64,000 nucleotides of DNA from a virus (taxonomy: Duplodnaviria > Caudoviricetes): the IMG/VR virus record IMGVR_UViG_2600255140_000004, positions 28,658 through 92,657 of that record, one strand, 5' to 3'. The notes under the pieces are model-generated. The model did no database searches and was not told where the DNA came from. It saw only the letters and a program-made list of their open reading frames with translations. A program made the position numbers and the translations under genes. This document shows, piece after piece, positions 1 to 64,000 of the stretch. Each line of letters starts with the position of its first letter. Positions within the stretch are counted from its first letter, which is position 1.

Positions 1-279
1 GGATTTGTCAGGGTGGCGGCAGATGAAGATAATGCGCCTGTTTATGAAAATGCTGATGAAATCCAGTCATGGGAATGCTTTGAATTTTTCAAACATAATG
101 AATATGTTTATATTAAGAGCCAGGCGAATGATAAATACATAACATGCGTTCTGGATGAAGAGGGAGACAGGCTTTGTGCGAGGGGGGAAGAGGTACAGGA
201 GTGGGAATTGTTTTCTGTGTACATACGGGATAAAAAGAAATGGAAGAATATTTTTACTGATGAAAAAATGGAGTTTTAG
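1..279 (+). CDS. 3' end of a protein with a fascin/beta-trefoil-like domain (partial)
   Basis: Frame is open from base 1; repeated WE-x-F motifs and YIKSQANDKYI resemble fascin-like repeats. Confidence 0.5.
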   Translation, partial: GFVRVAADEDNAPVYENADEIQSWECFEFFKHNEYVYIKSQANDKYITCVLDEEGDRLCARGEEVQEWELFSVYIRDKKKWKNIFTDEKMEF

Positions 280-605
280 GACATTTTTGCCAACCGTCAA
301 TATCTGATGGTTGTTTTTTTGTCCGAATTTGTAATTCATGCTGTACCATTGTCCGGATTTGTTTCTCAATTAAATATGTTTTAATTCCACATCTTTAAAA
401 GTAGGATGTTTCGCCCACGGAATAGCACCAAAAGCTACCGTAGCATCTGGTAAAAGTAGCTATCCTCTCTCGTTGAATTTTTTAAACAGATTTTTATAAT
501 CCATTCTCAGCACATCCTTTCAAATTTTATTGACAGTGTTCCTGCCTACTAATATCACAATAATAAGCACAAAATTTGAATTATAAAAAATCGCTGAATA
601 AATAA

Positions 606-720
606 CAGAGCCAGTAAGCAGTGAGGGATTCTCACTTGCTACTGGCTCTGCGTTCTTTTAATGGGGTATTAGGGGCAAAAGTCCCTAACAAGCGAATTTG
701 GATAACCAAATTCAGTGTTT
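606..720. other. Cluster of inverted repeats, possible orphan oriT-like region
   Basis: Near-perfect 20-bp inverted repeat at 606-650, then TTAGGG..CCCTAA and GAATTTGG-ATAA-CCAAATTC hairpins. Confidence 0.35.
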
Positions 721-737
721 GGTAAGACAAAACTTAT

Positions 738-914
738 TCAACTATTGTTAGCTATTTTTTCAGAAATATCATGTGCGATTACATTATAAACCCACCTTTT
801 ACCTTTGTTTCTCGTCGCAATATTTGATATTATAATCATAATAATTAAAAATCCAATATAATATATGTTGAATAAAACTATTTCAGAAATAATACACAAT
901 GTAATGTAAATTAA
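738..914 (-). pseudogene. C-terminal fragment of the membrane protein interrupted by the IME
   Basis: Reads LIYITLCIISEIVLFNIYYIGFLIIMIIISNIATRNKGKRWVYNVIAHDISEKIANNS-stop with no start codon; continues the ORF cut at ~6017. Confidence 0.8.
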
Positions 915-989
915 ATTTTATATCTATTTTTAGATTATCCACATAAATACTATGTTTTCAAGTATTTTGAAGTATAGAAAATCATTCAT

Positions 990-1010
990 TTTACCACGAA
1001 TTTACCACGA
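990..1010 (+). repeat. Left integrase arm-type direct repeats
   Basis: TTTACCACGA-A-TTTACCACGA. Confidence 0.8.
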
Positions 1011-1137
1011 TTGATTGAGCCTTGATATGACAATAAAATAGCGCTAAAAAGACACCCTTAACTTAAGCGGTGTCTTTTTATGTACGGATATGAAATTGTC
1101 AAACTGAGATTTGTACTTCTGAACAGCTTGGATTTAT

Positions 1138-1281
1138 CTATTTCACGATAAATCTATAAATTGCATAGGCAACCCATATAATCCAAGAAAAAAACCACAA
1201 ATCAAAGAGAATACTTATTGTTAAATAAACGATAGCAACAGCGATTGCTATTATCCAATTTTTCTTTTTAGTATATTCCAT
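1138..1281 (-). CDS. Small 47-aa membrane protein (IME cargo, not in ORF track)
   Basis: GGAGGTG RBS; MEYTKKKNWIIAIAVAIVYLTISILFDLWFFSWIIWVAYAIYRFIVK. Confidence 0.7.
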   Translation of the reverse strand: MEYTKKKNWIIAIAVAIVYLTISILFDLWFFSWIIWVAYAIYRFIVK

Positions 1282-1335
1282 AATCAACCACCTCCACAAC
1301 TGCAAATCTATCCCAGTTATATAAACTGGGATTTG

Positions 1336-2016
1336 TCAATGAATCACCTCATAGCGTAATCTAAGATACGAGTTCTCCAAAACTACACATTCTTGCAACT
1401 TCACAACACCCAATTTTGATAATTCGCATTCTTCTGTCAAAGACTTTCCATCAATTAGAGTAGAAGTATCCTTGCCGCCAATCAAAACAGGTGCAATAAT
1501 AATATCTACATAATCAAACAGCTTTTCACGAAGAAATAAGTTATTCAATGTTCCTCCAGTCTGGATTGTTATTCTCTCACAACCATATTCCGATTTAAGT
1601 TTTATAAGTGCATCTTTTAAGGATAATTCATTTTGGTATATGATATGAAGATTTTCATCCTCTACGTTAAAGGCAGGATGTCTTGTATTCGTCGTAATCA
1701 GCACAAACTCTTTTGATAAAGCACAAAAATAGCGAATACCATTTTCATTCAAATGTTTATTATCAATTACAACAAAGGAAACCGGTGTTTTCCTTGGTAT
1801 TTTCTTTTTATTTACTCCCATTTTTTCTTGCACTCTACCCGAGTTGAAAGACCACAAATCTGTTGTCTGCTCTATTTCGTAATATTGGTGTAATCCCTCA
1901 TTAACGCCTTTAATTTTAGGAAAATCCTTATCTACATCCAAATCATCTGTTGCACCAGTACTTATTTTCCCATCAACAGACATTAGCATAAACAATGTTG
2001 TAATAGGTCTATCCAT
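1336..2016 (-). CDS. RibD C-terminal / dihydrofolate reductase-like protein
   Basis: MLMSVDGKI, GGTLN, IIAPVLIGG motifs; GGAGG RBS before MDRP. Confidence 0.8.
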   Translation of the reverse strand: MDRPITTLFMLMSVDGKISTGATDDLDVDKDFPKIKGVNEGLHQYYEIEQTTDLWSFNSGRVQEKMGVNKKKIPRKTPVSFVVIDNKHLNENGIRYFCALSKEFVLITTNTRHPAFNVEDENLHIIYQNELSLKDALIKLKSEYGCERITIQTGGTLNNLFLREKLFDYVDIIIAPVLIGGKDTSTLIDGKSLTEECELSKLGVVKLQECVVLENSYLRLRYEVIH

Positions 2017-2181
2017 TTTATCTTTCCTCCACAAATTCCAATTCGCTTTCTTCATATCCATATTATAACAGTTCCATATATCCGCCACAACAAAAATCAG
2101 CATACCCTTTGATATTTTTCTGCCTTGAAAATGCACACTTCTTTCTTCCTCTTGATTACCCAACACAGAAAAGAAAAAAGG

Positions 2182-2817
2182 CTACTCGTCCTCATTATCA
2201 AAATGATTATTCCTTAATACTTCCCGTAACAGTTCCATATCTTCTTTTGAATTGGGGTTTATCATTTTTACAACCTGATAAGGCGTACCGTACTTGTGTC
2301 CGTCTGTGCTTTCCCCAAACATATCCATGCTGTATAAATCATCATAGCGGTTTAATATTTTCTGAAATTTCAAGTGCTGGATAAATTCCTTGATAGGGTA
2401 AAGGTCGGACGCTTGTATCTCCGTTCCGTTGATATAGTCTGTGATGTATTTCCGCAACTGTTCCAGCTCATACTCCAGCCATTCTTCTTCGCTGTCAAAG
2501 AAGTTATCATAGTGTCCATGTTTCAACTCTGCATTTAGGCGTTCTTCCGTCCTTAAAAACTGGCAGACTTCCTTTTCGGCTTGATTAACATACTTCCATT
2601 TTCCCGACAATAATTCATTGGGCGTTACTCCCAGCACGTCCATTATCTTTTCCAGCGTATCAAAGGTAGGATAGTTTACCCCTCTTTCAATCTTGGAAAG
2701 GCTCTGCATATTGATACCGATTTTGTCCGCAAGCTCCTGCTGTTTCATTTTCCTGTGTTTTCTTATGGTCTGTATGTTCTCTCCTAAGAAAATCATTTTC
2801 TTTATATAACCCTCCAT
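2182..2817 (-). CDS. XRE-family HTH transcriptional regulator
   Basis: QQELADKIGINMQSLSKIERGVNYP HTH. Confidence 0.85.
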   Translation of the reverse strand: MEGYIKKMIFLGENIQTIRKHRKMKQQELADKIGINMQSLSKIERGVNYPTFDTLEKIMDVLGVTPNELLSGKWKYVNQAEKEVCQFLRTEERLNAELKHGHYDNFFDSEEEWLEYELEQLRKYITDYINGTEIQASDLYPIKEFIQHLKFQKILNRYDDLYSMDMFGESTDGHKYGTPYQVVKMINPNSKEDMELLREVLRNNHFDNEDE

Positions 2818-3145
2818 AACTTAGTATAACCGCTCCTTTCGTTGCTTTTCTTTCTGTTTATAAGCCTATCATACTTATTTTATTTTGAAAAGTCAATAAA
2901 AACTTCTTGACAAGTAATCCTGCTGGCGTTATTATCGTATCAGATGAAGTGATTAAGCACGCTAGGGTCAATCACACACTTGAGTAAGCATATAGATGAG
3001 TTGTTTTCGCTTTGACAGCATGAACAGGCATGGACTATCAGACCGAAAATCATGGTTTCCAAAAGGGGCTGGCTGGACGGGACACGTCCCCCAGACGTGT
3101 TTCGGACAGACAGTTCCTTTTGGAAAGGGAACGCCTTTAGGCGTT

Positions 3146-3177
3146 CGCAGAGGGCGTATATGTAACACCGCCCTGCG
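3146..3177 (+). other. Candidate oriT/nic hairpin of the MOBT relaxase
   Basis: AGGGCG-TATATGTAACAC-CGCCCT stem-loop just upstream of the relaxase; loop resembles the CTAA nic motif of Tn916/ICEBs1-type oriT. Confidence 0.5.
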
Positions 3178-3275
3178 TATACATGTCATGGTACCTAGAA
3201 ACTGTGATAAATAAAGGAAAAAATGCAATTTATACCCCGCAAAAAAATCGGGAAGTACGAAAGGAGAAATGCACT

Positions 3276-4367
3276 ATAACTACACACGAAAATTTATCCG
3301 TTAAGATTGATTACATCAGCATTGTATTTGAAACTACAACAGCAGAAGATGTTATCATGCACATTTTAGGTTTACCGACTGATATTTTCAATGTCTATCC
3401 AGCAACCGTAAAATTCAAGACCTATCAGACACGCTGGGAGATTGGGGATATTTATGTATCGGGGGACGCAAAAAAGACAGAGGACAACCCACAGGGACTT
3501 GGCTGTTATCTCGTCATGACAGGAAAAGGCTGTGATGATATTTTCCGTATCCTTGAAGATAAGGGCTTGACCTTTGGAGATATGTTCGGACGCTGTGAGC
3601 GAAGATATGGACTGGATAACTTCCATTTCACAAGACTTGATATTGCCATTGACGATAAGAACGAAAATCCATTCTTTACCATTGAGCAGATAAAGAAGAA
3701 ATGCGAAAAAGAGGAATTTATCTCAAACAGTGAGGGCTATAAGTTTGACGAAAGCAAGTTTGATGATTTCGACACCGCAAAGACTGTCTATATCGGAGCT
3801 GGAAAATCGGGATTGTCCTACCGCTTTTATGACAAGGATAAGGAAGTCTGTTCCAAGTATAATAAGTCGCTTGATGAAGTGGGGAGCTGGAAACGGACAG
3901 AAATGCAACTGCGTGACGAAAAGGCTCATGCCTTTGCCATGACATTCAAGGACAGACCGCTGGAACTTGGGGAACTGGCTTTCGGACTGCTGGCAAACAA
4001 CCTGCGCTTTGTCGTGCCAAACAGAAATGAAAGCAATAAGAGCAGATGGAAAACGTGTCGGTTTTGGGAACGCTTTTTAGGGGCTGTGGAAGTCTTGAAA
4101 CTGCAAGTACCAAAACAGCATAATTCCCTTGAAGAAACACAGCAATGGCTCACAGAGGGTGGCGTGATTTCAGCGGTCAAAAGTTTTTACTTCTTGGAAG
4201 AACATGACGCATTAGGTGGACTGGAAAAAGTGGGAACTATGCTGGATAAGGCAAGATACAGCAACTCCCTTTCCAGTAAACTAACTGCTCATTTACAGAG
4301 GATTGACCGCACCGACCTTATCCCCTATATCCAGTATGACACGAAACATGGGAAAGGGGGTATCTGA
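3276..4367 (+). CDS. Rep_trans family (MOBT) relaxase / replication initiator
   Basis: [28 protein letters not shown] motifs; SD at 3261-3266 points to an ATA start at 3276 (frame open from 3183). Confidence 0.88.
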
Positions 4368-4570
4368 TGAACAGCAACGATATTCCTGTATGGGAAAAAT
4401 ACACCCTTACCATTGAAGAAGCGTCAAAGTATTTCCGTATCGGAGAAAACAAGTTAAGACGCTTGGCAGAGGAAAACAAGGACGCTGGCTGGCTCATTAT
4501 GAACGGCAACCGCATACAGATTAAACGCCGACAGTTTGAACAAGTTATTGACAAACTGGAGGCAATCTAA
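4367..4570 (+). CDS. xis: Tn916-type excisionase
   Basis: [26 protein letters not shown]. Confidence 0.92.
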
Positions 4571-4648
4571 TGCAAATGAGCCTTGTATGTGTTATGATGA
4601 GCACAAGTCATATCAAGGCTCTTTCCAACAGGGAAAGGAGCAGACACC

Positions 4649-5842
4649 ATGAAAGAAAAAAGACGGGATAGCAAAGGACGTATCCTGCATACTGGAGAGA
4701 GCCAACGAACAGACGGGAAATACTTATATAAATATGTGGACGCATTTGGAAACACAAAATATGTGTATGCCTGGAGATTGACACCCACAGACCCGACACC
4801 AAAGGGAAAACGGGAAAAACCCTCGCTCCGAGAACTGGAACAGCAGATAAGACGGGATATGGAGGACGGTATCGACAGCACAGGCAAGAAAATGACGCTT
4901 TGCCAGCTCTACGCCAAACAGAACGCACAGAGGGCAAACGTGAAGAAAAGCACACAGAAACAACGGGAACAGCTCATGCGGTTATTGAAAGAGGACAAGC
5001 TGGGTGCTAGGAGCATTGATACGATAAAACCCTCTGACGCTAAGGAATGGGCGTTACGCATGAAAGAAAAGGGCTTTTCCTACAATACCATTAACAACCA
5101 TAAACGCTCGTTAAAAGCGTCATTCTATATCGCCATACAGGACGATTGTGTGAGGAAGAACCCTTTTGATTTCAAGCTGAGTGAAGTCCTAGAAAATGAT
5201 ACGAAAGAGAAAGTCGCATTGACAGAGGAACAGGAACAAGCCTTACTGTCATTCATCAAAACGGACAACGTGTATCACAAGTATTATGATGATGTGCTGA
5301 TACTGTTAAAGACTGGACTTCGTATCTCGGAATTGTGCGGACTGACAGTAGCCGATATTGATTTCAAGAATGAGGTTGTGGTTATCGACCACCAGTTATT
5401 AAAAAGCAAGGAACAGGGCTATTATATTGAAACGCCTAAGACAAAGAACGGAATAAGGCAAGTTCCATTAAGCAGAGAAACGATACAGGCATTTCAACGG
5501 GTCATAAGGAAACGCACAAAAGGGAAACTGATAGAGATAGACGGATACAAAGATTTTCTGTTCATCAATCCGAAAGGCAATCCCAAAGTGGCGATTGATT
5601 ACAACGCCTTATTTGTCCGTATGGTAAAGAAATACAACAAACACCACGAGGACAATCCCCTGCCACATATCACACCGCATACGCTACGCCATACGTTCTG
5701 CACGAGATTGGCAGGCAGGAACATGAACCCGAAAGATTTACAGTATATCATGGGGCATTCAAACATCAGTATCACAATGAACTGGTACGCTCATGCGTCC
5801 ATAGATACCGCAAAATCAGAGGTTCAGCGTCTAATCGCATAG
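4649..5842 (+). CDS. int: Tn916-family tyrosine integrase
   Basis: N-terminal arm-binding domain, TGLRISE, HTLRHTF, MGHSNISITMNWY. Confidence 0.95.
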   Translation: MKEKRRDSKGRILHTGESQRTDGKYLYKYVDAFGNTKYVYAWRLTPTDPTPKGKREKPSLRELEQQIRRDMEDGIDSTGKKMTLCQLYAKQNAQRANVKKSTQKQREQLMRLLKEDKLGARSIDTIKPSDAKEWALRMKEKGFSYNTINNHKRSLKASFYIAIQDDCVRKNPFDFKLSEVLENDTKEKVALTEEQEQALLSFIKTDNVYHKYYDDVLILLKTGLRISELCGLTVADIDFKNEVVVIDHQLLKSKEQGYYIETPKTKNGIRQVPLSRETIQAFQRVIRKRTKGKLIEIDGYKDFLFINPKGNPKVAIDYNALFVRMVKKYNKHHEDNPLPHITPHTLRHTFCTRLAGRNMNPKDLQYIMGHSNISITMNWYAHASIDTAKSEVQRLIA

Positions 5843-5847
5843 AAGTA

Positions 5848-5869
5848 TTTACCACGATTTTAACCACGT
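5848..5869 (+). repeat. Right integrase arm-type direct repeats
   Basis: TTTACCACGA..TTAACCACGT, same motif as 990-1010. Confidence 0.8.
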
Positions 5870-6016
5870 TTGATAGAGAAAATATAAGAAGATAGACCTA
5901 GATATATGAGGTTTACCGCAAATGCAAAATGCCCGTAGAGCCCATAAAATAAGGCTTTGCGGACATTTGAGAAGATATAAAAAGATAGTCAAAAAGACAT
6001 ATATAATTTGTAATTG

Positions 6017-6510
6017 AAAAATATATTAATAGTTGATATAAAAATATCTCTACATAATCTAAAATCCTTGGCAGAAGTTGTGACCATTTCTATATCTCTG
6101 TACTGGTGATATATATGATACCATTGCTGATTTTGGTATATCTTTCTCCCCTTTTTATCTTCGGGCATCTGTGCAAAAACATCTTTATAATATTTTTCTA
6201 CATCAGTATTGGAAAATCTTATATCACTTTTTTTCTTTTTAATAGAATCAAAAATGGTTTGCCCTGGTTCATCGGTAAATAGAAATACAAGAGTTCTTTT
6301 TAAATCACTTCCGTAAACTGAATCAAGGACAAATACAAAGGCATAAATTGATGAAGAAATAATGGCAACATTCAATAAATCTATAACAAATTGTAAGATG
6401 CTAATATCATCTTTGTTAAGAATACCGCTAATTCCATTAGTTGTAATAAAATACATTAAAATGGCGGCAATAACATAACTTTTTAATTCGTTATCTCTAT
6501 AATTTTTCAT
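6017..6510 (-). pseudogene. N-terminal part of AT-rich multi-TM protein interrupted by the IME
   Basis: ORF 5989-6522 runs into the IME end after STINIF; remainder at 738-914. Confidence 0.8.
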
Positions 6511-6776
6511 AATATATAGCAACCTCCATCACTATTTTTAACATAAGTATATTATATTTTTTCTACAAATTCTATACGTTATAAAAAAATTTTAAAATTC
6601 ATTTTCTACAAAAAATCATATCCAACCATCTTCACAAATCTTCTAAAACGTCACAAGGAACACTTCCTTATGTGAAGCGTCTCTTCGGGCGTCTCTTTTT
6701 TTTGCAGAAAAAATCTTGTTTCAGAGCTGTATGTAAATGTCTGCCGTGCCATGATAAGGAAAAAGGAGGCAGGCAA

Positions 6777-6992
6777 ATGAAAGAATATAAACTGACAAGC
6801 AAACATGCGGATGTATCGGTCCGTGTGTCAGATGTGATGGAACAGGATATGAAAGCGTGCTGGAAAGAAGCGCTGGGTGCTGGGAAGGAGTGCGGGAAGT
6901 GCAGCTGGAGGGATGCGGAAGTGTTTGGCGTGCGCCTGTGCGAAGTTCCTGAAATAGTTGGTTTTGTAATGCCTAAAGACATCCAAAGTTAA
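6777..6992 (+). CDS. Hypothetical Cys-containing protein
   Basis: AAGGAGG RBS, 71 aa. Confidence 0.55.
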   Translation: MKEYKLTSKHADVSVRVSDVMEQDMKACWKEALGAGKECGKCSWRDAEVFGVRLCEVPEIVGFVMPKDIQS

Positions 6993-7038
6993 AGGTGGGT
7001 CGGTGCGTGTGGCAGAAGAATGGAGGTAAGGTGAGAAA

Positions 7039-8448
7039 ATGTACGGAAATATAGGCGGGGTAGCGGACGGAACAAATTTCTGCCCATATTGTGGTGTGGG
7101 AGGGCAATTGAATTTATTTGAACCGGAGTTTATTAAAGACAGGGATTGCACGAAGGATACCCCGGTGATTTACGGGGTGCCGGACAGCCCTGTATATGGA
7201 ACCGGGGAAAGGATCCTGCCGAGGATTCCCGGCAGGGAAGATTCAGAGCACATGAAGGGCATTTTCCTCCCAAAGCTCCTGCCGCTTGAGGAATACGACC
7301 TGTTCGCCATCCTGCTGTCAGGCGGCAAAGACAGCATCGCATGTTATTATAAGCTGCTGGAGCTGGGAGTGCCGAAAGAGAAGATGGAGTTCTGGCACCA
7401 TGATATAGACGGAGGGCATCCGCTGCGTAGGATGGACTGGAAATGCACGCAGAATTACGTCAGGGCTTTTTCGGAAGCGGAGGGAGTTCCTCTCAGGCTG
7501 TCATGGCGCGTGAATGGATTTTTTGGCGAACTGTACCGGGTAGGTGCCAGTGAGCCGGTTGAGTGGATGGAGCCTGGCACGGGGGAGATTAAGCGGTGCC
7601 GGCTGTTCCGGAACTATATCCAGTGCCAGAAACTGAAAGAACAGGCGACGGGGCAGATGGAAGAGGAATTAAAAAAGTACGGGTACCGGATGAAGTTCCC
7701 CGCAAAGTCCGGTGACCTGAGCCGCCGATGGTGTTCAGCATATTTAAAGATAGCAGTGGCAGATTCCGTGATCAGCAACCTTGACCGGCTGGAAGAATTG
7801 GAGAAACTGGGAGGGAAACGCCACAAATTCCCGGCCAAGGGCAGTACGCACCAAGGGAGATGGTGCAGCGGCAGCTTGAAAGCGGCAGTCCAGGACAGCG
7901 TAACTTCAAACCTGGATAGCACAAAGAGAGATGTAAAAGTCTTGGTCGTTTCCGGAGAACGCCGCGGGGAGTCCGCAGGGCGGGCGAGGTATAATGAGAT
8001 GGAGCTCCATCGGACAAATGCGGAGAAGAAAGCGCACCGGACCGTACACCAATGGCGGCCAGTGATTGATTATTCAGAAAGGGATGTATGGGAAGTCCTG
8101 AAAAGGCATAAGGTCAATCCCCATCCCTGTTACCGGGCAGGGTGGAACCGCTGCTCATGCGCGGCATGCATTTTTTCCACGCCGAAGTTGTTTGCCGGGT
8201 TCAAAGAACTGTACCCGGAAGAGTTTGAGCTGCTAAAGCAGGATGAAAAAATCCTTGGGTTTACGCTGGACAATAAATGCGACTTGGAAACTTTTATAGA
8301 TGGAGCGGAGTCCTGCGTATACCGGGGCGATAAGTCGGCGATACACAGCCTTGTCTCCGGCGAGTTTACGGTGGGCGATGTGTATGTGAAAGGCGACTGG
8401 AGGTATCCAGCAGGGGCATTCCATGGGGCGGAAGGAGGGCCATGTTAA
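7039..8448 (+). CDS. PAPS reductase-family (PP-loop) protein
   Basis: LSGGKDS PP-loop, RWCS-x-LK twice, GERRGESAGR, HPCY..RCSCAACIF. Confidence 0.85.
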   Translation: MYGNIGGVADGTNFCPYCGVGGQLNLFEPEFIKDRDCTKDTPVIYGVPDSPVYGTGERILPRIPGREDSEHMKGIFLPKLLPLEEYDLFAILLSGGKDSIACYYKLLELGVPKEKMEFWHHDIDGGHPLRRMDWKCTQNYVRAFSEAEGVPLRLSWRVNGFFGELYRVGASEPVEWMEPGTGEIKRCRLFRNYIQCQKLKEQATGQMEEELKKYGYRMKFPAKSGDLSRRWCSAYLKIAVADSVISNLDRLEELEKLGGKRHKFPAKGSTHQGRWCSGSLKAAVQDSVTSNLDSTKRDVKVLVVSGERRGESAGRARYNEMELHRTNAEKKAHRTVHQWRPVIDYSERDVWEVLKRHKVNPHPCYRAGWNRCSCAACIFSTPKLFAGFKELYPEEFELLKQDEKILGFTLDNKCDLETFIDGAESCVYRGDKSAIHSLVSGEFTVGDVYVKGDWRYPAGAFHGAEGGPC

Positions 8449-9149
8449 GTATGAACGGTGCAGAGGATATGAAAAGATTTAAGGCAAAACAACTGCGGTA
8501 TAAAAAGCCGATAGTTAAAGACCTGAATTTGGAGGCCATCCAACAGCAATTGTGGGATATCCAGGAAGAATGCGAGAATGTCCGTTACTATTTTGACGCA
8601 GATGATGAAACCTTGCTCAATGCGCTGGATGGGGATGAAGACGAAACATATGAATTTAAAATGATGTTCGCCGATCTGTGTGCGGAATGCGAGAGGATGC
8701 AAGCGGATTTAAGAGAGGAGTGGGTTCCGGAGTGTTTTGACAGGTTCTTTGTGGCTGCCGGAGCTGGTGAAGATTTTGGAGGGCTCTTTGGATATGATGC
8801 ATATGAGCAGGATTATTTTGGGCTGTCATGTGAAGGGGCATGGGCCGAAGATGAAAGCAAGAAAGTGCTGAAACGGATGACAAAGGATGAACTGATAGCG
8901 GCATCCAGGCAATGTTTCCGTGTATACCAGTCATTTGTAGCATTAAGCTATCGGTATGGCTGCCTGAAGGCGGGCATGGACATCCTGCGCGATCAGAATT
9001 CCGGGTACCTGCAGATGGTAAAGCGGATAGAAGACGTGTATGAAAAAGCAGAGAAAGAATCATTAGGGTTTAAGTATCTGTGGGGGAAGGGGGTAAATGA
9101 GCTGGACAGGATCCTGGAAAATCTGCCACAGGAGGCTTGGGTTCAATGA
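8442..9149 (+). CDS. Conserved phage-type hypothetical protein
   Basis: 235-aa ORF coupled to the upstream gene. Confidence 0.7.
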   Translation: MLSMNGAEDMKRFKAKQLRYKKPIVKDLNLEAIQQQLWDIQEECENVRYYFDADDETLLNALDGDEDETYEFKMMFADLCAECERMQADLREEWVPECFDRFFVAAGAGEDFGGLFGYDAYEQDYFGLSCEGAWAEDESKKVLKRMTKDELIAASRQCFRVYQSFVALSYRYGCLKAGMDILRDQNSGYLQMVKRIEDVYEKAEKESLGFKYLWGKGVNELDRILENLPQEAWVQ

Positions 9150-9289
9150 AAGCAATTAGAAAGATGACGGAAAATTGGATACTTATAAAAGTAAGTTTAT
9201 TTGGAAAACAAGAGAAAATTATTTACAAAAAGAAAGGAGGCAGCGGTTTTCCCCCGGCTTGTAGAAAGGGAGGAATCGCTGGAACAGGG

Positions 9290-9478
9290 ATGAAAAGAGA
9301 TAAAACAGATTCTGATATAGATGATGGAACCTTGCACGATGCACCGAGATGGTATGAAGACGAGACAGGGGCATTGTTCTGTCAGAACGACCTTCCTATG
9401 CAGGCATTGCATAACGCTGTACATTCCAAGCCTCTTAAGACAGTACGCATCCCGTACCTCGTTCCTTCGGAAAAATGA
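9290..9478 (+). CDS. Hypothetical protein with hairpin-split RBS
   Basis: AAGGAGG (9234-9240), hairpin 9241-9281, ATG 9290. Confidence 0.35.
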   Translation: MKRDKTDSDIDDGTLHDAPRWYEDETGALFCQNDLPMQALHNAVHSKPLKTVRIPYLVPSEK

Positions 9479-9566
9479 CATGCCTCTTCCCGTATCTATG
9501 GGTGAAAGGGATAAATGAGCTGGACAGGAGAGGTTCGGGAAAGCAGAATAGAGGGCCTTAAGCCCC

Positions 9567-9722
9567 CTATTCCCTGCCAGGATTATCCTGCTCCCTGTGC
9601 CTTACAGGCGGGAACGACGTGTCGTCTTGATAGCTCGCGGTCTCACGGTTGCCATCGTAAGCGTCCTTGGATGCAGTATAATCAATCGGTTTTTCGGTTG
9701 TAAATGAAGACTTTTCTTTCAT
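9567..9722 (-). CDS. 51-aa hydrophilic small protein (not in ORF track)
   Basis: AAAGGAG RBS; MKEKSSFTTEKPIDYTASKDAYDGNRETASYQDDTSFPPVRHREQDNPGRE; hairpin after stop. Confidence 0.65.
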   Translation of the reverse strand: MKEKSSFTTEKPIDYTASKDAYDGNRETASYQDDTSFPPVRHREQDNPGRE

Positions 9723-9748
9723 GTGCATGCACTCCTTTCAGATGCCCT

Positions 9749-9937
9749 CTAAGAGAGCTTTTGCTGGAACATATTTTCCACATACTCACGCATCTCGTTA
9801 TGGGATCTGACGTTTCTTGCGCCGTCTACGATGGGCTTTTGCTCGGATTCAGGCAGCTGCGCGAAACGGCTCAGTATATCTGAGTGCTGCGCGAGTTCCA
9901 TCGTGAAACCGATGGGAAGTTTTTTATTATCTATCAC
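9749..9937 (-). CDS. 62-aa small protein of a clostridial family (LPIGFTMELAQ...)
   Basis: GGGGTGA RBS, GTG start, promoter-like motif upstream. Confidence 0.7.
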   Translation of the reverse strand: MIDNKKLPIGFTMELAQHSDILSRFAQLPESEQKPIVDGARNVRSHNEMREYVENMFQQKLS

Positions 9938-9953
9938 ACTATCACCCCGGATG

Positions 9954-9983
9954 TAGGATGTGCAGAAGTGGCAGGGAATATAC
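9954..9983 (-). promoter_or_regulatory. Forespore sigma (SigG-like) promoter
   Basis: GTATA-N18-CATCCTA vs B. subtilis SigG consensus GHATR-N17/18-CATWHTA. Confidence 0.5.
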
Positions 9984-10014
9984 AAAAAATAAGCAGGAAC
10001 AGGAGGATTTGAGG

Positions 10015-10167
10015 ATGTATGGATATATCGCGGGAGTGACCGATGCGGGGGAAATAAATTATTGCCCGTATTGCGGCGAGGAAATAATAATGATGCACGC
10101 GGGCGGAACTGTGACGTGTAGTTCATGTAAAAGAAGATTTGGTGTCGTAGAGATAGATGAAGAATAA
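10015..10167 (+). CDS. Small zinc-ribbon protein
   Basis: CPYCG...CSSC. Confidence 0.6.
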   Translation: MYGYIAGVTDAGEINYCPYCGEEIIMMHAGGTVTCSSCKRRFGVVEIDEE

Positions 10168-10176
10168 CAGGAAGAG

Positions 10177-11001
10177 GTGGTTGATGTGAGAGCGATATTC
10201 AAATACCCAGGCAGCAAGTGGGGCATAGCCAGATGGATTATAAGCTTTTTCCCAGAGCACCACAGCTACCTTGAGCCTTTCGCAGGGAGCCTGGCGGTGC
10301 TGATGAACAAGGAGAGGAGCAACATAGAGACGGTCAATGACCTTGACGGGAACGTTGTCAACCTGTTTGAATGGATCCGCAGAGACCCGGAACGGCTGGC
10401 GCGGGAGATTTATTATACACCGTATGCCAGGCAAGTTTATGAGGATGCATTTTCAGCAGAGCCAGAAGACGGGTTCCGGAGGGCGGTAGATTTCTCCATC
10501 TGCCTGAACATGGGGCATGGATTCCGGACGAATGGGGAGAAGGTAGGATGGAAGAATGACGTGCGGGGGCGGGAGCGCGCCTATGCGGCGCAGGACTGGC
10601 GCAGCCTTCCGGAAAGGATCATGGAGGCCGCCGAACGGCTCCGGGGAGTGCAGATTGAGAACAGGCCGGCGGCAGAGCTTATAAAGCGGTTCAACTATGA
10701 GAATGTCCTGGTATACTGCGACCCTCCGTACATGCTGGAGACCCGGCACGGGAAGCAGTACCGGCATGAGATGGACGACAGAGACCACGAAGAGCTGCTG
10801 GAGGCAGTGCTGGGGCATAAGGGGAAGGTCATATTGAGCGGGTATGACACAGCGCTGTACAACAGCCGGCTAAAAGGCTGGCACAGGGAAGAGACGGACT
10901 GCCGCTCACAGGTCGGCAGCAGGAAGAGGGAAGTGCTGTGGATGAACTTCGAGCCAGCGCAGCAGATGACCTTACAGGACTATGGGGAGAAATTGGAATG
11001 A
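10177..11001 (+). CDS. DNA adenine methyltransferase (Dam/D12 class), orphan
   Basis: KYPGSKW, EPFAGS, DPPY. Confidence 0.92.
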   Translation: MVDVRAIFKYPGSKWGIARWIISFFPEHHSYLEPFAGSLAVLMNKERSNIETVNDLDGNVVNLFEWIRRDPERLAREIYYTPYARQVYEDAFSAEPEDGFRRAVDFSICLNMGHGFRTNGEKVGWKNDVRGRERAYAAQDWRSLPERIMEAAERLRGVQIENRPAAELIKRFNYENVLVYCDPPYMLETRHGKQYRHEMDDRDHEELLEAVLGHKGKVILSGYDTALYNSRLKGWHREETDCRSQVGSRKREVLWMNFEPAQQMTLQDYGEKLE

Positions 11002-11083
11002 AAAGGTTTTATTTTGAGGAAATGGAAGAAAGCGGGAATGCAGAAGGGCAAATGGGTTTTGAGGATTTCCCGGAGGTGATGCC

Positions 11084-12598
11084 ATGAAAGACGGACTGAT
11101 CATAGACTGTTTCGCCGGGGGCGGCGGGGCGAGCGTAGGCATAGAGATGGCATTAGGGAGGCAGGTGGACATAGCAGTCAACCATGACCCGGACGCCATC
11201 CGGATGCACAAAACGAACCACCCGGACACCCTGCACCTGACGGAAGACATCTTCAAGGTGGATTTGCAGAAATATGTAAAAGGCAGGCATGTGGCATTGA
11301 TGTGGGCGAGCCCGGACTGCACCAGCCACAGCAAGGCAAAGGGCGGGCAGCCCAGAAAGCGGGGGTTACGTATACTCCCATGGGCGGTATATAAGCATGC
11401 GAAAACGCTCCTCCCGGATGTGGTCATCATGGAGAATGTGGAGGAGATACAGCAGTGGGGCCCGCTTGACAGGGAGGGGCATCCCGTGCCGGAGCGGAAA
11501 GGGGAAGACTATAAGAAGTTCATTGCGGCGATGAAGTCGCTGGGATACGCATTTGACAGCCGGGAGCTTATAGCGGCGGACTATGGTGCGCCTACGACAC
11601 GCAAACGCTGGTATGCCGTCTTCCGCAGGGATGGCCAGGAAATTGCCTGGCCGGAGCCAACCCACAGCAAAGGCGGCATGGGCGGGCTGGAACCCTGGGA
11701 GCCAATCTGCAGCTATCTGGACTTGCAGGACTTGGGGAAGTCCATCTTTGGGCGCAAGAGACCGCTGGTGGAGAATACCATGCGGCGGATTGCTCGGGGG
11801 CTGGAAAAGTTCGTGTTCAACTGCCCAGAGCCGTTCATCATCAAAGTGACGCACGGTCATGACCAGTTCCGGGGGCATTCCATACATGACCCATTGCAGA
11901 CCATAACATCAAAGAATGATGTCGCGCTGGTGACTCCGTTGTTAATCCAGTACCACTCCGAGACCACGAAAAATGGTGTCAGGGGGCAGCAGGCCACAGA
12001 GCCGCTGCAGACGATCGATACGAGCAACCGCTATGGGCTTGTAACATCATATGTGACAAAGTTCTATAAAAGCGGAACGGGGCAGAGCCTTAAGGAGCCG
12101 ATACATACCATCACCACTTCGCCGGGGCATTTCGGAACAGTGTCCGTCTTGGCGGTTGGATGCGAGGAGCTGAAAGAATCCGGGATTGATGCGGACATGG
12201 CGCAGAGATGCATCTGGGTAAGCCAGTTTATCATGGAGTATTATGGATGCGGAACGGGGCAGAGCCTTAAGGAACCCCTGCATACAGTAGTGACGAAGGA
12301 TAGGTTCGCGCTCATTACGGTTCTGGGGAATGAATATGTAATACTGGACATCTTCCTGCGGATGCTGACCCCAGAGGAGCTGAAACTGGGGCAGGGATTC
12401 CCAAGGGATTATATCATTGACCGGGATTACAAGGGTAACAAGTACCCGGTCAGCAAGCAGGTGGCGCGGATCGGGAACAGTGTGGTGCCGGTCATGGCGC
12501 AAAAGTTGGTGGAGTGTAACTGCGGATACTTGAAAGCCGGGGAGCGGATGCCGAACATGAGGATAGATTACAGCGGAGGGCAGTTGAGGTTTGCATGA
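11084..12598 (+). CDS. DNA cytosine-5 methyltransferase, orphan
   Basis: DCFAGGGG, SPDC, ENV, RKRWY, IGNSV; internal EP(L/I)xT(I/V) repeats. Confidence 0.92.
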   Translation: MKDGLIIDCFAGGGGASVGIEMALGRQVDIAVNHDPDAIRMHKTNHPDTLHLTEDIFKVDLQKYVKGRHVALMWASPDCTSHSKAKGGQPRKRGLRILPWAVYKHAKTLLPDVVIMENVEEIQQWGPLDREGHPVPERKGEDYKKFIAAMKSLGYAFDSRELIAADYGAPTTRKRWYAVFRRDGQEIAWPEPTHSKGGMGGLEPWEPICSYLDLQDLGKSIFGRKRPLVENTMRRIARGLEKFVFNCPEPFIIKVTHGHDQFRGHSIHDPLQTITSKNDVALVTPLLIQYHSETTKNGVRGQQATEPLQTIDTSNRYGLVTSYVTKFYKSGTGQSLKEPIHTITTSPGHFGTVSVLAVGCEELKESGIDADMAQRCIWVSQFIMEYYGCGTGQSLKEPLHTVVTKDRFALITVLGNEYVILDIFLRMLTPEELKLGQGFPRDYIIDRDYKGNKYPVSKQVARIGNSVVPVMAQKLVECNCGYLKAGERMPNMRIDYSGGQLRFA

Positions 12599-12649
12599 TG
12601 GAGCAGATGAATATTCAGATATGTGTTTTAGCTTGAAAAAAACAAAAAA

Positions 12650-12723
12650 TGGAAGCAATGGGGCTCGAACCCATGACCTCTCGCGTGTGAGGCGAACGCT
12701 CATCCCGGCTGAGCTATGCTTCC
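12650..12723 (-). tRNA. tRNA-Val (anticodon CAC)
   Basis: GGAAGCA/TGCTTCC acceptor stem, TAGCTCAG D arm, CT-CAC-AC loop, GGTTCGAGCCC T arm; CCA not encoded. Confidence 0.93.
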
Positions 12724-12732
12724 ATACCTGTA

Positions 12733-12760
12733 ATTATAGCACTATGCGCCGGGATTGCAA
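12733..12760 (-). promoter_or_regulatory. SigA promoter of the tRNA
   Basis: TTGCAA-N16-TATAAT with extended TG. Confidence 0.75.
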
Positions 12761-12788
12761 GAGGTTTGGAAAATTAGTGGAGGGAAAT

Positions 12789-13176
12789 ATGGAAAGAGAA
12801 ATAGAGAAAGATTTAATACAGATTGAAAGCGCTATAAAGAGCCAGACAGAAAAAGATAATATGTTTACGGTGGCGGTCTTGCAGAGATGCTACAGGCTGG
12901 TATCAGAATTGAAGGAATACAAGGGCTTAGAAGAACAAGGGAAACTGCTGAAACTGCCCTGTGCGGTGGGGGGATGCAGCATACCGGGTAAATATAGCAA
13001 TGAGGGTACAGGATATCAAGGTGTTTGAAACAGGAGGGACCTTGTCGATGAAGATAGGATGCGTTGAAGACATCTATGGCGGGGAATGCATCTACCTGGC
13101 TGGCGAGATTGGGGGAATGGTTTTCCTCACTCGTGAAGATGCAGAAACCGCATTGAAAGGAGAGGATGAAGAATGA
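12789..13176 (+). pseudogene. Phage hypothetical protein frameshifted at a G6 run
   Basis: LKLPCAVG|DAAY joins in frame if G6 at 12968-12973 is G5. Confidence 0.6.
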
Positions 13177-13553
13177 GGGAAATATTGTTCAGGGCAAAGA
13201 GGAGCGATAACGGAGAATGGGTGGAAGGACTCTTGATACGTTGCGTTGTCGGGGAAATCCATATACAGAGGGTTGAGGACAACCTTTCCACAACCACGCA
13301 TAAGGTAAACCCTGAGACGGTCTGCCAGTATACAGGATTGACTGACAAGGAGGGGAGGAAGATTTTTGAGGGGGATATCCTGAAACTGGAAGACTACCAC
13401 GGGCAAAGGATGGTCCGTGTGTTTTACGGGGATTGCGGTTCCTGGTGTTACGGCGGTGACGGATTCTCTGATGAATACATATGGAATGGCAGCGGGAAGG
13501 AGGCTATCGGAAATATCTTTGATGAAATTTTCCCGATAACTGGTAAGAGCTAG
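13173..13553 (+). CDS. YopX family protein
   Basis: MREILFRAKR, QYTGLTDKEGRKIFEGDIL, IGNIFD. Confidence 0.88.
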   Translation: MREILFRAKRSDNGEWVEGLLIRCVVGEIHIQRVEDNLSTTTHKVNPETVCQYTGLTDKEGRKIFEGDILKLEDYHGQRMVRVFYGDCGSWCYGGDGFSDEYIWNGSGKEAIGNIFDEIFPITGKS

Positions 13554-13865
13554 CATGACTTTTCAAGGCCTTCCCGTTTTTGGAACCGGGTTCCGGTTTG
13601 TAACAAGCATAGGAACACATAAATTGGGATTCTGGCATATAACTGCAAAACGTGCCACATGTCCTTTAAAAGGCCGTGATGTTTGCAATGCATTATGGCG
13701 CAATCATGAGGGCATAGTTTTGCTCCACAAAACAGGCATCATATCGTTTTTGGCTATACTATTGGAGGATTTAGGAATAAAGACCATATTCATAAATGAT
13801 AGGAACATTAAGAAGTATCCCTTGTGGGGAACGGACAATGTCTAACATGCATAGGAGGTAGGAAG

Positions 13866-14111
13866 ATGGGCACAAAGACAACTTTAAATGATCTGAATGA
13901 ATATCTGTTCCAGGAGATGGACCGGCTCACGAATGAGGACTTATCCGCGGAGGAGCTGGATAAGGAGATCAAACGCAGTGATGCCTTGCAGAAGGTAGCC
14001 AAAACGATAATTGACAATGGAACCCTTGCATTGCAGGCAAAGAAACATTTGGATGAATACGGGCAGGGAGACAGGGTGGAGATTCCCCTGCTTGGAGTTA
14101 CGGATAAATGA
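13866..14111 (+). CDS. Phage hypothetical protein
   Basis: TLNDLNEYLFQEMDRL..EIKRS, usually upstream of HNH genes. Confidence 0.7.
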   Translation: MGTKTTLNDLNEYLFQEMDRLTNEDLSAEELDKEIKRSDALQKVAKTIIDNGTLALQAKKHLDEYGQGDRVEIPLLGVTDK

Positions 14112-14182
14112 CTGGCTGAGGAGAATAAGGCACTTCGGGAAACGGTACGGAATTTGCATAAAAGGGTCAAAAAACTGGAGGA

Positions 14183-14806
14183 TTGGGATTGATGTCTGGA
14201 CACCGCTATACAGCAGAAGAACAAAAGTTTATGGAAGAATATGTTCCAGGGCACAGCTATAAAGAAATCCAAAAAGCGTTCACGGAGAAATTCGGGTGGG
14301 GGATTTCCCTTGGACAGGTCAATGCCTATATAGGGAACCATCATCTGAATACAGGGCGGACGGGGCGGTTCCCCAAAGGGCATGAGCCTGTGAATAAAGG
14401 GAAGAAAGGAACTTGTGCTGCAGGATGCGAAAGGACCTGGTTCAAAAAAGGGCATGTGCCGGCAGGGCACAGGCCGGTAGGCAGTGAACGGGTAAACGTG
14501 GACGGGTACATTGAAATCAAAGTGGCAGAACCCAACATATGGAAACTAAAGCATAGGGTCGTGTGGGAATCGGCAAACGGCAGGATACCAAAGGGCTGCA
14601 TTATCCTATTCCGTGATAATGATAAGACAAATACGGAAATAGACAACCTGTTGCTTGTCAGGCGTAGCACACACGCGGTATTGAACCATACCGGCCTTAG
14701 CGGGTACAGCGGGGAACTTAAAAACACGGCCATTCGCCTTGCGGAACTGAAAGAGGCCACTTCCAAGGCAAGGAAACGGAATGGAGGGGGAGGGCATGAC
14801 AGTTAA
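14183..14806 (+). CDS. HNH endonuclease (HNH_3-like)
   Basis: FKKGHVP, KHRVVWE, DNDKTNTEIDNL. Confidence 0.8.
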   Translation: MGLMSGHRYTAEEQKFMEEYVPGHSYKEIQKAFTEKFGWGISLGQVNAYIGNHHLNTGRTGRFPKGHEPVNKGKKGTCAAGCERTWFKKGHVPAGHRPVGSERVNVDGYIEIKVAEPNIWKLKHRVVWESANGRIPKGCIILFRDNDKTNTEIDNLLLVRRSTHAVLNHTGLSGYSGELKNTAIRLAELKEATSKARKRNGGGGHDS

Positions 14807-15005
14807 TGTCGTTGTAATAACAGAACAAAGCTATACGGTCGAGATTGACGAGCCGGAAGGCATGGAAGATGAAATATTCCAGGAATTGTCCTGCGAGCCA
14901 TGCATGGATGACATTATGGATGTGGAATCATTCCTTGACGATAAAGGACTGGATTACAGTATGGCAGCAGGGGAAAGCGATTCAAGAATAGAAATATGGA
15001 GATGA
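14781..15005 (+). CDS. Acidic hypothetical protein
   Basis: ORF with RBS, coupled to neighbours. Confidence 0.55.
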   Translation: MEGEGMTVNVVVITEQSYTVEIDEPEGMEDEIFQELSCEPCMDDIMDVESFLDDKGLDYSMAAGESDSRIEIWR

Positions 15006-15110
15006 AGATAAGAATGCGGCTGATTGATGCAGACAGGATTAAACAAAGTGTAACAAATCCTTTGGATTGGGCAGGTATTGGGCGAAGAAGAAAATAAAGG
15101 AGATGGGAGA

Positions 15111-15314
15111 ATGAACAATAATATAAGCTGGCTTACAACAGTTCCTGCAACGGATATAAATTTTAAGAGTCACTTGCAGCATGCGACGGTTGAGGAGATT
15201 AAAGAGGCACTCTTTGTTTTGGCTGAGAAAGAAGAAAAGGGAAACAAATCACGGGTTACGGCTTTATCAAGGGAACTGCGGAAAAGGGAGAGAGCCGAAA
15301 GCAAGGAAAAATAA
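15111..15314 (+). CDS. Hypothetical protein
   Basis: ORF with purine-rich RBS. Confidence 0.6.
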   Translation: MNNNISWLTTVPATDINFKSHLQHATVEEIKEALFVLAEKEEKGNKSRVTALSRELRKRERAESKEK

Positions 15315-15333
15315 AATGGAAAGGTAGGAGAAT

Positions 15334-15612
15334 ATGAAAGTAAATGGAATTATTCGTAGAGTTGATGATTTGGGAAGAGTCACAATTCCAAAAGAGGTAA
15401 GAAGAAAATTCAGTATTACAGATGGTACTCCGATGGAGATATTTACTAATTCTGACGGAATAATTTTAAGGAAATACAGCGCAGGGGAAGAATTGCTGAA
15501 TATGGTTTCTGTTTTGGCAGAGGCTGTTGATGATTCTGTTGATGATTTAGAAAGAGAAAAGGTATCTGCAATTCGTGAACATATCAAAGAGATAAGAAAT
15601 GTCTTGAAATAG
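15334..15612 (+). CDS. AbrB/SpoVT-family DNA-binding protein
   Basis: GIIRRVDDLGRVTIPKEVRR. Confidence 0.9.
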   Translation: MKVNGIIRRVDDLGRVTIPKEVRRKFSITDGTPMEIFTNSDGIILRKYSAGEELLNMVSVLAEAVDDSVDDLEREKVSAIREHIKEIRNVLK

Positions 15613-15618
15613 GGGATT

Positions 15619-16362
15619 GTGGAGGGAAATATGAAGAACATAAATCTTTATCAGGAAATGAACGATAAAATCGCAGATTTGCTTTTAGGTTGTGAGGATA
15701 ATGGAATGTGCCTTTATGCCGGAGCATACATAAAGAGCCTTGAAGAACAGATTGAAAAATATAAAGACTTAGAGGAAAAGGGAAAGCTGCTGGAATTGGA
15801 CAGTCATGAGGACAAAGGAAAAACAACATTAATTGATAAAGAGCTGGTAAAGGCATTAAGATGCTTGTCCAGTCAGGATGGAAACGGAGATTGCCATATA
15901 GAGCATCACAATGTCATGCATATGAATGGCGGTACTCCTGAGATATATTGCGGAAACGAGCCGCATGATGGAAGAATCCAATGCCCATATTACCAAAACA
16001 AATATGATGTATGCTTTGAGGATGGAGAGTGCTGTGAATGGCTTAGGGCGGCCGCGGATAAATTAGAGAAAATGTCCGGGCGGTTAGACGAACTGGAGGG
16101 GCGTAAAGAAGATATTAAATGGCTGGAATGGGAAAACGGAAAGGAATGGGGAGAGATAGAGTGCCCTATGTTAGGCGGCAAAAGCGTCATGACGTACTAT
16201 CCGGAAGGAGCTCCATGCTATTACTCCTATACGGCGCCCTTCGTAAGCGACGGGGATACCTGCTATTACAGATATGACCATGACGAGGGCTGCTGGGATG
16301 GGGATACATTATTCTGCATGGGTGAATATAAGGAGGGCGCAGTAATTAAATTCAGTGAATGA
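15619..16362 (+). CDS. Mosaic phage hypothetical protein
   Basis: Shares YKxLEExGKLLxL segment with the 12789 gene. Confidence 0.6.
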   Translation: MEGNMKNINLYQEMNDKIADLLLGCEDNGMCLYAGAYIKSLEEQIEKYKDLEEKGKLLELDSHEDKGKTTLIDKELVKALRCLSSQDGNGDCHIEHHNVMHMNGGTPEIYCGNEPHDGRIQCPYYQNKYDVCFEDGECCEWLRAAADKLEKMSGRLDELEGRKEDIKWLEWENGKEWGEIECPMLGGKSVMTYYPEGAPCYYSYTAPFVSDGDTCYYRYDHDEGCWDGDTLFCMGEYKEGAVIKFSE

Positions 16363-16422
16363 GAGGAGAAGCGGAAGCCGCATTGGAGAGGCAGCAGGAA
16401 ACAGAATGGGAGAAAGCAAAAA

Positions 16423-16815
16423 GTGAGAAGAAAACTAACCAAGACAGAAAGAAAGATTGTATACGATAAATGCAGCGGACATTGTGCGTACTGCGGATGT
16501 GAGATTCCTTTTAAAGGCTTTCATGTAGATCATGTGCGCTGCATGAGAAACTTTGAGTATATGGACGAAAGCATTGATACAGTTGAAAATATGCTCCCAT
16601 CCTGCGGTAGCTGTAACCGGTATAAATCAACCTATGACTTGGAAACCTTCCGTAAAATGCTCTCTGGCATACCTCAGAGGCTTGCGAGGGATGTCAGCAC
16701 ATATAATATTGCGATAAGGTATGGAATGGTGGAAGAACACCACGAGCCGATACGGTTTTACTTTGAAAAGATACAAGCGATGGCCAGAGAAGTGGAAAGG
16801 AGTAAGGGAAAATGA
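16423..16815 (+). CDS. HNH endonuclease
   Basis: CAYCG, HVDH, NMLPSCGSCNRYK. Confidence 0.85.
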   Translation: MRRKLTKTERKIVYDKCSGHCAYCGCEIPFKGFHVDHVRCMRNFEYMDESIDTVENMLPSCGSCNRYKSTYDLETFRKMLSGIPQRLARDVSTYNIAIRYGMVEEHHEPIRFYFEKIQAMAREVERSKGK

Positions 16816-17360
16816 GAGAAATATTTGACAATCCCGACCTAATATGGAGAACAGCCATGACACAATACCAATGGTTACTCTGCCCATCCGCGGAGGAAAA
16901 CCCGAACAAAAATCAGATCAGACATGGAGGCGAAAACCTGCCGATTTTGTGTCGTTTGTACAAGAATGAGGCTGTGGTGGATATTAAGAATATGGAAGTT
17001 AAAAAGCAGAGGTATAGTATGGGTTGGAATGCTGGATATACAATTATGGAAAATACGGTTGTCACTTTGTATGACAGTGGAATGCTTACAAGTGACCTTT
17101 TGAATGAAATCATGGAGCCGTACAAGGGGACTGACTGTGATTCTGGTGGTTCACATGATTTGAAAGCGAAGGATGGTTTAGGTGTCGAAGAAATTATCTG
17201 CAAGACCATGAAACCGGAAGAATACAAAGAAACGGTTGAAAATCCCAAGTGGTATGAGGGAGAAGAACCAGAAACGGAATACCATGATAAATGGCGTTCT
17301 AATGAAAAGGCTTATAATTTATTTTCTTCCATATGGCGTGATATATGGGGGATATGGTAA
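16812..17360 (+). CDS. Hypothetical protein (5' end includes a collapsed YopX remnant)
   Basis: 182-aa ORF starting MREIFDNPDL. Confidence 0.5.
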   Translation: MREIFDNPDLIWRTAMTQYQWLLCPSAEENPNKNQIRHGGENLPILCRLYKNEAVVDIKNMEVKKQRYSMGWNAGYTIMENTVVTLYDSGMLTSDLLNEIMEPYKGTDCDSGGSHDLKAKDGLGVEEIICKTMKPEEYKETVENPKWYEGEEPETEYHDKWRSNEKAYNLFSSIWRDIWGIW

Positions 17361-17746
17361 GTAAGACGGTGGTCGAATGTTGATATGGGGGAATGTTCAA
17401 AGTTGAATTTTCCAAAGGAGGAAAAGCAGTCATTAAATGTTGCGGAAAAATTTTTGACAAAAGGGAACCAGATGCTGTTATAGCTATTCAAAGAAATGCT
17501 GTAGTGGAATGGCGGCAATAGAATTTATGGAAAGCCTTGCAGATGTGATTGACGAAGAGGTAAGGATGCCGGAGTTTTGTGAGGAATATTACTGTCCGAA
17601 CTGTGGAACACGGTATTTGTAGGGGAGATGCGCCAGCAGGGATAAAGCAGTAGCTAAAAAATATCATGTTGAGAATGTAGCGGAAACATACCCGTGCCTC
17701 CTAATTAAGGAAATGGGTAAGAAACTTGACAAAGAAAGGAGTTTTT

Positions 17747-18796
17747 ATGGACAAGAAAGAAATAAGTGAAATTAAGAAACAGTTTAAATTGGAAAACAAT
17801 AGCGTGATACGGATCGCGTCGTGCCATGTGTCACAGGATGGATGCAGCATCCAGCCGCCGACAGAATTTTTGAGGTTAACGGAAGACAGCGAGTCCAGAT
17901 ATCTTGCTCTTTTCTGCAAAGCTCTTTCCGGGAAAATTGGGAATACGTTATTTAATATGGAATTCCCTCCCAAGGACGGGGCGGAGGATGCTTTATACAG
18001 GCTGCGTGATGGGCACCTGAAAGAGCAGGCATACGTGGAAGAGTTTTTTGGTATGGTGGCAAACAGCTATCAATGCGACGAAGATTATACGGTTATCCTT
18101 GCATATGGTTGCTATGATGCCCCGTCTGCCGACCCGTTTGAGTACATCCTTTGCTGCATGTGTCCTGTTCGCCCGTCTAAGCCAGGGCTGTCTTATGATT
18201 CACAGAATGCCTCCCTCAAGATCCGGGATAAGGAACTGTGGGTAAGCCCGCCGGCGGATGCATTCCTGTACCCGGCGTTCAATGACCGGAAAGAAGATCT
18301 GCATGGACTTCTCTATTTTTCTAAAAAGGGCGCGCAGGAAGAATTCCTGCGGCGGCTTGTAGGCAAGAACCGTCCGTTGTCGGAGAAAGAAGAGCGGGAG
18401 TGGATTTCAGGCACACTGGCAGATATCACTGATGGAGCCTGTACCTTTACACAGGTCCGTGCTGTCCAGGAGTTGGCAGAAGAATGGATGGGCGAGGATG
18501 GAGCGCGGCAGGTTGGAAAAAAGGAGCTGGAATATATGCTTGAGGAGGCGGGATTCAGTGAAGAACAGGTGGATGCGTTTGACCAGGAATATGACAGGAA
18601 GTGTGCTGGAACGTCCCTGTCGCTGTCAAGCCTGGCTGATGAAAATGCGGTTGTCGTGAAAACAGGCGGCCTGCATATAAAGGCAGAAAACGGTACGGAT
18701 ATCCAAACAAAGACCGTAGACGGCAGGCTGTGTATCGTTATCCCCGTGGGCACGGGCATTGCAGAGGTCAATGGTATGGCATGTAAGCTCGGTTAA
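17747..18796 (+). CDS. DUF4317-like protein
   Basis: MDKKEISEIKKQF, KALSGKIGNTL, FLYPAFNDR. Confidence 0.75.
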   Translation: MDKKEISEIKKQFKLENNSVIRIASCHVSQDGCSIQPPTEFLRLTEDSESRYLALFCKALSGKIGNTLFNMEFPPKDGAEDALYRLRDGHLKEQAYVEEFFGMVANSYQCDEDYTVILAYGCYDAPSADPFEYILCCMCPVRPSKPGLSYDSQNASLKIRDKELWVSPPADAFLYPAFNDRKEDLHGLLYFSKKGAQEEFLRRLVGKNRPLSEKEEREWISGTLADITDGACTFTQVRAVQELAEEWMGEDGARQVGKKELEYMLEEAGFSEEQVDAFDQEYDRKCAGTSLSLSSLADENAVVVKTGGLHIKAENGTDIQTKTVDGRLCIVIPVGTGIAEVNGMACKLG

Positions 18797-18888
18797 TGCC
18801 CTTTTGAGCATCTAAAAGAGGACGCATTATAGAAATAGTGAGGGAGTCCATAGGCAGAGGCGTGGACTCCTGTAAAATGATAGGGATC

Positions 18889-19288
18889 CTAACTGGATTG
18901 CCCAGTGGCTAGGTCAAAATATTTCCAAATGCATTTTGCATCGTCTTCCGATTTTGAAAACAGGTAGGGTTCCCGTTTGTCGTTGAATACTAAAAGGGTG
19001 TCGTCAAATTGATACATATGATACCGGTTCCCCCTTCGGAAAATATATTTTTGGCCAGTATCAAATATGTTGTGGATGCATTTGATATCCATATGTTCCA
19101 GGATTGGGCTCCCCTTCCGTATTTGCCGTTCTAAAACGCACATCCAATACGTGCAGCTGGCGCGGTATGGATTGCTGTGTGCAGCGCCGGATTGCCGCTC
19201 CTGATCCATGTAAGCAAGCAGCTGCCTTAACTCTTCATCAGTATATTCCCGTAGTTCTGTCAAAGTCATATTATATATAGGATTCATA
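18889..19288 (-). CDS. Hypothetical protein
   Basis: ORF with AGAGGGG RBS and extended -10 upstream. Confidence 0.6.
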
Positions 19289-19531
19289 GTTTCCCCTCTG
19301 GTATTAATAAGTAGGATATATTTTAGCACAACCGTAACGCCCCATCAACAGATTGTTGGCGACCGTAGGTGACTTCAGGGGGATTGTGCTGGAAGAAAGC
19401 AAAAAGAGCGGCGCTGATGCCGCTTTTTTGCATGGAACCGCTGGAATATGAGGCGCTTTCCAAATGTTCCTGTTCTATTGTAGCAGGAAGAGCTTTGGCA
19501 CACAAGGAGGTATTTCTGTTTTCCAAAAACC

Positions 19532-19544
19532 CATATTAAGGATG
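19532..19544 (+). promoter_or_regulatory. First of ~20 CAWATT-N6-R promoter-like motifs of the large element
   Basis: Same motif found upstream of genes at 20472, 21632, 25698(-), 28985, 31755, 33721, 34748, 35911, 36478, 39239, 42591, 43692, 44618, 45335, 45958, 47447, 50477, 55064(-), 55139. Confidence 0.7.
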
Positions 19545-19568
19545 ATTCCAATGGAGGGGGAAGGGGAA

Positions 19569-20261
19569 GTGAAAAAAATTTTGCCTATCATATTGCTGGT
19601 CATAACTACAATCACTACTACTGGGAACAAGGCAGATAGCAGAGCGCCTGATCCACCCGGAGAAAAAGTGCTGTATGGGCGGGTGTATGAACGTGTAGGC
19701 GAGACGGTTTCTGGAGCGGGCATCTATTCCAATCCTGAGAATAACCGGGCAAAGCACTATGTCCTTGCAGCTATCGAAGATGCGGGGCTCCACGATGGGA
19801 TGAGTGACTTTGAAAAAGCATGCGCGGTCAATGCGTATCTGGTGGACGAGCTTTCTTATGCGGATTATGCGACAGTGGAGGGGTATCCATATAAAGAAGA
19901 CTATGTGCCGTTCACGGACTACTGCTTGCTTTCGGACCATGCGGTATGTGCCGGGTATGCGGAAGCGTTCCAGTCCATGTGCTGTGCGCTGGGGATTGAA
20001 TGCTGGTATGTGACCGGATATGTCAGCAAAAGAGGGGAAATCTGTTATCACGCATGGAACTGCGTTGTGATCGGAGGCATGAGATATTATATGGATCCGT
20101 GCCTCAATGACGGATCAGATAATGCTTTCTGCATGTCCGAAACACTGTGGGCGACCCATGCAGTAGAGAAGGAGCACGAGATTTTCCGGATCAGCGGGCA
20201 GCGGCTGCCGTTCCCGGATTTGGTTCAGGAAAGACACCTGTCCGGGTGTGTGGTATACTGA
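19569..20261 (+). CDS. Secreted transglutaminase-like cysteine protease
   Basis: Signal peptide; VCAGYA, HAWN, YMDP catalytic triad. Confidence 0.85.
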   Translation: MKKILPIILLVITTITTTGNKADSRAPDPPGEKVLYGRVYERVGETVSGAGIYSNPENNRAKHYVLAAIEDAGLHDGMSDFEKACAVNAYLVDELSYADYATVEGYPYKEDYVPFTDYCLLSDHAVCAGYAEAFQSMCCALGIECWYVTGYVSKRGEICYHAWNCVVIGGMRYYMDPCLNDGSDNAFCMSETLWATHAVEKEHEIFRISGQRLPFPDLVQERHLSGCVVY

Positions 20262-20265
20262 CGCC

Positions 20266-20346
20266 AGAGTTAAGGACGGACGGGCGGTAAGCCCTTTACG
20301 ATAGATTTTTCCTCCTATCAGGAGCCGTAGGAAAGCCTGCGGCTCT
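20266..20346 (+). ncRNA. Candidate anti-RBS sRNA, unit 1
   Basis: TG-N-TATACT at 20251-20259; GGGC/GCCC hairpin, TTTTTCCTCCTAT seed, strong 3' hairpin. Confidence 0.5.
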
Positions 20347-20359
20347 GGATATTGACGAG

Positions 20360-20445
20360 ACGGGGCCTTTGCCCCTATACATAAATTGACTACTCCTATT
20401 AATGATCGGAAAGGCGGGGCTTGGCAGATGGCTGGTCCCGTTTTT
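20360..20445 (+). ncRNA. Candidate anti-RBS sRNA, unit 2
   Basis: Paralogous to unit 1; GGGGC/GCCCC hairpin, CTCCTATTAATGAT seed, intrinsic terminator with T5. Confidence 0.55.
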
Positions 20446-20514
20446 CCGTGAATGGGATTTCACGAATTCCTCAAATTAACTATGGAAAATATTCATTATA
20501 AGGAGGAAAGGAAT

Positions 20515-21207
20515 ATGAACAGATACTATTACACTTATGGGAACGGGAACGGGAGCGATGGCGGGGGATGGACTGAGGTTGTCGCACAGGACATGCGGGA
20601 GGCTCATGAAGTTTTCAAAAAACACCATCCGTGCCTTTCCCACGGAGTCCTCAATTGTGCGGATTATTATACGGAGGCGACATTTAGGGGAACCGGAATG
20701 CGGGAAGGGAATTTCGGCAGGAAATGCAGGGAAGTCCTTTTTTCAGAAACAGCGCAGAAAGAAGGTGCGCTTATCCGTTATCGGTTTTTGACAAAAGCAG
20801 AGGACTATCGCCCGTTAAAGGATATGGAAAAAATCCGGATGCCGTGGTGGTGCACTGCGGAAGGAACCGGGGTTTCCATTATCGTCTGCTATCTGCCCCT
20901 GATGTTGGCACTCCACGATTTCTGGCCGGATGCTTTTGACATTGAATGGGAAGATAAAACGGAGATTGAGTACACAGACCGGTTTGTAAAGCCGGACTGG
21001 ATGCCGGAGCCGACAGAAAAGGAAACGCTATGGGCGTATGAAATCCTTGATCTTGCAAAAGGCATCGTGTGGGCTCCGGACAGGGAGGCGGCAGAGGTAA
21101 GGGTACGCAGACACTATGAAAATTACCCGTCTTATAGCCGGCATACCCAAGTCCGTATCAACGTTCCTGCTTGCGACTATGAGAATGGCGTATATGAGTG
21201 GAGGTGA
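20515..21207 (+). CDS. Hypothetical multi-domain phage/ICE protein
   Basis: YYYTYG..GGWTEV, LNCADYY; strong RBS. Confidence 0.7.
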   Translation: MNRYYYTYGNGNGSDGGGWTEVVAQDMREAHEVFKKHHPCLSHGVLNCADYYTEATFRGTGMREGNFGRKCREVLFSETAQKEGALIRYRFLTKAEDYRPLKDMEKIRMPWWCTAEGTGVSIIVCYLPLMLALHDFWPDAFDIEWEDKTEIEYTDRFVKPDWMPEPTEKETLWAYEILDLAKGIVWAPDREAAEVRVRRHYENYPSYSRHTQVRINVPACDYENGVYEWR

Positions 21208-21211
21208 CCGT

Positions 21212-21559
21212 ATGAGAGATTCAAGGTTTTTAGAGGACATTGAAGACGCTGCCCTTTTGATGCAATACTTATATGAAGGGAATACGGTTACGGTAAAGAA
21301 TGCCATCGGAGTGCCATTGGAGATAACCATGGATGAAGAAGGGTACATTTTCCAAAAGAACTTGAATTTCCCAGAGTCTCCCAGGCATTTGAAAGCCTAC
21401 CAGCTTCCGGAATGGCTGGGGATCATTGACCAGTTGAAAGGACAGCCAGAGGAAAATCTGGCGGATGCGAACACCGGAAATGGGTTCCAAAATCAATGGG
21501 ATGAAATACGTTTCATTACCCTTGCAAACCGTTCCCTACGCAAAGTGAAAAATCGCTGA
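21212..21559 (+). CDS. Hypothetical protein
   Basis: GGAGGTGA RBS, followed by a terminator. Confidence 0.65.
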   Translation: MRDSRFLEDIEDAALLMQYLYEGNTVTVKNAIGVPLEITMDEEGYIFQKNLNFPESPRHLKAYQLPEWLGIIDQLKGQPEENLADANTGNGFQNQWDEIRFITLANRSLRKVKNR

Positions 21560-21571
21560 CTGGCGATAGGT

Positions 21572-21600
21572 AAAAGAAGCCATCCTTGGCTTCTTTTTTT
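21572..21600 (+). terminator. Intrinsic (bidirectional) terminator
   Basis: AAAAGAAGCCA-TCCT-TGGCTTCTTTTTTT. Confidence 0.75.
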
Positions 21601-21711
21601 AAGCAGTGGCCCAATGCTCCGGGATGAAAACCATATTATTGATAACACTTCGTGCCACATGAAGGCGGATATGCCTGGGTTTGTATAATTAAGGAAAAAG
21701 GAGGATTTTTT

Positions 21712-22599
21712 ATGCTCATTATTATTGACGGGAGTTCTATGCTGTCATCGGCATATTATGCCACGCTGCCTAAAGGCGGCGCAGGCGAGATCATGCACAC
21801 AAGGGATGGGGTATATACGAACGGTGTCCTTGGCATGTTACGTTCCATATTTAAGATCATCAGGGAGCAGAAACCGGAGTACCTCGCATTCGCATTTGAC
21901 CAGACTCGGAATACGTTCCGGCGTGAGATATACCCTGCCTATAAGGCGACCCGGAAGGAAACCCCGGAACCGTTAAAGCAGCAGTTTGCCACTATGCAGC
22001 ATATCTTGGAAATCTTCGGTTTCCGTATTTTCTGTTCCGGGTGTTATGAGGCGGACGATTACGCGGCAAGCCTTGCAGAGCGTTTCTGCAGGAAGGTGCC
22101 GGAAACATTGCTGGTCACACGGGATATGGACTATCTGCAGCTTGTGGACGACGCAAGACGGATACGGGTACAGTTAAAGAAAGTGTACACGGAGAAGGAA
22201 CTGAAGGAGGATTACGGCCTGTCTGAAGGAAGGCAAGTCGTGGAGTATAAGGCGCTGGTAGGGGACAAGTCAGATAACATTCCCGGCGTGAAAGGGATAG
22301 GGCCAAAAGCGGCTGTGCCGCTGTTACAGAAATACGGGTCAGTCACTGCGCTTTATCAGGCAGTGGATGCGGGTACGCTTAACTGCAGAACCCTTGGCAT
22401 TCGGAAGGACGTTTTCCGCTGCCTGGAAAAGGGGCGGGAATCCGCATTCCTATCCCTGCGCCTGGCGGAAACAAAGCGGGATATCGACCTTGGCGTATCA
22501 CTTTCCGACCTCCGATACTGCATCAGCCAGGACACCGTGCGCGAGGTCATACGCAGCTATGAGCTGGATTCACTAAAAAATGTTATGGGAGGGAAATAA
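21712..22599 (+). CDS. Stand-alone 5'-3' exonuclease / flap endonuclease (PolI N-terminal domain)
   Basis: IIDGSS, YPAYKATR, EADD, DMDYLQL, GDKSDNIPGVKGIGPK. Confidence 0.92.
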   Translation: MLIIIDGSSMLSSAYYATLPKGGAGEIMHTRDGVYTNGVLGMLRSIFKIIREQKPEYLAFAFDQTRNTFRREIYPAYKATRKETPEPLKQQFATMQHILEIFGFRIFCSGCYEADDYAASLAERFCRKVPETLLVTRDMDYLQLVDDARRIRVQLKKVYTEKELKEDYGLSEGRQVVEYKALVGDKSDNIPGVKGIGPKAAVPLLQKYGSVTALYQAVDAGTLNCRTLGIRKDVFRCLEKGRESAFLSLRLAETKRDIDLGVSLSDLRYCISQDTVREVIRSYELDSLKNVMGGK

Positions 22600-23544
22600 A
22601 TGCGGGAAATAATAGTTGCCCTGTTGGTGGGGCTTGCCCTGTGCGGGTGTTCCAGGGCGGAGTATGAAGACGAAAATATCCGGATCACACAGTATACAGG
22701 AGTAGAATCAGGAGCGCTATCGCCTACGGCGATCACAGATGCGGATGTAGATGCAGAAATTGGTGAAATCCTGGATGCGAACGCAGAAAAGGCCGAGACA
22801 TCACGGGCGGCCGGGAAAGGGGATATTGTTGTAATCGACTACACGTCGGAAACGGACAGCAGTCTGGATCTTGAGCTGCCAGTCACCGCGGACGGAGGGC
22901 TCCAGGAAAGCCTTGCCGGGCATAAGAAAGGGGAGCGCTATGAATGGGTGGATCCGGTTGGCAATATATATACGGTTACCGTAAAAATGGTCATGGAAAA
23001 ACATGTGCCGGAGCTTACGGATGCATTTGTGAAAACAGTGTCCCGAACAACAGGAACGGTAAAAGAATTCCGGGGGGAAGTCAAAAAGCAGCTTGAGGAT
23101 AGGGCGGAAAGGGAGTATCGGGCGCAGCTGGCGGACGGGGCTTTTGATGCGGTCCTCGCGAATACCGAGGTCCTGCAGTATCCGGATTTGACGGACATAG
23201 AGAATGAAATAAAGAGTCAGTACCAGGAGGCTGCAAACGATAGCGGCGTGGATTATGAGACATATATCCGGGATTATATCGGACAGAGCTTGGATAAATT
23301 CGATGAAGGGATTCAGGAGGCGTCAAAGGCGCAGGCGAAAGAAACCATGGCTGTGCGCGCAATCGCGGACCAGGAAAAACTGATTCAGACGGAAAAGGAG
23401 CAGGCAACAGCATTGGAGGCGCTTGCCAAGGAATACGGGTATGAAGATGCCGCTGCGATGGAGAAAGATATCGGCAGGGACCGGGCGCTGAGCTATGCCA
23501 TGGCATACGCTGTCAGGGAATGGCTCGCAGACCATGCAAAATAG
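22600..23544 (+). CDS. Trigger-factor-like chaperone with lipoprotein signal
   Basis: LALCGC lipobox; ITDADVDAEI, GDIVVIDY, PELTDAFV, AIADQEKL; no ribosome-binding GFRxGxxP motif. Confidence 0.8.
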   Translation: MREIIVALLVGLALCGCSRAEYEDENIRITQYTGVESGALSPTAITDADVDAEIGEILDANAEKAETSRAAGKGDIVVIDYTSETDSSLDLELPVTADGGLQESLAGHKKGERYEWVDPVGNIYTVTVKMVMEKHVPELTDAFVKTVSRTTGTVKEFRGEVKKQLEDRAEREYRAQLADGAFDAVLANTEVLQYPDLTDIENEIKSQYQEAANDSGVDYETYIRDYIGQSLDKFDEGIQEASKAQAKETMAVRAIADQEKLIQTEKEQATALEALAKEYGYEDAAAMEKDIGRDRALSYAMAYAVREWLADHAK

Positions 23545-23628
23545 AATTCGGCTCAGGAAAATGACGCATGCGGGAATATGATAAACTAAAGACATAGACG
23601 AGATTGGCGTAAGCCGTATACGAATAGA

Positions 23629-24333
23629 TTGTCCTCTTTTAATGAAATGGGAAACGGCGGGGCCTTGCGGCTCCGCTTTTTCCTGCCAAATTTTTGGGTT
23701 GCTGACAGCACCGTGCCGGAGGCTGTTGTAGACCGCATGCGTATGGAATCACACCTGACCGTCCGCAAGACGTGTGACAAAGCGGTACGTCTGATGTACT
23801 GCGAGCTTTTGGCGGCGGAGCATGGCGTTGACAGGGAGTTCGTGAAACGTGCGATGGACGTGTTCGGGTGTTCTGACCGCTACTGCCGCCAGTTCCGTGA
23901 TGTCATAGTGAACGGAACGCCGTATCTGAAACAATGCCTGTATATGGGCGAGAAGATTCGGGTCGGTGAGGCTGCACATATCGCGAATACCGCTCCGGGG
24001 GACGAGGCCATGCAGAAAGTTCTTCTGAAAGAACATCTGGAAAAGCGTGAGATGAAACGCAAGCTTTCGGCAAGGAGCGTGACGTTCCCATCCATGGGAG
24101 CCAATACAATGCCGTGCAAGCCACCGGCATCTATTACGGCGGCGTCTGATTCAGAGATGCCCTGTAAGCCAGCAATTCCTGAAATGCCGTGCGAGGAATC
24201 CCCGGCTGTCGGGATGCTGCTCCAGAGTATGCGGCAGTTCTGCGCGAACGGCAAGTTAAACCTGCCGGATGTTTCCAAACAGGAACTTTTGTCACTATGC
24301 CACAAGCTGATGTCCATGTATGGGGAGGTGTAG
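23629..24333 (+). CDS. Hypothetical protein, possible ParB-like HTH region (start uncertain)
   Basis: Helical FGCSDRYCRQF segment resembles VSDRYSRMY of the ParB at 57304. Confidence 0.5.
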   Translation: MSSFNEMGNGGALRLRFFLPNFWVADSTVPEAVVDRMRMESHLTVRKTCDKAVRLMYCELLAAEHGVDREFVKRAMDVFGCSDRYCRQFRDVIVNGTPYLKQCLYMGEKIRVGEAAHIANTAPGDEAMQKVLLKEHLEKREMKRKLSARSVTFPSMGANTMPCKPPASITAASDSEMPCKPAIPEMPCEESPAVGMLLQSMRQFCANGKLNLPDVSKQELLSLCHKLMSMYGEV

Positions 24334-24335
24334 GA

Positions 24336-24716
24336 ATGAAAGCAGGATGTTATCTGATCTTCGTCCGCAACGAAGCCACGGGCTGTCTCCGGCTTGCTGC
24401 GACAGGGAATCCCCAGGCATGTGTGGAGAAAATGGAAAACATGTCGGGATGCGATATGAGCATCGTGTTCCAGATTGGCTATCCCAGCGTGGAGGAAGCG
24501 ACGGAACGCAAGGATGTGATGAAAGTAGCGCTTGCGCCATACAAAATAAAGGCGGCAGTGAACGGGAAGAAACGTTCGCGGTTTGGAAGCTGGTTCCTCC
24601 CCGAGGCATGGGGGCATCTGGCCGTTGCGCCTGAAGTGCTGGAAGAGGCAGTTGAAGAACTGTATAATTTTTACGATGGCGAGTTATGGATGCTGCAGGA
24701 TTCCCTCCCTGTCTGA
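24336..24716 (+). CDS. Degenerate T5orf172/GIY-YIG-like protein
   Basis: YLIFVRNE..LRLAATGNP..GSWF pattern; catalytic motif altered. Confidence 0.45.
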   Translation: MKAGCYLIFVRNEATGCLRLAATGNPQACVEKMENMSGCDMSIVFQIGYPSVEEATERKDVMKVALAPYKIKAAVNGKKRSRFGSWFLPEAWGHLAVAPEVLEEAVEELYNFYDGELWMLQDSLPV

Positions 24717-24780
24717 TGGGTTAAAAAAGAGACGCTTTGGCGTCTCTTTTTTAGACGGCAATACAGGAAACACGTCCTGT

Positions 24781-25662
24781 TTACTCATTCTGGGCTTTTA
24801 ATAATGTATTATCGGAATCCTTAAAAAGGGCGGCCAGCATTTCCGGCATATAGTAGCGCCCTTCCAGGATTTGTGTGTATTCGCCTGCCTTGCTGACCAG
24901 TTCAGGGGAAATGTTGTTTAGGAAAGCATGGGTGACGACAAGCTCGTCCTTACATTTGCGCCTGCGCCGTCTGAGACATCGGATCATCTGTATCAGCTTA
25001 TGTTCCGTTGTGTCATCATATTCATTGAATTCGATTGCATGTTCGATGATCGTGATTAGTTTCTCCGTTTTCCTGCACTCTTCATTCAGCGCCTTTTCGC
25101 GTTGGCCAATCCCGTCATAAAAGAGAACGAGGGCATGTATCAGACCCAGGGAGCTGTTTATAGCTGACGGCTGCGCGAAAGGGATGAGAGCCAGCATGTC
25201 CGGCGCGTTTTCTGAATATATGGCGGGATCGATATCCGTGTATGATATTTCTTCCGGCAGGGGGTCAGGAATGTCATCCTCTTCAATGGGCACAGTCATC
25301 CATGTGTATTTCCGGAGCAGCGGATGGGTGGAACATTGGTTGTTAAGGACATTTTTTGCTTTTTCCTCTTCCCACTTCCCGGCATGTGCGGGGTTTGATG
25401 TCAATGACAGGTCATTTGCCAGGTATCCGCGTTCGCACTTGATTTGCAGCATTATGGGTTCCGTGTACTCTTCGTCCCGTGCCTCAATCCGCCATTTCAT
25501 CTGTGCTTTTTGGGGAAACTTCGAACGGAACGCCAGCAGGACAGGGAATGCACGGGTTTCTGATGCGAATTTCAGGGCGCACCCGCTGTCTTTCGTCATT
25601 TTTGTGCTGTCAGGGTCTTCGCTTGACAGATAATTGATGCCATCTGTAATGTAATAAACCAT
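24781..25662 (-). CDS. Hypothetical protein
   Basis: AAAGGAG RBS; CATATT motif upstream. Confidence 0.7.
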   Translation of the reverse strand: MVYYITDGINYLSSEDPDSTKMTKDSGCALKFASETRAFPVLLAFRSKFPQKAQMKWRIEARDEEYTEPIMLQIKCERGYLANDLSLTSNPAHAGKWEEEKAKNVLNNQCSTHPLLRKYTWMTVPIEEDDIPDPLPEEISYTDIDPAIYSENAPDMLALIPFAQPSAINSSLGLIHALVLFYDGIGQREKALNEECRKTEKLITIIEHAIEFNEYDDTTEHKLIQMIRCLRRRRRKCKDELVVTHAFLNNISPELVSKAGEYTQILEGRYYMPEMLAALFKDSDNTLLKAQNE

Positions 25663-25768
25663 AAAAATCTCCTTTCTGTGTTTTTCAGGCATAATATGGG
25701 GGATTTGTTCCATAAAGCGGCTTTTTTTCGCCAAACTGTATAATGTAGCCATAGGAGGAGAAAAGCAT

Positions 25769-25960
25769 ATGAGAGATCTTTCAGAGATGCTGCAGGAGTT
25801 TGACGGCATCTGCCGGAGGTATCCAAAGCAGCATGTGGTCACGCTGTGTAACCGTTATTTGGGGTTGCTGAATGAAGAGGAGTTTCAGGTGGCAGACAAA
25901 TATTATTACTGGTTCGTAATGGTTGGTGATGCCTCCCGGAGCAAAGATTTGATTTATTAG
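25769..25960 (+). CDS. Small hypothetical protein
   Basis: TATAAT and AGGAGG upstream. Confidence 0.6.
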   Translation: MRDLSEMLQEFDGICRRYPKQHVVTLCNRYLGLLNEEEFQVADKYYYWFVMVGDASRSKDLIY

Positions 25961-25969
25961 GAGGTTTTT

Positions 25970-27853
25970 ATGAACGAGGCACAATTGGAATGCGTACATA
26001 CGATAAATGGACAGGTAATCGTAATTGCCTGTCCAGGAGCAGGCAAGACGACGACACTGCTTGCGAGGATAAATCACATGGTGAAAGAGGCAGGGATAGA
26101 TCCGGAACATATTTTGATGATGACATTTACACGTTCGGCAGCAGCAGAAATGCGTAAACGTTACGAATCGGAACCGGGTTCCAAAAAGGGCGTGACATTT
26201 TCCACGATCCATGCGCTTTGCCTGGCAATCCTGATCCGCTACAGAGGAAGGCCGGAGATTATGAGTGATGATGAAGAACGTGATTTCTTTTTCTCCATGC
26301 TCCGGGACAGTGCGGCAAAGTACCCGTCAATGGACATCCCCAAGGGATACCGGACGATGCTCGCGGCGGTTAGTGACCGTGACCAGTTTATCAATGACCT
26401 TGTTCTTGATATCGGGATGCACAAAAACAATCCAGGCAAAAAGTTCAAACTGAACAGCACTCCCGACAAGGCGCTGTTCCAGTTCCTGTGGGACCGCTAC
26501 GAGACCCTGAAAAAGCAGCAAGGGAAGATTGACTTTGATGATATGCTGACACAGGCATATGAAGTCCTTCTTAATGACAAGCGGGCTCTTGCCGAGCTTA
26601 GGGATAAATACCGGTATATCCAGGTGGACGAGTACCAGGATACCAATTATGTGCAGCGCGACATTGTTTACCTGCTTGCCGGCGAGAATGGGAATCTTGC
26701 TGTTGTGGGCGATGATGACCAGTCTATTTATGGGTTCAGGGGTGCGTGCCCGGAAGTGATGCTGGGTTTCCCCGACGATTATCCGAGGGCGAAGGTCATC
26801 CGCATGGGTACGAATTACCGATCCGCAAGGAACATCATCGCGTGTGCAGGGCAGATGATCGCAAAAAATCGCAACCGGTATGCGAAAGATTTCATTGCGG
26901 CCAGGCCGGAGGCGGGCGAGATTGAACTTACCCTTGGCGAGACAAAAGCAGAAACGCACAGGATCATTGCAGGCCGCGTGGAAAGCCTGTTAAAGTCAGG
27001 GATGCAGGATAGGGATATTGCGGTTTTATACCGCACGAACAAGGAAACGGAAGGGATTGCGGGCGCGCTGATCCGGCGCGGGATTGAAGTACAGGTTGCG
27101 GACGGGGTTACGAACAGGTATGAACATTGGATCTACCGTGATATCTGTTCCTATTACCGGCTGGCAAATGAAATCGGCGGGGAGGGTGATCTGGCGAGGA
27201 TCCTTAACCATCCCCAGCGGTACCTGCAGTCGGACAGGTATGTATGGATGCAGACGCTGGCGGAGACAGAACAGCAGATGTGCCAGGCAGCGTATGAAAT
27301 GAACGGTGAATTTTGGAAGGTGAAGGGTGCAGTCAAAGAGATTGAAGACTTGTTCCGGCTCCTGCGGAGCCTGAAAGGCAAACCGCCCAGGACATACATG
27401 AGCACGCTGTATGTGGCTTACCGCAGATATCTGAAGGATTATGCGAATTTCAGGGGCATGGACATGGAAGAGCTGACATCTGTATGGGAATCATATCTGT
27501 CTGATGTGAAAAGCCTGCCGTCAGGCGCGGAGCCGTGGCGGGAGTGGGAGGCATATGTAAAGAGGTATGAGCATGCAATCCGCCAGGCCCGGAAGTCCCA
27601 GGCGGGAGTGCTGCTGTCCAGCATGCATAAAGCGAAGGGACTTGAATGGGAACATGTGATCGTGGCAAACTGCGTTGAGGGGAATATCCCGTACCAGAAC
27701 GAGAAACGCCCCTGTGACATAGAAGAGGAGCGCCGTTTGTTCTATGTGGCATGTACGCGGGCAAAGAAACATCTTGAGCTGGTCGGGTATAAGAGCAGGA
27801 GCGGGAAACATGTGAATATCAGCCCGTTCATCCGGGAACTGACAAAGGCGTAA
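25970..27853 (+). CDS. UvrD/PcrA-family SF1 helicase
   Basis: ACPGAGKT, VDEYQD, VGDDDQSIYGFRG, NYRS, HKAKGLEW, EERRLFYVACTRAK. Confidence 0.95.
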   Translation: MNEAQLECVHTINGQVIVIACPGAGKTTTLLARINHMVKEAGIDPEHILMMTFTRSAAAEMRKRYESEPGSKKGVTFSTIHALCLAILIRYRGRPEIMSDDEERDFFFSMLRDSAAKYPSMDIPKGYRTMLAAVSDRDQFINDLVLDIGMHKNNPGKKFKLNSTPDKALFQFLWDRYETLKKQQGKIDFDDMLTQAYEVLLNDKRALAELRDKYRYIQVDEYQDTNYVQRDIVYLLAGENGNLAVVGDDDQSIYGFRGACPEVMLGFPDDYPRAKVIRMGTNYRSARNIIACAGQMIAKNRNRYAKDFIAARPEAGEIELTLGETKAETHRIIAGRVESLLKSGMQDRDIAVLYRTNKETEGIAGALIRRGIEVQVADGVTNRYEHWIYRDICSYYRLANEIGGEGDLARILNHPQRYLQSDRYVWMQTLAETEQQMCQAAYEMNGEFWKVKGAVKEIEDLFRLLRSLKGKPPRTYMSTLYVAYRRYLKDYANFRGMDMEELTSVWESYLSDVKSLPSGAEPWREWEAYVKRYEHAIRQARKSQAGVLLSSMHKAKGLEWEHVIVANCVEGNIPYQNEKRPCDIEEERRLFYVACTRAKKHLELVGYKSRSGKHVNISPFIRELTKA

Positions 27854-27889
27854 TTGAAACACCCAGGAGGAATCCTCCTGGGTGTTTGG

Positions 27890-28831
27890 TTAATCCTGTG
27901 CAAAAATCTGGCTGTGCAGGATACGGGAAGTATCTTCCTGAAATACGACATTTCCGGCCTTTTGGCGTTTTGTGTGGGTTTTATTGAAGAGACGTTGTAT
28001 ATCTTTGCTGCTGCCCAGTTTTACAATTGCACGGTTATAGATGGATTTGACTTCCTTTAAGGGAATCCCGGTTTCCAAATGGATGTTTTCAAAAGATTTT
28101 TCCTTATGCCCGTCCAGATTGATGCGCCTTTTGAGAATATCCCATTCCTCTGGCTCCAAAACCTCAATTACAGCTCTGCTTATTACTTCCTCCCGCTCCT
28201 GTGCAAGCATCATATCTTCCGGATTCGGTATTTTGGATACGATTTGCGTACAGCTCTCATCGTCATCTACCGCGACATAATTTGTGTTATACCGGTATTG
28301 GAGCGTTGACCGTACTACTTTTGGGGAAAGCCCCGTGCGCGTTGCGACCATGTCGTCCGTCCATTGGATTCCCTTCGATTCGTAATGCTGGATTGCAGCT
28401 ATGACCTTCCGCGAATTCTTGATGTCGTATGGGGAGAGGTGCAGGGTGTTCTTGGAAAGATATGTAGATATCACCTCCCTGAAATGCCGGACATAGAAGG
28501 TGGTAGGCGTGGAGCGCAGCGGATCATAAGAATCCAATTTTTCGTAGAATTTCTCCGCAAGCCCCTGCTGGATATCCTTCCATGCGTCTGAATCTACGCG
28601 GTAGCGGACGAGGATCTGTTTCGCCTCCTTCATGCCGAATTTGAGGACAGATGCAAATAAGTCGGCTTTGATCTTGTCCTCGTACTGTTCCTCTTCATAA
28701 GTGAGTGCCTGTCCGGAAGCACGTTTTTCCTTAAATGTTTCCAGTTTCTTTTTGCGTAGGTAGAACACAACCTGTTCCTTCGTCAGTGTGAGCTGTCCAT
28801 AGTCGCCAATTTTTGCTGTTTCGTTTGCCAT
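27890..28831 (-). CDS. Divergent sigma-70 family factor
   Basis: DIQQG..YDP..PTTFYVRHFRE (region 2), LEPEEWDILKRR..KSFENI..YNRAIVKL (region 4). Confidence 0.75.
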   Translation of the reverse strand: MANETAKIGDYGQLTLTKEQVVFYLRKKKLETFKEKRASGQALTYEEEQYEDKIKADLFASVLKFGMKEAKQILVRYRVDSDAWKDIQQGLAEKFYEKLDSYDPLRSTPTTFYVRHFREVISTYLSKNTLHLSPYDIKNSRKVIAAIQHYESKGIQWTDDMVATRTGLSPKVVRSTLQYRYNTNYVAVDDDESCTQIVSKIPNPEDMMLAQEREEVISRAVIEVLEPEEWDILKRRINLDGHKEKSFENIHLETGIPLKEVKSIYNRAIVKLGSSKDIQRLFNKTHTKRQKAGNVVFQEDTSRILHSQIFAQD

Positions 28832-29014
28832 AAAACATGTCTCCTTTCGATTTTTTGCCGCAACATATCCATAGCGTGTTGTGAAGAGGCCCGATAAACA
28901 TGGAATGAAACTCGCCCTCTCTGTTTAATCTGAGTGAACTTTGTCTTTTTGGTGCGGATTCTCCGGTTTTCTGTAAGAGAATCCCATATTGTGGATATTG
29001 AAAGGAGGGATTGC

Positions 29015-30172
29015 ATGAAACGATGGAAAAGGATGCTTGCCGCATTGTCTGCATGCGTAATGCTGGCAGGAGGGGCTGTGCAGGCATCGGGGGATATGGA
29101 CCAGGATGTATTTGACGGATGGAATGAAGACAACAGGGAGGCAGCGCTTGCATCTTTTGAGGCAACGGACTGGGAGGCGCTTGCCGACCAGCTCATCCTT
29201 GACGGGAAGATTTCCAAAGGGATACAGACGCGTGATATTTCCCAAAACGTGGAGGCGCTCAGGCCGCTGGTGAAGGAAACACTGAAAGGCTGCAGCAGCA
29301 GGACGAAAGCACCGTCCAGCCAATATGCGCCCCTGATCCTCGCTATGATAGAAGTCCTCTCGGACGGGAACCCATCAGCGACGGATCCATGCGGTGTGAC
29401 ACAATATTTCTTGACATCCGCGTCTATCAGCAGCCCGGCCTCGTCTGTCAGGTTCCTGTTCAACCGTCTGCAGGTGATGGAAATAGCATATAACGGGGCA
29501 CATCAGACGCCTGTGAGCCTCAAAAAGAAAAATGACGGGCTGGACGTGGCAGTTGAGGCGGTCATGCTCAGGTCGGATTATGCAAAATCAACAGAGAAGT
29601 ATTCGAAAAAGGATGCACAGAAGTATTACGAAACGAATAAAGAGGCTGTTTTTGACCCCATCGGCATTGTGCCGATGACAGATTTTGCTGAACAGGTCGG
29701 AAAGCATATTACGGCCGTGGAGACCACTACATCTGCCTCGGTCACGTGGAACGGGAAAATGACATCGGCAATGCAGAAAGTCTGTGATGCGGCAAGAAAC
29801 GGGAAATCCACACGCTCCGCAAAGGCGGGGTACTGTGCCGCGTGGGTGTCGGGCGTGTATCAGTATGCGCTTGGGTATTACCCGGGGCATAATGCGATTG
29901 ACTATTGGAAACTGTGGAGTTCCAGCGGCTCAAGGGATTCAAAGAATATCCCGCCCGGAGCGGCGGTCGTAGGCACGGGATCCGGGACGCAGTGGGGGCA
30001 TGTAGGGATCTATGTCGGGAATGGACAGGTCGCAGAGAATATTGGAGGATACCGGGTGATCAGCCTGGAACGCTGGATATCATGGCAGAATAGCAAGCCG
30101 TCAAGGATTGCCGGCGAGAAAGGGTGGATTGGCTGGGTATGGCCTTGTAAAAAAGACTTGAGCAGATCGTAG
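29015..30172 (+). CDS. Secreted cell-wall hydrolase: lysozyme-like domain plus CHAP/NlpC-P60 domain
   Basis: Signal peptide; YAPLILAMIEV; GYCAAWV, WGHVGIYVGNG. Confidence 0.8.
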   Translation: MKRWKRMLAALSACVMLAGGAVQASGDMDQDVFDGWNEDNREAALASFEATDWEALADQLILDGKISKGIQTRDISQNVEALRPLVKETLKGCSSRTKAPSSQYAPLILAMIEVLSDGNPSATDPCGVTQYFLTSASISSPASSVRFLFNRLQVMEIAYNGAHQTPVSLKKKNDGLDVAVEAVMLRSDYAKSTEKYSKKDAQKYYETNKEAVFDPIGIVPMTDFAEQVGKHITAVETTTSASVTWNGKMTSAMQKVCDAARNGKSTRSAKAGYCAAWVSGVYQYALGYYPGHNAIDYWKLWSSSGSRDSKNIPPGAAVVGTGSGTQWGHVGIYVGNGQVAENIGGYRVISLERWISWQNSKPSRIAGEKGWIGWVWPCKKDLSRS

Positions 30173-30258
30173 GCACATGCCGGGCTTTGCCTCAAAAAAA
30201 CAAGGAGCCTCCAGGGCGTGGTATACTGAACCCATCATAAAAGAGGAGGAACCACAAA

Positions 30259-31158
30259 ATGAGGAATAGTATTATGGAACTGGCGGCTGAGACCCAGCAG
30301 GAAATAGAAATCATGGTGAAGGACGTGAAGGGGAGCATGACATCCAACGGGGCGCCGTACCAGCGGCTTTCCGTGCAGGACAAGGAGGGGAATATGGCTA
30401 CATTTCTGCGTTTTGATGAGCCGGTCGATGTGAACGGCCCGGCAGTGTGCCGGATGCTCGTAGAGGCATCCACATATAACAATAAGCCGTCCTACAAGAT
30501 CCTGCGTTCAGAAATCCTTCCAGACGCGGATCTTACATGCTTTTATCCGAAAGCGGAGATTGATGAAAGGTCAGGTTTTGCGGAAATCAACGCCTATTAC
30601 AAGCGGATCAGGCACCCTGGCTACCGTAAGCTGGTGGGGAACGTGCTGACGAAAGATGCAGTGAAGTTCCGGACGAAACCTCTGACGGCAGCAGGGGCAT
30701 TTTCAAGGCAATGCGGGATTATGGAAGCAACCTTGGCACTCTTACGCATGGCAGATCATGCAGTTGCAATATTCGGGCTGAATGCGGACCTGATGTATGC
30801 GGCAGGACTTTTGTATTATGTGGGCAACATTGATCTTGTGTCTGATGGATATGCTCCTACAGAAGACGATCTGCTTGCGGGTGAGGGCAATGCGGCTGTG
30901 AGGCGGCTTTTAGAGGTGGAAATGGCACTCCGTGCGGACGGGATGACAGAGGAAATGCTCCCGAAACGCGATGTGAATGTCCTGCTGCATATGCTGACTT
31001 CCCGTTATGGAGGGGTCAAGAGCGCAGTTCCGGAATCAGTGGCCCTGCGGGATCTCGGGCACATGCTCAAACGCACAGAGGAGGCGAAACAGTTAGTGAA
31101 AGGAGCTGTGCCGGGAACGGTTGTGTGCAGCCAAGGCTCGCAATTCTTAAGATTATAA
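30259..31158 (+). CDS. YhaM/Cbf1-like OB-fold + HD-fold protein with degenerate HD motif
   Basis: NGAPYQRLSVQDKEG OB fold; LLYYVGN in place of LLHDIGK. Confidence 0.65.
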   Translation: MRNSIMELAAETQQEIEIMVKDVKGSMTSNGAPYQRLSVQDKEGNMATFLRFDEPVDVNGPAVCRMLVEASTYNNKPSYKILRSEILPDADLTCFYPKAEIDERSGFAEINAYYKRIRHPGYRKLVGNVLTKDAVKFRTKPLTAAGAFSRQCGIMEATLALLRMADHAVAIFGLNADLMYAAGLLYYVGNIDLVSDGYAPTEDDLLAGEGNAAVRRLLEVEMALRADGMTEEMLPKRDVNVLLHMLTSRYGGVKSAVPESVALRDLGHMLKRTEEAKQLVKGAVPGTVVCSQGSQFLRL

Positions 31159-31200
31159 GGGAAGGAGGCGCAGGGGCAGGATGCCCCTGCATAAGTACAG

Positions 31201-31716
31201 ATGCTTGTGTTGAAGGAAAACCGGATCAGCTTTATCCAGGCTGCCATCGTACTTGTGATCATTCTCGCGGAAATCTTTCTCTTCCGTAAAGTGCTGATGA
31301 ATGCATATATCCCGAGCGAGTCGATGGAACCGACGTTCACGGAAGGGATGCGGCTGATTGCGACGAGGGAGGATAAAGTGGGGCGAGGGGATGTTATCAT
31401 CTTCCGGTTTCCGGGAGACCCGTCCGTGCATTACATCAAACGCGTGATCGGGCTGCCGGGAGACACGGTGGAGATTAAGGAGGACGGGGTATATGTCAAT
31501 GGGGAAACGCTTGAGGAACCGTATCTCAAGGAACGGATGAAAGTGCAGGATGAACAGATCTTCGTCGTGCCGGAAGATTCCTATTTCCTCATGGGTGATA
31601 ACCGGAACAACTCTTACGACAGCCGGGCATGGAAGGAGCCGTATGTGGACAAGAAATATGTCGAGGGGCATCCGAGGCTGGTTTACTGGCCGTTAAGCAA
31701 GGCGGGCGCAATCTAG
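31201..31716 (+). CDS. lepB: Signal peptidase I
   Basis: PSESMEPT, YIKRVIGLPGD, GDNRNNSYDSR. Confidence 0.95.
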   Translation: MLVLKENRISFIQAAIVLVIILAEIFLFRKVLMNAYIPSESMEPTFTEGMRLIATREDKVGRGDVIIFRFPGDPSVHYIKRVIGLPGDTVEIKEDGVYVNGETLEEPYLKERMKVQDEQIFVVPEDSYFLMGDNRNNSYDSRAWKEPYVDKKYVEGHPRLVYWPLSKAGAI

Positions 31717-31824
31717 CACGGAAGACAGGCGGAAACGCCTGTTTTTTGTTCCCCCATATTAAATACAGCGGCAGAGGCCGCGCAGGAAGGAGGAGGCGGG
31801 GATGGCATCCCTGCGAAAACAGCT

Positions 31825-33585
31825 ATGGTTAAAAAGAAACAGAAGTTCCGGTACATGATACCGGCAGTCCTGCTCGCTTGTTCATCACCTGTCATGGGGG
31901 CGGTGCTATGTCCGGCAGCGGAAGTGCTGGCAGCGGCGGAGACAGGGCAAATCTTTGAGCTGGTTGACGGCATTGATTTTTCAAAGCCCTTGGATGGGCA
32001 GGGATTTAACCGGATCATGACAAGCAGTTCCTCCGCTTTGCTGGAAGGCGATATCATTGTCGCCGGGGCGCGTCATTATGGATGGATCGGTGACGGCCGG
32101 GTTGTTGACCTTGATACAAAAGCAGAGGGTGTTTACGGTTTCAACCAGGAGGATGCTTTTTACAGGTTCAAGAAACTGGATCCTGTTTATGAGGTGCCTG
32201 TAAACTTGACGGCAGTTTATCATGATGAACTCCAGAGTGTGATCCTGCCGGACGGTTTCTCATGGACAGACACCGGGAAGATTGAACAGGTGGGAGAGGC
32301 AGTCTATAAAGCAATGTATACGCCGACGAACACGCTGAAGTACCATACTGTGGAGGATATCCCTGTCATGGTCATGGTAGGCAAAAAAACAGTTTCCCCA
32401 TCAATGCCGGATAATGCCTATACCGTGCAGTATAAAGCCGGACTGAAACTGGGGGATGTAAAATTGCCGGATGGGTGGTCATTTGCGGAACCGGGTTCCG
32501 GATTAAGTGTCGGCGAGGGCATGTATCAGGCAGTCTTTCGGGGTGATACGGAACATTATGAGTATGATGTCACGCAGAAAGATGTGACAGTGCGTGTAGA
32601 AAAGGGGTTCTTGCCCCATCCGTCCCTGACGTACATCCGTGTTCCGGCTGGCACATATCTCAGCGATGACCTCCTGCCCAATACGGCAGATGGTTCCTAT
32701 TCATGGGATTCGTCTGTAATAGTCAATAAATCCGGGAGCTATGGCGTGACTTTCCATCCCAGTGACAAGGTGTCCTATAATGACGAGCCCGGACTGAAGA
32801 TTTATGTTTATGTCAGTTCGGCACTCAAGGTGCAGAAACCGTCAGGCAGCAATGGGAACAAGGGAAATACAAGCCATACAGGAAGTACAGGAAATGCGGG
32901 CGGTGTAAAAACCCCGGTACAGACGGCGCCCCGTGCGCCCAGCACATCTGGCACATTGAAGTCTGAGCCTGTCCAGACAGAAAAAGGCTCTACCCGGATC
33001 AGGAAGAATACCAGCGGCTCATATTTGACGGCAAAGACGCTTGCTGCGACAAATAAAAGCAGCTCGGACATGGTCGTAAAGAAGGATGATGCTGTTAAGG
33101 TTACAAGGAAAACGCGGCCAAATGCGTCATCAGCATCCAGAGGCGGCGCGAATTATGAAAAATTGGAAGACGAGGATGGCAAAGAGTATTATCACTTGTT
33201 TGATCCGGCGCTTGGCGCGTTTTATTTCCGCTATGATGACGCTTTAGGGAAATACCTGAGCTGCAACGCGGACGGAACAGAAATCACAGAAAACCGGGTG
33301 GAAATCGAAAGGGCAGAATTTGAGTCATTCCTTAAGGATGCATCCCAAACGGCAGCTAGGGCGGGAAGTGATAAGGAGGATACGGACGAAACGGATGAGG
33401 CATCAGGGAAAGAAACGGCAGGGCAGGAAGATAGGGAAACAGAGGCTGAAACTGAGAAAACAGGAATCCCGCTGATTATAAAAATGCTTGCGGTGGTTGC
33501 CGCCGCTGCGGTGGCGATATTTGTGGGAAAGAAAAGATCCCAGACGGCAGAAGAGCCAGAGACAGGGGAAAACGATCCGCTATAG
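31825..33585 (+). CDS. Cell-surface protein with C-terminal anchor
   Basis: Signal peptide, LPDG(F/W)S(W/F) repeats, TEKTG + hydrophobic helix + KKR. Confidence 0.75.
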   Translation: MVKKKQKFRYMIPAVLLACSSPVMGAVLCPAAEVLAAAETGQIFELVDGIDFSKPLDGQGFNRIMTSSSSALLEGDIIVAGARHYGWIGDGRVVDLDTKAEGVYGFNQEDAFYRFKKLDPVYEVPVNLTAVYHDELQSVILPDGFSWTDTGKIEQVGEAVYKAMYTPTNTLKYHTVEDIPVMVMVGKKTVSPSMPDNAYTVQYKAGLKLGDVKLPDGWSFAEPGSGLSVGEGMYQAVFRGDTEHYEYDVTQKDVTVRVEKGFLPHPSLTYIRVPAGTYLSDDLLPNTADGSYSWDSSVIVNKSGSYGVTFHPSDKVSYNDEPGLKIYVYVSSALKVQKPSGSNGNKGNTSHTGSTGNAGGVKTPVQTAPRAPSTSGTLKSEPVQTEKGSTRIRKNTSGSYLTAKTLAATNKSSSDMVVKKDDAVKVTRKTRPNASSASRGGANYEKLEDEDGKEYYHLFDPALGAFYFRYDDALGKYLSCNADGTEITENRVEIERAEFESFLKDASQTAARAGSDKEDTDETDEASGKETAGQEDRETEAETEKTGIPLIIKMLAVVAAAAVAIFVGKKRSQTAEEPETGENDPL

Positions 33586-33767
33586 GAAGAAACGTCCTTT
33601 TTGCTTAAAGAAGGACGTTTCTTTGCCTGTACAGCCAGGAGAGATAAGGCTGTGCAATCCCACTGGCTGTGAATGCCTGGAAAGGTGGTCGGGCCTGTAA
33701 ATTTTGTTTTTCAGGTTCTTCATATTAAGTTCGTAAAAAACATTTCAATATAAGGAGGAAGAATTTT

Positions 33768-34682
33768 ATGTTTACAGCAATCAAGGGAAACAACGGAAGA
33801 ACTATTTATGTGGGGATGGTTGGGGAAAAAGATGACACATCACTGCGCCTTGAAGGAACAGAATGGGATGCGAACATCCAGATGCAGGTGCCGAGGATGA
33901 TTGAGTGCACGCTCACGGCAGAAACGGCAGAAAAGACAAAAAATGTCCGCGTGGGCCATTATCTGATGGTAATGCTGATGCCGTCCAAGGATAATCCGGA
34001 TGTCGGGATTGCAGAAGAAGTTGGGGCGATCGGCGATATCCTGTCGATTACAAACATCAAAAATAATCCTAAAAAAATCGTACTGGGTGTTATCCGGTCT
34101 GCAAAGCGTTCCGAATCGGGTTCATCTATGATCATCGGCATGACAGGGCTCAAGGAATATGGCAAAGAGATTGGACATGCGTCATCCTATATCGGGAGTG
34201 ACGGCGAGACGCGAGAGTCATACTGGACGAGTTTCGTTGGCTGTAATTCCACGAAATATCAGAATATGGTGGCGGACAGATTGGAGCGCTCGCTGAAAAA
34301 AATGGATCTGGTTACAATGATTTTCCATGAAACAGAGGGTGAATACAATGGGCAGCCGGATACAACGAGGTTCATTGACAGATTCGCAGTTGTTTACAGG
34401 AACCGCGCGGCAAGTGAGGCAACTGCTCCGGCAACCGCACAGCAGCCGCAACCACAACAGCCGCAGTGCCAGCAGCCGCAACAACCACGACAGTCGGCAG
34501 CACCACAACAGCCGCAACAGCCGCAGTATCAGTCAGCGCAGCAGCCGCAACAGCCGGCAGTAGTCCAGCAACCGCAATACCAGCAACCACAACAGCCGCA
34601 GTACCAGCAGCAGAGTGGGGTAGACAATGGCGGGTATTATGAGCTGCCGGATGATATGCTTGACGACCTCCCGTTTGCGTAA
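33768..34682 (+). CDS. SSB-like ssDNA-binding protein
   Basis: Beta-rich body, P/Q-rich linker, acidic DDLPFA C-terminus; next to dnaN. Confidence 0.65.
   Translation: MFTAIKGNNGRTIYVGMVGEKDDTSLRLEGTEWDANIQMQVPRMIECTLTAETAEKTKNVRVGHYLMVMLMPSKDNPDVGIAEEVGAIGDILSITNIKNNPKKIVLGVIRSAKRSESGSSMIIGMTGLKEYGKEIGHASSYIGSDGETRESYWTSFVGCNSTKYQNMVADRLERSLKKMDLVTMIFHETEGEYNGQPDTTRFIDRFAVVYRNRAASEATAPATAQQPQPQQPQCQQPQQPRQSAAPQQPQQPQYQSAQQPQQPAVVQQPQYQQPQQPQYQQQSGVDNGGYYELPDDMLDDLPFA
34438..34614 (+). repeat. Coding low-complexity CAG-CCG-CAA repeats (QQP linker)
   Basis: Visible in DNA and translation. Confidence 0.8.
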
Positions 34683-34791
34683 AGTCCTAATAAGCAGTTG
34701 GAAACCCAGCTGCTTATTTTTTGGGAAACTTTTGCGTGCATTTTACAGATATTGGGGATGAAAAGATTTTCATTATAAGGAGGAAAAGAAC

Positions 34792-35859
34792 ATGAAAGCA
34801 GTAGTTGACAGAAACGAATTCGCGGAGGCGTTAAGGAAAGCAGGCAGAGCATTGAGCATGAAAACGGTGGGTACGCTGAATGGATACCGCATTTCATTCC
34901 GGAGCGACGGGAAAAGCTATATCACGGGTACATCCGGCATATGCAGGGTGCGTGCCTTGTTTGAGGCAGACGTGGAAACAGAATTTGAGATTGTGGTAGC
35001 CCAGGAAGTATGCGAAATCGCAAGCCGGCTGGCAGGTGCTGACATTGCCATTGAGGAATCGGGGGATGAGCTGAATATACGGAGCGGGAAGACCCGCGTG
35101 AAAATTCCGGTTTTAGAAATGGAACCCCCGGATTACCGTACAGCTTATGGCGAAGGCGGGTTTGAGGCTGAGGCTTTGGCTGCGGCAGTGCACGGAGTTG
35201 AACACGCGCTTGCGCCGGAAGCAGCCCAGAATGTCATGCTGACAAGCATAAAGCTGAATATCAGTAATGATGGGCTTCGCATGGAGGCTCTCGATGGAAT
35301 CCGTATCGCTGTGCGCGGCGAGGCAGAGGGAAATGAACTCTTGATTCCAGGTGCGGCAATGAAAGTGGCCGCAAGCCTTTTTAAAGGGGCTGTGAAAGTG
35401 GAGTATACGGATGATGTGGTGACGTTCTCTGATAAAGACACGATCATGGATTGCTCCCGGAACCAATTCAAGGCTTTCAATACCAGTAAGATTCTGGCTG
35501 ATACGGATGTCATTGCAGATATCAGCTTCAACCGTATGGAACTGATGCAGGCAATCCAGCTAGTAATGGTCATAACAACAAATGAGTCGGCAAAAAAGAT
35601 CTGGCTGATGGTGGAGAATGGAACGGTTTCTTTATCATCCAGTACCCGGAAAGGAGGAATTGATACGGATCTGGATGCGTCCATTAACGGAGACACTACC
35701 CTATCCCCAATTCTTTTAAACGGGAAATTCCTTTTGGAGGCTTTAAAAAGCGTGGAGGATGACGAGATTGTCCTTGAGTTCAGGGGCTGTAAGGCGCCTA
35801 TCATCATGCGTGGTGAGGGTTATGTTGAACTTATCCTTCCCTGCTATCCCAATGCTTGA
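34792..35859 (+). CDS. dnaN: DNA polymerase III beta sliding clamp
   Basis: 355 aa; ALDGIRIA, LNGKFLLEALK, LILP C-terminus. Confidence 0.85.
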   Translation: MKAVVDRNEFAEALRKAGRALSMKTVGTLNGYRISFRSDGKSYITGTSGICRVRALFEADVETEFEIVVAQEVCEIASRLAGADIAIEESGDELNIRSGKTRVKIPVLEMEPPDYRTAYGEGGFEAEALAAAVHGVEHALAPEAAQNVMLTSIKLNISNDGLRMEALDGIRIAVRGEAEGNELLIPGAAMKVAASLFKGAVKVEYTDDVVTFSDKDTIMDCSRNQFKAFNTSKILADTDVIADISFNRMELMQAIQLVMVITTNESAKKIWLMVENGTVSLSSSTRKGGIDTDLDASINGDTTLSPILLNGKFLLEALKSVEDDEIVLEFRGCKAPIIMRGEGYVELILPCYPNA

Positions 35860-35954
35860 CTTTTATGGAAGAAACCGCGGGCAGGCGGTTTCTTTTTTGG
35901 GGGAAATTGCCAATTTGTCCATGAAAAAGAAAATCATTAAAGGAGGATTTTATT

Positions 35955-36437
35955 ATGACGTTATACGAAATACCAATGGAGTACATGAAACTTAAGGATA
36001 TGGTTGAGGATGGCGAGGCAACCGCTGCGGATATCGCTGGAGCTGCGGAAGAGCTTGGAGGGATGTTAGAAGAAAAACTGACCGCCTATGCGAAAGTGCT
36101 TGCCCAGGTGGATGGTGACTCAGAGCTGCTTTCCAGTGAGATCAAGCGCCTGCAGGAGCGGAAGAAGGAAAAGGAAGAAAAGCGGAAACAGCTGACAGAG
36201 GACATGGCAAATGCGATGGCATCCATGGATAAGAAGAAGGTGGAGACCGCCATGTTCTCATTCCTTGTGAAAGATACTTCAGAGAGCCTCGTTGTGGATG
36301 TGCCGGATGATGTGCCGGAAACTTTTTATGATGCCACACCGAAACTGAACAAAACACGTCTCAAACAGTACCTCAAAAAAGGGAATTTTGTTGACTATGC
36401 CCATTTGGAAAGAGGACGTTCGCTTACAATTAAGTAG
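35955..36437 (+). CDS. Siphovirus Gp157-family protein
   Basis: MTLYEI, EIKRLQERK, KLNKTRLK..SLTIK. Confidence 0.85.
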   Translation: MTLYEIPMEYMKLKDMVEDGEATAADIAGAAEELGGMLEEKLTAYAKVLAQVDGDSELLSSEIKRLQERKKEKEEKRKQLTEDMANAMASMDKKKVETAMFSFLVKDTSESLVVDVPDDVPETFYDATPKLNKTRLKQYLKKGNFVDYAHLERGRSLTIK

Positions 36438-36505
36438 CGGATTGCCGCACCATTTTTTGGTGCGGCTTTTTATATACCATATTAAAGAAGAAAGGAGGTT
36501 TTGGG

Positions 36506-37288
36506 ATGAAACAAAAAATTGGAAACATCCTTTTCATTGCAAGTATCCTGCTCTTTGTAGCAGGCGGGTTCCTGTTGTCCCAGAAAATACAGGGGGACAA
36601 AGAGGCGGATAAAGTGTATGAAGAGGTTCGGGATGCTGTTTCTGAAGGCGATGATCCGGACGGGTTCACTGTGGACTGGGAGGCGCTTGAAGGTACAGAT
36701 GTGGTTGCATGGATCCGTGTCGGCAGCAGGATCAGCTATCCTGTGCTGCAGGGGAAGGACAATGCCGTCTATCTCCATCACCTGTATAACGGGAAATACA
36801 ATTATGCCGGAAGCATTTTCCTGCATGCTGCGTGTGCGGCGGATTTCACGGGCGACAACAGCATTGTGTACGGGCATAACATGCGTAACGGCTCGATGTT
36901 CGGCACTCTGAAAAGGTATCTTAAAAAGCCTGAAGACCCGTACTTTTACATCTACCTCCCTGATGGAACAAGGCACACATACCAGATTGCAAGCGTGGCG
37001 AATGTGAAGGACGGGACAAAAGCTTATACCTACCAGTTTGCAGATACCGGTGAGTTCGTGGAATACCAGAAGTACATGATCTCAAAGTCGGTATGGAACA
37101 CAGGGGCAAAAGCAGAAGAAAATGTGAAACTTGTATCCCTGTCAACCTGTTCCTCCATCGGATCCAAGCGCGGACACAGGATCATGATCCAGGGGATGGA
37201 ACGGGAGGTGCGCCAAGTACAGGAGCCGGCAAGCTGGTATTCGCCGCAGGACGAACCTGAAAACACAGAAATGGAAGGAGATATTTAA
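36506..37288 (+). CDS. srtB: Class B sortase
   Basis: N-terminal TM, ISYPVLQG, YGHNMRNGSMFG, LSTC. Confidence 0.92.
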   Translation: MKQKIGNILFIASILLFVAGGFLLSQKIQGDKEADKVYEEVRDAVSEGDDPDGFTVDWEALEGTDVVAWIRVGSRISYPVLQGKDNAVYLHHLYNGKYNYAGSIFLHAACAADFTGDNSIVYGHNMRNGSMFGTLKRYLKKPEDPYFYIYLPDGTRHTYQIASVANVKDGTKAYTYQFADTGEFVEYQKYMISKSVWNTGAKAEENVKLVSLSTCSSIGSKRGHRIMIQGMEREVRQVQEPASWYSPQDEPENTEMEGDI

Positions 37289-37776
37289 TGGAAGAGAGAA
37301 TCTATATTGCACTGCATACGGAAGGTGGACCGGAAGGACTGCCAGAGATCAGCATTGATGCGATGCTGCCGTTTCCGGAAATCGTGCTTTGCGGGGAAAT
37401 CACAGTGAGGACTGCGCCCCGCGTCGTGGAGCTTATCCATAGGCTCGGCTACCGTGGGCATCAGGGACATGTGATCGTGTCTCTGGCTGAATACTGTGAG
37501 CACTGGGCATTCCAGTCTATGGTAAAGGATGCGGATGGGGTTGAGTTTACGGCATTGCACCCCTTCACACGCAAGGGCCTGAAAAGTCTCAGGGAGCTAT
37601 GCCGGATGGTGGAAGGCTTGCCCGGGGCCCGTCATGACTGCCTGTATGCAGACCCTAAAATCACAGGGCAGGCTTTTGACGCATGTGTCGGCAGCGCACG
37701 GGAGCATTGGTCAAAGGTCATGTTTGATATCGCGAGACCGGATGGGAAACGCGCTGCATACCGTCTGGCAGATTAA
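37288..37776 (+). CDS. Hypothetical protein between srtB and secY
   Basis: Overlapping stop/start, GAAGGAG RBS. Confidence 0.65.
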   Translation: MEERIYIALHTEGGPEGLPEISIDAMLPFPEIVLCGEITVRTAPRVVELIHRLGYRGHQGHVIVSLAEYCEHWAFQSMVKDADGVEFTALHPFTRKGLKSLRELCRMVEGLPGARHDCLYADPKITGQAFDACVGSAREHWSKVMFDIARPDGKRAAYRLAD

Positions 37777-37785
37777 GGAGGCATT

Positions 37786-39090
37786 ATGTTGGACAAACAA
37801 TTGAAACGAAGATGTATGTTGACGGCGCTGGTGCTGCTTGGACTGAGGCTATTTCATCTAATCCCTGTTCCAGGGGTAGATACAGGGCATTTAGCCGGAA
37901 TGATGGAGAAGAACTCCCTGCTCGGGTTTCTGGACCATGTATCAGGGAACGGGCTTTCCGGCATGTCCATCATGGCCCTTTCCATCGGTCCATATATCAC
38001 GGCATCCATTGTGATGCAGCTTTTGGGCGAGGTGTTTCCAAAATTGAAGGACCTGCAAAAGGGGAAACCAGAGGAGCGCAGGTATTTTGGACGTATGACA
38101 CTTGGCATGTCTGCAGGAATTTCCCTGGCAGAGAGCGGGGTGCTGGCGCTTTCCTTCATGAAACAAAGGGTATTTCTGTCAAATATCTGGGCAGTGCCGG
38201 GCATTCTGCTCTGGAGCGTCGGTTCTATGGCACTTGCGGTGATCGGGAAACGTGTGACGGAGGATAAGGAGCATTTCATTGGCAATGGCATATCGTTGAT
38301 CTTGCTGGTCAATATCCTTGCCTCATATCCGGGTGACATTATGGAATACATCAACATGGTCATGCTGGGACCGGGAAACCGCGCGATGCCGGCAACACTG
38401 AGCATTGCTGGGGTTACCCTCCTGTTTGGTTTCACCGTATATATCCATTGCGTTGAAAAGAAGATTCCTGTGGTATACACGGGAAAAGTGGCGGCGGGCA
38501 GGAGCAGCGTTTCCACGCTGCCAGTCAGATTGTGCCCGGGAGGCGTGGTTCCGGTCATCTTTGCATCCGGACTGCTGTCTTTTGCCGTACTGGGGCTGCA
38601 GCTTGCAGGCAAGGAAGGCACATTTGCTGCGGGTCTGCTTAATGCTGCGAACTGGTTCCATACGGGAATGCAGGAGTATACGCTGGGTGTTGCGCTGTAC
38701 ATTGTGCTGATTTTTTTGTTCTCGTTCTACTACTCAGGTATGGCATTCAGTCCAAGAGAGACGGCAGAAACACTGAAAAAGAATGGGGGGCTTATCCCTA
38801 ATGTGCGTCCGGGGAAACCTACGGAAAGATATCTGCGGAAAGAGATGCGTAAAATGATAGCGGCCGGAGCCGCGGCATTGACGGTGATTGCCGTAATCCC
38901 GATTGCATTGAGCGGCGTGTTCGGGGTATCCCGGCTGTCGTTTTTTGGCACATCTGTCCTTATCACAGTCAGCGTGATCATGGAGACAAAAAAGGATATC
39001 GCCATGCAGATGCGGGCGGGAGAATATATGGCGAAAGCGAGGAAAGGAGGCCTGTTTTATGGGGAAAAAGCTTTATCTGCCAGCCGGTAA
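37786..39090 (+). CDS. secY: Preprotein translocase SecY paralog
   Basis: IPVPGVD, SIMALSIGPYITASIVMQLL, GNGISL, GGVVPVIFAS, IPNVRPGKPT, GTSVLITVSV. Confidence 0.93.
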   Translation: MLDKQLKRRCMLTALVLLGLRLFHLIPVPGVDTGHLAGMMEKNSLLGFLDHVSGNGLSGMSIMALSIGPYITASIVMQLLGEVFPKLKDLQKGKPEERRYFGRMTLGMSAGISLAESGVLALSFMKQRVFLSNIWAVPGILLWSVGSMALAVIGKRVTEDKEHFIGNGISLILLVNILASYPGDIMEYINMVMLGPGNRAMPATLSIAGVTLLFGFTVYIHCVEKKIPVVYTGKVAAGRSSVSTLPVRLCPGGVVPVIFASGLLSFAVLGLQLAGKEGTFAAGLLNAANWFHTGMQEYTLGVALYIVLIFLFSFYYSGMAFSPRETAETLKKNGGLIPNVRPGKPTERYLRKEMRKMIAAGAAALTVIAVIPIALSGVFGVSRLSFFGTSVLITVSVIMETKKDIAMQMRAGEYMAKARKGGLFYGEKALSASR

Positions 39091-39272
39091 GGATGTGGCA
39101 AGGGATACCGCTGTGACGATGATTCTGGCACTTGCCGCATCAGGAGTGCTGTCCTGCGTGGATATGGCGGCGGGAGGCATCCTCTCCTTGCTGTTCTGAA
39201 AGGAAACCTTAACAGGTTTCTTTTTTTACGGGTTCCTACAAATTGGAAATGAAAAATAAACATTAGAGGAGG

Positions 39273-41283
39273 ATGAAACAAATGGAAAAAACAATCAGGG
39301 AATTGGTGAACCAACTCAATCAGGCATCAGATGCCTATTACAATGGCGGAAGGGAGATCATGAGCAACAAGGAATACGACAGCCGGTATGAGCAATTGTC
39401 AAAGCTGGAGCAGGAGACAGGATATGTCTTTCCGGACTCGCCGACACAGAACGTAGGCGCTGTCGTGAATGGGCTCAGGACAGTCCGGCATGAGTATCCG
39501 GCGCTGTCTCTGGACAAGACGAAAGACGTGAAAAAATTTTCCGTATTTGATGTCAGGGACCGGCAGGCAGTTGTAATGTGGAAACTGGATGGGAGTACCT
39601 GCGTGGCGACATATGACGGGGGGGAAACTCCAGGTACTGGCAACACGCGGCAATGGCGAAACCGGCAGTGACATTACCCATAATGCCCCATATATCCGGG
39701 GCCTGCCAATGACTATACCTTATCACGGGAAAGTTGTGGTACGGGGAGAGGCTGTTATGTCTTATGCGGATTTCAAGCGCGTGAATGCAAGGTTCCCGGA
39801 GGAAGAGCAGTACAGGAACCCCAGGAATCTTGCAAATGCCACCGTGAAACTGTACGACAGCAACCTGCTGAAAAACAGGCCTGTCGCGTTCGTGGCTTTC
39901 CGGCTGGTAGCTATGGAAGGGCTGCCGGGAAGTTTCCACAAACAGTTGTCTGTGTTAAACACGCTTGGTTTCAATGTGGTGGAACATACGACTTGCCCGG
40001 CCAGCGTGCTGGCTGACACATTGGAAACGTATACCCGTATGGCGGAATCATATCCGTACCCAGTAGACGGGCTTGTAGTTGCCGCGAATGATGCGGCATA
40101 TGCGGATGAACAGCCAGGAACGGGGAAATTCCCCAATAAACTTTCAGGATATGCCCTGAAATGGGCAGATGAAACGGAAGAAACCGTTCTGAGGGATATT
40201 GAATGGTCAGCGTCGAGGACAGGGCTCCTGAACCCAATAGCTGTATTTGACCCGGTGGAGCTGGAAGGAACCACCGTATCGAGGGCGACGCTCCATAATG
40301 TATCTTATGTGCTGGAAAAAGACCTGAAAGCTGGGGATCGCATTACAGTGTATAAAGCAAATAAGATTATTCCGGCAGTCGATGAGAACCTGGATGCAGA
40401 CGGCGCTTTCAGCAAAGGAGGAGTGAGCCTGATGCAGGCGTATGCGAGATACCTCCTGCCCATGAAGTGCCCGGTATGCGGGGCGAATACATCACTGTTT
40501 GAGAGTAACGGGACCTTGTTCCTCAAGTGCCTGAATGAAGACTGTGCGGCTAAAAAGATTGGAGCGCTCGTCCATTATGCGGAGCGCGACTGCGTGAACA
40601 TCGCGGGACTCTCCGAGTCAAAGGTCACTGCGCTGGTCAATCGCGGGTTCCTTAAAGGCTTTGTGGACTTGTACCGCCTGGGACAGTATAGGGATGAGAT
40701 TATAGCTATGGATGGTTTTGGCGAGAAATCCTATGCCCAGCTCCAGAAAGCGGTACAAGCCTCCCGGGCACCCAGTTTTGTGCCATTCATTCATGCGCTC
40801 GGGATACCGAACATCGGCAAGGGCCAGGCAAAGCTGTTAAGGAACTGGCTGGGGGAGATGTACCCGGATACAGCGTATATGGATTCGTTTCTTGATGCGG
40901 CGGCTCACGGAGTGGATTTCACCGTCATAGACGGGTTCGGGAGCGTCATGGATAAAAGCCTCAAGGAATGGCTGTGCCAGAACATGCAGATGCTCACTGA
41001 GCTGCTCATGGAGCTGGAAGTCACAGAAAAGCCTTCCGGAAATGTCCTGTCGGCGATCAGCGGCAAGACGTTTGTCGTTACGGGGAAAGTCACGCATTTT
41101 GCGAACCGCGATGAGATCAGGGCGAAGATTGAAACCTTCGGCGGACGGACGGCAGGATCCGTGTCAAAAAACACGGACTTCCTGATCAACAATGATGTGG
41201 AAAGCACATCAGGCAAAAACAGGAAAGCGAAAGAACTTGGCATCCCAATTATTTCAGAAGAAGAGTTTCTTTCCATGTATTAG
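39273..41283 (+). pseudogene. ligA: NAD-dependent DNA ligase, frameshifted at a G7 run as assembled
   Basis: KLDG adenylation motif, TRGNG, Zn finger, HhH, BRCT; two ORFs join if G7 at 39618-39624 is G6. Confidence 0.9.
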
Positions 41284-41815
41284 GGCAGACAGGCGGGGAA
41301 TCCCGCCTGTTTTTATAGGGGCTGATTCCAGAGTGCAGGGTTTCTGCTTTTCTTCCTATAATAAAGTGGATGGGAAAAAGGATGGATGGAACATTGCCCT
41401 GCGATGGATTACGCCAACGGCAGTTGGAAACGGGGGAGAGAATTGCAACAATTTACCAAGTTGGTGATATAGGGAAGGAGGATGGCAGCCCTGGCTCGTA
41501 ATTGACACCTGTGGGGCATGCTAAAGACATATGGCCAAGAAGAAAAAACAAAAACAATGTGAACATGAGTCTGCCTGTTTCTGGATCAGGGACAAACTCA
41601 ACCGGAAACCGCTGCCGTGCGATAAAAAGGATGGGGAATGCCGGAGCAATTATCCGATGCGGGTATTCTGATATTCAGTTATTTTTCCTTTTATTTTTCC
41701 ACATAAAATACTGCCCTGATTATTTTCAAGACGGTATCTACAAAACAAAAAAGCGCATGGTATTGATTTTTCTCTACCATGCACCTAAAGTCAACTTTTA
41801 CTATATAATTTTTCG

Positions 41816-42124
41816 TTACAGCAGCTTTAATAACTGTAACAGCTCATGCGACTCCCCTTTGGTAGAATCTGTCAGTCTTGTATCGAACTGCTGAAACCCA
41901 TTCTCACGATAGAAAGACAAAAGCCTTTCCTCGTCAGCCGCCTCCAAAAAGATAACCATGCCGCCCGCTAAATACTGTAACTGCTGTATCTGCCGTATCG
42001 CAAGCCCTAACAATTCTTTGCCTGAAATGCGTTCATGAAACAGCGTATCCTCTCCGAGTCTATGACTTCCATCGCCCAAATACTCACGAATGTTGAAAAC
42101 TGTGTATTTACTTGTTTCCTGCAT
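41816..42124 (-). pseudogene. GNAT-like toxin with apparent internal deletion
   Basis: ISGKELL..GGMVIFLEA..LLSFYRENGF C-terminal half; only 102 aa. Confidence 0.6.
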
Positions 42125-42302
42125 TCGCTTTCTTCCTTTTCTCCATAAATTTCGCTATATCTTTTGGGTCAGTTAAAAAAGTAGCGCTGACATTGACAGG
42201 AGGTGTAGGATTATTCGCAGACGCTTCGATTGCATCAGCAAACATCTCCACCTGTTTCTGGCCTGATATAACAAAATTCTTTGTAATGCTTGAAGTTGCC
42301 AT
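42108..42302 (-). CDS. Putative antitoxin paired with GNAT gene
   Basis: MATSSITKNFVI..FADAIEAS, overlapping the GNAT start. Confidence 0.6.
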   Translation of the reverse strand: MATSSITKNFVISGQKQVEMFADAIEASANNPTPPVNVSATFLTDPKDIAKFMEKRKKANAGNK

Positions 42303-42632
42303 AAGAAACACCTCCTTTATCAGTATGGCTTATTTTACAGCATACATACTTCCCTGTTTATATTGTATGGTTTTATTGCCACTTTTGCAACAAAATAACT
42401 ATGAATTTTTTTACCTACATTGTTGCCTCCTTCCCTTTTTCCTTATGGTTCTCCTGTTTCTCCTTTCCCGCTGCTTTCACTTTGAACGCCTCCAGCCTTT
42501 CTTTTAACGATACTCTCTGCACAGGCTTGTCAGCCATTGCCGCAGCAGTTCTAAGCCCTCCTTTTTTGTAAGAAAAATTTCTGATGTCATCAAATTATCC
42601 TTGAAAAGACAATCATTAAAGGAGGATTTGAT

Positions 42633-43679
42633 ATGAAGAAAACATTTAAAGTTGTTGTTGACTGCGACGATGTGCTGTTCGATTGCAATGGGTATGCAGT
42701 TACGAAATTGAACCGTGAAAAGGAGTACGCTTACAAAAAGGAAGATATTACCGCATGGGGCGAACTTGGGTGCGGCTTGGACGAACGCCTCATATATTTC
42801 CGGGATCCAGTGTTTGTACGGGATATGCCGGTGCTGCCTAAAGCCAGGGAATTTATCCAGGCATTGAGCAGGCGTGCGGAAATCTTCATTGCGACGAGCG
42901 TAGCCGCAGAATGTGCCGGGGAACGCGTTTCGTCGATTATACGGAATTTCCCTGAAATCAACCCTGAAAATATTCTGATTGGAACGCGTAAGGACATGCT
43001 GAAGGCAGATATGCTGCTGGATGACTGCCCGGATCACATCAGGAGTGCAGAAGTCACATATCCCGTCCTGTTCCGCCAGCCATGGAACCTCAGTGTGTCG
43101 GGCGTGATCTCCACGACCACATACCGGGAATTTCTTACTTTGGTGGATATGGTCCAAAAACCGGAGCCGGAGATGGATCCCATGTCCCCGGTTGTCCTTG
43201 TCGGGCCATCTGGGGCTGGGAAAAACCGTGTTGCGACGGCGCTGGAAGAGACCGGACGTTACAGGCGCGTGATGGGGTACACCACGAATGCTGGCTCCCG
43301 TGCATTCTACCGTTGCGTAAGCTGGGAGCAGTTCCACTATAAGCGCAATGATTTTGTGGAAACATCCTCTTACATGGGGGAAATGTACGGGACCTGCCGG
43401 GAGGATGTGGAAAGCGTCTTCCGCGAGGGCCGTATCCCGCTGCTTGTCATGGACATTAACGGTGCAGTCAACATGCGGCTGGAGTATGGCGCGCGGATCA
43501 TATTTGTCTCAGCCGGGAAGGAGGAGTGCATCCGTGATATCCTGAGCCGGGGGCTGCCTCTGGAAGAGACGATACGCAGGATCAGTTCGATTGATGGCGA
43601 AATGAAAAATGAAACGCTGTGTGACATGACTGTATCCGGAACCGGGTTCCGGGTTTCTTCTTTGGAAAAAACGCCTTAA
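42633..43679 (+). CDS. HAD 5'(3')-deoxyribonucleotidase fused to guanylate-kinase-like domain
   Basis: VVDCDDVL, LLDD, QPWN; then LVGPSGAGKN, GYTT, YMGEMYGT. Confidence 0.85.
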   Translation: MKKTFKVVVDCDDVLFDCNGYAVTKLNREKEYAYKKEDITAWGELGCGLDERLIYFRDPVFVRDMPVLPKAREFIQALSRRAEIFIATSVAAECAGERVSSIIRNFPEINPENILIGTRKDMLKADMLLDDCPDHIRSAEVTYPVLFRQPWNLSVSGVISTTTYREFLTLVDMVQKPEPEMDPMSPVVLVGPSGAGKNRVATALEETGRYRRVMGYTTNAGSRAFYRCVSWEQFHYKRNDFVETSSYMGEMYGTCREDVESVFREGRIPLLVMDINGAVNMRLEYGARIIFVSAGKEECIRDILSRGLPLEETIRRISSIDGEMKNETLCDMTVSGTGFRVSSLEKTP

Positions 43680-43756
43680 GGCGTTTTTTTTCATATTAAA
43701 CAGGGAAAGAAAAATGTCGAAAGGATTAAGGGCGGAAACCGCCGCCCGGGTGGTTG

Positions 43757-44581
43757 ATGATGGATGCCTTGGAATTGCTGAAAAAGAAACAACTGACTGC
43801 CGAAGAAGAACGGGCAGTATTTGAATATTATAAATTGCACCGCACCCAGGAAGTGCGGAATCTGATCGTTGAGAGAAATACCGGGCTGTGCCGGTATATT
43901 GCGAGACGGTTTTCGGGGCTGGGGCTCGAAGATGAAGAACTTGTACAGGAGGGCGTGATCGGGCTGATTACGGCTGTTGAAAAATTTGATGAGTCGCGGG
44001 GGATCAAGTTTTCTACCTATGCCTGCCATTGGATCCGGCAGGCAATCGGCAGGAGCGTGGTCAATACTGGGAAAATGATCCGTTTGCCAGTGCATATGGC
44101 AGATAAAGTTTGGAAGGTCTGTGAGTTTCAGAAAATATATAAGAATGAATATAACAAAATGCCAACAGAGAAAGAGATTGCAGAAGAGCTAGGCATGGGC
44201 ATGGAGAGTGTGGAGTCAGTGCTGTGCGTAATGGAAATGCAGAAACTCACTTCCCTGAACCGGCGGCTCCTCGAAGGGGATGACGACAAGGACAAAGAGA
44301 TTATAGATATCCTGGCTGATGAAAAAAACTCTGGTTTTGCTGAACAGGTAGAACAGGAATATGGCTATCAGGCAGTGCGTGAGCAAGTGGACAGGGTTCT
44401 GAGTACCCGTGAACGAGAGGTAATCTATATGAGGTTCGGGTTTGATGGAAGGAGACCGTTAACGCTTGAGGAAGTTGGGAGACATATGGGAGTTACCAGG
44501 GAGCGGATCCGGCAGATTGAAAACAAAGCCCTTGCCAAGCTGAGAAGAGGCGGGCGTAACCTGCAGGGCTTTGTCAGTTAG
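43757..44581 (+). CDS. RpoD-like sigma-70 factor lacking region 1.1
   Basis: LVQEGVIGLITAVEKFD, FSTYACHWIRQAI, IRLPVHM, TLEEVG..VTRERIRQIENKAL. Confidence 0.93.
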   Translation: MMDALELLKKKQLTAEEERAVFEYYKLHRTQEVRNLIVERNTGLCRYIARRFSGLGLEDEELVQEGVIGLITAVEKFDESRGIKFSTYACHWIRQAIGRSVVNTGKMIRLPVHMADKVWKVCEFQKIYKNEYNKMPTEKEIAEELGMGMESVESVLCVMEMQKLTSLNRRLLEGDDDKDKEIIDILADEKNSGFAEQVEQEYGYQAVREQVDRVLSTREREVIYMRFGFDGRRPLTLEEVGRHMGVTRERIRQIENKALAKLRRGGRNLQGFVS

Positions 44582-44659
44582 GAGTGCTTGTGCAGTTTCT
44601 TTTTGGGGGAGAATTTCCAAATTGTCTTTGAGAAGACAATCATTAAAGGAGGTTTTGCC

Positions 44660-45313
44660 ATGGAAAGCCAAATGAAACGGCTGAAAGAAGAGGCCGATAT
44701 CAAAACGGTCGTGGATGCGTTGGGGATTCCTGTGGAGAGGAAAGGCATGAATTATTTCCTGTGCTGCCCTTCCCCGGAGCATGACGACACGAACCCAAGT
44801 GCTTATTTTAAGGACGGATGGAATAATATTTACTGTAATTCTTGCTGCCGTGCCTTTAAAGCCCTTGACGTGATCATGATGACAGCTGGCTGGGATATAA
44901 AGGAGGCGGCAAATTACTTATGGGAACTCGAAGGCTGCCCGGACTGGTTCGTTGCAAGCGAGGAAGAGCGCATGTCCTTTTCCCTGACTCCGCAGGAGGC
45001 GCGTACTATTGGGCTCCGGCCAAGCGGGGAGGCAGCATGCTGCGTGTCATATGGCGATATGAAACGCCCGCTCAGGTTGAATGAGCACTATGCTCCACAT
45101 GTGACATACGGGTATCTGAAAGTGAAGAATACCCGTGTGTCATGGAAGGATTTTATGTCGGAGCAGGAGTTTGCCGGGCTGGTCATACGCAAGGCGGCAG
45201 AGGCGGCAGAGACGTACAGGCGTTACGGAATGAAAAGGGAAACCGATCAGGCGATTGCGGTGCTGCGGCGCGCAGCCAAAGCCCGACAGGCTTGGGAGAG
45301 ACTGTCAGCGTGA
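44660..45313 (+). CDS. Protein with primase-type CHC2 zinc-binding domain, no TOPRIM
   Basis: CPSPEHDDTNPS..CNSC. Confidence 0.7.
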   Translation: MESQMKRLKEEADIKTVVDALGIPVERKGMNYFLCCPSPEHDDTNPSAYFKDGWNNIYCNSCCRAFKALDVIMMTAGWDIKEAANYLWELEGCPDWFVASEEERMSFSLTPQEARTIGLRPSGEAACCVSYGDMKRPLRLNEHYAPHVTYGYLKVKNTRVSWKDFMSEQEFAGLVIRKAAEAAETYRRYGMKRETDQAIAVLRRAAKARQAWERLSA

Positions 45314-45375
45314 CAGTTTTTCCCTTTTTTACACCATATTCCAAGCGAATGATTTTCATAAAAGGAGGAGAAGAA

Positions 45376-45930
45376 ATGGATAATTTTTCGCAGGAAAAAT
45401 GGATGGAACGGTGCCGGCTTTTTGAACGCAACAAGCGCGGGCTTGGATTTGATGTTATATTCCGGATAAGCGAAGACGGGAAAGGGAAGATTAAATTCCG
45501 GAACCTGGAGGACAGGTACATAAATACGCTGGGAGCATTAGCATGTGAGGTCATCCACGGCACAATGCTGGTGTTCCGGGATATGGTTACGCCTGCTACA
45601 TATGCAAGGGAGGAAGACAGGCAGGCTCAGGCTGCGCTCCATGCGGCGGAACTCCGTAATATAGAGCGGTATGTGCAGGTCATGCTGGATGAAGGGATAG
45701 ACAAGGCGTTGGATGTGTTTGCCACAAAACAGGTACTGATACAGTTCGCTTATGATGCAGCGCATATGTCTTATGAAGGCGGGCAATGGGTGTCCCCATG
45801 CGGCGATCCATACAAGGATGGTGTTTTTGTTGATCGGGATACCGGAAAGCAGTATTTTTCCTATTATTCTCCCGTGTGGGAGCTCCTATTGGATGACGGA
45901 GCTGCCACCAGGGAATCAGGGAGGGCGTGA
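45376..45930 (+). CDS. Hypothetical protein
   Basis: Strong RBS and shared leader motif. Confidence 0.7.
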   Translation: MDNFSQEKWMERCRLFERNKRGLGFDVIFRISEDGKGKIKFRNLEDRYINTLGALACEVIHGTMLVFRDMVTPATYAREEDRQAQAALHAAELRNIERYVQVMLDEGIDKALDVFATKQVLIQFAYDAAHMSYEGGQWVSPCGDPYKDGVFVDRDTGKQYFSYYSPVWELLLDDGAATRESGRA

Positions 45931-45999
45931 TGCCCTTCCTTTTTTCGGTGCTTTTCCCAAATTGTCATTGTAAAAATTTCATTAAGAGGAGGAACTGAT

Positions 46000-47388
46000 A
46001 TGAAGATTCAGGATTTTGGAGAAAAGATCGGCGGGGCAAGAAAAGACATGTGGAAGAGGGAAGGCCTTGGAGTTTCAGATCTTGAAAGCTTGAATGAAGC
46101 TGAGAGGGCGATGTACGTCACCAAACAGTATGTATGGCCGATGCCGTCAGGAAAGGAGCAGGTGAAGTCCGGTACTGACGTGTTCGTAGCCTACTGGCAG
46201 CGCACCATCCGCAATATGTCCAGCCCGGCACCGCGCCTTTACCAGCACAAGACAAAACTTGAGAGCATAGAAACGTTCATCATCCAGCTTGGTGACCTCC
46301 GGGATCATGTGATGGCATGCAGGACGAGGGATGATGTTGCCCGTTTTGAAGAAGAGTCTGTCAAGGACGATTACGATATCGGCCACTGGTCCGATATCAT
46401 ACGGATTGGGAACCTGCGTTCCTTGAAATGGCAGAAAGGCACACTTGCGCGGAAGATGGAACGTGCGAACTTCCCTGAAGGGAAGAAAATAGGGCAGAAA
46501 CAGAAAAAACGGAAATTTATGCCGCCACAGCTTGACCATATCGAGCGTACAGGCACGGATTACCGCCGCGGCAGGCATATCACGCCGAAACAATGGCAGA
46601 AGGAGTTCGGTTTCCGAGGCGTTGAGTTCGGGAACTGGTGCTCCCAGGCTGACCGCCGTGTTTCAATGGATATGTGCTATGACGCGCTGAAAGATATGGC
46701 ATATGCGGTCAGGATCATGGATTCCGATGTGACGTTCGGAGGGAGTCTTGCCCTTGCGTTCGGGGCACGCGGGCATTCCGCCGCGAGTGCTCATTATGAG
46801 CCGTTGCGGGAAGTCATCAACCTGACTAAAATGAACGGGGCAGGGTGCACTGCCCATGAATGGGCGCATGCGCTGGATGATAAGCTGGCAAAGACCTTCG
46901 GAGGCCAGGTGAACAAGCTTGCCAGTGAACAGACGGACCAGGGCGCGTTTCCTGAGAGTTTTGTAAAACTGGTCAATGGGCTGCGGAAGGACGCAGACGG
47001 CAACCTTACGGATTACTTCCGTGGTTCCAAGCATTTTGACAGGCTTTTTTCAAAAGACGGGCACGGATACTGGGCATCCCCCTGTGAAATGTTTGCCCGT
47101 GCATTTGCCTGCTATGTGAAGGATACGCTTGGGGAAAAAAGCGATTATCTGTATGCACACGCAGACTGTTATGAGTTTGAATTTGATGACCAGTCCATAT
47201 GCGCGATCCCACAAGGAGAGGAAAGGGAGATTTTTGACGAAATGTTCGACCTCCTGTTTCATGACCTGCGTAGGATTGGGTTCTTCCATGAACGTGTGGA
47301 GGAGGAAGAGAGTGTGATCATGCTTTCGGATTTCCCGGAAACAGAATTCCCCTTTGAAGATGATGGGCAGCTCCTGCTATTCCTGTAA
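46000..47388 (+). CDS. Large-polyvalent-protein (LPD1-like) domain protein with zincin motif
   Basis: DFGEKIGGARKD, FRGVEFGNW, LAFGARG, HEWAHALD, EMFARAF. Confidence 0.8.
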   Translation: MKIQDFGEKIGGARKDMWKREGLGVSDLESLNEAERAMYVTKQYVWPMPSGKEQVKSGTDVFVAYWQRTIRNMSSPAPRLYQHKTKLESIETFIIQLGDLRDHVMACRTRDDVARFEEESVKDDYDIGHWSDIIRIGNLRSLKWQKGTLARKMERANFPEGKKIGQKQKKRKFMPPQLDHIERTGTDYRRGRHITPKQWQKEFGFRGVEFGNWCSQADRRVSMDMCYDALKDMAYAVRIMDSDVTFGGSLALAFGARGHSAASAHYEPLREVINLTKMNGAGCTAHEWAHALDDKLAKTFGGQVNKLASEQTDQGAFPESFVKLVNGLRKDADGNLTDYFRGSKHFDRLFSKDGHGYWASPCEMFARAFACYVKDTLGEKSDYLYAHADCYEFEFDDQSICAIPQGEEREIFDEMFDLLFHDLRRIGFFHERVEEEESVIMLSDFPETEFPFEDDGQLLLFL

Positions 47389-47532
47389 TATTCCTGTAAA
47401 AAGAGGCCGCGGAAACGGTTTCTTTTTTTGTTATTCTCTTTTCTTCCATATTGTAATCGGAAACGAAGGTAAGGAAAATAGAAAGGAGGAGGCGGAGTTT
47501 CCCGCGGACGTGGGGGACTCGCCCTATTATTT

Positions 47533-49119
47533 ATGAGACAGGAAGCAAAGGTACAGGTTTATCAGGAGCTATACAGCAGCATGAAAGATGAGCCGGGAGT
47601 GGAAGGGCTTGGATATCCGAAGGAGAAAAAGAATTTTGATTTCTTTTTTGATTTCGAGGGGATGCATGTGGATTTTTCATTGATGGACGGGGCAGACCTG
47701 TTCCGCATGGAGACATCAAGGATCTATCCAGGCTGTGATGACAGGCAGCTCGGGGAGATCAGCAAGGAGCTGGAGACAGGGCGGTTCATCCGCTGCAGCT
47801 ATTACAACGAAAAGATCACGCTCAAGCATACCCATCCGCTTGCAGGGAAACCGGATGAAGTTGCCGCCAGGGAAGTGAAACAGTCTGTCAGGCAGTTCCT
47901 TGCGTTTTTGAAGGACAATAAAGTGGCGCTTGGAAAACATGGATATGTGCCTGTAAAAAAGGAACATCCGGAAATACTGCCGGATGAACCGCCAAAGATA
48001 CCGACAGAGCCGGAATCTGCGGTAATCACGGAACCCCCGGGAAACCTTGGACAGGAGCCGGCAGGGACCTTGCCTGTGACAGAAACCGAGTGCCCGCCTG
48101 AACCAGAGCAATCCCCGGAATGTCAGGCAGAATCAATATCCCTGCCGGAATCCCAGATGCCGGAATATGCAGCAGAGGGGGCGCGGCAGGATCCTGGCTT
48201 GGAAACAGGGATGCCGGGAGGGCAGAAAACACCGGCAATGGAGATGCAAATGCCAGAGAGCCAGACGTATTCCGCTGAAGTAGTCAAACAGATGCGTAGC
48301 ATGTATGCGGATATGGACAAGGTGTTCCGCGCAAGGAAGGAACAGATGGATTACCGCGAAGAGACACTGGATAAGAGGGAATCCGTGCTTGATTCCAGGG
48401 AGGCTGGGATTGACATTAAGGCAGAAGAGCTGCAGCGGAAAGCTGAACAGTGGGATATCAGGGAAGCGGAATACCAGGCACGGGAAATGCAGCTATCCGT
48501 CAGGGAAGAAACGGCAGAGGCTGCGGAACGCAGCCTTGAGGACAGGAAACGCTACATTGACAGCCTGGAGAGCGAAAAGAACCGGGATGATGCAGGGGCG
48601 CTCAGGAAACAGATTGCCGAACTGAGGTCGGAGCGTGACGCTCAGGAACATGTGATCACGGAATTGAGGGAAACTATGCGTAAGGAGAGCGCACGGCTCC
48701 AGCTGGAGGCTCATAGTGCAGATAAACGTTGGCAGACATTGTGCAGCCAAAAGGATGCAGAGTATGCAAGAGCCTGTGCGGAGGCAAATGCCCTCAAGAC
48801 GGAGCTGGAAGGGAAAAGGCCGGCTGATGTGATGGAAGTGCTGTCTGCCCTTGACATGGCAGGAACAGAGGAAAATGGCGGCATCCATGTGCAGGCCGGT
48901 GCCATAAGCATCCGGATCCGTCCAGACCGGAACATGCTCCGTGCCGAGCGTCCTGTAAAAAGAGGGGGCAGATACCGGGGAAGTGCAATCCAGTGGAATG
49001 AGAAAGATGAGACAATGGCATTCCTCGTCTATGACAAAAAGATTGAGTGCCTGCTCTGTTACCATGATCTGAAACTGGCGTTAGAAACGGTTATGGAGAA
49101 ATTCTCTGATTTAAAATAA
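47533..49119 (+). CDS. Hypothetical protein with P/E-rich linker and coiled coil
   Basis: 528-aa ORF; hairpin-split RBS. Confidence 0.7.
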   Translation: MRQEAKVQVYQELYSSMKDEPGVEGLGYPKEKKNFDFFFDFEGMHVDFSLMDGADLFRMETSRIYPGCDDRQLGEISKELETGRFIRCSYYNEKITLKHTHPLAGKPDEVAAREVKQSVRQFLAFLKDNKVALGKHGYVPVKKEHPEILPDEPPKIPTEPESAVITEPPGNLGQEPAGTLPVTETECPPEPEQSPECQAESISLPESQMPEYAAEGARQDPGLETGMPGGQKTPAMEMQMPESQTYSAEVVKQMRSMYADMDKVFRARKEQMDYREETLDKRESVLDSREAGIDIKAEELQRKAEQWDIREAEYQAREMQLSVREETAEAAERSLEDRKRYIDSLESEKNRDDAGALRKQIAELRSERDAQEHVITELRETMRKESARLQLEAHSADKRWQTLCSQKDAEYARACAEANALKTELEGKRPADVMEVLSALDMAGTEENGGIHVQAGAISIRIRPDRNMLRAERPVKRGGRYRGSAIQWNEKDETMAFLVYDKKIECLLCYHDLKLALETVMEKFSDLK

Positions 49120-49157
49120 GGAAGGAGGATGCGGAGGCTTCCGCCTCCGCTATATTT

Positions 49158-50432
49158 ATGAAAAATAAATGTTTCCAGATGATAGCCATTGCGGGAGCTG
49201 TTCTCATGGCGGCGTATATTGGGATATCGTTCATATATCCGCTTGTAATAGGCGTGCTGTCCGAGAAAAGCCCTGTTGTCGGGATTGAGGCGGCAAACAG
49301 GAAAGAGTACGCAGTAAATGAAGAATTGAAAAAACGTGACTTTGAAGTGTCGGCCATACATGAGAATGGCATGGAAACCCGGCTTTCGGGAAACGAGTTT
49401 GATTTGTCCGGCAAAAAACTCAAACCATATGGGCGAGGCACAAAAATCACTGTTACACTAAAAGGAGATAAGGGAATGTCCTGTACGGTACTGGTAAAGA
49501 ACCGACGGGAAAAACTAGAGGCTTTCGATTGCGGGTCGCCAGCGGTCGGGGATGTGAGTGCCGTCCTATACTCAAATGGGGAGCTGAGCTTTGAAGGGGC
49601 GGGAGAAGTGCTGCAGTTTAATGAGGGGAGCTTTCCATGGCAGGAATCCGATCATGCGAATGAGATCCGGTATGTGACGTTTGGCGAAGGGGTAAGACCG
49701 ACGAGCCTGGATTATTTCTTTGCCGGCTTGGAAAATCTCTCTTATGTATCCCCCATTCCCGCGTCCGTGACAAGCATGTCAGGCACATTCGCAGATTGTG
49801 CCGCACTAAAAGAGGCGCCGGATTGGAGTGCCTGTGACGGGCTCCTTGACCTGTCCGGCTGTTATGAGGACTGCAGCAGTCTGGTTTCCGTGCCCGCCGT
49901 TCCGACCTCCGTGCGTACCCTGACTTCCGCATTTGCCGGATGTTCCTCGCTGCAGGCAGCTCCGGACCTGTCGGGCGCGGAGTCTGTGCTGGCGGCGGGT
50001 TTTGCGTTCAAGGATTGCGGGCAGCTCGTGACGGTGACGCTCCCGCCTGGCGTGGCAGATATCAGCGGCATGTTTGAAGGGTGTATTAATTTGAAGGACA
50101 TGCCTGAGATCCCCACGAGCGTCACGAACATGAATGGGGCGTTTAACGGCGCGCTGTCATTATCCACGTTGACGGTCATCCCGGAGCATGTACAGGATGC
50201 GGGAGCCTGTTTTGGGGGCTGCGGGAAGATTAGCGGCGTGTTGTGGGTGGACGGGAATCCCCAGGAGTTCGGGGGGTGTTTCCAGGACGCAGCCGTTGCG
50301 ACGACCGTTGACCTGCAGGGAAATTCGTCGCTGATGGATGCGCTTGCGAATACAGGCACGAACATTACCGTGAACGGGAATATGCCAGATCCGGAGATTC
50401 AGGATTACGATGACGTGTTCCCCGATGGATAG
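49158..50432 (+). CDS. Membrane-anchored BspA/DUF285-like leucine-rich-repeat surface protein
   Basis: N-terminal TM; repeated PxSVTxMxGxFxxCxxL. Confidence 0.8.
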   Translation: MKNKCFQMIAIAGAVLMAAYIGISFIYPLVIGVLSEKSPVVGIEAANRKEYAVNEELKKRDFEVSAIHENGMETRLSGNEFDLSGKKLKPYGRGTKITVTLKGDKGMSCTVLVKNRREKLEAFDCGSPAVGDVSAVLYSNGELSFEGAGEVLQFNEGSFPWQESDHANEIRYVTFGEGVRPTSLDYFFAGLENLSYVSPIPASVTSMSGTFADCAALKEAPDWSACDGLLDLSGCYEDCSSLVSVPAVPTSVRTLTSAFAGCSSLQAAPDLSGAESVLAAGFAFKDCGQLVTVTLPPGVADISGMFEGCINLKDMPEIPTSVTNMNGAFNGALSLSTLTVIPEHVQDAGACFGGCGKISGVLWVDGNPQEFGGCFQDAAVATTVDLQGNSSLMDALANTGTNITVNGNMPDPEIQDYDDVFPDG

Positions 50433-50519
50433 ATGCAACCGCAGGGCTCCCTGCGGTTTTTTCCTGCCTGTTTGTACATATTTCTGAAGAAATAATTTCA
50501 TTAAGAAGGAGGAAGAAAA

Positions 50520-53500
50520 ATGGGTATCTTACATGTACACAGTATGTATTCTTTACACGATTCGGCACAAACACCAAAAGAGATTGTCGCAAAGGCAAAA
50601 GAGCTGGGGGTTAAAAGCATTGCCCTCACAGACCACGGGACCCTTCTTGGGATTCCCTCATTTATGAAAGCGGGTGCGGAGTACGGGATCAATGCCGTTC
50701 CTGGCTGTGAGTTTTATTTGGAAGGAATGGAGCATCTGGTCATAGTTGCCAAAGATTACGAAGGGTATGTCGCAATCAGCAGGGCATTGCGGGACGCCTG
50801 GCGCAGCCGGATCCAGTCAGCGTCCAAGCGATGGTATCCCGTGCTGACAGAAGAAGTGATGCGCCGGCATTTTGAGGGCAACCGGCATGTGTTTGCTACC
50901 ACTGCCTGTATCGGCGGCCCGATAGCCCGTATCCTGCTGACCAATTTCCGGCTGCGGAAGAAAATGGAAAGATCACGCCTTAAAGCGGAGGAATACCGGG
51001 CATCTTTTGAGGAATGGCAGCAATGGAACGCGGAGTATCTCGCCTGTGTGGAAAAAATCAAGGAGCTGAAAGCGGAATCGGCGGAGTATGCGCCGTATCT
51101 GACCCGTAATTACCAGAAAAAACTTAAGGACCCCGGACAGATTACTTTTGGTGAGGATATGGAGCTAAAGCAGGATGACGGGATGCAGCTTGTTGAACAT
51201 GCGAAGAAAGCAGTCGCTGAGATCAAGGCAGAGATTGATGAACTGTCCGGACGCAGGAAGAATGCTAAGGCGATGGCTGATAAGCGCAAAGCAAGGAAAG
51301 AGCGCTATGAGTCGCTCGTGGGCGGGGAGCTGGAGTATGTGGGAGAAACAGACTTGACCCGTTCCGCAAAAGCAAAGCTGGCAGTTCTTTCCGGAATCTT
51401 CCCGGATTTTTATGTGGAACTGCAGAACCATGGCATGGAGGAGGAACTGGCGGTCATGCCCCGGCTTGCGGCGCTTGCAGCGGAGCTGGGAATCCCCGTG
51501 ATTGCGGCAAATGACGCGCATATCCCTGACCCGTCCGAAGACGCCGTGCGTAGCAGGAAGATCCTGAGATTCCGGTATTTTCAAAAAGCAGAGCCAGTAA
51601 CGGATGCCGACCGGGAGATGTATATTAAATCCCCGGAAGAACTGTTCCGGGCTCTCAGCAATGCGGTAGGGGAAGAGACGGCAGCAAAGGCCCTGGAAAA
51701 CACCAGCATACTTGAGGACTGCCAGGTCGTATTCCCAAAGGCCGGGCATTATCCGGCAGTAAAGGATGGCGAGGCGGAATTTGACCGTCTGATCGCGGAA
51801 GCAAAGGCACAGATGCAGGAGAAAGGCGCATGGGATCCAGCCCGTGAACAGCGCCTGGAACATGAAGTACGGATCATTAAACGTATGGGATATGTTGATT
51901 ACCATTTGATTGTGCGTGATTTCTGCAACATGGCCAGGATCCTGGGCGGCGTGCCCAAATCCGAGATTGCCAATATCCCGAATGATTTCTCCAAAGCGGA
52001 AGACTGGTGCAGGAAGAAAGGGTTCTCAGCCGGTGTCGGCGTGGGGCCGGGCAGGGGTTCGGCAGTGGGCAGTGAGGTCTGCTATCTGCTCGGGATTACG
52101 AACGTGGATCCGGTCCGGTATGACCTGCTGTTCGAGAGGTTCTTGAACCCGGAGCGGGTCAGCATGCCTGACATTGACACAGACATAAAAACAAGCCTAC
52201 GTCCGGTGATCATCCAGTATGTGAAGTGGAAGTTCGGCGAAAATGCCGTTGTATCAATTGCAACGGCGGATACATATGCTGCCAAGAGCGCGCTGCAGAC
52301 CGCGGCGCGGAACATCGCGAGTGAGCTGTATGACAGCGATAAGGAGCTGACCAAGGCAGAACGGGATGAAAGGAAACGGAAGTTCGCAAAACACGGCTAC
52401 CGGCTTTCCGACCTGGTGACAGGCGATAACCTCGAAGGTTCGGAAACAGCGATACTCAGTGCATGTAGCACCCCGGAAGAGGAGCGCATCTACCATGACG
52501 CGCGGCTGATCGAGGGGAGGCTTGCAGGCACGGGTATGCACGCGGGAGGTGTTGTAATCTCGGATAACAAGGATATCTGTGATTACATGCCGCTGCACTG
52601 GGTAGAGGAGAAACAGTCGTGGGCAACACAATGTGACATGCTGGAAGTGGAGGAACACGGACTCCTTAAAATGGATGTGCTTGGCTCGGCAACCTTGGAT
52701 CTGATCTCAGACTGCCTGCAGCTCATCAGGCAGCAGCATGGTCTGGAGATAGACGTGAATGCGCTTGAGGAGGATCCGGATGTGTTCCGGGAGATTTATG
52801 CAAAAGGACGGACGAATTCGGTGTTCCAGTTTGAATCATCGGGCATGAAGCAAATGCTCAAGAAGTTCAGGCCAGAGAGCATTGAGGACCTGATCCTCTT
52901 AAATGCCTGTTTCCGACCGGGTCCGCTCCAGTATTTGGACAGCATTATTGAGGTAAAAAACACAGGGCGGCGTAAAGAGTCATGCCTGACGAAGATCCCA
53001 GAGCTACAGCCAATCCTGGCACATACATATGGCTATCCCATATACCAGGAACAGGTCATGCAGATTTTCCAGAAACTCGCAGGATATTCCCTTGGCGGGG
53101 CGGACATGGTACGCCGTGCCATGAGCAAGAAGAAGACCGAGAAACTCGCAGTTGAACGCAAGGCGTTCCTGTACGGGGACGAGGCGCAGGGAATCCGCGG
53201 CTGCCAGGCGAACGGGATTGACGTAGTGCTGGCAGGGCAGGTTTTTGACCAGTTGATGGATTTCGCAAAATACGGGTTCAACCGATCCCATGCAGCGGCG
53301 TATACGATCGTGTCGTATCAGACTGCATGGCTGAAGTACCATTACCCCAAGGAATTCCTCTGTGCCATGTTCGGGAATGAGGATATCTCCGATTATGGCA
53401 GGATCATGGAGGAATGCGAAGCGCTGGATGTAAAGGTGCTGCCTCCTGACATCAACCGCTCGTCATTTGACTTTACGATTGAGGATGGAAAGATACGTTT

Positions 53501-54359
53501 CGGTTTCGGCGGGATCAGAGGAATTGCTGACCGTTCGGCCATAAACAGGATTGCAGTCGGGAACAGCCGCAGGGTGCAGGCGTACCGGTCGCTTTCGGAA
53601 TTCCTCGCACACACAGGGAGCAGCCTGGACAAGAGGCTCATGGAAGCGCTGATCAAAAGCGGATGTTTCGACAGGTTTGTTGCGGACCGGAAAAAAGCGT
53701 TTGATTTTTATGGAAATGGGAACTGTACGGAGAAAGAGGAGGCGTATCTGCGTGCCTCCGCAGTAAAGGATGTAAATTACAATATGGAGCAGGAGGAAAA
53801 GTACCTGGGTGCAGGAATCAGCGAAGACCCGTTGGACGGCTATCCGGATGACCTTGAGTGCGGATGCGTGCCTATGGACGCGCTGGAGGATGGCAATGGC
53901 TCTGTTTACGGGTATGTCACCAATGCCGCGCTCACGGTGAGCAGGAACGGCAGGGAGATGCTGGTGCTGTCTATACGGGGAAGGCGCGGGAAAATGGACG
54001 CACTGTTCCTGGGGGCTGCATACCAGCGGTTCTCAGGCAGTTACGGGCGGTGGCAGAATGCAGTGGTCCGTGTGACGGGAAGGATCAGCGGGGAAAGGAT
54101 GTTTGTGGAGTCCGTATCGTATATGTCAAAAAGCGGCACAAGGTTTTATGTGCGAATTGACTCCGAGGAAAAGGCAAAGGGATTCCTCGCCGCACGCCGG
54201 AAGCATGAAGGCGAACCCGGATTATGCCGGCTCGTCATGGATGTCAGCGTGGGAAACAGCAGCGGCGCATACCGGGCAATCTGTCCCAGGCTTGTAGAAA
54301 CGCATGTGCCAGAATCTGTTGTGGAAGAAGTTGGTGCGATGCAGTATAAATTTACCTAA
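50520..54359 (+). CDS. dnaE: DNA polymerase III alpha subunit
   Basis: PHP (HVHSMYSLHD, LTDHG, ANDAH), GRGSAVGS, PDIDTD, KMDVLG, YGFNRSHA. Confidence 0.95.
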   Translation: MGILHVHSMYSLHDSAQTPKEIVAKAKELGVKSIALTDHGTLLGIPSFMKAGAEYGINAVPGCEFYLEGMEHLVIVAKDYEGYVAISRALRDAWRSRIQSASKRWYPVLTEEVMRRHFEGNRHVFATTACIGGPIARILLTNFRLRKKMERSRLKAEEYRASFEEWQQWNAEYLACVEKIKELKAESAEYAPYLTRNYQKKLKDPGQITFGEDMELKQDDGMQLVEHAKKAVAEIKAEIDELSGRRKNAKAMADKRKARKERYESLVGGELEYVGETDLTRSAKAKLAVLSGIFPDFYVELQNHGMEEELAVMPRLAALAAELGIPVIAANDAHIPDPSEDAVRSRKILRFRYFQKAEPVTDADREMYIKSPEELFRALSNAVGEETAAKALENTSILEDCQVVFPKAGHYPAVKDGEAEFDRLIAEAKAQMQEKGAWDPAREQRLEHEVRIIKRMGYVDYHLIVRDFCNMARILGGVPKSEIANIPNDFSKAEDWCRKKGFSAGVGVGPGRGSAVGSEVCYLLGITNVDPVRYDLLFERFLNPERVSMPDIDTDIKTSLRPVIIQYVKWKFGENAVVSIATADTYAAKSALQTAARNIASELYDSDKELTKAERDERKRKFAKHGYRLSDLVTGDNLEGSETAILSACSTPEEERIYHDARLIEGRLAGTGMHAGGVVISDNKDICDYMPLHWVEEKQSWATQCDMLEVEEHGLLKMDVLGSATLDLISDCLQLIRQQHGLEIDVNALEEDPDVFREIYAKGRTNSVFQFESSGMKQMLKKFRPESIEDLILLNACFRPGPLQYLDSIIEVKNTGRRKESCLTKIPELQPILAHTYGYPIYQEQVMQIFQKLAGYSLGGADMVRRAMSKKKTEKLAVERKAFLYGDEAQGIRGCQANGIDVVLAGQVFDQLMDFAKYGFNRSHAAAYTIVSYQTAWLKYHYPKEFLCAMFGNEDISDYGRIMEECEALDVKVLPPDINRSSFDFTIEDGKIRFGFGGIRGIADRSAINRIAVGNSRRVQAYRSLSEFLAHTGSSLDKRLMEALIKSGCFDRFVADRKKAFDFYGNGNCTEKEEAYLRASAVKDVNYNMEQEEKYLGAGISEDPLDGYPDDLECGCVPMDALEDGNGSVYGYVTNAALTVSRNGREMLVLSIRGRRGKMDALFLGAAYQRFSGSYGRWQNAVVRVTGRISGERMFVESVSYMSKSGTRFYVRIDSEEKAKGFLAARRKHEGEPGLCRLVMDVSVGNSSGAYRAICPRLVETHVPESVVEEVGAMQYKFT

Positions 54360-54376
54360 AAAGGAAGGCCCGGCAG

Positions 54377-55030
54377 TTATCTGCCGGACTTTTTCCATTG
54401 TTTCTCGAATTTGTAATACCCGTAATAAAGATCGGATCCCCGCTCCTGCGTCGTGACGCTGTGGATCACATCGCAAATGTCAATGGACAGGATGTCCCTT
54501 GGTGTCTTCAGGCGGTGGATGTCAAGGAACTGGTTTCCCTGTTCAGAGAGGAAAAACCGGTATAGTGCGTCTATGGACGGGAAGGTGCGGTAATGGGTCA
54601 CAAGGTAACGGAAACAGATGCAGTATTTCCAAAATCCCTCGTTGCCAGCGAAATACTCGCGCGGGAATGACATCTCCCCGTCCATGACACGCAGGAACAG
54701 GTCTTCCACGAGTTTCCGCTTGTCAAAATGCACGTCATCCGGGTACAGCAGATGGAGGATATAGGCCGGATCCCCTTCCGTGATCTCTGCCGGCCAGCGG
54801 ATATATTTATTGAGCTTCGTAAGCCTCATCTGGCGGACCATATAGCGGTCGAATTTTTTGATGGTTTCTTCCCTGCTCCAGCCGAGAAGCTCCTCGATGG
54901 CATAACGGAATAGTTTCACGGCAAGTTTCTCGTTAAAGTCGATGGGTTTCTGCCCATGGAAATAAACAGGGGAAATGTCCTTGTTCCGTCCGATCAGCAC
55001 ATCCTCGTAATCTAAGTATAAGGCATCCAT
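54377..55030 (-). CDS. Hypothetical (DUF4046-like) protein
   Basis: FRYAIEELLGWS..LYPD pattern; AAAGGAGG RBS. Confidence 0.6.
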   Translation of the reverse strand: MDALYLDYEDVLIGRNKDISPVYFHGQKPIDFNEKLAVKLFRYAIEELLGWSREETIKKFDRYMVRQMRLTKLNKYIRWPAEITEGDPAYILHLLYPDDVHFDKRKLVEDLFLRVMDGEMSFPREYFAGNEGFWKYCICFRYLVTHYRTFPSIDALYRFFLSEQGNQFLDIHRLKTPRDILSIDICDVIHSVTTQERGSDLYYGYYKFEKQWKKSGR

Positions 55031-55147
55031 ATAATAAGCCTCCTTTCCAGGCATTTACAATATGGGGTAAAAATGGCTCCAGAACTGCGGCGTTTATAAA
55101 AATTCCATAAAATATCCCTAAAAAGGCGGTATTTTTCACATATTGTC

Positions 55148-57265
55148 ATGGGAGGGGTCATTTTGCAGGGTACCTATTATAAAACGTTATGGAGAAATGA
55201 GTTCTCAGGGGATACACAGTTCCTGTTCTGCCCCGCGTCCTACTGCGCGGAGGCGGAGGACGGGCTGGTTCTGTGCAGGGGGAAGATCGCGGTGTACCAT
55301 TACCGCCTTCCGCTTGCTATGGACGGGCATTTTGAGGGCAGCGTGTTCCTTGTCAGCAGCGCAAGGGCTGACCCGGCGCAGACGGAGCGGATGCTGGAAT
55401 ACCTTTTTGAAGGCTCGCCCCTGACGGATGCGGAAAAACGGAAAGCCTCGGGATGCGGGGATCTCCTTGCTTTTTCAAGGGAACATGGGGAGGCGGGATG
55501 GTATGGAATTCTGGGCGATAAGCAGAAAGCACATGCGGCAGTAAGGGGCTGCGAGAGGCTGAATGCACAGCAGGAGGTGTCGGAACTGTGTGCCAGGCAT
55601 GGGATCCTGCCGGGAGAGGCGGATGCGCTCATCCGGTGCGGGGCTACTTTGCACCGTCTGAGGCAGAATGCTTATCTTCTTTTTTTCGCTGCAGGGATCC
55701 ACATATATAAGGCGGACTCCGTGATGTCAGAACTGAACCCTGGTTTTACTGCATACCACCCATCACGGGTTTACGGCTATGTCCTTGATGCCATGCGCCT
55801 GAACGAACAGTGCGGGAATCCCTGCATTGCCCTGGAATCTCTGTGCGTGCTGGTCAGGCGGAGGATGGGGCGGTCCGGGCTTGGCGGGAATATCAGCCTT
55901 GCCATGCTGGGTGTCGTGCTTTTGGAAAAGCGCAAAGTATTATCCAGCATCGTGTATGGCGGGCATGTCCTGCTTTACCGCGCCGCTGCCCTTGGGGAAG
56001 AAAATACCGTGATCCGGAACATCCTGCGGCTGAACCGGACGGCAGGGCGGATCACGGGGCATGTGGATGTCAGGGAGGCTGAAACGTTTGCCGGGTTCCG
56101 GTTTACGGAAGGGCAGGCAGCGGCATTCCGGCTGTTGGAAACGGGAGGCGTGAAGATCCTGACAGGCCCGCCCGGCAGCGGGAAAACTGCCCTGGTGCAG
56201 GCTCTGATCCGTGCATACCGGAAGGCGTCAGGAAACCGTCCGGTGCGGCTTGCAGCGACGACAGGCAGGGCGGCACAGGTCATGGCGGAAACGTGCGGCG
56301 AGAAAGCAGAGACACTGCACCGTTTATTGGATATCCGCCCGTTCGGGGATACGGTCCATTCGAAGGACGAGAACCATCCGGTAGAGGCAGGGATGGTCGT
56401 GGTTGACGAGGTGTCCATGCTTGGGCTGAAACTGTTTTCCATGCTCGTTAAGGCGGTGAAGAGTGGGAGCATCCTGCTACTGGTTGGCGACAGCGACCAG
56501 TTGCAGAGCGTCGAATATGGGAACGTTCTCAGGGATTTGTCGGGCGTGGTTGAAACCTGTACCCTTACGGAAACCATGCGGCAGTCGGGAACGATCTATG
56601 CCAATGCACAAAGGGTGAACTGCGGGAATCCGGTATTTGAAGAGGACGGTTCCTTCCATATTTATGAATGTGCGGATGAAATACAGGCACGTTCAAAGCT
56701 GTGGGAGAATGCCGTGCCTGGGAAGGACATGCTGCTTACGACGGTCACGCGCGGCACGCTTGGCACGCACGAGCTGAACAGGGAAGCGCAGAAACGGTGC
56801 GGGCGCGGCGGCGCTCACCTGTCTTACGGGGATGACTGCTATTATGCCGGGGATGCCGTCATCATGACGAAAACATGTTATGAGAAAGGGTATTACAACG
56901 GTGACATCGGCATCATCAAAACGGTTGGTGACGGATTGGATGTGCAGTTTGCCGGACGGCGGATCCTGCTGGGGAAGACGGATTACCCCCACCTTGCGCT
57001 TGCATACTGTGTGACCATACATAAATCCCAGGGTTCCGAATTCGGGCGCGTACACGTCATCCTCCCCCCGGAACCAGATATCATGCTGACCCGGAGGCTC
57101 CTGTACACAGCCATGACCAGGGCGAAACGGGAGGTATCCATTTACAGCATCAATGGCTCCATGGCCCGCGCCGTCAGCAATGCATCCGAACGCCCGAGGA
57201 TTTCCGTCCTTGGCGGGCGTCTCATGCTGGAAGCATCGTGCCAGGACAAATGCACAGGGAAATAA
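55148..57265 (+). CDS. RecD2-like SF1B helicase
   Basis: TGPPGSGKT, ATTGRAA, VVDEVSML, VGDSDQL, TIHKSQGSEF, LLYTAMTRAK. Confidence 0.92.
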   Translation: MGGVILQGTYYKTLWRNEFSGDTQFLFCPASYCAEAEDGLVLCRGKIAVYHYRLPLAMDGHFEGSVFLVSSARADPAQTERMLEYLFEGSPLTDAEKRKASGCGDLLAFSREHGEAGWYGILGDKQKAHAAVRGCERLNAQQEVSELCARHGILPGEADALIRCGATLHRLRQNAYLLFFAAGIHIYKADSVMSELNPGFTAYHPSRVYGYVLDAMRLNEQCGNPCIALESLCVLVRRRMGRSGLGGNISLAMLGVVLLEKRKVLSSIVYGGHVLLYRAAALGEENTVIRNILRLNRTAGRITGHVDVREAETFAGFRFTEGQAAAFRLLETGGVKILTGPPGSGKTALVQALIRAYRKASGNRPVRLAATTGRAAQVMAETCGEKAETLHRLLDIRPFGDTVHSKDENHPVEAGMVVVDEVSMLGLKLFSMLVKAVKSGSILLLVGDSDQLQSVEYGNVLRDLSGVVETCTLTETMRQSGTIYANAQRVNCGNPVFEEDGSFHIYECADEIQARSKLWENAVPGKDMLLTTVTRGTLGTHELNREAQKRCGRGGAHLSYGDDCYYAGDAVIMTKTCYEKGYYNGDIGIIKTVGDGLDVQFAGRRILLGKTDYPHLALAYCVTIHKSQGSEFGRVHVILPPEPDIMLTRRLLYTAMTRAKREVSIYSINGSMARAVSNASERPRISVLGGRLMLEASCQDKCTGK

Positions 57266-57303
57266 GTAGTATCCTAAAACTAATCTTTTAAGGAGGCATA
57301 AAT

Positions 57304-58287
57304 TTGATGAATGGAAAATTGGGGACATACGAACTGGAAAGCATTGTAATGTCAGGGAAACAGGTTGAACTCCCTTTGGGGCTGCTCGACCCGTCCCCGT
57401 GTAACAGTTTCGAAATAAGCGATATAGATGAAATGAAGAGCTGGATCATGAGCGCCGGGCTCCTTACCCCGCTGTCCGTGATCGGGCCGGACGAAAAAGG
57501 GCGTTATGAGATCATATCAGGGGAGCGCAGGTATACCGCGATCCGTGAGCTGGAAAGCGAGGGACTCAGGAAAACTGATACCGTGCCGTGTTATGTGATC
57601 GGCGGCTGGGATATGAGCGAGACGGAGAAACGGCTGCTGATCGAAGTGGCAAACATCACGAACAGGGGAAGTTCCGCCGTGCATTCCCACCGCTTTGAAG
57701 TCATCCGCCTTTTGAAGGAATTGGAGGATACGGAACCGGAAAAGTACGGGAACGCGCTGGAATCGGCGACAAAGTACCTGAAAGTCTCTGACCGGTACAG
57801 CCGGATGTATAAGCAGATCTTCCGCTGTGCGAAGGATGACCTTAAGGAACTGGCCGTGTCTGGGAATATCCGTATCAATGACGCGTCACGCCTGAGCACG
57901 CTGCCAGAGGAGGAACAGAAAGCGGCAGTGGAGGAGGTGAAGACGGCAAAAAACGCGCAGGACAAGTCGGAGATTGTATCGAAATACACAGGCAGGGCAC
58001 GGCAGGAGAAACCGGATTTCCCCGCAAAATCACAGTGGTCACTCAGCGACCTTGACAGCGGGGAATATGATTATCTGCTTGAAGAATGCGGCGAGGATCC
58101 GGATCTTGATGTCGATGGGATGGGAAATGCCCCGAAATCAGAGCCCCGTGGGTGTGATGGCCAATATCAGGCAAAGCTCGCGGGAATCATTGAATGGACG
58201 GAGCAGATATTGAAAAAGAGTGAGCTGTCAGACGAGGAATGGGATGCGGTGGATGCCTGCAGGAGGGTGGCTGAGAAATTCCAGTAA
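57304..58287 (+). CDS. ParB/Srx-family protein
   Basis: GLLTPLSV, YEIISGERRYTA. Confidence 0.85.
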   Translation: MMNGKLGTYELESIVMSGKQVELPLGLLDPSPCNSFEISDIDEMKSWIMSAGLLTPLSVIGPDEKGRYEIISGERRYTAIRELESEGLRKTDTVPCYVIGGWDMSETEKRLLIEVANITNRGSSAVHSHRFEVIRLLKELEDTEPEKYGNALESATKYLKVSDRYSRMYKQIFRCAKDDLKELAVSGNIRINDASRLSTLPEEEQKAAVEEVKTAKNAQDKSEIVSKYTGRARQEKPDFPAKSQWSLSDLDSGEYDYLLEECGEDPDLDVDGMGNAPKSEPRGCDGQYQAKLAGIIEWTEQILKKSELSDEEWDAVDACRRVAEKFQ

Positions 58288-58304
58288 AATAGCTGGCAAG
58301 TGTC

Positions 58305-58921
58305 ATGGAACGGGAGGAATGGAATGTACGAACAATTAGATTTATTCCCTTATCTCAGCCAGCCGGAAACGCAGATGCCTTTTCTCCTTGCCCCGGGCAG
58401 GAAAACTACGTTGTTGACAAAGTGGAGGTTGAGAAGATGACTGTAGACGGTGAAGAGACGTGGGTTTGCGGCAACCGCAGATATTACAGGCTCCGCAGGG
58501 AGGCATGTATTTTACGACAAATAATGACGAGATAGGTGAAAGGACGTTTTTGGGCTATAGGGATGCAAAAGAAAAGGCTTGCGGGTATCTCCGGTCGCAT
58601 ACAGACATTATTCTTGCAGATGATGTTAAGCCATTGAGCATAGCCGCTTATTCTTATGTAAGGGCTTTTGATGACAGGGTAATGACCGCGTTCTACTGCG
58701 ATTTGGGGGATGCTATATATTACATCCAGGAGTTCATGACATTTCACTATATCTGCAAGGGGAAGAAATGGATTAAGAGGTTTATGGAGCAGCATGAATT
58801 TAAGCATGGGAACCCACAGGAGATCCAAGGATATGAACTGCGGTTTAAGAATATGTACAAATGCGTGAAACCGTCTGATTGGCTTTATGCGGAGAGCGGG
58901 TATTCGTATGCGGTGGGATAG
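58305..58921 (+). CDS. Hypothetical protein(s), possibly one gene frameshifted near 58500
   Basis: Two overlapping ORFs (58305-58535, 58460-58921). Confidence 0.45.
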
Positions 58922-59027
58922 GAGGAGCGTGAAATATTGAAATCAGGAGAGCAGGAATCTACGGCTTTAACCGAGAGAGGCCTAGGGAAATTAGGAAAGA
59001 TGTGTGAAAGATAAGATGGAAGGGCTG

Positions 59028-59234
59028 ATGGATATGAAAAGTGATATACCGGTTTGGGAGAAACTGAACATTACGATTGAAGAAGCTGCTGATTATTCAG
59101 GAATTGGAATGCACAAAATACGGGAGCTGATGAAAGAAAAAGACTGTGATTTTGTTCTTAAGATTGGCTCTAAAAAGAATCTTATTAAGAGGGTAAAGTT
59201 TGAAAAATATATTTTGGCACATGAGGCGATATAA
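59028..59234 (+). CDS. xis: Tn916-type excisionase
   Basis: IPVWEKLNITIEEAADYSGIG. Confidence 0.9.
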   Translation: MDMKSDIPVWEKLNITIEEAADYSGIGMHKIRELMKEKDCDFVLKIGSKKNLIKRVKFEKYILAHEAI

Positions 59235-59340
59235 AACAGATGTAAAAACTTAATAAAGATATAGATTTGTAAGCACAAGGTTTTTGTGGTATGATTGTAT
59301 ACACCATGAAAGCCTTTTTACATATGAAAGGAAGTATTGT

Positions 59341-60549
59341 ATGGGAAAAGACTTAAAAGGGAAGGAACTTGGGAAAGGTATCAGGCAAAATAAAAATGGG
59401 AGGTACGAGGCAAGGTATGTAGACAGGTTCGGAAACCGGAAATCAGTTTATGCAACAAGCAGGGTGGAAATCCGTAATAGACTGCAAATGGCGTTAAGGG
59501 AGAATATAGAAAAAGAATCTGTAAAGAAACGCATGACGGTGAGGCAATGGTATAACGAATGGATGGAAGTTTATAAGGCCCCAGTCATCCGCCCTAATAC
59601 AAAACGCCATTATGTACATATTTTTGAAACGCATATATTGCCGGAACTGGGAAACATATATATAGAAGAAATCCGGCAGATTCATGTTAAAAACCTGATT
59701 AATGTTTTGGATAAGAAGGGATACCAGTGGGAAACCCAAAATAAAGTGCGGATATTGCTTGTGGATATGTTTAATATCGCAGTAGAAAACGAATATGCAT
59801 TGCGGAATCCGGCGAAGGGTGTAAGGTTGTCAAAAAACAAGCCGAATGACAGGTTTGTGCTGTCGGTAGAGCAGCAGGCGGATTTTTTTGAGTGTTCGGC
59901 GGGCACGTTTTATGATAATCTCTTTACCGTGGCTGTTAATACCGGACTGAGACCGGGTGAAATTTGTGCATTGGAGGAATCGGATTTAGATTTTGTAAAC
60001 CATACGATTTCCGTAACCAAAACACTGTTATATCAGAAATTTGACGGAGATGATGGCAAGGAATTTCATATTGGTGATCCGAAAACTTATTCCAGTATCA
60101 GAACGGTGCCGATGAATTCAAAATGCAAGGAAGCTCTGAAAAAGCAATTACGTGTTAAACGGGTATTGTCCCAAAAGTATAAAAAAACAGGAGAATTTGC
60201 CAATCTGATATTTACTACAAAGTTTAATACCCCGATATGTTCTGTTGTACTGAATGATGCAATAAAACGTATTGTTGGCGAAATTAATTTGCAGAGAGAT
60301 GACACAGAACTGTTTCCAATATTTTCAGCGCACACGTTCAGACATACATTCGCTACACGCTGTATTGAATCTGGCATCCTGCCCAAAACTGTGCAAAAGT
60401 ATTTAGGGCATGCAACCCTTCAAATGACGATGGATTTATATGTGCATGTCACTGATGAATTTAAGCAGGAAGAGTTAAAGAAATTGGATATGGCGTTTAC
60501 TGCGAAAGATTCTGACGCAATGCTCATAGATGGGGTAAAAATGGGGTAA
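59341..60549 (+). CDS. int: Tyrosine integrase
   Basis: MGKDLKGKELGKGI, TGLRPGE, HTFRHTFATR, LGHATLQMTMDLY. Confidence 0.95.
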   Translation: MGKDLKGKELGKGIRQNKNGRYEARYVDRFGNRKSVYATSRVEIRNRLQMALRENIEKESVKKRMTVRQWYNEWMEVYKAPVIRPNTKRHYVHIFETHILPELGNIYIEEIRQIHVKNLINVLDKKGYQWETQNKVRILLVDMFNIAVENEYALRNPAKGVRLSKNKPNDRFVLSVEQQADFFECSAGTFYDNLFTVAVNTGLRPGEICALEESDLDFVNHTISVTKTLLYQKFDGDDGKEFHIGDPKTYSSIRTVPMNSKCKEALKKQLRVKRVLSQKYKKTGEFANLIFTTKFNTPICSVVLNDAIKRIVGEINLQRDDTELFPIFSAHTFRHTFATRCIESGILPKTVQKYLGHATLQMTMDLYVHVTDEFKQEELKKLDMAFTAKDSDAMLIDGVKMG

Positions 60550-60573
60550 AGTACATATTTTAAATGGGGTACA
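60530..60573 (+). repeat. Integrase arm-type repeats at the right end
   Basis: ATGGGGTAAA at 60530 and 60541; ATGGGGTACA at 60564. Confidence 0.7.
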
Positions 60574-60792
60574 AAAGCTCGATAAACCGCTAAAATAAGG
60601 GATTCTTGTATGGTGAAACCGTGTCAACTGACTTAATTATTACGTATATCAGCAGACGCCGTATGAATTTATTGATACCTCCGAAATATCTAGTAAATAA
60701 AGGGGTTTGGCTTAATTTTATAAAAAAGATGTAAAGCTCTTGATAATTCAATAGACTTTACATCTTTTAATTTATGCGGTATTCAATTGTGA

Positions 60793-60978
60793 TTATTCTT
60801 TTATCCTGTCAATGTCTGTAATATTTACACCTGATGCAGTAAGAATTGCTTTTAAGTCTGTGTATCTTTCGTGCATTTCTTTGTAGGCTGCTGACTTTTT
60901 ATCTTCTGTTAGAATCATATATTTTTGCAATCTAGAAAACTCTTCAATGTTTTTTTGTATCATTTCTTTTTCAGTCAT
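60793..60978 (-). CDS. Small hypothetical protein
   Basis: AAGGCGGTGA RBS; 61 aa. Confidence 0.7.
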   Translation of the reverse strand: MTEKEMIQKNIEEFSRLQKYMILTEDKKSAAYKEMHERYTDLKAILTASGVNITDIDRIKE

Positions 60979-61260
60979 ATAATCACCGCCTTTTGTTGTG
61001 GTTGTTAATGTTAGTACAAGTATATCACATGGGGAATGTAAAGTCTATTATATTATCAAAGAATGACAAAAAGCAATTAAATTATATAGATAATAAATAT
61101 CCGTATAATCCATTCCATCTAAATGCGTGAATCCATAGAATTATAATGTATCTTCGATTTTGTACAAATATATAAAAGAGCGATATTAAGGGGGTGTTCC
61201 GAGATGCCCCTTTTTGTGTCTCGTATTGTACGTTACAATTAATTTACTGGAAAAATATGG

Positions 61261-62184
61261 ATGCGGGGTGCAAAAGATGTGGAACTGATTTTACGGATAT
61301 TTAATGAAAATCGCAAATGTTATGTAGAATGGAAGCAAATTATGAACGCAGTGCTTCTGGTGATAATATTGGCGGGAGCGTGCCATTATACCTCTGAGCC
61401 TGCGGTATATAAACCTGGGAATATGAGGGGAAAAGTATCTCCGGTAAGAACTTATACCGTTCCTTGTACGCAGGTGGAGATGGGTGTATTGGCGGATCAA
61501 TTTACCGGTGCGGGGAAGGAGGAGACGGAAACAGAAACAGGCATGGGCATAGATGCTTCTGCTGCTGCGGATACCGGGCGGCCCTTGAATACCGATGCCG
61601 GGGCTATAACTTCTGATGGGGCGGATAGTATCAGGCATATTGCCGGGAAGAAGGATAAGGCAAGTGCGAAAGAGAAAGCCAATACTGGCAGAGGAGCCCG
61701 GACTTTCATACGGATTGAGGAGGAGGCTTCCGGTATAGAGAACCAAACGGAAAGTAATCCGGCTCTTCCGGCCGCAGATGTAATGAAGGATATAGGGAGC
61801 GCGGATATAACGGACGTATTCGCAAAGATTCCGGAGCAGATAATTCAAAAAGAAATTTCGGGATTTATATGTGATGAAAGAGGATGTATCACAGGCTATT
61901 CGAATTCGGCGGAATTTATGAAAGACGGACTTGTAGTATTACCGGCAAACCGTGTATGTACTGGAATTAAGGCGGGTGCATTTAAGGGGTTGGAGGCGGG
62001 TATATTTGAAATTTATATTCCGGCGAATATTACATATATCGAGAAGGATATTTTTGATTCTTTGTATAATTTGATTTTTATAGAGGTGTCTCCTCAGAAT
62101 ACGAAATTTTATTCTCAAAATGGAATATTGTATACCAGGGATGGAAGATTATTTGCGCATCCGAACAGGCAGATGAAAAAATAA
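61261..62184 (+). CDS. Exported protein with C-terminal BspA-like LRR (likely start 61342)
   Basis: IKAGAF, IYIPANITYIE, FYSQNGILY. Confidence 0.7.
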   Translation: MRGAKDVELILRIFNENRKCYVEWKQIMNAVLLVIILAGACHYTSEPAVYKPGNMRGKVSPVRTYTVPCTQVEMGVLADQFTGAGKEETETETGMGIDASAAADTGRPLNTDAGAITSDGADSIRHIAGKKDKASAKEKANTGRGARTFIRIEEEASGIENQTESNPALPAADVMKDIGSADITDVFAKIPEQIIQKEISGFICDERGCITGYSNSAEFMKDGLVVLPANRVCTGIKAGAFKGLEAGIFEIYIPANITYIEKDIFDSLYNLIFIEVSPQNTKFYSQNGILYTRDGRLFAHPNRQMKK

Positions 62185-62614
62185 GGCAGCAATATTTGCT
62201 GTTTTATTTTTTTATAACGTCATATAATATAATGAAGAAAGTTTGCTGAAAGAAGAATAAATTTTAAATTCAATTTTCAGAAAATTCGGTTGACTATTTG
62301 AGAAATATTTTTGGAAGTTTGACAATTATATATAAATAGAAATTATGTTATTTGTGCATTTATGCCAATTGAAAAAAAGAAAGGAAATAATAAAAAGAAA
62401 AACTTGACAAAAATATTGCTTATAAAACAAGGATAGTTATGGGATTAACAATATTCAACTGAAAGAAAACTCTTTACATTATAGTGATTATGACGAATAG
62501 TGTGTCAATTTAATAACAATGATTGATATATATAAAAATTTAAGCTACAATATAAAAGAGAATAATAGACAGAGCACGTACATGACATTCAGCAATGAGA
62601 GAAAGGGGAACATT

Positions 62615-64000
62615 ATGTTAGATACTATTGACAATATTGTTGGAAAAATCAATGGTGTGGCATGGGGCTGGCCCATGATTTTCCTGTTATTGGGGACACA
62701 CGTATTTTTGACAATCAGAACGGGATTTATCCAGAGGCATACGGTTGCAAGAGGCATTAAGCTGTCAGTTACGAAAGATCCGGACGCTGAGGGTGAGGTT
62801 TCAAACTTTGGAGCGTTGACGACGGCGCTGGCGGCGACGATTGGAACGGGTAATATTATAGGTGTGGGCACTGCTATCGCATTGGGCGGGCCTGGTGCAG
62901 TTCTTTGGTGCTGGCTTACCGGCGTATTCGGAATTGCTACGAAATATGCAGAGTCTTACATAGCCGTAAAGTACAGAGTTAAGACGGAAGACGGGCGTAT
63001 GCAGGGTGGTGCTATGTACGCGTTGGAGCGCGGCCTGAACATGAAGTGGCTCGGTATGCTGTTTGCCATACTTGCAGGCTTTGCATCCTTTGGTATCGGC
63101 TGTGCGACACAGGTTAACGCCATTGCTACGGTATGTAAAGAGAACTTTGGCATTCCGCTTTGGATCGTAGGCATTGTTATTGCTGTTCTTACGGCAGTCG
63201 TAATCTTTGGCGGAATTAAGTCAATCGCAAGCGTATGTGAGAAGCTCGTTCCGTTTATGGCGGTGTTTTATGTACTTGGATGTATCATTATCCTTGGTAT
63301 GAACTATGATTTTATTATTCCGGCAATCGGCACAATCTGTAAGCTGGCGTTCACTCCGGGGGCAGCGGCAGGCGGTCTTGTAGGTACAGGTATCAGAATG
63401 GCTATCCAGTACGGTGTTGCCAGAGGTCTGTTTTCAAATGAATCCGGTCTTGGTTCCGCTCCGATCGCGGCGGCGGCAGCTCAGACAAGAAACCCGGTTC
63501 GTCAGGCTCTTGTTTCCTCTACAGGTACATTCTGGGATACAGTCGTTGTATGTGCAATGACCGGTCTTGTACTTGTTACTACTATCATGAAGAATCCGTC
63601 GATCAATGCGGATCAGATTGACAACGGCGGCGTACTTACTTCTATGGCATTTGGCCAGATTCCGGTAATCGGGCCGGTTATCCTTACATTGGGAATTATT
63701 TCCTTTGCATATTCTACAATTCTTGGCTGGGCATATTACGGCGAACGGTGCGTAGAGTATTTTGCAGGCAAGAAGGGGCTTATCCCTTACCGTATTCTTT
63801 ATATCGCAGTGGCAGCGATTGCGCCGGTAGTGGCTCTTGACCTTGTATGGCTTATTGCAGATACGTTGAATGCATTTATGGCGATACCGAACCTGATTGC
63901 GGTGCTGTTGTTATCCAATGTTATGGTTGCAGATACGAAGAAGTATATTAATAATCTTGACGCAAAGGATGACACTCCGGTTCCGGTTATCAAGGAATAG
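62615..64000 (+). CDS. Alanine/glycine:cation symporter (AGCS family)
   Basis: LAATIGTGNI, GGPGAVLW, RGLFSNESGLGSAPIA. Confidence 0.95.
   Translation: MLDTIDNIVGKINGVAWGWPMIFLLLGTHVFLTIRTGFIQRHTVARGIKLSVTKDPDAEGEVSNFGALTTALAATIGTGNIIGVGTAIALGGPGAVLWCWLTGVFGIATKYAESYIAVKYRVKTEDGRMQGGAMYALERGLNMKWLGMLFAILAGFASFGIGCATQVNAIATVCKENFGIPLWIVGIVIAVLTAVVIFGGIKSIASVCEKLVPFMAVFYVLGCIIILGMNYDFIIPAIGTICKLAFTPGAAAGGLVGTGIRMAIQYGVARGLFSNESGLGSAPIAAAAAQTRNPVRQALVSSTGTFWDTVVVCAMTGLVLVTTIMKNPSINADQIDNGGVLTSMAFGQIPVIGPVILTLGIISFAYSTILGWAYYGERCVEYFAGKKGLIPYRILYIAVAAIAPVVALDLVWLIADTLNAFMAIPNLIAVLLLSNVMVADTKKYINNLDAKDDTPVPVIKE

Follow-up and report, generated by a model that had tools for sequence, protein, structure and literature searches.

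A family of three related modules of about 100 nt lies in a large conjugative-type island of a mouse-gut bacterium, and the third of these carries an unpaired CU-rich stretch that is specifically complementary to a leader shared by dispersed genes of the same island. Each module consists, on the plus strand, of a small GC hairpin, the single-stranded CU-rich stretch (the seed) and a strong 3' hairpin. The reading that we favor, with a probability of about 40%, is that a plus-strand candidate RNA, possibly derived from a 3' UTR, represses the genes that carry the leader. If this is true, a mobile element controls its own dispersed genes through a single 5' leader and a single trans-acting RNA, and this pair would provide a simple handle on a very large, uncharacterised gut island. 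If the modules are not expressed, the finding is a small repeat family beside ordinary terminators.

The island and the setting of the modules

The island extends over approximately C2:327-495 kb (~165 kb), far beyond the limits of the window (the whole 64,000-nt stretch of DNA analysed here), and it encodes a VirD4-like coupling protein, which scores 454 bits for the CD1115 family (cut-off 250). Its host is a gut bacterium of the Lachnospiraceae type. Units 1 and 2 (u1 and u2) lie within a 253-nt gap between two plus-strand genes, a transglutaminase-like gene (19464-20261) and gene 20515-21207, while unit 3 (u3) lies in the gap 3' of gene 22600-23544 (Table 1). The three copies are clustered within 3.4 kb and adjoin replication and repair genes, including one for a 5'-3' exonuclease (21652-22599). 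The genes flanking u2 and those flanking u3 are not paralogous, which indicates that the module was duplicated alone, without its neighbours; co-duplication of the units with neighbouring genes is thereby ruled out. At gathering thresholds, tRNA-Val was the sole Rfam match in the whole window. When E values up to 10 were allowed for 20200-20560 and 23530-23760, sub-gathering matches alone were returned (drum, 16.7 of 43; Fibro-purF, 16.6 of 60; rli61, 20.7 of 50) and no family was assigned, csRNA and LhrC included.

Table 1. Modules, their parts and the leader modules in the window
Feature	Position	Strand	Remarks
Unit 1 (u1)	20273..20348	+	degenerate copy; sequence, fold, motif pattern
u1 parts	small hairpin 20282-20294; CU-rich TTTTTCCTCCTAT 20306-20318	+	order GACGGAC, small hairpin, TTTAC, CU-rich stretch
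u1 3' hairpin	20321-20346	+	11 bp, without T-run
Unit 2 (u2)	20351..20452	+	sequence, fold, profile match
u2 parts	GACGAGA 20354-20360; small hairpin 20362-20375; TATAC 20376-20380	+
u2 seed	20376-20406	+	unpaired; contains CTCCTATTAATGAT at 20393-20406
u2 terminator-like hairpin	20407-20448	+	T5 at 20441-20445
Unit 3 (u3)	23594..23692	+	additional copy, outside the region of the first-pass annotation
u3 parts	GACGAGA 23597-23603; small hairpin 23605-23616; TATAC 23617-23621	+
u3 seed	23627-23648	+	GATTGTCCTCTTTTAATGAAAT, unpaired
u3 intrinsic terminator	23649-23684	+	T5 at 23677-23681
Leader, gene 20515-21207	20470..20514	+	directly 3' of u2 terminator
Leader, dnaN-like gene (34792)	34746..34791	+
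Leader, Gp157-family gene (35955)	35911..35954	+	u3 duplex -20.1 kcal/mol
Leader, N-terminal piece of NAD-ligase gene (ATG 39282)	39238..39281	+	u3 duplex -19.9 kcal/mol, run of 16 pairs
Leader, NT5C/guanylate-kinase gene (42633)	42590..42632	+
Leader, DnaG zinc-ribbon gene region (ATG 44661)	44617..44660	+
Leader, LPD1-domain gene (46000)	45957..45999	+
Leader, dnaE-like gene (50520)	50474..50519	+

Anatomy and folding of the modules

A first-pass annotation of this DNA had described two homologous units. Both are present as it wrote them, u1 from 20276 and u2 from 20354, and folding reproduces the anatomy that it gave them: small hairpins, unpaired CU-rich stretches, strong 3' hairpins and the T5 of u2. 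The 67-nt RNA of u2 folds at -26.4 kcal/mol (z -3.11) with its seed unpaired and U5 at the terminal hairpin, and u3 folds at -25.3 kcal/mol (z -3.28). In the minimum-energy as well as the centroid folds, the seeds are left single-stranded, and the terminal hairpins reach -25 to -26 kcal/mol and carry U5. The terminator of u3 is also called by a scan tool, at 23656-23677, as nine pairs (seven of them GC) followed by a T-run. When the whole gap holding u1 and u2 is folded, the plus strand gives a z of -4.17, a stability that none of 200 shuffles matched, and the minus strand folds less strongly (z -2.43). The seed of u1 becomes partly paired when it is folded in a longer RNA.

Similarity among the copies is about 70%, and there is a single CU-rich stretch in each. 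The 5' motif (GACG.GA, hairpin, T[AT]TAC and ATT) has three sites in the 4.46-Mb genome, which are u1, u2 and 23597 in u3. An nhmmer profile of u2 and u3 recovers u2 at E 1.6e-25 and u3 at E 1.3e-22, values that reflect a profile built from these two sequences themselves, and finds nothing else below E 2.9. This profile misses u1 at E<10; u1 is a weak, decayed copy that has lost the UUAAUGA part and the T-run. In the small hairpin the stems differ and the pairing is kept (GGGC/GCCC, GGGGC/GCCCC, UGGC/GCCG), and a strain variant, 23605 T>C, changes a U.G pair to C-G in the small hairpin of u3.

This pattern bears on the proposal that the modules act as DNA, as protein-binding or single-strand structures (an operator, or an initiation or processing site), rather than as RNA genes. 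A layout of inverted repeat plus conserved motif is seen at nick and initiation sites. In every copy a conserved TATAC comes after a short inverted repeat, and the clustering beside replication and repair genes in an island of conjugative type, with its VirD4-like protein, is in keeping with such a function. However, a site recognised by a sequence-specific protein tends to be conserved in sequence, so the conservation of pairing alone in the small-hairpin stem argues against one. A DNA element would also leave the T-run terminators and the leader complementarity without a role, and no relaxase or replication-initiator gene adjoins the units. Its chances are slim.

A leader shared by island genes

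The first-pass annotation had also proposed that replication genes of the element have a ribosome-binding leader in common, and this leader is real. The pattern TCATTAWNAGGAG, with at most one mismatch, has five matches against 0.64 expected; four of these are found ahead of genes on the plus strand, and the other corresponds to the u2 seed in reverse complement. The leader module is about 45 nt long and specific to the island, whose plus strand carries about 14 full copies from C2:334,550 to 484,891, every one of them with a terminator upstream. The leader of gene 20515 reads, in order, CAAATT, TATGGAAAA, TTCATTATAAGGAGG, 7 nt and ATG. The name "replication regulon" is best taken as a provisional interpretation; beyond the window the leader also precedes five pentapeptide/DUF5758 genes and one RecJ-like gene. 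When sigma-A, SigH, SigE/K and SigF/G promoter types were compared with the leader by eye, none fitted, and the pairing model therefore assumes that CAUUAAAGGAGG / UCAUUAAAGGAGG lies within the mRNA.

The leader-like match within u2 could be read instead as the leader and start of a small minus-strand gene, of 28 aa (ATG at 20382, an alternative that the first-pass annotation itself had named) or 55 aa (20296-20463). The minus strand of u2 reads TCATTAATAGGAG, 10 nt and ATG, an exact match to the leader pattern. Yet the start codon is found in u2 alone (one of three copies), with ATT at this place in u3 and ATC in u1, and indels of 1 nt and 2 nt separate u2 from u3 within the supposed coding part. 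Between the hairpin and TCATTA there is no space for the promoter part of a leader module. The hairpins have T-runs on the plus strand alone, folding of the minus strand is poorer, and a Pfam search with the minus-strand ORFs gave no match at E up to 1. A gene on this strand is highly improbable.

Complementarity of the seeds to the leader

Seeds were ranked by duplex energy, with target accessibility ignored, against 14,976 candidate start sites genome-wide. These sites come from a crude definition, an SD-like motif together with an ORF of 60 codons or more, and the island holds 3.5% of them, which serves as the baseline. The u3 seed forms 12-16 contiguous pairs that cover the Shine-Dalgarno (SD) sequence in 12 of 14 leaders, and its duplexes with the leaders range from -16.1 to -23.4 kcal/mol (0.02 to 1.8 percentile). 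The four best u3 sites among all 14,976 are leaders (-21.9 to -23.4 kcal/mol). The island accounts for seven of the 20 best and 21 of the 100 best u3 sites, the seven being six leaders and one IS copy. When the comparison was limited to 531 sites of the island and 1,500 of the host, 17 of the 20 best u3 sites fell in the island, a count reached by none of 30 shuffles of u3 in which the CCTCT core was kept (mean 6.0, maximum 13). In the converse scan of the genome against the leader, 21 windows pair at -23 kcal/mol or better; 19 of these are the reverse strand of leaders or of other SD-plus-ATG sites, and the remaining two are u3 and one site on C1.

The other seeds are less selective. The u2 seed pairs with the leaders as 8 bp, a bulge and 5 bp, at -12.0 to -16.4 kcal/mol and 0.25 to 7.8 percentile, which means that several hundred host sites pair equally well. 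The seed of u1 is a generic anti-SD sequence, for which the leaders fall at the 2 to 48 percentile. Target ranking, the check that the first-pass annotation had set for itself, thus goes against the two units that it described: none of the top 20 sites is in the island for either unit, and among the top 100 two are for u2 and three for u1. Its idea of an array of anti-RBS RNAs survives in part, in that there is an island leader and there are complementary plus-strand modules with terminators; u1 and u2 contribute weakly, and the support comes from u3.

Alternatively, the complementarity may be what remains of a leader that was once copied in part and in inverted orientation. On this account the modules are ordinary 3' UTRs with terminators, and the anti-leader stretch is a decaying inverted leader or gene-start fragment that was co-duplicated with the terminator and has no regulatory role. 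The reverse complements of the modules do resemble leaders, in that a spacer leads to a start-like codon whose place is constant (ATG in u2, ATT in u3 and ATC in u1). Since u2 and u3 are homologous, the UUAAUGA that they have in common represents one event, not two. The decay of u1, the already poor leader match of u2 and the absence of a called promoter at u2 and u3 all fit with a relic, as does the terminator that precedes every leader module in the island, because terminators at the positions of the units would then be expected anyway. However, the likeness to the leader is confined to the part expected in the mRNA (CATTAA..AGGAG and a few bases), and CCAAATT..TGAAAAG is absent from the reverse complements. 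Furthermore, the 5' half of the module (GACGAGA, hairpin and TATAC) is conserved among the three copies and is matched neither in the leaders nor elsewhere in the genome, and u3 retains 15-16 contiguous pairs, a strength that only one other non-trivial site equals in the 8.9 Mb of both strands. We consider a relic somewhat unlikely.

Promoters and RNA data

As the first-pass annotation had reported, a SigA-type TG-N-TATACT precedes u1; the scan tool calls it together with AAGACA-17, and it is the sole tool-called promoter among the copies. The scan tool found no sigma-70 promoter for u2 or u3. Near u2, TTGACG-N18-TATACA can be read by eye at 20352-20381, with a -10 that lacks the final T, and the promoters of u2 and u3 are not convincing. 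The GATATT in front of u2, which had been regarded as a motif of the element's own, does not hold up as such, as 33 plus-strand and 27 minus-strand occurrences, mostly in coding sequence, were counted where about 19 are expected.

Metatranscriptome contigs span both loci (X18, 20249-20550; X15, 23476-23715). The RNA data are assembled contigs throughout, from four metatranscriptome runs, in which strand, ends and level cannot be read and DNA carry-over is possible. Contig X18 continues past the u2 terminator into the next gene, which either argues against a clean 3' end at this terminator or reflects DNA. X17 ends at 20295, and X19 ends at 20282 with adapter sequence; we treat such data as evidence neither way.

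Read-through of this kind is what would be needed if the units were a cis-acting insulator. The CU-rich stretches of u1 and u2 would then pair, on a read-through mRNA, with the SD of the next leader (20498-20511), and only transcripts from the promoter of gene 20515 itself would be translated. In the whole gap, minimum-energy and centroid folds alike pair UUUUUCCUCCUAU of u1 with AAGGAGGAAA of the 20515 leader, in a duplex of 11 bp at -15.3 kcal/mol, and X18 spans both units and the gene start. The pairing of u1 with a strong SD is generic, though, as its percentiles for the leaders indicate. Moreover, u3 is the best match to the leader, yet the gene that follows it has no standard leader and its best partner leaders are 10-120 kb distant. 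An insulator is distinctly unlikely.

Proposed mechanism

In the preferred reading, the u3 terminator, and with less support the u2 terminator, would mark the 3' end of a small regulatory plus-strand RNA. This RNA could have a promoter of its own, or it could be a product of the upstream operon's 3' UTR. With its single-stranded stretch it would base-pair in trans with the shared leader AUCAUUAAAGGAGGAUU and mask the SD sequence up to the start codon. Such pairing would be expected to lower translation of dnaN, dnaE, Gp157, the NT5C-kinase, LPD1, the RecJ-like gene, the five pentapeptide/DUF5758 genes and others. The repeat family, the folds, the terminators and the specificity of u3 for the leader are established from the sequence; a discrete RNA species, its strand and 5' end, and any repression are what we infer.

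The first-pass annotation had suggested that the genes may be silenced while the element is integrated. A bolder form of this suggestion is an RNA switch for "zygotic induction", in which at least 14 establishment and replication genes with one leader would be shut off by a self-encoded u3 RNA, with u2 as a weaker paralogue. The candidate u3 RNA would lie at the 3' end of an operon that is itself leader-driven. The regulon would fire after transfer until the RNA accumulates and would be silent during integration. We regard this form as speculative and rather unlikely.

Comparison with known systems

FinP of conjugative plasmids, a short structured RNA, represses the element gene traJ by pairing with its 5' leader and ribosome-binding site. 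FinP is transcribed opposite its single target and is perfectly complementary to it by construction, whereas distances of kilobases to over 100 kb separate the modules from their proposed targets, which are many genes with one leader. No plus-strand leader overlaps u2 or u3, as a cis-antisense arrangement of the FinP type would entail; the nearest (20470-20514) is downstream on the same strand.

The csRNAs of streptococci, which depend on CiaR, occur as several similar copies per genome, many of which have two stem-loops with an unpaired region between them (PMC3091779). This region is complementary to the SD sequence and start codon, and the second stem-loop is a terminator. The candidate units resemble the csRNAs in their multiple copies, two stem-loops and unpaired anti-SD region; they differ in that there is no sign of a CiaR-type promoter and no Rfam match and that the host is not a streptococcus. 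In place of chromosomal genes, the target proposed here is one leader of a mobile element's own genes.

LhrC1-5 of Listeria monocytogenes are multicopy RNAs of ~110 nt, with four copies at one locus and one elsewhere, whose CU-rich single-stranded motifs bind the SD region of their targets and so block translation (PMC4132741). The LhrC copies are near-identical and have three redundant CU-rich motifs, whereas the candidate units are ~70% alike with one stretch each. The LhrC RNAs are chromosomal and induced by LisRK (PMC4132741), in contrast to the units, which are island-borne candidates known from sequence.

Regulons with a shared upstream sequence are found in the conjugative plasmids of the pLS20 family, where establishment genes in several operons have a conserved upstream sequence in common and, in clade II plasmids, an element-encoded repressor makes expression transient after transfer (PMC8708921). 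The regulator in this family is a ribbon-helix-helix protein or is unknown, and the shared sequences are 400-600 bp or operators. In the island, in contrast, the shared module is ~45 nt and the proposed regulator is an RNA that would act on translation. Among conjugative plasmids, the regulator of those shared-sequence regulons that are understood is a protein repressor (PMC8708921). In the literature covered, which is incomplete, no trans-acting small RNA of an integrative conjugative element that targets a shared leader was found.

Search for relatives

The module family was found in this island only, and the searches for units and for leader patterns returned no diverged relative of the island. 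A DNA search with the gap against 200 genomes of the same family gave short matches of the RBS-leader type only, 19464-24400 had no blastn match in a phage collection, and two unit patterns had no match in viral contigs. The leader pattern had no match in genome contigs and one in viral contigs, which by our own estimate is about what chance yields. It was present in 10 metagenome contigs, none of which spans the unit region; their best matches are this island, at 93.6-99.7% identity. Neighbouring proteins were likewise searched. The trigger-factor-like protein had no locus in viral or genome contigs, with a next-best protein match 32% identical, and the 230-aa protein had one viral contig (38% identity over 75 residues) in which the upstream DNA is AT-rich and unrelated. 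The LPD1 protein had no close relative among 400 genomes of the family. Of 300 other genomes of the family, 22 encode DUF5758, in each case as one high-scoring copy that belongs to another subtype.

The u1 and u2 locus

The first-pass annotation described two homologous candidate small RNA units, here called u1 and u2; they lie in the gap between two plus-strand genes (see table). Both unit sequences are present in the gap, and folding bears out their anatomy of hairpin, unpaired stretch and hairpin. In u1, a 4-bp GC hairpin is followed by the unpaired UUUUUCCUCCUAU and an 11-bp hairpin that lacks a T-run. In u2, a 5-bp GC hairpin precedes about 30 unpaired bases, including CUCCUAUUAAUGAU, and the unit closes with a hairpin (about -26 kcal/mol) leading into U5. 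Across the gap, the plus strand outperforms shuffled sequence in folding (z -4.17; 0 of 200 shuffles as good), and the signal is weaker for the minus strand (z -2.43; 2 of 200). The fold of the whole gap makes it plausible that u1 and u2 act in cis, with their CU-rich stretches sequestering the gene 20515 SD in transcripts that read through the gap, but this role leaves unexplained a third copy of the module, u3.

The architecture of the units is that of Gram-positive anti-SD small RNAs. In the csRNAs, two stem-loops are separated by an unpaired anti-SD/anti-AUG region (PMC3091779), and the multicopy LhrC1-5 small RNAs block the SD through CU-rich motifs (PMC4132741). Membership of the units in either group is ruled out since nothing approached the threshold of any family in permissive Rfam scans of the u1/u2 and u3 loci. 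At the gathering score, the sole Rfam match in the whole window is a tRNA-Val (12649-12724).

Features of the window (positions in the window; single numbers mark the start of a gene or leader-bearing region)
Feature	Position	Strand	Remark
Transglutaminase-like gene	19464-20261	+	5' of gap; Pfam
Gap carrying u1 and u2	20262-20514		253 nt
u1	20273-20348	+	
u2	20351-20452	+	
Leader-bearing gene	20515-21207	+	3' of gap; no family match
Trigger-factor-like gene	22600-23544		housekeeping-type
u3	23594-23692	+	in gap after 22600-23544
Housekeeping-type gene	31201-31716		
Variant leader	before 33768		
dnaN	34792	+	leader
Gp157 gene	35955	+	leader
Housekeeping-type gene	36506-37288		
Housekeeping-type gene	37786-39090		
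N-terminal piece of NAD-ligase gene	39282	+	leader
NT5C/guanylate-kinase gene	42633	+	leader
Housekeeping-type gene	43754-44581		
DnaG zinc-ribbon region	44661	+	leader
LPD1 gene	46000	+	leader
dnaE	50520	+	leader

The leader module

The leader that the first-pass annotation had noticed before several genes is real and more elaborate than it described. A terminator T-run is followed after about 10 nt by CCAAATT, after a further 3-4 nt by (C/T)NTGAAAAG, after 4-5 nt by (T)CATTAAAGGAGG and, 7-8 nt later, by ATG. The module also occurs at C2:334,550 to 424,652, up to 100 kb upstream of the window, indicating a far larger element than one would expect from the window. These upstream copies precede five pentapeptide+DUF5758 genes and a RecJ-like gene.

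The five pentapeptide-repeat paralogues (C2:334568, 353731, 354513, 414584 and 423921) each lie right behind a leader. They score 109-116 bits against the DUF5758 model, lower than the single copies carried by 22 of 300 other genomes of the family (84-184 bits, all but one above 130). Since pentapeptide proteins can act as DNA mimics, an anti-restriction role is conceivable for those of the island. The leader-bearing NAD-dependent DNA ligase is apparently split into two overlapping frames, one (39273-39671) with the N-terminal Ia domain and the other (39589-41283) with the adenylation, OB and BRCT domains, from profile position 62. A frameshift, a programmed shift or an error in sequencing could each account for the split.

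A third copy of the module

The third copy, u3, was spotted when gene-upstream sequences were listed, and lies 3' of a gene for a trigger-factor-like protein. It aligns with u2 over its full length: GACGAGA, a small hairpin, TATAC, a spacer of about 10 nt, a CU-rich stretch and UUAAUGA, after which GGAAA-GGCGGGGC opens a terminator hairpin with T5. A search of the 4.46-Mb genome with a profile of u2 and u3 themselves returned only these two copies (E 1.6e-25 and 1.3e-22, against 2.9 for the next best) and missed u1. A looser regular expression for the 5' half matched exactly three sites in the genome, u1, u2 and u3, which places u1 in the family although it is decayed, without UUAAUGA or a T-run. 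The genes flanking u2 are unrelated to those flanking u3; thus, the module was duplicated on its own.

Pairing in the small hairpin is kept among the three copies while its sequence varies. Strain variants on metatranscriptome contigs change the u3 small-hairpin U.G pair to C-G (23605 T>C) and the u1 TTTAC to the TATAC of u2 and u3 (20296 T>A). With three copies, these observations are only suggestive. Two alternatives, a site acting at the DNA level and a small ORF on the minus strand, are less likely; the ORF has a start codon in only one of the three copies, indels among the copies shift its frame, and it has no Pfam match. Directly 3' of the u3 terminator (23685-23700) is CCAAATT, the first box of the leader module, after which the boxes TGAAAAG, CATTA and AGGAGG are absent. 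The next gene (start 23713 or 23737) lacks a good SD at the usual distance.

Pairing of the units with the leaders

The duplex energy of the seed, the unpaired CU-rich part of each unit, was calculated against positions -35 to +15 of 14,976 start sites genome-wide (SD-like motif 4-13 nt upstream of ATG, GTG or TTG; ORF of at least 60 codons), among them 531 (3.5%) in the island at C2:330-495 kb. Island sites numbered 0 in the top 20 and 2 in the top 100 for the u2 seed, and 0 and 3 for the u1 seed. Neither seed is enriched for island sites, an outcome that the first-pass annotation had itself named as refuting. The u2 seed pairs with the leaders better than average (-12.0 to -16.4 kcal/mol; 0.25 to 7.8 percentile) through 8 bp, one bulge and 5 bp, and hundreds of host sites equal them.

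For the u3 seed, island sites made up 7 of the top 20 (six leaders and one IS copy) and 21 of the top 100. The four best of the 14,976 sites are all leaders (-23.4, -23.4, -23.4 and -21.9 kcal/mol), and 10 of 14 leaders fall at or below the 0.16 percentile. Contiguous pairs, G.U included, number 12-16 with 12 of the 14 leaders, and 6-8 for u2. Among the 531 island and 1,500 host sites, the real u3 seed placed 17 island sites in the top 20, against a mean of 6.0 and a maximum of 13 for 30 shuffles that kept the CCTCT core. When the leader was scanned against both strands of the whole genome, 21 windows reached -23 kcal/mol or better: 15 lie antisense to leaders and four antisense to other SD+ATG sites, and the remaining two are u3 and a site in a coding-looking region of C1. 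The ranking, seed shuffles and reverse scan make a chance origin of the u3-leader match unlikely. Since u2 and u3 are homologous, their complementarity to the leader represents a single event.

These energies support the anti-leader reading of the first-pass annotation in part: a credible candidate for an anti-leader RNA lies outside the gap, in u3, while by predicted pairing u1 is generic and u2 only moderately complementary to the leaders. The main rival is that the units are relics, inverted leader fragments riding on ordinary terminators. Read in reverse complement, they do resemble a leader followed by a start-like codon, and u1 and u2 have a decayed look, but the resemblance ends exactly where the promoter part of the leader would start and the conserved 5' half has no counterpart elsewhere in the genome; such an origin is rather unlikely. 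A plus-strand RNA from u3 (more weakly, from u2) that pairs in trans with the leaders and represses their translation is given a probability of about 0.4, from sequence analysis of one genome.

At least five start-site regions outside the window (C1:922481, 1861203 and 2229425; C2:365036 and 764523) share one sequence over the 50 nt compared. At the island copy, C2:365036, begins a gene whose product has a Mu-transposase C-terminal domain, and an IstB-like gene follows, so these regions probably belong to a single IS21-like element present in copies across the genome. Whatever the CU-rich seed, they score near the top and so lengthen lists of targets.

Transcription

Mouse-gut metatranscriptome contigs cover both loci (X18, 20249-20550; X15, 23476-23715), carry no strand, end or level information and may reflect DNA carry-over. 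X18 runs across the u2 hairpin into gene 20515. The scan tool reported a sole sigma-70-like site, before u1 (20231-20259) and overlapping the upstream stop codon, and none for u2 or u3. Read by eye, and below the criteria of the tool, u2 has TTGACG-N18-TATACA and u3 has ATGACG-N15-TG-N-TAAACT. GATATT, earlier taken as the element's own motif, is not meaningfully enriched (33 plus-strand and 27 minus-strand occurrences against about 19 expected, mostly in coding sequence). Because promoter support for u2 and u3 is weak, the putative RNA may be the 3' end of an upstream operon rather than an independent gene. The u3 unit closes a plus-strand gene run that begins at leader-bearing gene 20515; if this run is one transcription unit, u3 would form a feedback loop. 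If transcription of the leaders starts downstream of UCAUUA, most of the specific pairing would be lost.

The island and its relatives

The island extends from about C2:327 kb, just after the host homoserine O-succinyltransferase gene, to an integrase at 59284-60549 of the window (about C2:495 kb). It is about 165 kb long and reaches about 107 kb upstream of the window, which occupies C2:434,393-498,392. Its genes encode a VirD4-like coupling protein of the CD1115 family (454 bits against a cut-off of 250), a cell-wall hydrolase, an actin-like segregation protein, SSB, RecD2, RecJ, an RpoD-like sigma factor, SecY, a signal peptidase, a sortase, dnaE, dnaN and a ligase. The element is classed as a large island of putative conjugative type. 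Several additional integrases and an IS21-like element within it make a composite structure probable.

A dispersed regulon defined by a common upstream sequence is known among conjugative elements from the pLS20-family plasmids, in which the known regulator is a protein (PMC8708921); the regulator proposed here is an RNA. A full-text literature search of incomplete coverage found no description of a trans-acting RNA of a conjugative island aimed at a shared leader.

The island appears rare. The leader pattern has no exact match in species-representative genomes, and no close relatives were found of the proteins neighbouring the units or of the LPD1 protein. Ten metagenome contigs carry leaders, the best matches being the same island at 93.6-99.7% identity; none spans the unit region. 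An IMG/VR contig (L011, 3948-3972) has TGAAAAG-N4-TCATTAAAGGAGGATTAT before ATG, a single match that is near the estimated chance expectation.

Genes of housekeeping type are also present in copies of the island's own: those for signal peptidase I, a sortase, SecY, an RpoD-like sigma factor and a trigger-factor-like chaperone that is almost an orphan (next-best match 32% identical). Outside the window are two very long minus-strand ORFs, C2:383355-391982 (2,875 aa) and C2:392191-399945 (2,584 aa), with no Pfam match at E up to 1e-5. The island also encodes a glucosaminidase, a PARP-domain protein, a TQ-ester adhesin and a group II intron reverse transcriptase, and the left end of the window (2182-5842) holds a small nested mobile unit with an HTH regulator, a Rep_trans rolling-circle initiator and a Tn916-type integrase.
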